Assembly (NCBI RefSeq): GCF_963676685.1
Contig: NC_092348.1
Location: forward strand, 42,718,001 to 42,782,000
DNA length: 64,000 nt
Origin: Mytilus edulis
Taxonomy: Eukaryota
Direction: 5' to 3'
The position numbers were made by a program, and so were the translations under genes. Positions 1-64,000 of this stretch are shown piece by piece (position 1 is the stretch's first letter; the number at the start of each line of letters is the position of its first letter). The notes under the pieces were generated by a model that searched no databases, was not told the origin of the DNA, and worked only from the letters and a program-made list of their open reading frames with translations.

Positions 1-397
1 ATTTACTGTTTTGCGTCTTATTTTGTACTTCTTAAAAAAGGGGGATGCTGATTGCGTAAGTCAAAATAAAGCACGTGTTCTACTTGTTAAACTGTTTTCT
101 TTGTAACTGGATTATTAATTTTTTTATTTAATCTAAATTATCATAATCATTTGCTAAAACTTAGTTGATTAATTCGACAAATGGACGACTATCCTTAGAT
201 AAGTATTTTCCTGTGTGGTTTGTTGATCTACCTGTACAAGCTCAGGTACAACTGATTAGCGATCTTAATCCGGATATCCCTCAGGCGTTAGAACTGTATT
301 GGATTATAACATAAAAAGCCTAAGGGTTATGCAATTACATGCATTTGATAATAATTGATAAAAAAATGGCGTCGGGCTGCAAAAAACGATGAAGTTT

Positions 398-528
398 TGA
401 ACGATGGCGGAAGACAATTTAACGATGGCGCAAAACAATTTAACGATGGCGCAAGTCATTTGACGATGGCGCAAGACATTTGAACGATGGCGGGGCGCCA
501 TCGTTAAACAGGCCATGGAGATCCCTGC
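398..528. repeat. About 21-bp tandem repeat (AACGATGGCGCAAGACAATTT x5) ending in a CAGGG-type terminus; probable MITE end
   Basis: Five ACGATGGCG cores at about 21-bp spacing, an inverted copy (CGCCATCGTT), then GGAGATCCCTG. Confidence 0.55.
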
Positions 529-817
529 AATCACAATTCTTACTCAATATTTTTTCAATCAGTATCAGTATTTTTAATTGTTACGATACATGTATTTCAC
601 ATATATCTTTTTACAGGTTGACTTAATTCTATTGATCTCAAAATGAGATACTTATTAATTCTATTGATCTCAAAGTGAGCAATACAGACTGAAATTTATG
701 TTTCATGTTAGATTATGTTCAATTTTATTGAAATCTGGTCGAAGCTATGAAACTGGGAGTTACTGTGTTGGAAGAAAAACTATGGATGAAAAAACAACTG
801 CAGTATATCATAGTACG

Positions 818-1780
818 TCATTTATTAAGGAGTGAATAAAAACTAATCTGGAGCATACTTAATAACTAAGACTTACCCCTGAAGCAGTACCTCATTTATT
901 GAGGAGTGAATAAAAACTAATCTGGAGCATACTTAATAACTAAGACTTACCCCTGAAGCAGTACCTCATTTATTGAGGAGTGAATAAAAACTAATCTGGA
1001 GCATACTTAATAACTAAGACTTACCCCTGAAGCAGTACCTCATTTATTGAGGAGTGAATAAAAACTAATCTGGAGCATACTTAATAACTAAGACTTACCC
1101 CTGAAGCAGTACCTCATTTATTGAGGAGTGAATAAAAACTAATCTGGAGCATACTTAATAACTAAGACTTACCCCTGAAGCAGTACCTCATTTATTGAGG
1201 AGTGAATAAAAACTAAATCTGGAGCATACTTAATAACTAAGACTTACCCCTGAAGCAGTACCTCATTTATTGAGGAGTGAATAAAAACTAATCTGGAGCA
1301 TACTTAATAACTAAGACTTACCCCTGAAGCAGTACCTCATTTATTGAGGAGTGAATAAAAACTAATCTGGAGCATACTTAATAACTAAGACTTACCCCTG
1401 AAGCAGTACCTCATTTATTGAGGAGTGAATAAAAACTAAATCTGGAGCATACTTAATAACTAAGACTTACCCCTGAAGCAGTACCTCATTTATTGAGGAG
1501 TGAATAAAAACTAAATCTGGAGCATACTTAATAACTAAGACTTACCCCTGAAGCAGTACCTCATTTATTGAGGAGTGAATAAAAACTAAATCTGGAGCAT
1601 ACTTAATAACTAAAACTTACCCCTGAAGCAGTACCTCATTTATTGAGGAGTGAATAAAAACTAAATCTGGAGCATACTTAATAACTAAGACTTACCCCTG
1701 AAGCAGTACCTCATTTATTGAGGAGTGAATAAAAACTAAATCTGGAGCATACTTAATAACTAAAACTTACCCCTGAAGCA
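818..1780. repeat. 74-75-bp minisatellite, 13 copies; the last copy overlaps the real splice donor of Mcr exon 1872-1771
   Basis: Unit CATTTATTGAGGAGTGAATAAAAACTAATCTGGAGCATACTTAATAACTAAGACTTACCCCTGAAGCAGTACCT. ACTTACCCCTGAAGCA counted 13 times. Confidence 0.95.
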
Positions 1781-4700
1781 TCCTTCAATTTATAAAGTGC
1801 AATAAGAACATAAGATGTTAAGGGTACTGGATGTCCCATCAACTGTTGGGTTTGCATCTCTTTAAGATGTCCCTATAATAAAACAAAATCTATAGTAAGT
1901 AAAATCATACGTTTATCAAACAGACATCTCAAAACATATAGTTTGTTACTCCCATTATTATTTCTTATATAGTTTTGAATAAATGCACTGTGTTTTTACA
2001 TTCAACTCTCATATTATGTATATTTTTCTAAATATGAGTCTTAAACAAAGCATCTGTATTGTTTGTTGTTAAAATTATTTCTATTAAGTTCAGTTTCTCC
2101 ATATTCTATAGGATTCAATAATTACCAGACATGTAAAAAATCCAGAGACAAAATTCTGAACTTTTAAAATGCAAGTTCACAGACCTTATTTCATCACTAA
2201 CTTTGAATTTTTATACAGTATCTTATGAGAAATGCTAAAAATGATTGCTATGCAGCAGCAGAATGTCACTGTTACTTAGTTGATTAGTTTTTTTATCTGT
2301 AATGCCACTTTCAGAAGATAGATGAAAAGTTTCCGTTACATTTCGTTCCTCCCTCAAAGTGTGGTAGGAGACGATGAATTATACAACTTACATAAGTTCT
2401 GTCATAAATAGGAGCTTTGCTTTCCATAAATTCCCCAGTGACATTGTTCTGTTGACTACAGAGATACAAAGCTATCTTGTTCAATAACTCAATAGGGATA
2501 AACATGTCTTTCTCCCACTCTCCAAATCGAGCTTCCTGAAACGTTTTGGCAACAAATGCAGTCAACCTGTAAACAGATATATATCAAATATTGTAGAAAT
2601 TAAAGAATCTGATACTATGTAGAAAATTTGTTAGCCAATAAATTATATGAAATATGCATTCATCCAAAATTTGCATTTTCCAAGAATAATGCCATAAAAG
2701 AATGTTGACCAATTGTATACACCTCTTTTTAAAGCATTTCAAACAGATTTTAAAGACAATGTTTTTTATAATAAATAAAAATCAGGCTGTAATTTCAGAA
2801 TTAAAGCATCATCATTGGCGGATCCAGGGGGGGGGGGGGGGGGGTAATAAAGAAAAATGTTCATCCAATATATTTCTCAATTATCAGGGGCAGATGGGGG
2901 GGGTTCTGGTGGTTGGAACCCCCCTTTTTTTGGCCGATCAAAGCATTTGAATGGGGACATATAGTTGGAACACACCCCCCCCCTCCCCCCATCTGCCCCT
3001 GATAATTGAGAAATATATTGGATGAACATTTTTCTTTATTACATCACCAGTAACCTTCGACTCTGACCTATCAATCCCCATTTTTTTAAATTTCATTTTC
3101 ATAAAAACTATCATCCTTAATTCATTACATGTAAATGTTGTTCAAACAGACTAAACCTACCATATACTAGGAGCCTCATCATCCCTAAACATACTAAATG
3201 ATCCATCGTCATTCATGTAACTCAGCTGTCTCTGTAGGGCTAAAACAAAAAATTTTTTACAATCATCATATGTTGAACAAGCCTTTAAATTTAAATACTG
3301 GCTTTAGAAGCTCTTGTCACAAAAACAAATCATAAGTTAAGTGTTCCAGTAGAGTGTATACTGTAGTAAAATAAAAGTACAGTCGAACAAAATAGGTAAA
3401 TTTAAGGTTTCCAGTTCATCCCTCACTCAGATCCTATCCTTAAATTTTTGGTGTGATTTACTTTACCAAAATATTTCTAATTTAAATCAGTTGTTGCATT
3501 AAGTCACTTACTTTGTCATAATTTGTTAGAGAATTGATTGCAACCATGTTAATTATTATCACTATATAAATAAATTTGTTGTATTTACTGTCTACTGATT
3601 GGTTAATGTTATTAGTTTTATTTTCAATGTTGTCAATTTTGATGGCGACACGCCCACTCTGACGTTGTGTATTCATACGCCAACATGTGTGTACGTTGTT
3701 ATTGTTTATATAAATAATATAAAACGTTCTTTGAGCCTTTTTTTGATAGAAATTTATTTATAATGAATGGCAATAATCTATTTTGATTTTATTGAACCAT
3801 AAAACTAATTTTTGACTCTTCACATTTGACATAATCCGCTTTGCGGATTATTCAATGTGAATAGTCAAAAATTAGTTTTATGGTTCAATAAATTCAAAAT
3901 AGATAATAGCCATTCATTAAATATAATGGTGTGTTTTTTTGTGTTTTTTGGCACAGTTTTTTCAATTACAATTCCATCATTGCATCTTTGAATTTCACCA
4001 TATATAATTCGTTTTAAAAGTTTGAACTTTTTGCCACAAACTTAACAAATTTATTCAGTTTTTGGAAGGCATTTATTGATAAAACACTATGATGTTCACT
4101 TTATAATAATTGTCTTATTGCATGGTGCAACACTAGTTTAATGGTCTTACCAATATTCATATATCCAAGTGTCCTTCTCAAGATGTCATTTGGTAGCTGC
4201 TGGTTATTTTTCTTAAACTTGAGAGTTATAAGATTGTATGCAAAGTTAAACATGTTCATTTCACCACCACCATATGGCCTGCGCATGATGTCTTCTGCTG
4301 TAGGGAACTGGGTGAAGAAACCTGGGGTTACAACATCACCTGCATAACAAAGAATTCGAAATAATAATAGGCAATTTTAACCTAAAAAACAATTATTTGC
4401 ATGAACAAAAGATTTCAAATATTGTTGGAATAAAGTGTGTGTCTTAATGTTCAAAATCAAGTACAATGCAATGTTCATATCAATATAGCATAAAAATGTT
4501 CTCTATCTGAATATGCATTTAATTTGCCACGTTATGTAAAACAGCCATCCATCATTATTATTTTTGTTAATTTGTGTTCTTCATAGTGCTGATGGGAGAG
4601 TTGTCTCTTTGGCAATCATACCACATCTTCTTACTTTTATATTCATCGTCTTATCAACCTTGGCGCAGTATTTCTGTCTATTCAAGCAATAATCAAAATT

Positions 4701-7700
4701 GTTCCATGTTGAAAAAAATTTCACTTCTGATTTAATCTAATTCACATTTCTAAAAATGCTGTATTATATACTACACAATGTGGTAAACTTACCAAAGCAT
4801 GTCAGTACAGCTTTCTCTGACCCAGGAACATACAAATGTTCTCTCACTTCAGGTTCTATAAACTTGTCAGAAACATTTACTTTCAATTCTGGGATTTTGA
4901 TAGAACTGTATCTTATCAAATCAATCAAATATGGGGTGTGATAATAATTCTCTACACCGTCAGCCTGTAAAAAAATCGTATTAAAATTTTTAATAAAACA
5001 TAAGTGACTTTGTATTAATTCCTTGAGTTACAAGTACAGTTTATTTACCAACATATAAGACATACTAAGCAACTAAAATAATCTGATTCATGCTTTCATT
5101 TTTAATTCTATTAGATTTCAATAGTACATAAATTGAAGATTTATGCAAACAATGACTTTAAGGAGATGTTAACAGTGCAAGCTTTCCTCTTGTAATGAAG
5201 TAAGTATGGCTTATACTCAGCTGCTATCCTTAATGGCTAATGTATCACAAAATTTATCCAAAAAAAGGTTTATCAAATTAATTCGTTTCAAACTTTTTTT
5301 GAACTTGAATAAACTTAACTTTTTTTTTATCATGAATAAACTGCCTTTTTTTAACATAATTAAACTTACATTTTTTAAATGAATAAACTTACTTTTTTCA
5401 CATGAATAATCTACTTATTTTAACATGAATAAACTTGACTTTTTTAACCTGAATAAACTTACTTTTTTAACATGAATAAACACACTTTTTTAACCTGAAT
5501 AAACTTACTTTTTTAAAATGAATAAACACACTTTTTTAACCTGAATAAACTTACTTTTTTAACATGAATAAACACACTTTTTTAATCTGAAAAACTTACT
5601 TTTTTTAACATGAATAAACTTTACTTTTTTTTTACATGAATAAACTTATTTTTTTAAAACATGAATAAACTTTTACAGTACTTACCTTAACATAAATAGT
5701 CTTATGGAAGAAATCTCTATCCATAAATGACCAGCATTCTAAAGAGATGTTGAAGCTGCCCATCACAATGTTTGGCATAATTGGCATAAAAATATCCTTT
5801 GAAGTTCCAGGTTCCAACTAAAAAAAAAGAATATTAATTAGTTTGATCTCAAATTGTCTTGTAAGTTTTTATTAAAATCAATTACCACCAAAACCCTTAA
5901 TATTTTAGCCATTTGTTTGGCAAAGATCAATTCTACTCTATCATATAAAAAATAATTCCAGCTTTATCTGTGAATTTGACTAAAAGTAAAACCATAGTGA
6001 AAAGTTCATATTCATATTCATTAATATTGTATTTCACTGACACACAAGAACTGTTGATCATTGATTAACGGATATTTTTTGCAGCAAAGCAGCGTCATTC
6101 ATAAATTGTCCCTAGCCAGGAACCTTGTGGATGTCTGATATATCTTAATGTTGCTCTCTAGATGTTATTTAGACATTTGTGTAATTGTGTTGTTGTTTCA
6201 CTAAAGAAACCTCAAATATTCTTCAATTCAAACTCATCCTCATAGACGAGGGAATAACTCTTATAAGTCACAAAGGAGTATGTTCGATAAGGTCCTAAAA
6301 TGGCCCCCTTTTTTAGCGTCAATTTCAAATTCGGATTTATTGACTAATATCACGATAAATTATAGCTAATACATTGACTAGATAGGATATAAGCCATTTT
6401 ATTGAAAATTTCACGTTTCTGCGTTTCATTATGACGTCACAAGTTGTACTCATATTGATTTTCACGAAAAAATCAATGAAAATGGGTAAATTTCCATAGA
6501 TTATTGAACAGGAAACATAGAGCGCATACGTCGACAACAAAGATCTTTAAAAATAATGTTTGTGAAGACATTTCACATGTCTTATTTGAATATTAAGCTT
6601 GTCGACGCCTGCGCTCTATGTTTCCTGTTCCTTTATTTGGTTGAAATGTCTGATTTTGTCAAATTTCACAAAGATCCTTTATCTTGACCTTTTTGGGATG
6701 TAAAAATCAACCTGTTAGAATTCAACTTTGACAAAAACAGTTCTTTTTAAATTTCTCACATGTCTTTAAGGCAACTTAAAGAATTTATTGTCTTGTAACT
6801 ATGAACTTTATAATTGGGGCCAAATATGGCCCTTATCGAACTTACTCCTTTACAAAGTTCTAATACAAATCAATTTGTAGTAATTTAAAAGATGATGTAT
6901 TGCTAACATCTAGTCATTAGGTTTCTGGTGGATAGTTTTCTCATTGGCAATCATATCATATCTTCTTTATTCTTATATATTGAAATTTTTATAAGTAACT
7001 TACAAACACGATAGTCTGGTGATCTCCAGGGTGCCGCAGTGGATTTCTGGAATCAACATATCCTTCATCACCGACAAGTAATGAATCGTAGTGCGGAGAT
7101 CCTTTCATTGTCACTAAAACTTCAATGAAATTATCACCAGGCCAGTAGTTGAATACTGTTACCCTTACACCAACATGCTCACCACGGACCACAATATCTG
7201 GGGCTTCTACTATCATGTACATAAATCTAGTAGCATCGTACTGAAAATTAAATTGAAGAAATCAGAAATAGAAGTTATATTGAATTATTAATTCATTTAT
7301 CAACAAATTTTCCCTAGCATTAAGTTATTTGCCTATTTAAAAAATTATATTTGCAAATTGTTACATCTAAATAAGAAGCTCATTGTCAAACCAGTGTCTG
7401 CTTTATCCAAAAATTTCAAATAATGCAGTGGCTTAATTCAATATGTACCTACCCTAATAGGTTTGCTCATTACTCCCAGTCCTAAGCTCCTACTAACAGC
7501 AATACCATTGATCATCCAGGTTAGAGGGTATTTTGGAGGGTGAACCCTGAACTGCACTTTCCTGTCTGGTCTGAAAAATACATTACATATATGTTAAGAG
7601 CCAGGAATTTATCATAAAGAATGTCAATGTTAAAAGGGTTATATTGGCATTTATCATATACTTAGCATTGATAGGATAGCTTTTACATATGTATAATGAG

Positions 7701-10700
7701 CCGAAGTACACAAGCCATCATTTCCCATCGGGCTGATAACCCATATAAGGGTCATCTTGTGCACAAAACCCATAATAGTGCCTCTCGTGCAAGTTACTTC
7801 TAGAATTTCCAGTATCATATGTTTACTTTTCCATTGTGACGTCAGATGTATTTTTATGATGACATCAAAATTTACAGGAACTTTTTGATGTCCAGTTACA
7901 TGTATGACATTCAAATAGCGATAAGGTGTATTGGATCCAGTGGTAATTCTGTTTGTACAGAACAAGCTATTATTGAAAAACAGATTTTAACTTGGCTAAA
8001 TCCAATAATTTAGATTTTTGAAATGATGATAGTTTAGTACTTGCTAACAAATGCCATTGATAATTATGAATCAATTTAAAGTACAACAAACATGGCGTAC
8101 TTATAAACTTCCAAATTTTCAATGTTTCAAAATGCCTCTATAGGAAATGATACCATAAATAAATATGGAGGTAGTGATGCTATTGTTGAATAAGTGTATA
8201 GGATTCATAATTTAACTTTTTTATACAGTTTTTGACTGTTTTAGTAATTTTATTTGTTTATTTGCCATACATAAAACTATTGTCGGAAGTATATGATAAA
8301 GATATTAATACATGGCCTTTTCCATATCATGTTTTTGTGACTACATCTCAGGCTGATACCTGTGCCAATATAGAAAAGGCCATGTATTAATCTCTATGTT
8401 TTTTATACACTTATTTGTTTTAGGAAAATTATTAATAAGTAAGGATTATTTACGTTTTCATTTATTGTGATTAAAGTGATCCACAGAAACAAAAGGATCA
8501 AGAATGGTATACTTTATTTTAATATTTATCTGAAATAATATTTCCCTCATTTCTTCTTTGCTGGTTATATTTGAGAATTAACCAATGTGTTGAAACTTAT
8601 ATGTCTATATGTTATGCATGATCGTTTGCAAGAGTCTACCCAGGAATACTTGTGTTGCCTTGATGTTCCCAAATAACATTTTTAACATAAAAGTAAATGG
8701 TCCTTGTTTTGGTGAAGAGAAACCCCCAAATCACACTATTAATTATTAAAAAAGCTGTTTAAAATGGATATTTATTTACTCAATTTCTTTATGTATTACC
8801 AGTATATGTAATTTAAATTAATTTTTGTGACCTAGTGTAATCTTACTTTGTAAAGTACTCTTTCCAAGCCCATGCACTGTCTTCATAAAATCTAAGAACT
8901 CTGCTAACTCTGTGTATCATTCCCTCAGTTCTATTGTTGTAACGAGGATCTTCAACTGGACCTTTAAATGAAAATGTAATTTGTATTATTTCAAAGATAA
9001 AATATAGAACACTCTCAAAAACAAACCCTTCCCAACAACAACAATTTTTGCTTAAGAATTTTGTGATGTTTTTATTAATATATATATTGATATGTTTCCC
9101 AAAAATGAAAACTTGCATTTAAAATTATGATTGCATGTTTTGTATGATCCATTTCTTGATATCGCAATAATTAATCACACAATTCTATTCATTGATAAAA
9201 AAAACACAATAATTAATCACACATTTAAATCACTGTTCAACAATCACAAAAAAAAATAAAGGATGCCAAAATTTTTTGAATCTTCAGTACTCTTTATCAA
9301 ATGGACTGTCAATAAACACTTACATTTTATTCATTGTTCAACAATTGCAATAATCAATCACACATTTTTATTCATTGTTCAATAATCACAAAAATATATG
9401 CATGCCAAAATTTTTTCAATCTTCCGTACTCTATATGAAATGGACTGTGAATAAACACTTACAATTTTGTTCATCAGCCCAGTCACTACAGAATTTCTGT
9501 CCATCACATGTCTTGTTGATACTGTAACAGATTTCTCCGGTAAAACAAGGCAGGGTGCCGTCTCTTGTAAAGTTACACGGATCTGAAATAGTTGTACGAT
9601 TGTAAAATCCAATTTTGTTAAAAAAAAAATTGAAACACTAATTTTTCATAAAAGGGTTGGTATTATAAGATGAACATCTCTTAAATGCAAGTCCTATATA
9701 TTTTATCTTGTTATGCAAGTCTTTTCACACAAGTAAAAGTTTAACAAAAGTATTCATTGGTGGCCTTTGCAATTTGTGATATCATTAACATGATGGAACC
9801 AACAACCAAAAAAAGATTGTAATGAGGCTTTTTTTGGCAGCCTTTACAATTTCAATGCAAGAAGTTTGAAACCTTCATTCAAATATGAAAGATTTAAAGG
9901 AGAAAGGCATCAACCAAAGAGCCTAAACAGCCCAAGGCCACCAATGGGTCATCAGCACAGCGAGAAATCTCTGCAGCGGGAGGCTGGTTTAATATATGTA
10001 TTTATATACTTACTAACAACTCTGGTGATGGTGACATCAGACAAAGCTACCAATCCAGATTGCTACAAATACACAAACAATTGGTTTTTAAGTTCCAATC
10101 TAAACCATAAACATTTCTTGGTATTGCCTTGTTATCAAGGATGATAAAAAATAAGATACTTAGGACACATACATTGTTTAAGATCATTTTCAACAATAAT
10201 GCCTACAATGTCATGCTAAGTGTAATCCCAATACTTGTAATGCAGTACTGTGAATTCATCATTATTTGTTGGATAACAATTATTGTGGATTTAGTAATAA
10301 AAGACAAAATTACATGTTCAAAGTATAACAATATTTATATAGATTTGTATGTAGACTAGAGCAAAACCATGAAATCAAATATCCAACAAAAATTGGTATC
10401 CATGGAAATAAATGAATCCACACTATTACAAAACAGAAAGTAGTTGTTTTACAGACCCCATTAGATGATTAGGGATCAAAACTAATCATTGCCAAACTGT
10501 TGACCAAATATGAAGCCTTGCTGTTCAGAAGTATTGTTGAAATTTGCTCATTCAACTCATTGAAAAATTCAAAGAATTGACAAACAGGAAGTACTGTTAA
10601 TAATAATGTTACATCTCATCACTCATAGATACACAAGTGTCTGACAAGTTACATCTCATCGCTGTCATAGATCCACAGTAGTGTCTGACATGTTACATCT

Positions 10701-13700
10701 CATCACTGTCATAGATCCACAATAGTGTCTGACAAGTTACATCTCATCACTGTCATAGATCCACAGTAGTGTCTGACAAGTTACATCTCATCACTGTCAT
10801 AGATCCACAGTAGTGTCTGACATGTTACATCTCATCACTGTCATAGATCCACAATAGTGTCTGACAAGTTACATCTCATCACTGTCATAGATCCACAGTA
10901 GTGTCTGACAAGTTACATCTCATCACTGTCATAGATCCACAGTAGTGTCTGACAACAATAGTGTCTGACAAGTTACATCTCATCACTGTCATAGATCCAC
11001 AGTAGTGTCTGACAAGTTACATCTCATCACTGTCATAGATCCACAATAGTGTCTGACAAGTTACATCTCATCACTGTCATAGATCCACAATAGTGTCTGA
11101 CAAGTTACATCTCATCACTGTCATAGATCCACAGTAGTGTCTGACAAGTTACATCTCACCACTGTCATAGATCCACAAGTGTCTGACATGTTACATCTCA
11201 TCACTGTCATAGATCCACAATAGTGTCTGATATGTTACATCTCATCACTGTCATAGATTCACAATAGTGTCTGATAAGTTACATCTCATCACTGTCATAG
11301 ATCCACAATAGTGTCTGACATGTTACATCTCATCACTGTCATAGATCCACAATAGTGTCTGACATGTTACATCTCATCACTGTCATAGATCCACAATAGT
11401 GTCTGACATGTTACATCTCATCACTGTCATAGATCCACAGTAGTGTCTGACATGTTACATCTCATCACTGTCATAGATCCACAATAGTGTCTGACAAGTT
11501 ACATCTCATCACTGTCATAGATCCACAGTAGTGTCTGACAACAATAGTGTCTGACAAGTTACATCTCATCACTGTCATAGATCCACAGTAGTGTCTGACA
11601 AGTTACATCTCATCACTGTCATAGATCCACAATAGTGTCTGACATGTTACATCTCATCACTGTCATAGATCCACAGTAGTGTCTGACAAGTTACATCTCA
11701 TCACTGTCATAGATCCACAAGTGTCTGACATGTTACATCTCATCACTGTCATAGATCCACAATAGTGTCTGACATGTTACATCTCATCACTGTCATAGAT
11801 CCACAGTAGTGTCTGATAAGTTACATCTCATCACTGTCATAGATCCACAGTAGTGTCTGACATGTTACATCTCATCACTGTCATAGATCCACAGTAGTGT
11901 CTGACATGTTACATCCATCACTGTCATAGATCCACAGTAGTGTCTGACAAGTTACATCTCATCACTGTCATAGATCCAAAATAGTGTCTGACATGTTACA
12001 TCTCATCACTGTCATAGATCCACAGTAGTGTCTGACATGTTACATCTCATCACTGTCAAGCTAATTTATTTGATTGAATGCTGGTCTTTAACAACACCAC
12101 TTTCAACACTCTATTGTGGCCATCAATGGTGGCAGCCACAGTGACTGGAGAGAACCAGCAACTTTCAACACTATTAGCTCTATCGTGGCCATCAGTGGTG
12201 GCAGCCACAGTGACTGGAGAGAACCAGCAACTTTCAACACTATTGGCTCTATATTGTGGCCATCAGTGGTGGCAGCCACAGTGTCTGGAGAGAACCAGCA
12301 ACTTTCAACAAGAAAACTAACAATCCTAGTCAATCAATAAAGATTAGGGGTGCTATAAACAGTTTCGTACTAAAAACTAGGGGTATTTCCCCAGTGAGAT
12401 TTACATACTGATGGAATTCCCTGCTATTTATATACCACTAAATGAAAAAGTTGATTGTTTTTTATGTTCAATGTGAAAAACATATATTAAAGTTCAATTA
12501 AAATGCCACTTTTGTCAAGATTTAAAAAAAAAAAATGTTTTTGTGACTTCCTACTATATGGGAGGCAACTCCATAAACAGCTGATTTTCACCTGTTGCAA
12601 AAAGCACTTTGATTTGTCAGGTAAGATAGCTCCTTTCGGAGCAGGCGAACGTAGGCTGAAACTACATTTTCTTAAATCAGCCGGATAAGCTCTTCGAAAT
12701 GCATATTATAAGAAATCTGAAATATATGCACAGGTTACTGATCCGTGTGTCCAAAGGTGGTCTGTTTTTAAGGTTTTTTAGGGGGAAAATGCCTAATTTC
12801 CAGCTGATAACTTGTACCAATTTGCATGTTTAAACAAGAGATGTTGGATTTTTTTTTATTTATTCAGAAAGTTCATAGAATTATCTTTCCATTGATGTAT
12901 AGATATCTATATAACTATGAATATCTGACTTCTGCATGATGGGTCCACTATTACATGCCCTGTTACAGAATGACGTCACGTAAAAAAATGTTGATTGCAC
13001 CCTTAAGGGACAAATACAAAATATTAGTGATGTTTTAGCATAGAAATGTGTTTGCGAATGGAGTAAAATAATTCTGAAAAATATTGTACGGCATGTATAC
13101 ATTAATTTAAAAGCATCAGTTTGGTATATTTAATGCAAATATTACAGATTTGTACATAGCAACCAGATATAAGAAAACCAGACTCTGTGCGAATATTGAA
13201 GTTTTTTAATTTTTTGCGACGTCATGATATTTTTATTCAATCTCTCATATATTTGGAACCAAAAGTTGCATATGAAAAGTGTAGATTTTTTCTACTTTGA
13301 CCTTTACTCCTGATCAGTGTTACATAAAGTTTTATTCATTATAATATATATTTGGTACTTTTTATAGTCAAAAAGGTACACATGCCATTTCTAAGAAAAA
13401 CACTATTTCAATATTTTCTCAACTCAGCTATAACTTAGTTCATATAGTACTAGGAACAAAATCTATTTAAAGTAACTTTATTCATGCCTATTTCATAGTT
13501 TTTATTCTATTTATTTAAAAGAAACCCTATTTTATGATTTATTTTCTTTGTAAAACTGATGAAATGTAATACAGGAAATGTTTGGGATTTGCCAGTTAAA
13601 CTGTTTGCCACTGGCCAATATGCCACTACCGCGCGACATAAAAAAAGAGCTGTAGTTTCACTATTTGTGGTCACAATCCTTAAAGTAAGACATCATTTTA

Positions 13701-16700
13701 ATCGGTATAGTGTACAGATTCAGAAAAGCTGAGAATTTTTTATATATCGCATACAAGGTTTTGCTTAAGGGTGCTATAAACAGTTTCGTACTAAAAACTA
13801 GGGGTATTTCCCCAGTGAGATTTACATACTGATGGAATTCCCTGCTATTTATATACCACTAAATGAAAAAGTTGATTGTTTTTTATGTTCAATGTGAAAA
13901 ACATATATTAAAGTTCAATTAAAATGCCACTTTTGTCAAGATTTAAAAAAAAAAAAATGTTTTTGTGACTTCCTACTATATGGGAGGCAACTCCATAAAC
14001 AGCTGATTTAAACCTGTTGCAAAAAGCACTTTGATTTGTCAGGTAAGATAGCTCCTTTCGGAGCAGGCGAACGTAGGCTGAAACTACATTTTCTTAAATC
14101 AGCCGGATAAGCTCTTCGAAATGCATATTATAAGAAATCTGAAATATATGCACAGGTTACTGATCCGTGTGTCCAAAGGTGGTCTGTTTTTAAGGTTTTT
14201 TAGGGGGAAAATGCCTAATTTCCAGCTGATAACTTGTACCAATTTGCATGTTTAAACAAGAGATGTTGGATTTTTTTTTATTTATTCAGAAAGTTCATAG
14301 AATTATCTTTCCATTGATGTATAGATATCTATATAACTATGAATATCTGACTTCTGCATGATGGGTCCACTATTACATGCCCTGTTACAGAATGACGTCA
14401 CGTAAAAAACTGTTGATTGCACCCTAGAGTAGAATTAAACTTATACCATGTGTATGGTTAAATCCATAATGCATGTACATAAAAAACATAAACTATTCTA
14501 GGACCTACAGAAAGAGTGGTGGTTGTATCAATTCCATGTCCAGTAGAGGTGAAGAATTTATATTCAAACTCTGTCTCACTCAATCTCCACAAGTGTTGCC
14601 ATGCTCTTCTGTTGTCCCCATCATAGGAATTTAACTCATCAATCAACTACAAGAGTCAAAATACATCATTATATGACATGCAGTCACAAACATCACAAAA
14701 ATTAAATGTATTCAATAATCTTTTATGAATTAATAGCAATATTATTTATCATTTATTAATTCAATCAATAATCGATTATGTTTATTCTAAAGTTATTGAA
14801 ACAATATTTCCAAAATTAGGACAAAATTTATGTCAACGCTATTCATGATCAGCAAAATTATCCTCCTGACCTTTGGATCTCAAGATTCTCCTGAACTTGG
14901 ATCTCAAGATTCTCCTGACCTTGGATCTCAAGATTCTCCTGACCTTTTCATCTCTATGATGTCATAAGTCTGATTACAAAGAGATGGCCATGAGGTTGAT
15001 CCTGAATAATTTGATTATCTTTAAAGAATAGTCCCTCCTGTCGAATACCCAGTACACCAACTCACCCTGTATTCTGTGAGTCCATCATTGATTCCTCTAC
15101 TGTAGATATCTAGAGGCATGGCAGAGAAAGCCATGTAAGATCCAGGGTCAGATTCTCCTCGAATCTCTACTGAATCCCTGGTAAAATCTTTACCTAGATT
15201 AACCTCTGCTTTAACCTAAGATAAAAGATAAAAGATTTGACATTTTGTTATATATTGTACTGTTATTTTAGAGCCATGTGCTTTGTCTATATTTGCTAAT
15301 ATTACATGTTCTTTCATATTTGTTTTATTAATCTACTAACTAATACAACTGGAAGTGCAATTCCATAAAACGTATTTGACCCTGCCATATTTTCATTTGA
15401 TTGTCCAAAAGTTATGAACTTTGTTTATAGTAGTTGTCAAATCAGTTTAAATCTATTTATTTGGAAAATTGGTTTTAAAGGCTGTTGATTAATTCTCAAT
15501 GCCTCTATACTTCTTTGATGTTGTTTTTTGTTTTAAATAGATATTTCCTTCTTTTATGTAACATTCAAAATAACAAAAAGGCATTATTATTTTTTTCAAT
15601 TATACCAAATTTTATTTTCATTTTGTCCTGCCAAAACTTCAGGATTTGGAATTACATCCCTTTGATAATGATATTCTTATGAAAGTTATATTCTAAACAA
15701 ATTCTTCAATACAGATCCTGTTTTTCGTTTGGCAGGTATCTAGTCTTTTGGGGATTTGCTTTTGAATATTTGTATGTGAGTTTGTTTTTTTTTTTTTTAA
15801 TTTGCTTTTGTTTTATGTTTTGTTTGTTTTGTTCATTTATTTTTTTTAGGGGGAGGGTGTGTATGGAAACTTTTATCAAAAATCCAACAGCAAAACTTAC
15901 TGGATTAGCTCTGAGCCCACTGACATAGAAACTAATGCTGTCCATGACAATTTCTTCTGGTTGTCCTGAGACATAGTACACCACTAATCTGGCTGTAGGC
16001 ACCATTTCTCTAGAGAGAGCTATAGCAAATGACTTCCTCCTAGATATCATTTCTAATTCTTCTCCAATGATGATATTTCCTTGGGCAATAACCTGTTTAA
16101 ACACCATAATGTTATAGATTGATTAAAATACAATCTAAATAGAGCAAGCAAGTGAGAGTAAAAAAAATATTTAAACAGGCAAAAAGACAAACACCTAAAT
16201 AGTAGTACCAGGATTTACCTATTGTAAAATACATTTACATGCAGATTTGATATCAGAATTGAGACAAACTCTGCATAGAATCTAATAGAAAATTTAAATT
16301 TGTCAAGTACTTTTATTTGTGGATAATCTTTTTTGCCATTAAATCCAGGATAATCAGAGTTCTAAAACACACAAATCCAAATAGAGGAACTATAAGTGAT
16401 ATAAATAATAATAATTGATTGGTTATTACAATGTGCAGAAAAAACCTGCACTGACCTCCAAAATATTTATATATGTAAATTGCCTGTATTTGTATATAAC
16501 TTTGACAATGTATTTATTACCTGGTAGTAAATTCTAGGAATATAGTTAGTTGTTCTAACATGGAATATCATGTATTCATTTGCACTAGGATTCTTTGTAG
16601 ATGTGGACACAGTGATGTAACTGTTACTTGGTGAGTAGTACCGAGTTGCCTTCATCTGTATTTCTGTATTTAAATCATTATTGTATCTTGCCTGTAATAA

Positions 16701-19700
16701 CAAAGGATATTTACTTGCAAATATAAAGGGAAACAATTTCTGACCACAACGGATAAATTAAAGACAGTTTTATAGATCAAACTAATATAACAAGTCCTGT
16801 GTGTATAGGAAAGAGTGGAGTTTACATTATTGCCTAAATTTTACATATTTCATCACAAAATGACTGAAAACAGTCACTAAAAGACTAGAGGATATATTAT
16901 GCAAATTTCTCTGAATCATGTGTCTCTAAATCAATTTTTATTGGTTAAATAATGCAACAGCTGATTCTAGATTACAGTAAACCAACTTATTTCCAAGCAT
17001 TTTTTTCCAGAGTGGAAAAACATTGTCATGAATACATAAAACCTGGATCTTCCTTTATATAAAATTGTAAAAACAAATCAACATGAAGTGAGTATCTTTA
17101 AAGATAAATTGGATTTACAGTATACATATCATATTTGGGATCAATTTATGAAGAGTAAAACTAATTAAGCTATGCATTTCATATCTAAAAAATATGCCTA
17201 TTACTTACATAAATATCCAGACCCGTTATGGTATTATCTGTTATGGCTAAATTAATTTCTGCTATTCCATTAGTGGGTGTTACTGGTCCTGGTGTGGCTA
17301 CTGATCCTGTAGAACCTGATATTGGATTGACTATAAAGTGAATAGGTTTCGCAGGTTTAACCGCTGAACCATCAAAATGCATTGCTGCCACCTGCAGATT
17401 GAAAACAAAAAATATAAAAATTTCATCACATTTTCTACAATAATCTTTATTCCTCATGTAGATGATTCTTTGACTCATCATTTTTAATATGGACACATAA
17501 AACTTATAATCTCCATAATTGGGACACTTAATAAATTTCAATATTGGCTTGTTGAATAACTATCAAATTTCATTTATCACTTGATATTTCTGAGAGTCAA
17601 ATATATATAGAAAAATGTTGGTTTAAAATAAAGAAAAAAGATAAGTCTTCTTTTATATCTAACCAACATGAGCAATGTCGGTTTGAACTAAATTATAGGA
17701 CAAAATATAACTAGTTTTTTAAGGTTAAACACAAAATCAGAAATCAAGAAATAAACTGGTCAAACAGACGTGGATTCGGATGGGGAGGCACCTACGACAA
17801 AGGCATACAAAATATATAAATACCTGAATACTAAGAGTAGAATCTGGTTTGAATGTCCTGACAATATCTCCAACCCACTGTAATCTTATCCTGGAACTGA
17901 ATATTACAGTACTAGCATAGCCTTCCTCTGTCATCATAAAGAACCAGTCATATATACTGACATTAAACTGTAACTCAAAATCCTCTAATGTGACACACTG
18001 TGGGTAAAACCTTCTCACTTCTTGTCTTATTTGTTCCATGTCAAATTCAAAGAATATTGGTCCTTTTACCTATTAAATGTACAGTAAAATATGGATTTCT
18101 TTCTACTTCAATATTCTCTTTATTTACTTTCAATTTCAATGTTATCTATTTGTGCTAAGACTACAAAAAAGCATTTTGTTTGGTTGTTGCAATTGTCACG
18201 TTGATGTTTAGCCTACATCTTTATCTATTCATACATATGCAGATACCTTTATTACAACTTAAAGTTAATTTTCTGTCTTGTAATTATCTTTTTGCCTACT
18301 AGACTGTTATGAGCATGTATTAAATTGATATTATAATTTCTATCAATTATTGAGACTAAAATTCTATTAAATATTTTCAGCATCAATTTCTATTCGATAT
18401 TTTCAGCGTCAATTTCTATTTGATATTTTCAGCGTCAATTTCTATTTGATATTTTCAGCGTCAATTTCTATTTGATATTTTCAGAGTCAATTTCTATTTG
18501 ATATTTTCAGCGTCAATTTCTATTTGATATTTTCAGCGTCAATTTCTATTCGATATTTTCAGCGTCAATTTCTATTTGATATTTTCAGCGTCAATTTCTA
18601 TTTGATATTTTCAGCGTCAATTTCTATTACATATATGATGTGATACAGTTATCTGTGTGAAGCTACACTGTTTTGTCTCATTGGCATCTCCTTATTTCTA
18701 ATTAATAATTCTGTTCTTTCTCAATTGATAATGTGTCTACATTAATCATGATTATTCCATGAATACAGGTGAACCCAGGGATAAAAATGTTCAATTAATG
18801 ACATATTTTATATGAGGAAATATGCACACTTGAAAAAAAAACAAAAAATTGTATATCCAAGAAAACGCAAGTTTTCCTCAATTTACAAAAATTGGCACCC
18901 ATGAAAATAAATGAATATGCAGTATGAGATTTTTGTATTTTAAATAGATCATTATATGTATGAATTAAAAACTACTGTAAATAATAAATGTCCTACTTAC
19001 ATAAGGGTAAACTTGACGCAACATGACAGGAGTTATTTCTGACTTGTTATAATATACTGTAGGATTCTGGTAACAAAGTGAACTTGGTGGGTACACACTG
19101 ACAACAACTGTTCCATTTCCTTCTGTTGGACGACCAGTGGTAAAACTATATATATACAGAACAAAAAATATAGTATGATTGGGGACCAGTGGTAAAACTA
19201 TATATATAAAGAGTACAAAAATATGGTTACATGTATATTAAGGTTATCACACCTTCATCTAAATTAATTTGGCTAGTTTAATTTTCATAAAATTTTGACA
19301 CAATATTAAATTGGACTTTTTGACTAAAACACAAAAATTTCCAACGAAAATATATAGCATTGTGACAAACACTTATTTTTATAGAGAAAGCTTATATTTC
19401 CTTAACAATAGCATGTGATAAAAACGTTCAGCAGATTTTTACAGAATTATCTCCCTGTAGTGTTTTGTCAAATTACGGAAATATGCAAGAACATGTATAA
19501 GTAAAAAATTTTGAAAACGCCACGATACTTTACTTTTCTAATTATTTTCATTTTAGAATATTACCATAATTACTGAGGACTATATATTAACAAAAGTGAA
19601 GTTATATGAATATAAGGAAGTTGCAAAAAAAACCCATTTTTCAGTCAGTCAGTAAAAGGTGTATAGAATAAAAAAAAAGTATCTGAAAATAACGTTTACC

Positions 19701-22700
19701 TTATACTGTATATAATGAGACTTACTTTGCATTAACTATCCCTCCAATGGTTCTCTGATTGTCCATAATATATGGTTTGACTGTTACATTCACATCAAAT
19801 CTGGGATCCCCTGAAAAAGCATGTACAAAAATATTATAATTAATGGAACATACTTTATTCATTGGATGTTTATCAAATACCCATACCACTTCGTCCCAAA
19901 TACCAAGTTAAGGATGAAGGGTAGGTATAGTCATATCCTTTGTTTTCAGCATTAATTTATTCAGTCTGCTTTCATTTTCATGCAAATAAATGTACTTTAC
20001 TTAAAGAGTTGCCACAAATAAATCTCCAACCAACACATCAAATTTAAAATGTATTTCTCTTTATTCTATCAAAATTTATTATATCATTAGACTTACAATA
20101 TTCTTCTACTAAAAAGTACTGGTTGTATCTTGTTCCCTGAAATATATAGGTTAACATAAAATATTTCTGAATGGTCACTGATAGAGTCCACCAGCTTTAT
20201 CTTCAGAGTGCAGATCAAAAATCTTAATTTATAAATATTTTTTATCTTTTGATTGTCACCCACTTTCAGCTGGAAGACCTGGAATAAGGGAGATAACTCG
20301 TCAAATAAAAACCATTAGTGTTAATATGTAAATTTATGAAAAAGTTTGACACAAACTTCCCAGTGATTTTTAAGAGTTGTGTCCCTCAGCCTGGGTCTAC
20401 CTTCTTTTGAAAAAAAACACATGATAGTCATAACATTTTAATTGGGTAAATTTTATCACCAAAAATATAAGTAAAGACAAGAGGCTGTCACAACGACAGC
20501 AAACCGGATTTATTTACATTTATTTGTGTCCTGGCAATATCACAAGAACCATTACTGATGAATGGTGAAAGTGAAAATCATCAATATCAAATTTGACCTC
20601 TATTTTGTCATCAGTATCAACATTTTGAAATAATAATATTTGAAAAGCTTAGATTGAATGGTTCATGAGTAAATGCAACAACGTGAATGGAAACGCCATT
20701 TTACGATCTTTCAAGAACCATAACTCCTGAACAGTCAAAATCGTCATTATGGAACTTGACCTCTATTTTGTCATCAGTAACAACATATTAAAATTTCAAA
20801 AGCTTTGGTTGAATGGTTCATGAGAAAATGCACGGACACGACGGGAAACACCATTTTTCAATCTTTCAAGAACCATAACTCCTGAACGGTAAAAGTCAAA
20901 ATCGTCATTATTGAACTTGACCTCCATTTTGTCATCAGTAACAGCATATTAAAATTTCGGAAGCTTTGGTAGAACAGTTCATGCATAAATGCACGGACAC
21001 GACTGGAAACTCCATTTTTCAATCTTTCAAGAACCATAACTCCTGAACGGTAAAAGTCAAAATCGCCATTATTGAACTTGACCTCCGTATAGTTGTCAGT
21101 AATAACATATTAAAATTTTAAAAGCTTTGGTTGAACGGTTCATGAGTTAATGCACGGACAACATTTGATTGCCGCCTTTCAAGAACCATAACTCCTGAAC
21201 GGTAAAAGTCAAAATCGTCATTATTGAACTTGACCTTCGTATAGTTGTCAGTAATAACATATTAAAATTCTAAAAGCTTTGGTTGAACGGTTCATGAGTA
21301 AATGCACGGACAACATTTGATTGCCGCCCGCCCGCCCGGCCGCCCGCCGTACATCCCCAAATCAATAACCGACATTTTTTCACAAAAATCCGGTTAAAAA
21401 CTAACTTCATAAATCCTGATAAAATTTCAGTCAAGTTGCAAAATAAAACAAAAATTCTTCACAGAAGACACTTTGCAAAAATGAATGTAAATTGATCTTA
21501 CAGACATTGATTTCAAATTCCACAAAAAAAACATTACATAAAATCTTCAAGTATATGTTTTAAAATTAAAATAGTGTCAACATTAATTATAAAATTACTA
21601 ATTATACTTACAAATGCATCTACTACTATGGACCAATTACCATAATTAGGCTGATCTGACAGTTCAAAACTCTGACTAACAAGACCTGATAAAAAAAGAG
21701 GGAAACTTACTTTTAAAACATCAAAAACAGAGCAACATTTAAAATTGCTTGTTTTCAAAATTCCAATAGGGAACATACTTTTTATAATTGTATAAATAAA
21801 CCAAATTTTTAAAGACGTTTTGAAAAATTTGGTTTATTTATACAATTATTTAAAATTGCTTTAACAATAAAATGAATCTGACCTCTCATTGCTTATGAAG
21901 AAAAAAAGTTTCATGTTACACTAAAGTCAGTGAAGTGTATTAAAAACAAGGAGATGTTATGATTGTCGATGGCACTTATATAAAGTATGTTCCCTATTGG
22001 AATTTTGAAAACAAAGATGATCGACACTTCTATCAAAGGATCAAGCATTTATGCATATTTGTACTATATTTTACTTTTTCATCCAGCCACATATCGGTAA
22101 CTTCTTCAGTTGTTGTTTTTTTGTCATACTAACTTTATTATTTTTAGAGAATTTGTTGTCGATGTCAGATTTTTACAGTCTCTTTTCAAGTTAATCGCTA
22201 TTAGGATATAGACCGACCATCAAAAGGTTTTTGACAATCCCTCAAATCCCCAAATAAGAAAATTCAGTAGAAACTCTCTGCTTTGGGTGGTTTTTGTGAC
22301 AGAGAGAACAACAATTATTTTTTTAAAATATTCCACATTGTTTACAACCTTGCTTAAAATCTTAAAACTAAAAAATACATATCTTTTCCTTAATACAAAA
22401 TACCTTACAAGTATATATAAATGGACCAAACTTTTTTAAGACCCAGAATTCTGTTGAATAATTGCTGCACACAGCAAATAAAATAAAGTGTAAAGGTGTT
22501 TTGTTTTGGTTTATTTTTTATCTTTTTTTTTATTTATTTTTACCTCCTGCATTTGTTTGAACAGCCAACCATCTTCTTACAGGGAAACCTGTTGGATCCT
22601 AAAATTAAATAAAAACAACTTATGTCAAGGTACTGGAAACTAATCATCATTATTTTTTGCTGAACATAAATTAAATCAAACAGCCAATCCATTATTAGCT

Positions 22701-25090
22701 AATCTTTTTAAATTCTTTTTATGTACTATTACAACAGTAGAGGTTAGAACAGGATTGAGACACGTTCACAGCCACATTTGTTCTGTGCCTGTTATAGGAA
22801 CATGTGTTCTATTGGTTGTCTATTGTTGTTGTCTGCCATAATGTGTATGTTGTTCTATTCAAATTAAGCAAAAAATCAGGCTGTTCTGTTTGTTTTGTTG
22901 GATTGTTTTACAATTTGTAATGTCAGAAAAGCATGTGATTGGTTTGGTGTCAGATTAAATGTATCCAGGTAGGATAACTCATCTTCCTACATACTTGAAA
23001 TTTAATAGCAAGTTGAAAATCAAACTCTGAGCAAAAGATGGATATATTCATCATGTTCATATTCAATAAGCTTATCTCCTGAAATACAAGTAATATTAGA
23101 GGCTTGATGTTCAGCAGCCAAAAATCTATAAAATTAGTTTTCTCAGGGTAGCATACTGCTAGATTTTGTGGGTATAATGAAAATGAGTATGTATAAGCTA
23201 TAAATATTTTTACTTACGTGTACATATATGGTCATACTCCCATATTTAGGCATTAAATTTGGCAAAATTGGTACCACTCTGAAATGCACTGAAATAAGAA
23301 AAAAATCAAAATAGTGTTTATCAATACATTTGTACCAAATACTGTAAACACACTTAATTTGCATGGTTACTTTTTATTATGTTAAACCCTCCCAAGAAAT
23401 CATGCTGCAAATCTTTTTTTTTCTAACTGTATCTTGGAATTTTATTTGGACATTATATTGCTTTTGAATCTACTTACCGGTCTGACTTTGTCTATAAATA
23501 GGTTTACTGAGCTGTATTAATAATGATGCCTGTTTGGGACTAAATTCTAATCTGGTCTCATTAAAAAATATATTCCCACTGTTACTTCCATATTCACTGC
23601 CTTCCACTCTTAAAATATAGTTTCCTTTTTGAGCATTGCCAGGCATCTAAAATAAAGAAATTATTTGGAAAAAATGTATGAATAATGTCGATCACACAAT
23701 TCATATTCTTGCAATTTAGGATATCAATATATTGTACATTTCCATAAAATTTGTCTGATTCTTTTGACTGATAGTCATCTTTTGTCATCATACATGGAAG
23801 TGAATCATGCACATGTATAAGGTACAGGTTCAAAATACTACTACTCAATGCTGTGTAGAGAATTTTTATGACCAAACATTGGATGTTTAAGGTGGTACCT
23901 AACACTACAGTGAGATAACTCTGTGAAATCAGCTAAATGTTTTAATCACATTGCGTTATTAAGGGAATATTAAGCTTCTTAATAATCAAAATTAGTGTTT
24001 GTCAAACTGCTATATAAACAGTGTAATTATTCTGATAAATTGGTTGGTTCAAATATTTTAAAATTTTTATATTTTTTTCAAAGGGTCAAAATAAATACTT
24101 TGTCAAAATTTTATGAAAATTAAACGATCCAAATTAATTTTAGTGAAGGTGTTGGGTACCACCTTAACAGGACTTTCCTTATTTGAGAGTAGAACCTAAA
24201 AAAAATACATAAGCAGTGTTTTTGTTTTGCTTCACATTTTTTTTCTGTTGATAATATGATTACACATTTTAAAAATTCTAGTGTACAATTTTTTTTTAAT
24301 TAGACACATACCCTCATTTGCATTATTCTGCTTCCAGGACGATCAAACATTAATTCAGATCCTGCATACATCACTTTTCCCTCAACCACAGATATCTTCA
24401 CATTAACTTGTTGATATTCTAGTCGCAGAATAGTCACAAAGACTTGAATGACCATACTTGGTCTGATTCTTTTAGGCGCCACCACCAAGAAGGTGCTATA
24501 AATAGAAGAAAATATAATAATTTATCCAGTGAACAATTAAAGAAGAAAATATAAATAAATAAATAATTATATATAAACATGGTTTGGACATATGAAAGAT
24601 TTTAGAAATATCAAACATCAGAATATCCAGAATGACTAAGGTAATACAAATAACTATAGACTTTTGTGAATAAAAAAAATGTTGAACATCTGTGTTTTCA
24701 CTTTGGTCAATTTAAAGAACAGCAATTGTTCTTAATCTCAAAGTCGGTGAGGTTCAGTGAAGCTAAATCATTTATTTACCTCAGTGAAAGTCCAACCAAC
24801 TCCTGTTTGATTGACAAAATTACTAAATCAGCTAAATAAGTTTAACATGGATGTCAGTTTTTTTTATATACTAAATGCCTTATAAAAATGTTAAAAACAC
24901 ACTTGAAAAAATTTCCTATTAAGGCTTAAACCATGCCAACTTTTAAAACAAGTAGGACATTAATCTTATTAATCATAACTTACGGAGCTCTATCCATCTT
25001 GTATCCATCAGTGTTAGTTATAACAGTGTCTCTAGTTTGTGTCCATCCTGTCTGCACCAGGACAGACAATAGCAATAGGTATACCAGCAT
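1771..25090 (-). CDS. Mcr: Macroglobulin complement-related (Mcr/TEP6-like) alpha-2-macroglobulin-family protein, thioester-dead, with LDLa domain; 3'-partial (continues past position 1)
   Basis: 26 GT-AG exons assembled by hand, all phase-consistent (3498 nt, 1166 codons): 25090-24984, 24495-24312, 23646-23478, 23288-23218, 22598-22544, 21685-21612, 20136-20097, 19810-19726, 19145-19001, 18069-17824, 17391-17209, 16691-16521, 16092-15901, 15215-15066, 14646-14509, 10062-10014, 9582-9463, 8961-8847, 7570-7453, 7240-7004, 5817-5686, 4964-4793, 4339-4151, 3239-3161, 2566-2392, 1872-1771. Signal peptide MLVYLLLLSVLVQTGWT. A2M-family motifs FLVVAP, IQLSKPIYRQSQTVHFRVV, VEEYWDPRFDV, PTARLVVYY, QRQLSYMNDDGSFSMF, WLTAFVAKTF, VPLTSYVLIAL. 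LDLa exon PCFTGEICYSINKTCDGQKFCSDWADEQNC. Thioester position RRPYGGGEMNM. The symbol rests on domain architecture, not phylogeny. Confidence 0.9.
2844..3042. repeat. Inverted repeat with about 57-bp arms around a G/C-tract MITE
   Basis: GTAATAAAGAAAAATGTTCATCCAATATATTTCTCAATTATCAGGGGCAGATGGGG at 2844 and its reverse complement ending at 3042. Confidence 0.8.
3761..3919. repeat. About 160-bp imperfect palindrome (foldback/MITE-derived)
   Basis: Arms TAATGAATGGC...ATAATCCGC / GCGGATTAT...GCCATTCATTA around a TTT loop. Confidence 0.8.
5305..5672. repeat. About 23-bp minisatellite (TGAATAAACTTACTTTTTTAACA), about 15 copies
   Basis: Visible directly; lies just inside the intron after the donor of exon 5817-5686. 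Confidence 0.85.
6272..6851. mobile_element. Non-autonomous TIR element (MITE), about 580 bp
   Basis: TIRs AAAGGAGTATGTTCGATAAGG...GGCCCC / GGGGCC...CCTTATCGAACTTACTCCTTT; internal inverted segment GGAAACATAGAGCGCA / TGCGCTCTATGTTTCC. Confidence 0.75.
8304..8392. repeat. Short hairpin/MITE remnant
   Basis: ATTAATACATGGCCTTTTC ... GAAAAGGCCATGTATTAAT. Confidence 0.6.
10607..12058. repeat. 44-bp minisatellite, about 33 copies, intronic
   Basis: Unit GTTACATCTCATCACTGTCATAGATCCACAGTAGTGTCTGACAA; no unique spacers. Confidence 0.95.
12098..12310. repeat. About 67-bp tandem repeat x3 inside a dispersed repeat
   Basis: CTTTCAACACT...GTGGCCATCAGTGGTGGCAGCCACAGTGACTGGAGAGAACCAGCAA three times. Confidence 0.85.
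12348..13002. mobile_element. 655-bp TIR element (MITE), copy 1
   Basis: Ends GGGTGCTATAAAC... / ...GTTGATTGCACCC; near-identical to 13769-14424. Confidence 0.85.
13769..14424. mobile_element. 656-bp TIR element (MITE), copy 2, in direct orientation
   Basis: Ends GGGTGCTATAAACAGTTT / AAACTGTTGATTGCACCC; near-identical to 12348-13002. Confidence 0.85.
14863..14946. repeat. About 24-bp tandem repeat x3.5
   Basis: CTCCTGACCTTGGATCTCAAGATT repeated. Confidence 0.8.
18371..18627. repeat. 26-bp minisatellite, about 10 copies
   Basis: Unit GATATTTTCAGCGTCAATTTCTATTT. Confidence 0.9.
20474..21400 (+). mobile_element. Helentron/HINE-like non-autonomous element with internal 155-160-bp tandem array
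   Basis: Subterminal inverted motif AACCGGATTT / AAATCCGGTT; AAGAACCATAACTCCTGAAC recurs at about 20713, 20869, 21029 and 21181; (GCCC)n microsatellite near the end. This is the layout of bivalve satellite-carrying Helentron derivatives. Confidence 0.65.
23891..24163. mobile_element. MITE with TTAA target-site duplication (Kolobok-like termini); degenerate inverted copy at about 19239-19465
   Basis: TTAA|GGTGGTACCTAACAC ... GTGTTGGGTACCACC|TTAA. Confidence 0.8.
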
Positions 25091-26040
25091 TTTATGACAA
25101 CATCTAAAATTCAAAATAAATGTGTATGAAAATCAAACTATTCAATAATGAATACTTCAAATGTATTGAGACAATTATGTCGTAAAGAGAACTTTCAGGT
25201 ATTTTAAAATAAAACAAATCAATGATGATTTTTGAATTGTACACACCACTATGACATTTTTTTCCAAAGTTAATGGTCATTTTTTCGAATTTCGGGACCT
25301 CTGGATTTCATGTTTTTAAGCCCGGGATTTCGGGATTTAGTGTTTTTAAGTCCGGGATTTCGGGATCAGAACCCCTCCTATCCCCCCTCACTATTGACAT
25401 GAAAAGGGGTTATAGTATCGCACTAGGAAAAATTTTGAAGAAAAAATGCATTCGGTAAAAAGGTCAGCATACAACAATATCCTATCTTGCTAAAGATTAA
25501 CCTTTTATAATGCTTTTGTACCTATAAAATTAACATATGATTGGCAATCATATAACTGCTCCTTTTTTAAATAGATTCACTTCAGCGAAACCCCCGAATT
25601 ATTTGCATTCAATGCAAAAAAATCACCCCAATGAAATGTAACTATATAACCTGTTAAAACAGTTAATTTGTCAAAAACTACCAATTTGTGGTAAAATGAA
25701 CTTCAGGAAGTGAACCGGAAGTGCCTTTTCTCAGGTGAAACTATCCTAATAACATTTATTTAAAACTATAACCCGTTCTTATCAAAACGATTCAAACTGA
25801 AATATTAAATAAAACACTTGTTTTCTTCGTTGCAACGATAATAATTACATGACACTGTTATTATTGTGACTAATTCTTCGGAAATGGCGGTCCAGTTATA
25901 AACATTTGAAACAACACACCTGTAAACACAGGTGAGCATGATGTCTACAGGTGTGATTGGAAGTTTTTCTCAACAATAACTTTCGTTGTTCTATACAATA
26001 TATATTTTTAATTGAAAATGGTCTTAAAAAACGTACTCAC

Positions 26041-26160
26041 CTGTAAAAGTTTTCTAGTTTTCGGTTACGAATACCTGAGTTGTGACTAAAAGGTCAAGGT
26101 AAAATGCAGCCTCGATTCTATTTTCCTTCGGAATTTCCAAGTCCAGTCAGAGTATGAGTA
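26041..26160 (-). other. Probable 5' non-coding first exon of the Mcr-like gene (5' boundary uncertain)
   Basis: Strong donor CAG|GTGAGT on the minus strand at 26041/26040, upstream of the ATG exon, which has its own acceptor at 25104-25105. ETS-type CCGGAAGTG motif nearby at 25715-25723. Confidence 0.45.
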
Positions 26161-26269
26161 CGCGGGAAATTTGAAATCCTATACTAGTCGAGTATGGCCT
26201 CCGTTTTATTTTGGCGACGTAATGATTTAGAAAATACATCAAATTTAATAGACAATAGAAAATAGACAA

Positions 26270-26640
26270 TATTTATTAGCACAAACACATTTACATTAAA
26301 TGGTTATGGCATACAAAATTAAGACAATAAAATGACAATAGTTATTAGAGTGACAGTGGTATTCACAGCGAAGAAAGACAAAAAACTATAAATATCGACA
26401 GTTTTAAGCACATTATATACTTTATGGTGATTTTTATAATGACTGGTATACTGCTATTTAAAAGTGCAGTCATATGCCTCACTGTTATAGCTGACTGCAA
26501 TTTAATAAAATTGAAATTAAGATTTTATTAATATTTTGTATATAGGTATCCCTCAATGATGTATAGCGTGGACAGACTGAGAAGAAATAGTATTCATCCT
26601 CAATTTCTTGTCTGTTAGATAAATATGCATCTGTGATGAG
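26270..26640 (-). mobile_element. Decayed 3' end of a non-LTR retrotransposon
   Basis: Fragment EIEDEYYFFSVCPRYTSLRDTYI resembles the C-terminal zinc-knuckle region of LINE ORF2. Confidence 0.5.
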
Positions 26641-27670
26641 CTTTCGTGTAACAGTTATATATTTAAACACCATGCTGAGCTGTGAATACATATGCTAAAT
26701 AAAATTTACCTATTTAGAAAAATACTCATCTATTTAGTGTGACCTGTAGCTGGTCCAATCTTTTTCATTTTGACTCTGCTGGATGTCCGACTGGATGGTT
26801 GGTTTTTTTGGCAAACCTGACATCTGTCATATTTTATTTTTATAAAGTACACTGGAGAATTAAAGATATATACACACACCTAGGGATCATGATTATATTG
26901 ACTAGCCCTAGTATTCATCAAGCTACTTTAAGATCCTAGGCAGGGACTTTCTATACTAAATTAAGTGTCTGTGTTATGAAAGGATTTAGGACGTTTTTAG
27001 AAATAATTAGAAATTGAAATAAAATAGATTTTATTTAAACAAAAATATAGGTTTATAGGTAATTAATATAGTTCGAAGTAAAAGATAATATAAATGTCAA
27101 ATGATTCGTTGATATAGGAAAACAAAGTAAGAAGAAAACACATAAAGAAGATAGCGAATAACAAGCATTATCTTCATGTTAAGCAAAAATAGTACAAGTC
27201 AAGAACCTCATTAGTTATTTGGCACGCGTTTAGAAGGTTGCTAGGTCGACGGACAGATGTATGTCGCATTTATATTACATCCAAGGTTATAACCATATTC
27301 ACAGAATGTGTAGATACTACAGCATCATGAATATTCAGTAATACATTTAGGCACACAAGATTGTATTAATAACCAATCAAAAAGTTTAGATACGAAGATT
27401 GACGTACACAAGATATTAATTAGAATTTAACAAATCTTTAATTATCAATTATTATAAAGATCAGAAATTGAAATTCTTCCAAAAATATTATTCTATTTAG
27501 TTTAAGAAATAAAAGTCCAAATGCTTTTCAAAAACAAATAAATATAATTTGCATATTATGAAGCAATAAATGTTTTGGCAACACATTCCAAGAAGCTCAA
27601 TCTTGTCTGGGGAACAAGAATGTCGGGTAATGAGTAGTGACTATAAAAGCAAATATAAGTCTACTGCCTG

Positions 27671-28275
27671 TACATTACATTACATTACAATCCTTGTTCC
27701 AACCAGCAAATTGAGTTGTCTTATTTATTTCATTAAAAAGGTAAGTTATAATGTTACTTAAAGTAATTAAATGAAATAAATTAATTGCAAATTAATAGGA
27801 AATAATTCAATAAATATAATAAGTTTAATTCGAGCAATATTTGAAATAGAAATATATTTGTTATTGTCAAATGATAACCTTATTGTTAATCTGTATGATT
27901 TATGCACTGTAATATTTTACGATCAAAAAGAAAAGAAACATTACATTACATTACATTACATTACAATCCTTGTTCCAACCAGCAAATTGAGTTGTCTTAT
28001 TTATTTCATTAAAAAGGGTAAGAAGGCGCGAGTCCCACCCTCGCTGCCAAGCCAGTCCACAACAACGACATGTAGTCCCAGATGTCCAGACATCATTCTA
28101 CCTACAAGAACCGTAGGAGAACTGAGCAAACGAGAGGAGGCAAATCAACACCATGTCTTTTAATTTAGAAACCACCGAAGACAACCATAATACCATCTTA
28201 ACAAGTGACCTCCCTGGGAATTTAACATTAACACAACAAAAACATCAGAAAATCCCGTCACAACAATTGACGGAG
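27671..28275 (-). repeat. Retroposon-like 3' end with an (AATGT)n tail; the 70-bp tail segment is duplicated (27671-27740 and 27943-28016)
   Basis: (ACATT)nACAATCCTTGTTCCAACCAGCAAATTGAGTTGTCTTATTTATTTCATTAAAAAG occurs twice. Confidence 0.55.
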
Positions 28276-29924
28276 AAATTCCCGTCACAACATCTGTCCT
28301 AGGCTATAATTCATATAATTCGATCATTTCAACCATCTTCATGCATATATAGGTACGTGTCCTGTCCCCAAGTACCTATATTTTCACGGACTATCCTAGT
28401 TTAGTGACCCTGTTCTTAATGATAAGCCATTTCAATGATGGAGATATCAGGTATAGTAACTCACTGACTGTCCTCTGACTTCTTTTAAAAGTTACATTTT
28501 GAGTAACATTTAGATATCCTTTGGTGAGATGTATTTCATTGACGCATTAAGTCCGTTTTTCTAGTCTGCTTTGTATTAAGCAAGCTAAATAGTTAAGCAT
28601 AGCAAACCCTAATGCCCACTGTGAGATCTAAGAATTTTCATCACTTGGTATTTCTTTTCAACTGTTTTCATAATAAAAAGTCCCTTTGAACACAATTACA
28701 AGATATGATTATAGTACCTAAATGAATTGAATGAGTTAAATGGAGTACTATTGACTAAAAAAAAAAAAATCGTCTCAGGTACATGATTTATTGTATAGTT
28801 TGCTATTAGATTCAAATAAGCGAGACTGAACTCTCAGATCTCAACTTTACAATGTATCTTTTTTGTGGTGAGATGTAAAGATACACTGTCACGTCCGGTC
28901 TGTGGTTTCTCTAGATGTTTTCTGCTTTGTTTCTAGCTGATGAGTTAATTAATCCCTTGTCAGCTGATTTTTCTGGTTTGTTCTTATGTTGTACAACAGT
29001 ACTGCCACACCACTGTCCCTGTTTAGCGGAAGGGTTTGACAAACGGCATAGCCAGCAAATTATTTGAACCACGCCATATAATGTATGTGTCTGTCCCAAG
29101 TCAGGAGTCCTTAGTTCGGTGGTTGTCGATTGTTAATGCATGTCATACTAGTATTTGATTTTAATAGATGGTTGTCTCTTTGGCAATCATACCTCATCTT
29201 CTTTTTTTACAAATAGATAAGTCGATGACAATGTGATAACGCCATTGCAAAACACGAAAAATAAATAAAAGACAAACAAAATATACAAAACAAACAAACA
29301 AAAAAGGACTCAGAAACATGCACTTACTACAAAAAAAACGGGGGTAATCTAAAGCGGTATGTGATACCGGTATATGGACTATATGAATACCTGTCGTAAA
29401 TTTTCCAGTCATTCATATTCTCAGCTTGATAAACGGAATAAAAAGTATATGGCAGTACTTTTAATACTGTTGTTTTAACAAGCAAACGTTTTCCTTGCAA
29501 ACCACATACAGTGTTTGGAAGAATGATGAGGTGTTTTTTAAGCACTCATCATGGAGAGCCCAAAAATCAGAGAGTTGTCGAAAATTTCTGGAATTTAGAA
29601 TGGAAAAAAGTATAAAACAGTGTCCAAGTAGTCTCAAATAAAAATAAAATTTAAAAAAAAAAAAACCCCAGAAAACATCATATTAATTTCCATTCAATTC
29701 AGTGGCAGATTTTGCATGATTTTGTAGTAATGTTTAGCACCAAAGAACACTCATAACCGATATACAATTATGGAGGGTCCGGGATTGGAACCCCTTTTTT
29801 CCCTCAGTTTTGAACCCCTCTCCCAAAATGATTGGATCTGAGCATGCACTCTTTGTATCTGGGCGTCAATTTAAGTGTGACTATAGATATTTCTTCTCGC
29901 TAACTGTGATTTTAGTGAAAATTG

Positions 29925-30110
29925 AAATATAAAAAAGAAGATGTGGTATGATTGCCAATGAGACAACTGTCAACAAGAGACCAAAATGACACATACATTA
30001 ACAACTATAGGTCACCGTACGGCCTTCAACAATGAGCAAAGCCCATACCGCATGGTCAGCAATAAAAGGCCCCAATATGACAATGTAAAACAATTCAAAC
30101 GAGAAAACAA
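29925..30110. repeat. Copy of a very abundant dispersed repeat; other pieces at about 4595-4640, 6930-6980, 28900-29205, 32140-32685, 35000-35125, 43465-43640, 44700-44980 and 49430-49540
   Basis: Shared motifs GTTGTCTCATTGGCAATCATACCACATCTTCTT and GAAGGCCGTACGGTGACCTATAG in both orientations. Confidence 0.75.
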
Positions 30111-30439
30111 AAAGATTTTTTTGAAAATTACACATGGTTTTTTTTATGAGGCACTGTTTTAATCAATTTATATAAGAACAGCTTATCTCTACAATGGAAC
30201 CAACGATCGGCATATTTCTACCATTGCAGTTCAAATCGTCGGAATTTATTTTCCTCTAATGATTTGTATTCGAGTTCAAACTCGTCACGGGGACTCTAGT
30301 CCATAAAAAACTCAAAGCCACATTTCTTTTAAATAATTATAGTTCAATTTACTTTAACAAATTCCTTCATTCGATTTAGCATAGGCGAACGCAATTTGGA
30401 CAATGTAACACACGCTGTTGACTCCAAGGTTAGATGTAT

Positions 30440-31308
30440 ATATCTTTATTCTCACAAACCAATTTACAAAGGTATAGAGATAATTATACATATTTCAATA
30501 CAATTACATAAATAAATAATGTACGAAAGTAGATAGAGGCATTCACATTTGTTCACCAAGAAAAGTTCAATTTGTTATTGATCTCCTTAATAAGTTAACA
30601 TAGTTCGTTCAGTTCTGTACATTTTTTTGAATTCATTACATGTAAGTCATAAAACTTCAATATGTTTGGTCTATTTCTATAGTAAAATGCAATACATTGT
30701 TTTCTACAGTTATCAAAAGCTGAACAATTAAAAATGTAATGGTATTCATCACCAATGGCATCTGAATTACACAATACACATTTTCTGTTTTCTCTTTCTA
30801 TGTTTTGCCATCTTCCAGTTTCTATTGGAAATTTCATGTTCAAAGTTATAAATTAAAGAAATAAGGATATTTGCCTGTCATCCAAAATATTTAAATATTT
30901 CTCAAACTCCAAAGTATCTTTAAATAAACGATAATTTAATGCTTTTGGTGATTCCTGTAGGCTTGCTAGCCATTTTTGTTTGAATTAATCTATTAAATTC
31001 TGTTTGATGGTTACATGTAGCCATGTTTTATTTACAAAAAAAGATATTGTCCCATACATATGACAAGCCACACGTGTCTAAAATTGATTTGGCTTGTTTT
31101 AACCATAAAATATTTGTACCATATTTGGCAGTTGCTAAGTTATACAAAATAAAAGGCAATTTGTCAGGTTTTCCGGTTACCAACTTGGACCAATAGTTTA
31201 TCATTCGTAACTTAATTGAAATATCTAAGGGATATCTTCCCAATTCACCATAAATCATAAAATCAGGAGTAGACTTTTTTACTCCAAGTAATATTTTACA
31301 AAATTTAC
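30440..31308 (-). mobile_element. 5'-truncated, decayed LINE (RTE-X-like) C-terminal fragment
   Basis: MIYGELGRYPL... and PIETGRWQNIERENRKCVLCNSDAIGDEYHYIFNC (CCHC); broken by stops and frameshifts. Confidence 0.8.
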
Positions 31309-32140
31309 AAGTTAACCCCTTGTAACATTTGATTTAAATGCTAATTGGTTTCAGAGTTATAAGCCAAATCTACATTTTACACCTATGTTCTATTTTTAGC
31401 TATGTCGGCCATTTTGGTTGGTTGGCCGGGTCACCGCACACATTTGTAAACTAGATAACCTAATGATGATTGTGGCAAAGTTTGGTTAAATTTGGTCCAG
31501 TAGTTTCAGATGAGCAGATTTTTGTAAAAGATTATAAATATTTACGAAAAATTGGTAAAAAATGACTGTTAAGGGAAATAACTCCTTAAGGGGTCAACTG
31601 ACCATTTTGATGATGTTGACTTATTTGTAGATCTTACTTTGCTGAACATTATTGCTGTTTACAGTTTATCTCTATATATAAAAATTTTCAAGATAATAAT
31701 CGAAAACGGACAAAATTTCCTTAAAATTACCAATTCAGGGGCAGCAACCCAACAACCCATTGTCCGATTCATCTGAAAATTTCAGGGCAGATAGATCTTC
31801 ACTTAATAAACAATTTACCACGTGTCAGATTTGCTCTAAATGCTTTGGTTTCAGAGTTATAAGCCAAAATATACATTTTACCCCGATGTTCTATTTTTAG
31901 CCATGGCGGCCATCTTGGTTGGTTTGGCGGGTCACCGGACACAAGTTTTAAACTAGATACCCCAATGATGATTGTGGCCAAGTTTAGTAAATTTGGTCGA
32001 GTAGTTTCAGAGGAGAAGTTTTTGTAAAAGTTAACGACGACGAACGACGACATACGACGACGGACGAACGACGACATACGACGACGGACGCCAAGTGATG
32101 AGAAAAGCTCACTTGGCCCTTTGGGCCAGATGAGCTAAAA
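31309..32140 (+). mobile_element. Helentron/HINE-like element
   Basis: Internal duplication with about 500-bp offset (TTGGTTTCAGAGTTATAAGCCAAA), ACGA/CGGA microsatellite, 3' hairpin AGCTCACTTGGCCC-TTT-GGGCCAGATGAGCT. Confidence 0.65.
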
Positions 32141-32818
32141 GCGGGTATGTATTTAGTTTTTAGTCTTAGTTAGTAAGTGCGAGTACTGTACTCTCTGATT
32201 GTACTTAGTATTTTTTTGTTGTTGGGATCTACAGCTAGCCGGCCAAGTCCACTCTGTGTTTTGTTAGATGTTTTTCTATTCGTATCCATCTGATGAGTTA
32301 AGCATTTTTCTACAGATTTTTATAGTTCATTCTTGTGTTTTACTATTACACCACTGTCCAAGGTTAGGGAGTGTTTGCGATCCCGCTTACATGTTTAACC
32401 TCGCCACATTCTGGTTGTAAGTGCCTGTCCCAAGTCAGGAGCCCTTTATTCAATGATTATCGTTTGTTGATGTGCTACATAGATATAGGAAGATGTGGTA
32501 TGAGTGCCAATGAGACAACTCTCCATCAAATTCTCCACAATTTATAAAAGTAAACTATTATAGGTCAAGGTACGGTCTTCAACATATTTGTTTTTTGTTC
32601 ATTTTTTGTACATCATAAGGCCGTTAGTTTTCTCGTTTAATTGCTTTACATAAAGTATGTCGGGGCCTTTTTTAGCTGACTATAATAAATAATAGATTGA
32701 AGGTAAATTAAAGTCTAAAAATAAAACAGGTTTTTCAAGGCTAAATAACAATGATTTTGACTTTTTATTAAGAAAATGATACGTAAAAAATATAAAAATA
32801 AATAACAACAGTTCATCA

Positions 32819-35800
32819 TCATACATCTTTGCTTTTCTTCTCTTCTTTGATACACGATAAGGATCGGAAGAATCCACTGATTCTTGCAGCTAATCTGGTT
32901 TTCTTTATAGGATTGTTGGTACTGATATCAATGTCTTTTGCGTCTTTTTTGTCATTTTCTTTTCTTTCATCCTTTTCAATGACATCGCAGTTAGTTTTCC
33001 TTTCTTTAATCGTCCCTGCCTCTTTCTGTGTATTCTCTGAATCATTTTGTTTTCCCCCATCAACATTGATAGTTTGATCCTTGTTCATGTTTTCGTCTTC
33101 GTTTTTCTCTGTCTCCTCATTTGTTTTGACTATTTTCGAATCATTTTGTTTTTCCTTCGCAACATCAATAGCTTGGACTAGTTTCTTCTTTTCATCTTTT
33201 ACTCTTTCTATCTCGATCTTCTTCATTTCTGTAAAGATAAACATAGATGTAGAATTTCAATGTTTTTAATTCAGTGCAATCTTCTACTTTTTGGCAGTGT
33301 TGATACGAAATTTGCGTGTCAACGTTTTACTCTCTTGTAACCGAAATTATCAAGATATACCTAATAAAATTGCAAAATGTAACACAAATTATTCCTGTTT
33401 TTTTAAGTGCTTGGAAATCTGAATTAACCAATTAATTTCTATCAATAATATCATAAAAATGTGAAATATGATAATTGAATAAGAAATTTGTTCACTTCTC
33501 TTATTGTTTGGCACGTGAATGTTGAAGTCAGAACGTCAATGGCAACCATCAATATTCGTTAAGGAAGTAAGGAAAAGACTGAAAAAGGTAGACATATTTA
33601 TGAAATACCTTTTTCCAACATCCTTTGTGCTTTTTCACCCATCTTTTTCATCTGTACTTTCCTCTTTTCTTCCTTCTTCATTGTTGACTTGACATCTTTT
33701 GAGTATTTTTTATTACTCTTGTCGATTGCTTTATATTGTGCTTTAACATTCTGTTCTTCTTCTTTGGCTTTTTTCTCCAGTAATTTTTCTTCTTTCTTCA
33801 TTTCTCTTTTCCTTTTCTTTTCGTCCTTCATCGTTTCTTTGTCATTAATTGATCTTTTAGATTCAGAATTCTGGACTGGATCCTATAATGATTATACAAC
33901 ATAAGTTAATTTGATATTGAAAACGTTGCAAACATTTTGATAACTCATTTAAGATAAATTTCAAAATACGGTTCAAAACGAAGAGCTTAGTAATATTTTT
34001 TTTATCAAAATGGCAAAAAAAAAAAGAAACAATTTGTTAATTTAATCAAGAATAATGACATACATAAAATTCAAATGACCCTTTAAAAATACCGTGATTT
34101 TCAATATAACCATCAGAAACCCACTAGCATACGAACACAAAGAAATCAATCTTAATTTGGCTTTATAAATGGAAGAACTTTAATTTCTACTATTTAGAAA
34201 ATAATAAACTAGGCACGTCCACCTACCTGTTTAACCAAAGCAAATTCAGAAGGGTAGAGTATATTTCAAGATTACAATTTATTTACAGCTAATTTCCTAA
34301 TGCATGTAGAGCAATACTTTGGTTAGCTTGCTTGCTTTTATTGAGTATTGTATAATTTAATATGGAATAACGTCCACTCCATTTAAATAAAGTATACGGA
34401 TTTACTATGCTTATAAATATTGTTCAAGTTAAATATATCAATTTTAAATACAAAGCTTGAGTAAACATTTATACAAACAGAGCAAGCAAGCCAACCAAAG
34501 TTTTACTCTACAAGCATTAGGAAATTAGCTGTAAATAAAAAATGGGTTTTTGGGTCTTGCTGTCAGAGGTGAGTACATTGACCCATTGGCCATCAACTCA
34601 CTGTGAATATTTAAACAGCAATGAAAACACTGTTCCACTTAGAATATAACATTGAATTCTTATCATCTTTAACCCCTACACCATACTAATGTCCCCTTAA
34701 TTTTCTAGTGTACCTTATTGGCATGTCCGACGGCATTCTTCAATGGGTTATCTCCAATTCTATGCACGTGGATCGGCTTTGTTATAATCATTTCTAGAAA
34801 GAAAAAAATATTCACATTACTTGCTTTTTCTCTCGGCATTTTGTTTTATTAGTTCCAGCAGTTATAACAACGAACTTAAAGTTAAAAATGAAAACTTACA
34901 TCTGAGATAATAGGAAAGCTTTTTTTCTTATTTTGATAGAATTGTCATATTCAGTGAAGAAAATTTGATAAACTTTCCCAAATAGAAACACTGACTAAGC
35001 GGTATGAGTTTTACTCATTATTAAAGGCCGTACTGTGACATACAGTTTTGAATTTTTATGTCATTTTGTCTCTTGTGGAAATTCGTCTCATTGGAAACCA
35101 TATACCACATCTTCGTATTTTTTTCATAAGCAACCAGATACACTTTTTTTAGAGATACTCAACCAGCAAACGTTACAGCGATATATCGGCAAAAATATCA
35201 AAGAAAAATTACCCCGTCTTTGCTCTGTTGATATATCAACATCTATTTCTGATCTTTTTTCTTCTATATTCATACTTTCATCTTTTTCTGATCTCTTCTC
35301 TACCTTATTTTCTCTTTCTATTTTAAAATAAATCAAATAAATCTTCAAATGAGGAAAATATGCTATTTCATTTCATTTATGAATTATAATCAATTTTAAA
35401 TGAAAAAATGAAGTTGGAAAAGAATTAATTGAACTGTTCATATGTTACGCTCTTGTTTGATTGTCGAATATAGATTTTTCGCGAATTTGAGAGACATATA
35501 TTCGTGCTATTGTATACGACCTTTGTCTGCTATTGAAGGTCATATATTGACCTATAGATGACTGAAGGTGTTTCAATCATTGTGTAATTAATTTGAAACG
35601 AAAGAGAAAACTATCAAACGTAGACAAATACATGTACTACAGGAAACACTTAACAAAATTGAAGGAAAAAATGCAGGTTTTAATACAATGACAGACTCAA
35701 AAGGAATATATTTATTGGACAATTGACCGGCTTATCCACATTATATTAGAATCTGATACTATGACCTACTTATTTCCATTTTCCAGACTGCCCTCTTTGC

Positions 35801-35926
35801 CTCAGCGGCCTTCTTGTCTAGAATGTCTTCAAGCGAACACTCAAATTCAGCTGTACTTAATATGGCCTCACAAAAGCCAGACACAGAGAAGCGTTCCTTT
35901 TCTTTTTCTTGATTGGACATAGCCAT
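32819..35926 (-). CDS. Uncharacterised Lys/Glu-rich low-complexity protein, 341 aa, 5 coding exons
   Basis: Exons 35926-35770, 35317-35213, 34793-34714, 33882-33609 and 33228-32819, all GT-AG and phase-consistent (1026 nt). Runs from MAMSNQEKEKERFSVSGFCEAIL... to ...KKTRLAARISGFFRSLSCIKEEKKSKDV*. Probable 5' UTR acceptor near 36077 and upstream donor at 36571. Confidence 0.7.
34278..34539. repeat. About 260-bp foldback/MITE with about 60-bp arms, in an intron of the orphan gene
   Basis: TTTATTTACAGCTAATTTCCTAATGC...GCTTGCTTGCT / AGCAAGCAAGC...GCATTAGGAAATTAGCTGTAAATAAA. Confidence 0.7.
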
Positions 35927-36720
35927 TATAAACCTATTAATTGTTGAACCAACTGTTAGTTAATGTAACATAAAATTTCTATCATCCATTCCCTTTTTTT
36001 TTTTTTTTTAATTTTGAAATCTTCTGGATTATGCAATCTAGAATGTGTTTACTATTATAGATTATTCATAGTTCTACCTGAAAAATGTATATAAATTGAA
36101 GAGGATTTTTTAGGTTGGTTTAGATCATTGAAACGCCGGCTAATCCAATCGTTCACCGAAGTGATCGTTTCTGTCAGTTCTGGGTCTTTTCGGTTTTTGT
36201 TCTATAAATATTTTGTATTCTAAACTTTTTGCATGTAGTAATAACGCTATTACCAAAACACATTTGCTAATTTAGCGTTTGCAAGAAGCAATGTCAAAAC
36301 CTGCATTACAAGTCCAACAGTGACAAAAAAATATAGTCAAAATAGTATTATATATATCATTTGTTGAGGCAATATGAATTCTTCCAATTCATCAAAATCT
36401 AATACGTTTTACGTTAAGTTAAGAACCAGTGAAACATATATTGTCTTTGCTTGATAAGAGATCATACTACAATTTCTTGAAAACAGGTTTCAAGTTTCAA
36501 ACTTGTCTTTTGAATAAATAACTGGATGGAAAACACGTGACTTGAAATAAAGTGGAATAAGAGTACTCACCAGACTTATGTTTCGATTTTTCAAACTTTC
36601 AAAAAAGCTGAACAGGACCTCTAAAAATGAATCCCGCTTCAGTGTATTGCCGATACTTCAACAATAACGTTGACATTGGAGATATTTATGACGTCGAGGT
36701 ATGACAGCAGCGCCGCCGCA

Positions 36721-36970
36721 NNNNNNNNNNNNNNNNNNNNNNNNNNNNNNNNNNNNNNNNNNNNNNNNNNNNNNNNNNNNNNNNNNNNNNNNNNNNNNNN
36801 NNNNNNNNNNNNNNNNNNNNNNNNNNNNNNNNNNNNNNNNNNNNNNNNNNNNNNNNNNNNNNNNNNNNNNNNNNNNNNNNNNNNNNNNNNNNNNNNNNNN
36901 NNNNNNNNNNNNNNNNNNNNNNNNNNNNNNNNNNNNNNNNNNNNNNNNNNNNNNNNNNNNNNNNNNNNNN
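36721..36970. other. Assembly gap (250 N)
   Basis: Run of N. Confidence 1.
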
Positions 36971-39332
36971 CTCATTTGGATTACACCAATTTTCAATAAG
37001 GCTCTCTTAATACAATAATAATTACATTACAAATAAACAATGCATCAATAATAATGGTAAATAAAGATTATGTACAATTTTAAAATACAATAAACAATTA
37101 TGATATGGCATTACAGTAAAAATATGATGGTAATGTTAAAAGTACATAGATTTGTATTTATGTTTAAATTCGGATACTGTATTTGATTTTTTTTATTGAA
37201 TTAGGAAGAGCATTCCACACTTTTGGTCCATTGTACGAGAAACTAGACTTATACAACTCTGTATTTGGTTTTGGAATAATAAAATTATCTGAGGATGAAA
37301 ATCTCGTATTATATTTTTGGTTTGCAGAAGCTGATACAATAAGACTGGACATATATTCTGGAGCTAAGCCATGTTTTGCCTTATACATTAGTAATGATTT
37401 GTGATAAAGTATTCTTTGTGTGATTGGCACAATGTTACATTCGTGAAATAATTCTCTTGAAGGTTTGGTGTAATCATGTTCGTCTAAAATTATTCTTGCT
37501 GCCCTTTTTTGCAGTTTTAGTAAACTATCTAATAGAAAGTTATTACAGTTTCCCCATATTGAACAACAATAATCTAAGTGAGGTAAAACGTAAGCGTTAT
37601 AGTACATTTGTCTAGCTTTATGATTTAAATATTTCTTTATCCTTTTTAGTAAAGCTAAAGAAGAGTTTACTTTTTTTATTATATAATCGATATGAGAAGA
37701 CCAAGATAGAGATGCATCAATAAAAACACCTAGAACTTTTTCACATGTACTTTCTATAATTTGTTGTCCATTTAAAGCAAGATTAATGTTTTCATTTGAT
37801 GTAGCGGAAAGCTTTTGTTTAGATCCAATGCATATAGCTTTCGTTTTAGATACATTTACAGCCATTTTATTGTCATCACACCAGCGAAAAATATCTTGTA
37901 AAACCGTATTAAGTTTTTGACTGATGCAACTTTTGTTTTGTCCAATGACTGATATGGTGCTATCATCAGCAAATAAATCGGTGTTATGATTAGGATTAGG
38001 CAAAGGAAGATCATTAATAAAAATTAAAAACAACACCGGTCCTAATACAGATCCTTGAGGTACACCCGTTTTTTGTTTTTGTACGTCTGATAATGTATTT
38101 GAAATAGATACTTTCTGATATCTGTCAGCCAAATATGATGTAAACCAACGTAATGAAGTATAAGATAATTTGTATTTGTTTAATTTTTGAATAAGCAGTT
38201 CATGATTGAGAAGATCAAAGGCTTTTGCTAGATCTAGAAATACTGCTCCAACAAGATCGCCATCATCAATGGCTTTAAGCCATTTATCTATTAAAGCTGT
38301 TAAAGCAGTTTGACAAGAATGGTTTGCACGAAAGCCTGACTGCATTCTATACAATAACTTGTATTTATTAAGATATTTTACTAAGTGTGTTTTCACATGT
38401 TTTTCAAGGATTTTAGAAATGAGTGGTAAAATTGCAATTGGTCTATAATTAAAAACATCCTGTTTTGAGCCTTTGTTCTTATAAACTGGTATGACTTTTG
38501 CCAGTTTAAATGAGGATAGAAAAATACATTTTTTGATACTCAAATTAAAAATATGACAAAGTGGTAGTGAAATAGCATGAGAAGACATCTTTAAAAATTT
38601 TGCACTTATGGTATCAAGGCCTGTTGCTTTTGATTCATCTAGTGCTTTTAGTTGTAAACACACAAAATCATAACTCATAAGTGGTATAGAAAAATACACG
38701 TCATCTGGTACATGACCCGATATAAAATCACCAAGTTTGTTAAAACAACTACTAGAATTGTTAATGTTTTGATCTATATTAAGATTATCTGTGATATTTG
38801 TGAAATAAGCATTAAAAACATCAGCAATGCCTTTTAGTTCTAAAATTTCCTTATTGTTACAATCACTTATGATTTTTATACTGGTATGATTGTCGGTACC
38901 GCTGACAGTATGTAGGTGCTTCCATAATTTACTGCTGTTGCTCTTTTTTTGTTCTATGATATTGGTATAATAATTTTGTTTAGAGTTTTCGATGAGATAT
39001 TTGACTTTATTTCTCCAAAGTCTATAACTATACATATCTTTTTTCTTATGATAAAAATCACGTTTTTTCATGCTATCTAGAATTTCATCATTCATCCACT
39101 CATTTTGATACAAACGTTTTACTCTCTTTTTAATGAGTGGAGCATGATGATTTAATATTTTAGTAAAAATATTCAAAAAAGACAACAGTGCTTCTTCGGG
39201 GTCATCAATTTCTAATACACAATTAAATGAACACTGTGATATGTGATTGACAAAATCATTTTCATTAAAATGTTTAGTAGATCTGAACGTAATATATTCA
39301 TGAATTTTCTTTTTCTGCGTGATGACGGCCAA
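36971..39332 (-). mobile_element. 5'-truncated LINE (CR1/L2/Crack-group); RT ORF of 722 aa at 39332-37164 plus 3' UTR
   Basis: RT motifs NYRPIAILPLISKILEK, QSGFR, FLDLAKAFD, GVPQGSVLGPVLF, FADD. No endonuclease domain. Probable frameshift at the extreme C-terminus. Confidence 0.9.
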
Positions 39333-40554
39333 TAAGTTATAATGGATTTGTCAGGAATGTGTCAACAGTGTTTTATCATTTACTGTGTTAGAAGAATGTT
39401 GTTTATATGAAGAACAGCAATCAAGACACTTACGAAAATTTTGCAGTTTTGAGTTTTCCTTGGCCCAGGCGCGTAGCTCCCCATACGCTAACACGCAGTT
39501 GCGTGCACATCGATTCGGCATGCAAAAAACCTTGAAATGGCAAAATAAAAATTTATAGATTGTTAAAGGAAACACCTATGTTGTCACTTTTTTAATTGAT
39601 GAAATATCATTGAATAACGGCATTTGGTTTCAAAATAAAAGTTTTATTGGAGATTATGACAAAATCGGACAGTAACTTGTATCATTTACAAGATTTGAAT
39701 TTGTAATACTCAGTCTAAGACATGTAGTTTTTGGAGCACATTTTACAGTGTACGGTTCATCAGTTTGGAATTAGATGTACCAATCGGTATTATAATTATC
39801 AGAACCCTATAATATCGTTGAAATATGCCGAGGCGATGTGGTCGACAGACTACCAGAGCCAATCACCCTGCAAACACGCCAAAACAGTCTCATTATTTTT
39901 TGCGTTCATACACCATATGGTAAGGGAACTGGAGAGTGGATTCGCGTTTAGTATTATCAGAAAATCGCTTCTTTGCGCTGTATCTGCTTCATCGTGTTGT
40001 AAGAATTATAACAAACGAACAGCATTGTCTGAGACAGTACAAAACTGACCTGGCATGTAATTTTGACGAATTCAATTGGGAGGTCGCTCGATGCCGAACA
40101 CGTACGCTGCATGGTTTATAACATCTCGCGAGTGCTACCATGGAGATCTATCAGTGTACTACGTATGTTGAAAACAAATGTACGATCAACAATGAACAAC
40201 GACAGTTACTAGCATTTCTGCATATTCATCGGGATTTCAGTGTGAATATTAACAGTTAAAGTAATAGAGAAGTTTGTTTCTCCCTAGACCCGAAGAGCAG
40301 ATTTTGGACAATTTTGAGTAAATTCTGTATCACAAATATGTGCTGTTTATGTATTACTCTATTCAGAAGATTTATTGATAGTTTTTCATTCATATTTTTT
40401 TTATAAGTGCTATCTACATAAAGCCCCTCTTTTAACCGTCCTATGACCGAAAACTGAAGAAAAAAATTCTGCATAAAAGGGTCCCAAACATCGTTTCTTT
40501 CTAGCTACGCCCCTGCTTGCTTTGCTATTGATAAAACCATTCGACATATGCATA

Positions 40555-43283
40555 TGATACAAAATTTAATATGAACCCTCTCGATTATTGAATTATTCCT
40601 AAAACCCCAGACTTCACACCCATACAGAAGTATTGGTTTAACAATTTTATCAAATAGATCAAGTTGGCATTCAATTGACATATTATGTACTCTACCTTTT
40701 CGAATAATATCGTACATAGCATGTGTTGCTTTTTCACATTGCTTTTTTTTAGCTCTTGAAAAATTTCCTGACCTAGACAGTAATACACCAAGATAATTAA
40801 ATTCACTCACAATATCTAGTTTTATATTATCATACTTAAAAACAATATTCTGCGGTAGTCTAATTTGTGAAAAAATTACAATCTTACTTTTTTCCACATT
40901 TACTCTAAGTTTCCATAACTCACAATATTCATATAAGAAGTCCAGTTGTCTTTGTAAAGCTATCTGAGATTCTGCCATTAAGACAGTATCGTCAGCATAT
41001 AAAATGACAAACAATTTTAAATAAACATTTAACTCTATTTCTAACTCATCAGAGATAGTGCAAAAACCTTCTATATTATTATTCTGTAAAAACAATTCCA
41101 GATCGTTGAGATAAATGGAAAAAAGCAAAGGAGAGAGATTCTCTCCCTGCCTAACACCAATTGAACAAGAGAAAAATTCAGAAAGATCTGATCCAAAGTG
41201 AATACGTGATTTGATATTATTGTACATGTTGACAATAACGTTATACAAACTATAGACGACGGTTACGTTTGTTATTACCTCCCCTGAAACTGTTGGATAT
41301 GCCCTTCATCGAATGTTTTATAAGTTTTGACCAGAGACCAGACCGCCAAACAGTATCGAATGCTTTCGAAAAGTCAAGGAAAGCACAACATAGTTTCTTC
41401 TTTTTCCTCTTTAGCAACTCAAATAATATGTGAATAACAAATATATTGTCTACTGTGGAATAACCTTTTCTGAAGCCAGCCTGGTTTTCATTTAATAATA
41501 AATAATCCTCGAAGAAAGAACTCAATCTAAAATTTATAACAGATGTGCAAAGTTTTCCCAGGCAGCTGAGTATAGTAATTGGTCTATAATTTTGGGGATC
41601 AGATTGGTCACCCTTGTTTTTATAAAAAGGTATGATATTTCACATAAGCCATATTTCAGGCAAAGTACCAGAATCAAAAATCATATTAAAAAGTTTCACA
41701 TAAACGGTATAAAAAAGTGTGATGTGCTTTTTTTTAATAAATTCATTGATTATTAAATCATCGCCACTGGCCTTCTCGTATACACTTAATAATCTCATCT
41801 GCGGTAATTTCTGAATTCAAAACTTCATTTACACCTTGAATGTCATTCGGCTCAGTTATGACATCATTTGTATTCTCGGCGTTATTTAAATTTTTTAAAA
41901 AATCAAACAGTACATCTAATGCTATGTTAGGTTTATTTCTTTTCCCTCCCCTAGTTAAAATTTTCCAATATTCCTTCGGTTTTTTGTCCTCAGGTTTTTC
42001 ATATGTTTTTGATTTTTTTTTCTATATTCCCTCATCGATTTATCCATCTGGCGTTTATATTCCCGTTCTTTCTTTTTCATTTCTTCCCTTTTTGCTTCTG
42101 ATCTATTACTGTTATAATTTCTCTTTGCTCCCCTGTAAATCTTTCTCTTATTCCAACATTGCTTATCAAACCATGATTTGTTCCCCTTTTTGGCCATTTT
42201 TTCCCCTGTACGACTCCCTTGGCTAGCATCTATATGTACCTAGAACATTATCTGCAGCATCCAATAATATGCTGTTAATTTTTTCGACTACATCGTTAAT
42301 TTTGCCTTAAGATAAAAGGTTACTGTCAACTGATTCTAATTCGGCAACCAAATCTGAAATTTTGTCCTTATCGATACATTCTACGAATTCATTCTTTTTC
42401 TCAACGTCCCATTTTTGTACCCGTTTTACTTCTCTTGCATTTTCCATGCTGTTCTCAGCAATATGCACATCTTCCTCAATACCATCTTCAAAATTTAAAG
42501 ATAATATTAACGGAGAGTGGACATCTGAGAAAAGCTTGGAAAAGTCTTGAACATACATATTTACAACGAAACATAGACAATCATAAGTACAAATAAAATA
42601 ATCAACAACACTGGCCTGACGGCAAGTAAATTTGCCTTCTTTGTCACCATTAACTCTACCATTAAGGATAATTATATTATTGTTTTTACACATTTCTAAC
42701 AACATGTTACCATAAGAGTTTTAACTTGTATCCATACTACATCTAACTTTAGACATGTCATATAAAACTAGATTGTTTAAAATATCTACATTATCAGTAT
42801 CAACAATATCATGCTGACTATGAACAATTTCAATATATTCTACATCTCGACTAGTTCTACTATTAAAATTACCATTTAAAGTATATACTTGTACTCTACA
42901 GAAAATTTCTAAAATTCTTTTTCTTATTCATTTAAAGCATCAGGAACCTTATATACAGAATTTTCTGGAGGGATATAAATATTTCCTATCATGACATCTT
43001 GGTCAGTTTTAAGTAAATCGGAAGAAATTTTCCACCAATATACTAAACTACTGAAATTTTCAACTGGCTTTACAAAATTTTCCAAGTGGGATTTATAGCC
43101 GAAAGCTATTCCCCCCGATTTAACTCTTGCTATATTTTTTCTATTTTTCGGATGAAAAGTAAATCCTGGAATATTTATCTTATCTAGATCATCTGTTTTA
43201 GTTTCAACAAGAGAAATAAAAACAAATTTTTGAACCATTTCTATAAATTCTGAGCACATTTGCCTTTTAAACGTACTTACCAA
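40555..43283 (-). mobile_element. Decayed APE-RT LINE (RTE-X-like), multiple frameshifts, 3'-truncated
   Basis: Endonuclease pieces ISLVETKTD, GGIAFGYK, YIPPENS, SVVDY, SDVHSPL; RT pieces QAGFRKGYST, FLDFSKAFDTVWR, GVRQGENLSPLLF, LYADD, KPILLYGCEVWG. Confidence 0.88.
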
Positions 43284-45536
43284 TCACCACTTATTAAAAC
43301 AGAGTTAACAGTACGTCAGTACTTTGAATACGGGTCAAAACTTCGACCGGGATTTTAACACTCTATGAAAGTAACCTATATAATAAAACAGATTTTTTCT
43401 TGCCTTAAAATAAAAATACCGTACACATTTTTGCAATAAAAATCTTTAACATGAAAATAAATAAGATTTGGTAGGATTATCAATAAGACAACTCTTCATC
43501 AGAGACCACATCATGTAGAAATTAGCAACTATAGTACATCGTTCAGACTTCTGCAATTAGCAAAATACATACAACACGACAAGCTTTCAAAGATCCCCAA
43601 ATGACAAATGTGAAACAATGCAAACGAGAAAACGAACGACCAAAACAATTCTTTAAACTGAGCATTCTACTTATGGTATATTATCTTATGTAATGATGAT
43701 ATCAATGTAATCTTGATTTTACCGAATAATATATTGCTTAATTCTCCCTTGAAACATGGAGAGTGGTAGGGACGGTAAACTAGCATACTTCTAAATGTAG
43801 TCGTGGAAAGCCGTTTATCCGCTTGTAGCCTAGACTACCTTTAAATATTTTCTTCGTTGCAGATAATCTTTACTATTAGTCAACAATTCTTGCCAACAAT
43901 TCTACATTGGAAGAAGTTTATTTGGTAATTAAAGTTTTCACGAATGGGGGTACATGAAAATTGTTTCAAAATGTAATGGTATAAGAAAGAACATGGCAAG
44001 TAAATATAGAAGATTTTTTTTTAAATATCTGTAATGCAAAAAAGCTAGAGGCTCAAATATGTGTTTTGAAACAGACTGGAAACTGTGTGGTTCAAAGTAA
44101 TGTGTCACTACCACCAGTTGAGCAGGATTTGATTCAAGAGCACTGAGTTGAGATCGCATCTAATCATATTCTTTGTGGGGCTCGTGTTACTTGGTCTTTA
44201 ATTTTCTAAGAAGTGTGTTTCTTTTGGTCGATTTTCGTACTTTTGTCATAGCATTGTGAGATTATCTCTCGGCTATTGCGCTTCGACTGTCCCCTTGGAA
44301 AGTTCCGCCTCTTATTTTTCTTTTTTGTTTACAATCTTAAAGAAGTTATGACGGCGCAAAGACTTACGAAGACCATGCAGTGAACTTCCTTAATGAATAA
44401 AATAATATCTGTGTCTTTCACCGTAGATATATTAAACCGACCACACACGGCACATATAGAAAAGACGTGAAGGTCGTCATAGTTTACGATCTTCCACAAT
44501 AGAAGTGTATATTTTTCTTAAAATCGCCGCGAGTCTGTTATGTTTTAAACAAATTTAAGACACAACCAAATATCTGGCAACAACAAAAGTTTTTGAGACG
44601 AGAAAACTTCTAAAAATATAATCAGCGACAAACATATATTAAACTTACAGAGCAATACCAAATGTAGAGACTATCAAATATGCAAATTTATGCATTCATT
44701 TAACCCCGCCACATTCTGTTTGTATGTGCCTGTCCAAAGTCAGGAGCCTGTAATTCAGTGTTTTTCGTTCATTTTTTTGTACTTAAATAAGGCCGTTAGT
44801 TTTTCGTTTGAATTGTATTACATTGTCAAATCGGAGCCTTTTATAGCAGACTATGCGGTATGAGCTTTGCTCATTGTTGAAGGCCGTACGCTGACCTACA
44901 GTTGTAAATTTCTGTCTCACTTTGGTCTCTTGTGGAGAGTTGTCTCATTGGCAATCATACCACATCTTCTTTTTTTATATTGAGAACCACTGAGTTCCTT
45001 ATAGTTAACATGCTACTATTTGCATTTTGCTGCTTTTCACAACTGTTCTCTAAAATACAATGTATATTTCTATGCATGATCAAAATGTATCATGATTAAT
45101 AGTTATATGAATACTATTTATTAAACACATTTGCCATGTATTTAAATGCGTTAGATTATGAGAAAGTATAGTGGTACAAAAGTAAACCTGCCACCCTGCA
45201 GTGTAAGGACAAGAATGGAAACATCACTTCGTATTCCATTTTAGCACAGGGGGCGAAAGATACAAGAGGAACACTTAAAAACTTATAAATCGAAAATAGA
45301 CTGACAACGCTGTGGCTAAAAAAAGAAACAGACAAACAATAGTACACTAAACACAATATAGAAAAAATTAAGACTACGCAACACGAATCCTATTAAAAAC
45401 TGGGGGATGATTTCAGGTGCTCCATTTATTATAAAAGAAGAATAATAACTTCTACGAAAATGTGTGTCTTTTTTTATTTATTCATATCTATAAAAATCAA
45501 AAAGAACTATAATACTGTTGTAAGTCTGAAAGTTAC

Positions 45537-47105
45537 TTATCTGTGTTCCACAAGTACATCAAAATCCAACGGTTTTAATGTTAGACCATATTTACTGTCA
45601 ATAACGGGAACTTTGCCAGGGACTACGGAAAATTTGCAACGTTGCAACATTGTGGCAAAAAATATGAAAAGTTCCATATGGGCTAACTGTTCACCAGGGC
45701 ATTTTCTTCTTCCAGCACCGAACGGTAAGAACAAATCTACCTTGTTCACAGACTTCTTGTCTTCACCTAGAAATCTGTAGGGATTGAATTTCTGCGGGTC
45801 TGGGAAAACTTCCGGGTCATGATTAACGGACCAGAGGTTTAAGAAAATTAAAGTATTTTCCGGTATAAAATAGTCATTCAAAACCGTGTCTTTAGTTGTG
45901 CTATGTGGAAGAGCAAACGGGAATATACAGGAGTGTCGCATGGTTTCTATTATTGTACTTTCTGTGAACGGCAGATGTTCGAGATCCTCGAATTCGGGAT
46001 ATCGGTCCATCCCAACATACGCTCGTATTTCCTGATGGACTTTTTCTTGAATTTCTGGGTGGGTTACCATAAATAGCACACTCCATTGAAGCGTACTTGC
46101 AATAGTGTCAAAACCAGCACCAATAAGTTCTTGCACCGTCAAAAGTATATGTTCATCTGTTAGTCCCACGGCGGACTTTGCTTCTTCCGGTATTTCTTCC
46201 GTGGCCCGGATTAATGCGTCCGTAACATCGCGAAGATTGGCCGGGTTATAAGTATCCAGATGTTCTTGTCTCTTTTTCAAACTAAAATTATCCATAGTTT
46301 TAAGTATTCCAAGAAAGGTATTGAAAGATCGTTTTGTAAAATGGCGCATCCACGGCATTATATCGACGGGATTTCCAGCACCCATTGTTGCCATGAATTT
46401 ATCGTTCATTTTCACTAGAAAAACAAAGTCTTCATCGTCTCTCTGATATCTTTGACCAAAACAAAGTGCACAAATAATGTTCCCAACGGAAAGATAGATT
46501 TCATTGTGTGGATTTACAGGTTTTCCTTTGGATGATAGCATATTATTTGTCAAGAGTTCGGCCTCAGAAATAATTGCCTGTTCGATTGGACTGTTTCTTT
46601 TATTTGTGAACGATGAAAGACTATTTTGTGCAATTTTTCTGTGAAGTTTCCATCTTGGTCCATAATCACTAAATCCCATACTTTTCCCGTTTGCAAGAAA
46701 CTTAAATGTATAGAAGTCTGGTCTCCCGGCAAAGTCTTCCGCTTTATTAACGGTCGCCTTTCTGATGGCAGTAAGTCCATTTATGACAATAGTCGGTCTA
46801 CTGCCCATCATGATCTGGTAAACGTCACCATATTTTTTCCTGAGTTCCGTCAAATATACGTGAGGTTTCTTCCCAAGACTTGGAAGATTTCCGAGCACTG
46901 GCCAGGCCATTGGACCCGGGGCATTAGAGCATTTTCTATCATCCTTTTTTGTACGATAAATGATCCATACCAGAAGAAAAGACAAAGCCAATAAAAGTGG
47001 AGTATACACTGATGTTCCCAAGTACATGTACTGAGTATACATCCCTGTAAGTGAAACTCTATTTAAATTCACTTCTTGTTGGTTGTGTTTAAACTTTATA
47101 CACAT
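45537..47105 (-). CDS. Cytochrome P450, clan 2, CYP1-like; single coding exon
   Basis: TM anchor, PGPMAWPVLGN, FAGRPDFYTF, WKLHRK, AGFDT I-helix, ETMR, FPFALPHST, heme loop FGAGRRKCPG. The track start at 47132 is TTG; the first ATG is at 47105 (alternatives 47042 and 47027). Confidence 0.93.
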   Translation of the reverse strand: MCIKFKHNQQEVNLNRVSLTGMYTQYMYLGTSVYTPLLLALSFLLVWIIYRTKKDDRKCSNAPGPMAWPVLGNLPSLGKKPHVYLTELRKKYGDVYQIMMGSRPTIVINGLTAIRKATVNKAEDFAGRPDFYTFKFLANGKSMGFSDYGPRWKLHRKIAQNSLSSFTNKRNSPIEQAIISEAELLTNNMLSSKGKPVNPHNEIYLSVGNIICALCFGQRYQRDDEDFVFLVKMNDKFMATMGAGNPVDIMPWMRHFTKRSFNTFLGILKTMDNFSLKKRQEHLDTYNPANLRDVTDALIRATEEIPEEAKSAVGLTDEHILLTVQELIGAGFDTIASTLQWSVLFMVTHPEIQEKVHQEIRAYVGMDRYPEFEDLEHLPFTESTIIETMRHSCIFPFALPHSTTKDTVLNDYFIPENTLIFLNLWSVNHDPEVFPDPQKFNPYRFLGEDKKSVNKVDLFLPFGAGRRKCPGEQLAHMELFIFFATMLQRCKFSVVPGKVPVIDSKYGLTLKPLDFDVLVEHR

Positions 47106-47150
47106 GTACTGAATCCTCTTAGTCGGACGCAAATAAATACTAGGACAGTC

Positions 47151-47157
47151 TTATATA
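47151..47157 (-). promoter_or_regulatory. Candidate TATA box of the P450
   Basis: TATATAA on the minus strand about 45 nt upstream of the first ATG. Confidence 0.5.
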
Positions 47158-48014
47158 ACTTTGAGTGACATCTCGTAACAAATGATGGGCGTTACGGTCG
47201 TTTAGTTTTGATTTGTGTAAACCATTTTAGAACGGACACTCTTTCCATAAAAATGACATATCTGTATCTGTCCGATGTTAAATGTCACGGTCTTCATGCA
47301 GTCACCAGTTGACCACGTAGTTTCAAATTTCAAATAGTTTATTTCGCATATCGCACAAAAGAAATTTGAGATTACTTTCCTTACATTACTTCTTTTGGTT
47401 TTAAACATAAACATATTGAGCGGAATGCTATTTTCACACACTATACTATACCAAGGCGACAAACTTAAATAGAAAACAGCTGACTATCGCGGATGTCATT
47501 CCCAGTTGAATGAAACAAAATTATATGCTTTTATCTGCTTCGTGGCTTGATTGCTTTATTTTTTTTGTTATTGACTGAAATTTAACACTTGAAAACAAGA
47601 AAAGAGAAAAGTATTTTACATCTTCAACCTCGGTTGACAAGAGAATATGAAACACCTTGAGCTTGTCCATTGTCCGGCTAAAGTGATTTAATTGTTGTCA
47701 TGTCATTTTGACAAGTCTGGCCTTTAGACAGGTCACTCATCTCTTTTATGTAACTGGAAAGAAAATCCTCGTGAATAAAAACGTGAAAATTTTAAACATC
47801 TGCCAAATTGATGAAAACTGCTCAAATCTTCATATATTATAGATGATTTATATAAAAAACCGGGATTAGAAAAAGAACAGCGCTGAAAATTCTCAATTTC
47901 CAATTTAAGCTTGATTCTTGCGATTCGTGAATTTTTCGTCAGTTTGGTACAATAAACTGTGTTGGGTCAGAACAATTTTATTAAAATTCAGACCTATATT
48001 AACTTGCTTGCTCT

Positions 48015-48180
48015 TACATGTATAAGTATAAAGAAATCAGAGAACTATATGTTAATGAGATTGGGGTCAGTACTCAATCTAATTAAAATATAGATCTCTG
48101 ATTTCGTTTTACTACACATGCTCATACATGTAGTATAACGAAATCAGAGATCTATATTTTAATTAGATTGGGTCAGTACT
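48015..48180. repeat. Direct-inverted-direct arrangement of a 45-55-bp segment, including a 96-bp hairpin (48075-48170)
   Basis: CAATCTAATTAAAATATAGATCTCTGATTTCGTT ... AACGAAATCAGAGATCTATATTTTAATTAGATTG; GGTCAGTACT at 48065 and 48171. Confidence 0.75.
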
Positions 48181-49679
48181 GTGCTTTATGCAGAATGAAA
48201 TATGCCATTGCGACAATTCTTAGAGTGGTTACTTTTCATGTTAATTTGAAATCATGTCGTTCTACATTCGTGTCTTAAAAATGTTTGCTTTATTTGTACA
48301 AGTCTTATACAAAACCCCACTTCCATGTTGAACTTCGACAAGTTCAGTTTGGGGTCCTCTTCGCGGTCCGCGTTTAAACTATGTCGATTCTTTGAAAAAT
48401 TAAAGACAATGAATTAGATTTTTTAAAACAACTAACCTTTAAAGGGTTGGGTGTAAATTTCAGGATAAAAACAATAAATGAACAATGTCAGAAAATATAA
48501 TGTATTTGTATTTGCTTTAGAAACAGGAAAAAACGCTAGGCTCTCCAAGCTTTTTCCTGCAGTTTCGTAGCGTTTACAAATACATATACATGTACATACA
48601 AAAAGACACGTTCTTCCGCAATCTCCAGATCAACTGTACAGAAAAAAAAAATGCTTCAAACTATTATCATTAGCAAAGAGATGATTAATGCCCCCCTTTT
48701 TTCTCAGAAAGAAAAAAGAATAGAAACAAAGAGAAGAATAAAAACTCATTGGACGAGGGAGAAAAGTTGGAATAATCAATTCTAAGTAAGGGCATAAGGC
48801 AATACTTATAGCTTGCTTTGTTTAAATATAAATATTATTCATTTTTTTGTATCAGTATGTCAAAAGAGGTTGTACAACCACTTGGTCATTATACTAGCTA
48901 ACTTTTTTGTATGATCATTGTATAGCAGCCTTAGTATGACTTTATAAAATAATTGCTTCTCTTTTCATATAATATCAAACAAAAGTTAAACACTTTCTCT
49001 TTATGAAACAAGAAGAAGTAGGTCTCTGGGTCGGACATGTAAAAATAAACTGTGACAGAAGCATATTACATTATGTAGGGCATTTATATAACAATCACAA
49101 TCTCTTCTAAAGAAACGAAGTTAATTCAAACTATTTCTAGAACTTGAAAATTTTAGATACTTGAACAACTGAAAACTGTTTGCCAACGTGAGGAATTTTA
49201 TTTTCACCCCAAATCAAAACAAAATTAAACGTATTAAGAAAAATAAAAGGGTGAGACTAATTTATTGAACATATAATGGAACATCAATTTTACGCGAAAT
49301 CCCAATTTATTAAACACTGAACAGATCGATATTGGGGAGCTGAGTTTTAAAGATAAAACTATTTGTCAACGTATGAATCAAGATTTTTATGCGAAATACC
49401 AATTAATTATTAATTAAAACTAAATATATAGATATAAGAAGATGTGGTATGAGTGCTAATGAGACAACTCTCCATCCAAGTCACAATTTATAAAAGTAAA
49501 CCATAATAAGCCAAAGTACGGTCTTCAACACAGAGCATTGGCTATAAAGTATACTTGTACTTGGAAAAAAATGGAAAAGGAAGAGTTGTTTCAGAGATGA
49601 ATTTCACCTACTCATATGATGTTGGGCGTTATTATCCACTCTACTGTGACTGGTATCAAGGATTAGGTTAATAGATTGA

Positions 49680-50847
49680 AATTTATTTTGTAAATACTAA
49701 TTAGAATAGAAAACCATGTTGATCCTTCAACTGTATTCTTATCCCACCAAATATAGTAATAGTGTTGTATTGTAATTCTGAGATCAATCAGCATACATGT
49801 ATAGTTGTAGATGTTCCTGATGTTTTAGTGTTCATAGTGTACTGCAAGTAATTTCTCATTGTGAGCTCTGTAGAGTTTGACAATAAACTAAGTGTATATA
49901 CATATGCCTAGAAGCAAGAAACAACCTAAGACAAAACTCTATAAGATAAACCAAGTATGTGCACAGCTTAAAAATGATGCCATATATTCTACTATAAGGC
50001 ATAACAGGTTACTGAGTACTGTAAAGACTCTGCTTAGTATCATCCTATGCATTGACATATACCCCATATTTGCAAGGGAGTGCAGCTTCTCATTTACCAA
50101 TTTCTACATTTACATGTATGGATAATTTGACGACGGATCTTACCACTAGTATAGTAATAAGAAAGGTGATGTCGACTTACTATTTTGATTCTCTATTATA
50201 TCACTCCCTAATGTAATAATTAGACAAAACTAAAGTAGTTAATAATTTCTATTAATAAAAAACATAATATCAAAATATTTACATACACAATAAATCACTC
50301 AAAATTACTCTAATCAGAAAGATTATACTATATTACATAACTTCTTAATACAAAATAACTAAAAACTTATACTTGATTTGGGTTTGGGGCAGACTCAGCA
50401 TTTTCTAAATTACTGACATTATTAAACTCGGTGTAGCAGCTATTGGAAAGCTTTTAGAACATAAGAGTAAGTGTTTACTCACTGTAAATGCTGTAGCTTA
50501 GGCTACAAGAGCCGGAATAACAATGTCAGTAATGCACATGGAAGTAATGCTCAACTCGGTGTAGCGGTCAACTCGGTGTAGTTAGCTACAAGAGCCGGAA
50601 GCAATGTTAGATGCTACTCGGTGTACCCAGAACTACAAGAGCCGGAAGACAAGTGTGCTACAAGAGCCGGAAGAGCATTACTTCAAATTGATGTGGATGA
50701 AGATAGCAAAACTGCTAGACAAATTTAATAGCCCATTCAAATATTAATGTACATGTACTGTACATGGAAACAAATGAAAACTACAGAATTTTGGGGAATT
50801 AATGAATTATGTATTCCCATTACCAGATTAATTAATTAATACGGCCA
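49680..50847. repeat. Split direct repeat B2 (1168 bp)
   Basis: Appears identical to 51237-52404 (offset 1557; identical spurious ORFs at 49892 and 51449). Confidence 0.95.
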
Positions 50848-51236
50848 ATATGGCTTTAACAATTTTAACTGAATCTGCCCAAAGTACATGCATATAGTCG
50901 ACAAGTGTAAATACATACAATAATCATGATAATGTACTAAATTAAAAGGATAAATATATGAAAAAATATTCACAAGAAGTTACATGTTAACAAAGCAACA
51001 TTAAATGTGCTAAACAACATTCAAAAATTTATGGAAGAGCGGCGGGGATGGTGGTGGCTGTATAAACTTTGATAAGACACAAGACCTGGCAGTAACAATG
51101 TTAAACGATCAATGATGTCATAATTAATTAACAGCCAATCAAAAGCCTTGACAATCAGAACTAAAAATAACTGTCTTATAGTTGAGTCTATAGGAACAAT
51201 TTAACAACATAAACATGACTTATACTTATAAGTCTT

Positions 51237-52404
51237 AATTTATTTTGTAAATACTAATTAGAATAGAAAACCATGTTGATCCTTCAACTGTATTCTTATC
51301 CCACCAAATATAGTAATAGTGTTGTATTGTAATTCTGAGATCAATCAGCATACATGTATAGTTGTAGATGTTCCTGATGTTTTAGTGTTCATAGTGTACT
51401 GCAAGTAATTTCTCATTGTGAGCTCTGTAGAGTTTGACAATAAACTAAGTGTATATACATATGCCTAGAAGCAAGAAACAACCTAAGACAAAACTCTATA
51501 AGATAAACCAAGTATGTGCACAGCTTAAAAATGATGCCATATATTCTACTATAAGGCATAACAGGTTACTGAGTACTGTAAAGACTCTGCTTAGTATCAT
51601 CCTATGCATTGACATATACCCCATATTTGCAAGGGAGTGCAGCTTCTCATTTACCAATTTCTACATTTACATGTATGGATAATTTGACGACGGATCTTAC
51701 CACTAGTATAGTAATAAGAAAGGTGATGTCGACTTACTATTTTGATTCTCTATTATATCACTCCCTAATGTAATAATTAGACAAAACTAAAGTAGTTAAT
51801 AATTTCTATTAATAAAAAACATAATATCAAAATATTTACATACACAATAAATCACTCAAAATTACTCTAATCAGAAAGATTATACTATATTACATAACTT
51901 CTTAATACAAAATAACTAAAAACTTATACTTGATTTGGGTTTGGGGCAGACTCAGCATTTTCTAAATTACTGACATTATTAAACTCGGTGTAGCAGCTAT
52001 TGGAAAGCTTTTAGAACATAAGAGTAAGTGTTTACTCACTGTAAATGCTGTAGCTTAGGCTACAAGAGCCGGAATAACAATGTCAGTAATGCACATGGAA
52101 GTAATGCTCAACTCGGTGTAGCGGTCAACTCGGTGTAGTTAGCTACAAGAGCCGGAAGCAATGTTAGATGCTACTCGGTGTACCCAGAACTACAAGAGCC
52201 GGAAGACAAGTGTGCTACAAGAGCCGGAAGAGCATTACTTCAAATTGATGTGGATGAAGATAGCAAAACTGCTAGACAAATTTAATAGCCCATTCAAATA
52301 TTAATGTACATGTACTGTACATGGAAACAAATGAAAACTACAGAATTTTGGGGAATTAATGAATTATGTATTCCCATTACCAGATTAATTAATTAATACG
52401 GCCA
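51237..52404. repeat. Split direct repeat B1 (1168 bp)
   Basis: Copy of 49680-50847. Confidence 0.95.
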
Positions 52405-52695
52405 TAAATCAGATTGAATACATGAAATGTATGCGGTCTGAGTGCCCCAAAATTAAGTAAAAGTTACAACAACCAAAGATATAAATCCAATACATTTATA
52501 TACATGCAATCTTATCATTGTTATTACATGTATCATACTACACTACATAAGTCCTAATTATTCCTAAACCTAAATGACGACAGACATACAAGTGATCCTA
52601 GATCGATCCGCAATATAGTATACTGTAAAACTAGTACAATGTATCTCATATAATAATATATAGTTATATAATGATTGACAAATTTGCCAATTTTA

Positions 52696-53703
52696 TCAAT
52701 TCTTTGCTAAAGAATTTTGAGCTCTTTTCAGGTCAGACTCTGAAATTTTTATATATCTACAGTAAGCATCTGAAGACCATCTTCCCATAACTTTTATCAA
52801 GTGGTCTTCAACCTGAACTGAACCGGCAGTTGTCGCTGCCCCTATACGAAAAGAATGGCCACTGTAATAGGTAGAGTCAATACCTAAACTATCTAAAGCA
52901 TGTTTGAATAAAGAGAGAAATTTAGCTCTGGTGACAGCAGCCCCAGTTAAATCGACAAACAATGGAGTTTCAGGAGACAGATTCCTTTGAAAGCGATTAT
53001 TCATATACAAACAGCATATCCTATGTGGGCAAATCTCAGTACCTGTTTCAAAAAGTTTAATAGTCACACCTTGTCTAAAAGGATCTGTTTTAGAAATTTT
53101 AAGCTTAAGATGTATACTGTCGCTTAGAATAGTAATATCTGAAATACATAAATTAAAAGCTGGATCAAAATTTCCACAACTATCAACTGTGAATTCACCA
53201 CATCTTAAAAAACCAAAAAATGCAACTGTACACATAGTTTCTAATAATAAATTCTCATAACTACTGTTCTGGCGCAGCCAGAGACAGACTTTCTGTAAAA
53301 TATCAAAAGTTATAGGGTACCTTGGTTTAGGATTGGTTTTATAAGTACGCTTTACTCCATTCAGTATAGCTTTGAGTCGTCTTAACTTAGTTAAATCAGG
53401 ATAATTTATGTTAAGTTCTAAACATTTGAACCTAATACCACACAAATACAATTTAATAGTACTATAACTTATATGTAGTCTACTTGTACAATAAGCAACA
53501 AAAAGTAATAATAACTGTTCATTGACTGGTACACACCCAGGCAATATTAAAGCAACAACACCCGTTAATAACAAAAAAGAAGTGTATGATCTAAAACCAG
53601 TTTCATAAGTTTTTCTTGTGCCTGTAGATATTGCTGCCTCCCACAACTGGCTAACTACGGTGTCGAGCTCCATAACACAAGTTGAGGAGGAGGAACTTTG
53701 CAT
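52696..53703 (-). CDS. Tyrosine recombinase of the retrotransposon, intact 335 aa
   Basis: FFGFLRCGEF, SKTDPFRQG, GHSFRIGAAT, GRWSSDAYCRY; overlaps the pol 3' end by 49 nt. Confidence 0.93.
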   Translation of the reverse strand: MQSSSSSTCVMELDTVVSQLWEAAISTGTRKTYETGFRSYTSFLLLTGVVALILPGCVPVNEQLLLLFVAYCTSRLHISYSTIKLYLCGIRFKCLELNINYPDLTKLRRLKAILNGVKRTYKTNPKPRYPITFDILQKVCLWLRQNSSYENLLLETMCTVAFFGFLRCGEFTVDSCGNFDPAFNLCISDITILSDSIHLKLKISKTDPFRQGVTIKLFETGTEICPHRICCLYMNNRFQRNLSPETPLFVDLTGAAVTRAKFLSLFKHALDSLGIDSTYYSGHSFRIGAATTAGSVQVEDHLIKVMGRWSSDAYCRYIKISESDLKRAQNSLAKN

Positions 53704-55298
53704 GGAACCTCCTGTGCTTCTTTTGCAAGGCGACGAAATTTGTTTATCTGCAAACGAGACAAAGCATCAGCTTTAGAATTAAATTTTCCTGGTACATGTT
53801 TAGACAAAAACACAAAATTTTGTTGTGCAGCAATTAATGTAAGTCTCCTTACTAAAGGCATTATATGAGCTGATTTGGAACGTCCTTTTTTCAAGATGGC
53901 TACCGTAGCCTCATTATCACACATAAAAATTATTCGTTGCTTTTTCCACATGTGTCCCCACAAAACGGCTGATACCACTATAGGGTACAATTCTCTAAAA
54001 GCTATAGATACTTCTTTCTCATCAACTACTAAATTTGAAAACATTGATGGCCATGATTCAGCAAACCACAGTCCTTTATAATAGCCACCAAAACCGATAG
54101 AACCAGAGGCATCTGTATATAAACACAAGTCATCAGAAGTTATATTTTCTTTGTTATAAAACATGCTGACACCATTCCAATTTGAAAGAAAAAAGAGCCA
54201 CATTCGAATGTCTACCCTGCATTCACATGTTAGTTTGATATAGTGGTGTAACGCCTTAACTGTTGTTGACACTAAGATCAGATGGGATACAAATGTTCTC
54301 CCTGGGATGACGACTCTAGATGCAAAATTTAAATGGCCTAGTAATTGTAACACCTCCCGCTTTGTGCAGGATTTTTTAATCAGAAACTCTTTCAAGAAAG
54401 ATGAAATTCGAATAAGTTTATCGTTTGGCAGTCTTGCCTCCATTAAATTTGAATCCAGAATAATTCCAAGATATTCAATAACTGTGTCTGGACCTGAAGT
54501 TTTATGTTTAGCCATTGGAATCTTGAGAGTGTCAAAAATGTAGTATAATAAATCCATATTTCTCTGTCCACATTTATGTGGATGTTCAAAAGTTATGAAG
54601 TCATCAAGAAGGTGCAAAATGAATTCTATGCCAAAATTATTCTTTGCTATCCAACATACTGCTTGCGACAAGTTATCAAAAATTCTTGGGCTTGATCGAC
54701 AGCCAAATGCAAGTTTGGTATAGAAATAATATTTTGTACGCCATTTAATACAAAACATGTGCCACTGTGAGGGTAATACTGGCATTAACTTGAACGCATC
54801 AGAAATATCGGTTTTACACATGGTTGTGTATCTTCCTAAATTCTGTATAATTTGAATTGCATCGTCAATGCGCACATATGATAAAGAGCAACTATCTTTG
54901 TCAATCATGTCGTTAACACTTTGATGCACAATATTTTCATGTGGGGAAGATAAGTCTACTATAAGTCTTGGCTTTCCTGAATATTTTCCTATTGCAACAC
55001 CTATTGGGCTTACTCTGTATTGCTGAAAATGCAATTCCTCAAATGGCCCTTCTAAAAACCCTTTATTAACTTCACTTTCAATAAGTTTATCAACAATATC
55101 TGGTTGAGTAATAGCTGATCTTAAATTTCGACATTCTTTAGTAGGAACATCTGTATTAGAAATTAAGGTATCGAAACCAAAAGCAAGGCCATGGCATAAA
55201 TAGTTTACAAATTGTTTATCTGGATGATTATGTAACTGTTGCTTTAACTCATCTACATTAATTGGAGTATCAACTTTTTCTCTCTGGTTAAAATCTAG
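53655..55298 (-). CDS. Pol (reverse transcriptase plus RNase H), 547 open codons starting directly after the gag stop, without its own ATG
   Basis: The frame is open from 55298 (LDFNQREKVDTPINVDELKQQLHNHPDKQFVNYLCHGLAFGFDT...GPF). RT motifs PRLIVDLS, KTDISDAF, LAFGCRSSP, HLLDDF, YLG. RNase H motifs YTDAS, RELYPI, CDN, ADALSR. Confidence 0.92.
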   Translation of the reverse strand, partial: LDFNQREKVDTPINVDELKQQLHNHPDKQFVNYLCHGLAFGFDTLISNTDVPTKECRNLRSAITQPDIVDKLIESEVNKGFLEGPFEELHFQQYRVSPIGVAIGKYSGKPRLIVDLSSPHENIVHQSVNDMIDKDSCSLSYVRIDDAIQIIQNLGRYTTMCKTDISDAFKLMPVLPSQWHMFCIKWRTKYYFYTKLAFGCRSSPRIFDNLSQAVCWIAKNNFGIEFILHLLDDFITFEHPHKCGQRNMDLLYYIFDTLKIPMAKHKTSGPDTVIEYLGIILDSNLMEARLPNDKLIRISSFLKEFLIKKSCTKREVLQLLGHLNFASRVVIPGRTFVSHLILVSTTVKALHHYIKLTCECRVDIRMWLFFLSNWNGVSMFYNKENITSDDLCLYTDASGSIGFGGYYKGLWFAESWPSMFSNLVVDEKEVSIAFRELYPIVVSAVLWGHMWKKQRIIFMCDNEATVAILKKGRSKSAHIMPLVRRLTLIAAQQNFVFLSKHVPGKFNSKADALSRLQINKFRRLAKEAQEVPCKVPPPQLVLWSSTP

Positions 55299-55537
55299 TC
55301 ATTTATTAATATTGTCTGTGTTGTTTTGTTTTGGATTTTTCTTTCCTGGACACCTGAATGCTGCATGGTTATTAGAATAGCAAATAGAACAAACATGCGC
55401 ATATTGACATGGTTGCCTATTACACCTCCTATCATTAAAGTTATTACAAATTTCCGTTTCATTATGAGTTACTCTTTTTCTACCATAACGGTCCAAATCC
55501 TTCACAGCAAAAGTTGAACTTTTAGAATAACTAGCTG
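55299..55537 (-). pseudogene. 3' remnant of gag with tandem zinc-finger motif
   Basis: EICNNFNDRRCNRQPCQYAHVCSICYSNNHAAFRCP...NINK*. The 5' part is deleted and joined to the A1 remnant. Confidence 0.8.
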
Positions 55538-55604
55538 TGTCTTATAGTTGAGTCTATAGGAACAATTTAACAACATAAACATGACTTATACTTATAAGTC
55601 TTAA
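55538..55604. repeat. Split direct repeat A1 remnant (67 bp), identical to 51172-51238
   Basis: TGTCTTATAGTTGAGTCTATAGGAACAATTTAACAACATAAACATGACTTATACTTATAAGTCTTAA occurs at both places. Confidence 0.92.
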
Positions 55605-56616
55605 GAAATAGATATTTACCACTGACACACATGAAATATGGGTTAGTAGAACTAATCTGTTAATGTACAACTGTATAGCAGTATTCTCTTTCTTCTAGGT
55701 CCATTCTGTGGTCTCTTAAATCTAAAATTTATCGATAAATGTAATATGAATAAAGATTGGATACCTAATATCTTTTCTCAAAGTTGATTAAATCCTTCCA
55801 ACGTCACTATGTCATTTAGTATATTGTACTTCATTACTGTTTCTAGTAATAAGTCAAATTATTTAGGGTATCATGAGAAACAATATAGGATACATTACAA
55901 ATACATGTATGATGAAAAGATCGTAGATTTTCGTAATTCGAGAAACTACATGATATTCATTTCAGTCAATTAAGTTCGTGGTAATGCAACATGGGTATAC
56001 CGTGAACTATGATTCAGTATACTGTTCCAATCTATGTATTTAATAATATAATATTCTGTTACGGAAAATGGTTGTGTTACACGATACAGTTCCTCCGACT
56101 AACTAACTCGTTTCAGAAACGTAGCATTGCTTTTACAAAGGCTGAGAATAAAAAATAATTCAAAATTGTTATTTGAATAAAAGAAGACTTTGTAAGTTGA
56201 ATCCAATGAGGCAGACCAAAACACAACCATCATATTTTACCAAAAACTAACTTCCACCCATTTTGAAAATTTGTCAAAAGTGTCCCCCTTTTCTCATATA
56301 GTCATACCGACATTTAATGGGGCTTATTTAACAAGTGTTGTCCTTGTTAATAAGAAGAAAACACTATTAATATTTTTTGAAAATTTAATAGCGTGAAGAA
56401 GAAAATGTTTATATTTATGTCGCGAAATTTGTCAGATGATTACCGTAGGCACTTCCTTATTACTGTACAGATTCCTATCAATATCTTGAGAACATGGTTA
56501 GATCTACTTGGTGAAATACGGATAGTTATGTTTATATTCAACACTTAATGAAACTTGAAAACGGATTTGAAATGAAAAGAAAGCTAGTGTTTCTGGTATT
56601 GTAACAAGTTAATGAG

Positions 56617-59600
56617 ATGGTAAGAAGGTTATGTTTAAAACAATTATTTTCTAATTTTAACTTGATTTTTTTTAGAGACATATGAGAAACTGTTAAGCAT
56701 TGGAATGAAGTTTCTACTTTATGTATATATACACAAAATTATAATAAAACGACAGTCTGTCCAAATTTTAAGATTGATTGGTTATTGGTTGCCTCACGTC
56801 CAGTGGCCACATTCTAATACATGTAGAATCATATTCAAAACAGTGTAGCTGTAGCCATTCACGGATTGACAACCTTAAATTATCCCATTGACTGGGGCAG
56901 ATTATGTGAACGTTTGTCTGTAACAACCGCTGCTCACTATGTACTTGTTAAAGGCACTTAAACTGTGGGGTCACAAAAGGTTCTCAACACCTAAATAAAG
57001 AAATTAGAAAAACTTATCAGGAATAACACGATGTTTTGATTTATATCAATAATATAAATCAAAACATAAAGTTATTCGTGATTAATTTTTCGAACTATTT
57101 TAATATTAAAGGCGTTAAGAACCTTAGGTGACCCCACAGTTTAAATTCTATAATAAGTAAGTAGTGAGCAGTTGTCGTTACAGACACACGTTCACCTAAT
57201 CTGCCCTAGTCAATGGGATAATTTAAGGTTGTCAATCAATGGCCACAGCTACACTGTTTTGAATATGATTCTATAATCATATAAAAGTATAAAAAAATAA
57301 AGTTATGGTGACATTTTTTTTAAATATGAAAGATCAATTTTTCGTTTAAAAAATTGAGAGAGGCAGGGAGGTCAACTAAACAACCAAACCTTTTTCTGGT
57401 GTATTTGTTTTGTAAAGGCAAAAGGATAGAAGTATTTGTGGGATTTGAACTAATCACCAATATTTGAGGGCAAAATGTATATACATCGCCTGAGGATTAA
57501 AACAAACATTTTAAATGTTTTTATAGCGATATTAAATAATTTCATTTCTAATCGTCAACTTTTAATCGTTTTACTCTTTTTGAAGGATACACGAATACTG
57601 ATTCTGTGGATAACAGTATATCTATGCCTTTTTGTAAGCAGCATAGAATCAAAAAGTTTTTTCATCCATTCGTCGGTGGTCAATGGAAAAAAGAAAATTG
57701 TTGCCACCGAAGTAAACTCGACGGCATCCTCATTTGGAAATACCCGCCCTAAAACTGCAGCTGAACAGAAGTCTGGAAAGTTCGAGATTCCACTATCGTC
57801 TGCTGACCAAGAATGGCTCGGATCTCTGTTGTACCATCCTAATGAAAGTGATATTCGATTAAGAAAGGAGTACAGACAATTATCTGAAAAGGAAAGAGGA
57901 GATTTAAATGTAGCATTTAATCTATTAAAGAATGACACGGTAAGAGTTATTATATATATTCATTTACACCATGTTCCACATTCAATCAACGTGAATGTCC
58001 TTTGTAAAGCGTCCTGTTACAAAGGAGGCGAAAGGCCATTCTCTTTGAAAGTACTCTCAAGAAATATTCAGAACGGATCAGATGGTTTTTGGTTGTCATT
58101 TAAATATGGTTCAATACCCCACTTTCAGAATTCGTGTTTCGGTTGTGGTTAATTTCTTTATTTTTATAATAAGATATTTTAATTGCCTAAAACTTAATAA
58201 TTGTAATCATATCTTATGTACATACATGTCTTTAGGCTAACAAAGAAACCGGCTACATAATGTTAGCATTTAATGATCTTTAATCTGGGATATGCAGCTT
58301 GGCGTTGTTTTTTTTATTATTATATCGGAATGACTTTTCAAATTGCTTTTGTGTTGTTCCGTTATCTGAGTGAACAGTTTCTGATGTTTCTATGAAGTTA
58401 TTAATATGATGGTGGTTATTTTAATGTTGAAGTACATTGTAATAAGCAGATAAGAGTAACAGATGTCGAGGAATTTCAGACACAGCAATCGATCGAACAA
58501 AACAAATTTTATAAAAAATAAACATCAGACACCTTAATCATACCGTCTTTAACAATAGAAATATTTATCCCACAATGTCAGATGTGTGTAAAAGAAAGAT
58601 TGACCGATTGTTTGTTGCTTAACGTCTAGTGGCTTAGTAATTTTTCATGCATCTTCAAGACGATAAACAGATGGAAAACAATTACATAAATGCCTCTGAT
58701 GCCTAAAAATAACCCCACAAAATCCTTTAAAAGTTTTTCTTCCTGTGTTCCTTTAAGATTATTTTATAGGTAGTGGCTATTTGACCGGCACCGGCTAAAT
58801 AGCAAATTTGCTATTTGACCGGCACCGGCAAAATAGCAAATTTGCTATTTAGCCGGCACTGAATAAAACTGTTCATTGATGGGATTAGTAGAGAATGAAA
58901 AAGCTTAATAATAAATTAAAATAATTTTATCACAATATCAATCATTAAAATTACAGTACAACCAAAATAAAAACAAATGATAGTTTGGGTCAAATCTTTT
59001 GGCCTTCCACATTTCTTAATATTTGGTTGAAGTAATATATGCGAAACACGCGATCCACAACAACTGGAATTCAGTAGGTGTTATTCTTGTTGAGCGGTAT
59101 CTCGTTCTTCTTTTTGCGAAACTTGTGAAACTTGTTTTCGTGAATTTTCGAATATTTGAACATTATCAGTATCATTTTCTTTATTGTCTGTTACATTTAT
59201 ATCATCATTAATGCCTTCAATATCCTCATTAACATGTACGTGTGTTTGTTCATGTTCATTGCCACTTGAACTTGTGCTTTCCACAGAATCAGAATCTATA
59301 ACTTCAAGAACCATACACTTCTTCCCATGACTCCAAAAATTTGTAACGCTCTGAATAACATCTAACGCTCTGTTCAGTGATATGCGCCACCAGAAGCTTT
59401 GGATAAACCTAGCCATTTGCTGTAACAGAATTTGTGTCTCCCTGTATTTTGTGCTTTGAGAAATTTTCCTCACTCTTTTTGGTGTACATATGATGACTGG
59501 GTTTCTGATATAACAGTATCATCAAATAATCTAAGTGATGTCCTTACTGTGTTAATCTCCCAACGATCTGACACTGCAGCAGCAACAATCAAATTTTCGT

Positions 59601-62600
59601 GATTAACTTCATTTAGTTTGAGTATATGCCTACACAGAAGAAGCATACTTTTAACTGCCTCTTGTTTGGACTCAATTGAAAACATTGGTTTAATCAAAAA
59701 GTATTGTCAAAAAGATGCATGGGAAGCTATTAAATAAACTCATCATAGATACCAGGACTAAATTTTATATATACGCCAGACGCGCGTTTCGTCTACAAAA
59801 GACTCATCAGTGACGCTCGAATCCAAAAAATGTTAAAAAAGCCATATAAAGTACGAAGTTGATGAGCATAGAGATCCAAAATTCCTAAAAGTGTTTCCAT
59901 AGCTACGGTAATCTATGCCTGAGGTAGAAAAGCCTTAGTATTTAAAAAAAAATCAAAATTAAGAGCGTATATAAAGAGAAGAAAAAGAACCCTATCTACA
60001 TATGCAACATATGCACACATGATGCAGATTCAAAGGAAGCCAGTGTAATGTGTAGTTCCTGTTCGGAGTGGCAACATTTATCTTGTGCTAGATTAAAACA
60101 ACTTACAAAGGCAAAGAATTAGTTTTGTAACAATTGCAAATGTTAAATCATGTGTCCTTTTGAAATTCGTAGCAAACAACTTTTAATATTGTCTTTTTTT
60201 ATGATGTACGTAGTTTAACATAACACTATTTTTATAGCATGGCAGGATATTTAAACCATAGATTTTACACAGATTTGGACATCTTTTTAATAAATATTTT
60301 AGAAAAAAATATATTTAGTAATGTACAAATGTGTTTTCATGCTTTTAATTAATATTATAAAGTTATAAATTATTTGTTGATAAACATCTTCAATATTTTA
60401 TTTTTGATTGTACTGTATATTTAATGCTTGATATTGTGATAAAATTATTTTAAATTCTTATTAAGCTTTTTTATTCTCTACTAATCACATCAATGAACAA
60501 TTTTATTCAGTGCCGGCTAATTAGCAAATTTGCTATTTTGCCGGTGCCGGTCAAATAGCAAATTTGCTATTTAGCCGGTGCCGGTCAAATAGCCACTGCC
60601 TATTTTATATTGAACACTGTCAATAAATTGAAAAATCGGAGACAGAAAAAATACCAATTATTGAGCCATCACAACTATTTCATCCAATATTTCAATCAAT
60701 ACTCAACCTAATGAAGTTTGATCATCAGAAGTAACTTTTAATGTTTCTACTTTATTTTTAGTCAGTTAGTTTGAACAAATATGACCTGCTGGCTAATATC
60801 CATGCTCGATCGTCTGCTAATGCTAATGCACATCAGGGACCAAATTTTATGGGCTGGCACAGAGTTTTTCTACTGATGTAAGTATCTGAATTAAATCTTC
60901 AAAAGGCTAGCAAAGTGTTCTAATATATATTATAAGGGTTTTGGAAAGGTTTATGCAATAGAAGACAATGGTGGACAGAATAACGAAAAAGACCTAGAAC
61001 GAAAAGAATACTTCTATAAATGAAGACATCCCATCCATTCACTCTTTATATCCATCATCATGACAGATGGATTAAAGGACAGGTTAAAAATAAATACTAA
61101 GTATGGTCTTAGGACCAGGTCCAATTTTCGCATGATAATCAACAACCTGATAACTTAAATGAATCTAGAATATGAGACTGCAAACAAACGACAAAAATAA
61201 TGAAAAAAAACACAAGAGTGCACACGCTGAAATGTCTCGCCTTCTATACTAATCATTGATATTATGTTGATAGTCCTAAGCATAAAGCTAAGCTTTATTA
61301 CAACTGTCACATAAACTTAACATTAACCAAGATAACTAAACAAAGACCAATGAACCTTGAAAATTAGGTCAAGGTCAGATGAACCATGCCAGGCAGACAA
61401 GTACAGCTAACAATGCTTCTATACAACATATATAGTTGACCCATTACTGATAGTTTAAGAAAAATAGACCAAAACACAAAAACTTAACACTGTGCAATGA
61501 ACCGTGAAAATGAGGTCATGGTAAAAAAAACCTTGCGCGATTGACATAAAGATCATAAAATATTTCCATACACCAAATATAGTTGACCTATGGCATATAG
61601 TATTAGATAAAAAGACCAAAACTCAAAAACTTAACTTTGACCACTGAACCATGAAAATGAGGTCAAGGTCACATGACATCTGCCTGCTAGACATGTATAG
61701 CTTACAATCATTCCATACAACAAATATAGTAGACCTATTGCATATAGTATGAGAAAAACAGACCAAAACACAAAAATTTGACTATAACCACTGAACCATG
61801 AAAATGAGGTCAAGGTCAGATGACACCTGCCAGTTGGACATGTACACCTTACAGTCCTTCCATAGACTGAATATGCTAGCCCTATTGCTTATAGTATCTG
61901 AGATATGGACTTGACCACCAAAACTTAACCTTGTTCACTGATCCATGAAATGAGGTCGAGGTCAAGTGAAAACTGTCTGACAGACATGAGGACCTTGCAA
62001 GGTACGCACATATCAAATATAGTTATCCTATTACTTATAATAAGAGAGAATTTAACATTACAAAAAATTTGAACTTTTTTTTCAAGTAGTCACTGAACCA
62101 TGAAAATGAGGTCAAGGTTATTGGACATGTGACTGACGGAAACCTCGTAACATGAAGCATCTATATACAAAGTATGAAGCATCCAGGTCTTCCACCTTCT
62201 AAAATATAAAGCTTTTAAGAAGTGAGCTAACACCGCCGCCGCCCGATCACTATCCCTATGTCGAGCTTTCTGCAACAAAAGTTGCAGGCTCGACAATAAT
62301 TATAGGGGGCAACATACACACTTCAACAATAGACATGTGTCTATACAAAATGTTCAGACTCAAATTCGTCCAGTAATTAAAGTATACTTATATGCATAAT
62401 CAGCATTCAACTGTCATATAAGTTTCCTTCAAACTGTCACTTGTTCTGGTCCTTACATTCAAATATCTTATAGGTATCTTTCAAACTGTCACTTGTTCTG
62501 GTCCTTACATTCAAATATCTTATAGGTATCTTTCAAACTGTCACTTGATCTGGTCCTGAACATGCATGAAACATTTGCCACTGGACGTTAATCAACTAAC

Positions 62601-63797
62601 AATCACCAATAAAACAGTCACATAGCATTAAGGAGAAAAGGCTGATGGCTTGGAGTCTGATTGATGTGTTGGGGAAGGGTTGCAAGTTACCTTGTGAACT
62701 ATTATTCTAAATATCCAGATCAGCCTGTCAGTCTAGTACAAAGCATGGTAAATCATACCACATCTCCTTATTTTTATATTAATATTTTTAAAACATTAAC
62801 ATATTCTCGTCCTGACACATGCATTTCATTTGCCAATGAATGATAAGCAGCCATCCATCATCATAATTATATGACTTGACTAATCTTCTCTTTTTAAAGG
62901 ATGGAGAATGCATTAAGACAGAAAGTAAAGACTGTAACAATACCGTACTGGGATGTAACATTGGACGAAGCAATGGACAAGCCATACAGTTCTGTCATCT
63001 GGTCACCTGACTTTATAGGAAGTGGTGATGGGGTCATCAAAAAGGGAGCCTTTGGTCATTGGCAAACACAATTTGGGTATGGCAACCTCATGAGGTTTTT
63101 AGGCGGACAAGGGAAATTAATGTCAAAAGAAAATGTTGAGGATATTTTATCAAAGAGCAGATTAGGGGAGATAACAAATCCTGCAGCCGAAAAGAAATTC
63201 AACATTGAAGAAATTCACAATGATGTTCATGTGTGGATTGGTGGGCAAATGAAAACAATAGAAATAGCTGCTTTTGATCCAATATTTTATCCTCTTCACT
63301 CGTTCACAGACTGTATATGGACAGAATTCAGAGAACAACAAAAAGCAAAAGGAATTGATCCTACCTCTGATTATCCTGAATTTTATGGAAGACCGACACA
63401 CTCACCGTTTGCTCCAATGTCTTTGGGAAGTGTTATGGTTATTGATGGAATAAGTGACATTTGGAATCAATATGTACACTATACACCTAGGCCTTTCTGT
63501 AATGAAACTTACAATGGATGTAACTCTCTGTACATGAAATGTGATATTTCTAAAAGAAAATGCATATCTAAAAGTAGGAGTGAAGTTGAAATTGAAAATC
63601 AGTCATCAAAATTGAAAAAGGACGATGAAGTGCCAACTGATCTTGTGAATTCAGGATTTAAAAATAGTGTAAGTTTCAGCAAAGAATCAGACTCTGAAAT
63701 GTTGTATATTTCAAACCGACAGCTTATCAAAAGATCAGCTGTTGTCAATTACAGACATTTTACTAAATTGAGCGAAAACTCCATAGCAGCTCACAAG
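56617..63797 (+). CDS. Secreted tyrosinase-like type-3 copper protein; 3' end uncertain
   Basis: Exons: ATG 56617-56619 (ATG|GTAAGA), 57586-57939, 60762-60877 and 62900-63797 (or reading on to the stop at 63932); phases consistent. Signal MDTRILILWITVYLCLFVSS; RLRKEYRQL; CuA IH...AHQGPNFMGWHR; IPYWD; CuB HNDVH...FDPIFYPLH; Cys-rich segment after the catalytic domain. Confidence 0.88.
56824..57273. mobile_element. About 450-bp foldback element (whole-length imperfect palindrome, TA at both ends) in tyrosinase intron 1
   Basis: TAGAATCATATTCAAAACAGTGTAGCTGT ... ACAGCTACACTGTTTTGAATATGATTCTA; arms pair up to the centre ATGTTTTGATTTATAT-CAATA-ATATAAATCAAAACAT. Confidence 0.85.
59734..59962 (-). 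mobile_element. Retrozyme-like insert (about 225 bp) carrying a hammerhead ribozyme
   Basis: Interrupts the plus-strand reading ...DAWEAI|KSVYKEKKK...; ATTAA at 59729-59733 and 59958-59962; removing the insert restores the frame. Confidence 0.75.
59773..59816 (-). ncRNA. Minimal type I hammerhead ribozyme
   Basis: Minus strand reads GCGUCA-CUGAUGA-GUC(UUUUGUA)GAC-GAAA-C(GCGC)G-UC^-UGGCGU. Complete core, helix II GUC/GAC, minimal helix III with palindromic loop, helix I GCGUCA/UGGCGU. Confidence 0.85.
61208..62298 (+). mobile_element. Helentron/HINE-like element with about 147-bp internal tandem array, in tyrosinase intron 3
   Basis: TGAACCATGAAAATGAGGTCAAGGTCA recurs at about 147-bp spacing; (GCC)n; 3' hairpin TGTCGAGC..CTGCAAC-AAAA-GTTGCAG-GCTCGACA. 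Confidence 0.7.
62428..62557. repeat. About 52-bp tandem repeat x2.5
   Basis: TTCAAACTGTCACTTGTTCTGGTCCTTACATTCAAATATCTTATAGGTATCT. Confidence 0.85.
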
Positions 63798-64000
63798 GTA
63801 GTGACAATAACAACAATTTCAGATGTTTACCAGTTCTATTCATATTTAACAGATTCTCATACAGACTTGATTAACTTATTGTTATTTCTGATATATTTGA
63901 ATCAATTTCACTTTAAACCAGAACACTATTGAATTCATTCAGAAATAAAATATGCAGAGATTACCTGTATCAGGGATGTTTCATTTAATCATCTACACCA

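Follow-up and report, generated by a model that had tools for sequence, protein, structure and literature searches.

The window, as we call the whole 64,000-nucleotide stretch analyzed here, comes from a host that we took to be a mussel using the standard genetic code. On its minus strand it carries a retrotransposon that extends from position 55604 to 49680 and reads as an A1 remnant, the end of gag, an in-frame TGA, pol, a tyrosine recombinase and the repeats B1, A2, and B2 (Table 1). The same stretch holds a tyrosinase gene, whose upstream exon presumably lies near 57830-57940 on the plus strand (a guess from an N-terminal motif), a long cytochrome P450 frame, exons of a thioester-containing / alpha-2-macroglobulin-type gene, two LINE-like elements, two elements resembling MITEs or DNA transposons, and four intervals of repeated DNA.

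Table 1. Features of the retrotransposon and of the remainder of the window (positions counted from the first letter of the window).
Feature	Position	Strand	Remarks
A1 (split direct repeat), 5' remnant, element start	55538..55604	-	67 nt; 100% identity with 51172-51238 and with L140 2947-3013
Last 80 gag codons, with Cys/His knuckle, no start codon	55302..55541	-	sister L140: 604-codon open gag, same TGA
In-frame TGA, gag/pol boundary, likely readthrough codon	55299..55301	-	TGA in 40/40 in-frame families
3' context CTAG	55295..55298	-	family comparison: C invariant, CT 32/40, CTA 21/40, CTAG 9/40
pol frame, 547 codons + TAG: pre-RT region, RT, RNase H	53655..55298	-	RT motif-A Asp 164, LDD 232, RNase H Asp 396, first Met codon 131 (54908)
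Tyrosine recombinase frame, 356 codons	52696..53766	-	Met at 53703 and 53673
Split direct repeat B1, 1168 nt	51237..52404	-	100% identity with 49680-50847
Split direct repeat A2, at least 181 nt	51058..51238	-	99% to 5' end of L140
Split direct repeat B2, element end	49680..50847	-	
Tyrosinase gene	62898..63929	+	Pfam E 2.8e-21
Cytochrome P450, single long frame, 537 codons	45540..47150	-	E 1.6e-117
Thioester-containing / alpha-2-macroglobulin-type gene, exons	~2300..19300	-	TED 4104-4376, A2M_BRD 15709-16122
LINE-like reverse transcriptase elements	37167..39350; 40508..43283	-	second fragmented
Fold-back element, MITE- or DNA-transposon-like	56824..57273		450 nt
Element with inverted ends, MITE- or DNA-transposon-like	58766..60603		1.8 kb; ends 208 nt, 94%
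Tandem arrays and a 660-nt direct repeat (99%)	812..1780; 10603..12058; 12344..14425; 61334..62140		arrays of ~75-nt units, 147-nt units, one mixed

By layout and domains the element is Ngaro-like: it combines split direct repeats, RT/RNase H and a tyrosine recombinase, and split direct repeats without a methyltransferase are what defines Ngaro (PMC4157794; 10.1101/2021.08.05.455354; PMC8547959). The first-pass annotation had recognized a tyrosine-recombinase retrotransposon, and the repeats, together with R, HxxR, and Y in the recombinase frame, bear this out. An A1-ORFs-B1-A2-B2 layout was found in the window and in the intact copies L141, L147, L148, L149, L150, L151, and L159, with gag, RT/RNase H, and the recombinase in that order and in the same orientation, which is the A1-gag-RT/RH-YR-B1-A2-B2 plan of Ngaro-like elements of the order DIRS. 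No match to a methyltransferase domain was found after RNase H, just past which pol ends (535-547 codons). A DIRS-like (DIRS-1) assignment, which calls for inverted terminal repeats, an internal complementary region, and a methyltransferase, was rejected, as the repeats are direct, not inverted, and the methyltransferase is missing; the element may nonetheless represent a PAT lineage that has lost its methyltransferase, a loss for which there is a precedent (PMC4157794).

At the junction, gag ends in AAT AAA TGA (55301-55299, minus strand) followed by CTA GAT TTT, and the frame then stays open for 547 codons to a TAG at 53657-53655, with GPFEE closing at codon 88 and the first Met of pol at codon 131 (54908), 3' of RLIVDLS (codon 111); on re-reading the sequence, we found every detail given by the annotation correct. 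RT lies in this frame as proposed (Pfam RVT_1, E 1.4e-7, above the cut-off). For RNase H and the tyrosine recombinase the outcome was mixed: the recombinase motifs are present (Arg188, His304-x-x-Arg, and Tyr338, in a frame that overlaps the end of pol by 112 nt), but the Pfam matches of the window copy are weak (RVT_3, RNase H-like, E 0.076; Phage_integrase, E 0.035), and the Phage_integrase match of the intact copy L141 (E 1.1e-4) also lies below the Pfam cut-off. The gag frame had no Pfam match. What had been overlooked is that gag is deleted in the window copy, where the A1 remnant is joined to the 3' end of gag across a deletion of ~1.5 kb (3013 to 4558 on L140). Because this deletion removes the gag start codon, the window copy cannot make Gag-Pol itself and could be mobile only via the proteins of other copies, and any claim of readthrough applies to intact copies of the family. 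Three other copies of the window subfamily keep TGA CTA G and lose pol after 57-77 codons, and among the own-genome matches listed, none from this subfamily was fully intact. Intact copies exist in other subfamilies, such as L141, with a gag of 478 codons, TGA CTA C, a pol of 540 codons, a recombinase of 360, and A repeats that are 100% identical. The best named protein matches were from Mytilus (85% and 99%).

To place the junction in context, we compared it across copies and families. A protein search of the genome returned at least 152 matches (150 scored among 712 candidates), making all counts lower bounds, and 115 copies whose match starts near the start of pol were examined, with a few such matches left out and with L003/L004 and L030/L065 as possible assembly duplicates. 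A cut at 78% amino-acid identity divided the 115 copies into 26 subfamilies, 14 of which carry pol in the frame of gag and share 44-78% pol identity with one another. TGA-CT is present in 65 of the 70 copies of these 14 subfamilies, the five exceptions being one copy with TAA-CTG and four that indels or rearrangement have disrupted. Twelve subfamilies have CTA as the codon right after the stop, one has CTG, and one has CTC; CTA makes up 11% of the 702 Leu codons in their pol frames. Recent intact copies, with A repeats 99.6-100% identical, carry the same stop. Beyond this genome, the sample comprised 88 loci from metagenome and MAG contigs, which we interpret as animal DNA carried into these assemblies, and the junction was readable in 62. 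At 36 of these loci the knuckle of gag shares the frame of pol and there is a stop within 30 codons, which is TGA-C in 34; for the two exceptions (L181, L228), gag stands in a different frame in the other member of each family. Of the 34, four fall into own-genome subfamilies and 30 form 26 new families, giving a total of 40 in-frame families, 14 from the genome itself and 26 from outside. Named protein relatives came from oysters, scallops, and fish (proteins only, without DNA), and the viral contigs searched contained no relatives.

All 40 families have TGA at the junction with C at +4, whereas CT extends to 32, CTA to 21, CTAG to 9, and CGG to none, so that the type II motif UGA-CUA is present in the window family and the context is looser in others. 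The annotation had suggested testing whether TGA-CTA(G) is conserved in frame while its neighbors drift, and this holds for TGA-C but not for the complete CTAG. It is the base and not the amino acid that is fixed after the stop, because the residue encoded there varies (Leu 32, Gln 7, Pro 1), with codons that are mostly CUA, CAA (six families), CUU, CUC, CCG, or CAG; all 32 Leu codons are CTN, compared with 42% of the Leu codons in pol. On the other side of the stop, the final Gag residue is any of 12 different amino acids. The commonest base is common to 40/40 families at TGA-C versus 13-27/40 at positions -12 to -1 and +7 to +16. As a control, the stops that end pol in the same elements (n = 27) are TAG in 10, TGA in 10, and TAA in 7, with TGA-C in three; the difference between 40/40 and 3/27 is far beyond chance, where 40/40 measures persistence under selection among families that share ancestry, not 40 independent trials. 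The spacing from knuckle to pol takes 21 values between 77 and 119 codons in the 35 measurable families and is always in frame; the linker has thus taken many indels and yet kept both the frame and TGA-C.

Sister families show other arrangements. The heptamer A_AAA_AAC stands in gag phase with pol in the -1 frame in four own subfamilies (SF9, 16, 17, and 18; L067, L082, L091, and L098) and at six outside loci (L179, L202, L224, and L241-L243), 10 in total, and these are likely -1 frameshift sites; the own subfamilies have a GC-rich hairpin of 6-7 bp ~7-9 nt downstream, and four further -1 loci are without the heptamer. Replacement of the stop by a -1 overlap would be expected if the site controls a ratio. 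Fish proteins of ~1000-1160 residues extend without a break from knuckle to RT, as taken from protein annotations. In the P0095 cluster (P0095, P0121-P0131), known as protein only and left out of the family counts, 12/12 members read K-W-(L/P) at the junction, which may reflect a genuine TGG or gene calling that rendered TGA as Trp. A quick LG+G4 tree covered 69 rows, all of them unnamed elements or uncharacterized fish proteins, and omitted two TGA families whose matches were short. It places 38 TGA rows, nine -1 rows, five fish proteins, and P0095 in a single clade (SH-aLRT 100), separate from 16 rows that have a +1 overlap or acceptor. TGA families occur at several depths of the tree, and the AU test does not reject their monophyly (p-AU 0.45). 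A pyrimidine tract and TTTGCAG/G precede pol, far from gag, in L117, L123-L125, and L128 (SF21) and in L158, where an intron between gag and pol is likely; SF20, the sister of SF21, has AG/GTAAG at the end of gag. In SF8 (L147, L148) the pol frame itself ends in TGA-CTA-A, which may be chance or a second leaky stop. A GDSL/SGNH hydrolase frame, described for Xenopus Ngaro, is present here in more distant subfamilies but was absent from the intact TGA-clade copies examined; weak matches to this family lie in an extra frame after the recombinase of L156 (6013-6636), L157 (6019-6744), and L158 (8752-9408).

A stimulatory hairpin downstream of the stop, raised as a possibility by the annotation, did not materialize: no 3' fold was found in windows of 45, 70, 120, and 150 nt, evaluated for local pairing only, and mean folding z values lay between +0.3 and +0.7. 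These means were +0.33, +0.51, and +0.69 in three windows for the 14 own subfamilies, +0.35 for the 26 outside families, and +0.28 in 45-nt windows for all 40, with z of -2 or below in 1/14 and 2/26 of the 120-nt windows and 1/40 of the 45-nt windows. The same 45-nt test at four of the genome's own -1 frameshift sites returned z values of -4.0, -2.6, -2.7, and -1.1, detecting hairpins at three of the four. The junction unites an in-frame arrangement and an invariant TGA-C without a conserved local hairpin.

We propose that intact copies very probably make Gag-Pol by reading through the conserved UGA-C. The earlier suggestion that Pol is produced as a Gag-Pol readthrough fusion is supported by sequence for intact copies, but does not extend to the gag-deleted window copy. 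A single genomic RNA would be translated from the gag ATG, most ribosomes would terminate at UGA, and a few percent would insert an amino acid and translate on through RT and RNase H. The UGA would be decoded by a near-cognate tRNA, those for UGA being Trp, Arg, or Cys, with termination weakened by C at +4, often as part of CUA. No protease frame was seen in the element, and the fusion would therefore probably stay uncut. If context acts alone, the rate would be ~1-2%; a UGA-CUA context yields 1.5% readthrough in HEK-293T cells (PMC4132726). Readthrough of UGA would set a high Gag:Pol ratio, and a large excess of Gag is needed by all retroelements (PMC2194720). Against readthrough stand the 3' structures often present at viral type II sites (PMC3159437), of which none was found here, and the gag-UGA-pol junction of Tca2, which did not drive readthrough in yeast (PMC2194720).

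Pol might instead be made separately, by reinitiation, from a non-AUG start, or from a transcript initiated at the junction as in Tca2, with TGAC(T) serving as a DNA or RNA element. We consider this improbable, though Tca2 provides a precedent in its minor promoter at the gag-pol junction (PMC2194720), an A before TGA creates an AUGA overlap in 21/40 families, and five families have a Met ahead of the first conserved motif, where a start of pol is possible. The ATG of AUGA is, however, out of the pol frame, and in the three subfamilies checked its frame runs for 3-5 codons before closing. In 7 of the 34 families with a recognized motif, pol has no Met until past the RT motif-A Asp, and CUG, as a non-AUG start, follows the stop in just 3/40. 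Separate translation is further disfavored because it would not need gag and pol to be kept in frame, leaving their shared frame over 21 spacings without a reason. The ATG-less stretch between the stop and the first Met diverges as coding sequence, its codons differing most at position 3, then 1, and least at position 2 (10/10 pairs), and pol generally cannot start by itself. Even less probable is a spliced mRNA that drops the stop, with TGAC or TGACTAA as branch point or CTAG as 3' splice site, for which one could cite TGACTAAC in SF5, which resembles a branch point, the AG that ends CTAG in 9/40 families, a pyrimidine-rich CAG at +27 in L039, and the pyrimidine tract and CAG ahead of pol in the more distant SF21. 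The CAG of L039, however, is CAT in both sister copies, 6/34 families lack any AG ahead of the first conserved motif (4/34 have neither AG nor ATG), and the phase of the first AG varies. An ATG or a splice that rescues pol, which the annotation had named as counterevidence to its proposal, was thus not general in the 40 families, early Met codons being confined to five.

RNA reads bear on the same point. Three raw RNA-seq runs from one study, under another species label and with ~6% of each run read, yielded 611, 465, and 347 reads that matched L141 at 90% likeness, a depth of 7.5-10 in the junction bin, and 9-12 reads covering the points 12 and 24 nt beyond the stop. No joint skipping the stop was found in the three runs at this depth of ~8-10, at which a minor isoform would be missed, and none of the RNA variants listed changes the stop position; these reads argue weakly against a major spliced form and say nothing of translation. 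The reads are strongly stranded, and antisense if the common library protocol was used. In one run, joints from L141 1961 to 5492 and from 7775 to 5492 (5 and 9 reads, non-canonical ends) connect the end of repeat A to mid-recombinase, and probably derive from an expressed copy with an internal deletion. We give very little credence to selenocysteine: the codon is TGA in all 40 families, never TAG or TAA, as this reading would have it, but no Rfam family, SECIS included, matched the five intact 9.9-kb loci, the site lies within an unalignable linker, and the termination context accounts for UGA-C. A private nonsense mutation in a dead fused gag-pol copy, or a host code with TGA as sense, has a negligible chance of being right; the window copy is defective and the fish relatives appear in annotations as one Gag-Pol protein, but both ideas are refuted by the recurrence of this stop across 40 families and among recent intact copies. 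Sister copies and distant families alike keep TGA-C in frame, as the annotation's proposal required, and TGA ends 10/27 pol frames normally.

Readthrough of UGA-C at this junction would put a known mechanism in a new setting, and conservation supports it strongly. The type II motif, UGA-CUA/CGG, operates at alphavirus nsP3-nsP4 and in tobraviruses (PMC3159437, PMC13517186), likewise as UGA-C, mostly CUA, upstream of the polymerase; the present junctions differ in having no local 3' stem-loop, a looser context, such as CAA, and a retrotransposon as host. The window copy shares its UGA-CUAG context with mammalian readthrough genes (PMC4132726). In the gammaretrovirus MuLV an in-frame stop lies between the Gag zinc knuckle and the enzymes, as here (PMC13517186), but MuLV combines UAG-G with a pseudoknot, a protease, and a DDE integrase, whereas we found UGA-C, no structure, and a tyrosine recombinase. 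The Candida albicans LTR retrotransposon Tca2 has the same gag-UGA-pol in one frame (PMC2194720), but with a purine spacer and a predicted pseudoknot, without readthrough in yeast, and in a different retrotransposon order. Ngaro frames are overlapping in Xenopus or usually without overlap (PMC3266345), and the portions of the Ngaro descriptions compared here mention neither recoding nor an in-frame stop at the gag-pol boundary, in contrast to the present elements. In the literature searched, which included PMC6681497, PMC3266345, PMC3783388, PMC8547959, PMC4157794, PMC13517186, PMC5009743, and PMC2632668 but did not extend to the founding Ngaro papers, Repbase, or supplements, and within the parts of it that were available, there was no report of readthrough in DIRS-order elements.

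Pol expression in DIRS-order elements has rarely been addressed in the accounts available to us, which only draw the frames. The signal from 40 families is precise and testable, and would extend programmed readthrough to another retrotransposon order. Gene callers cut these Pol proteins back to downstream Met codons, and repeat annotation would misjudge intact copies as broken by nonsense mutations. The 40 natural junctions constitute an allelic series for the +4 to +6 context of UGA in invertebrates, and the -1 frameshift sister families allow a direct comparison between recoding modes. On balance, we lean toward the view that a large animal clade of tyrosine-recombinase retrotransposons makes Pol through a structure-free UGA-C readthrough, which lineages within it have swapped for an A_AAA_AAC -1 frameshift or a plain fusion. 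If true, three interchangeable modes of setting Gag:Pol would exist side by side in one genome, none of them, to our knowledge, described for the order so far.
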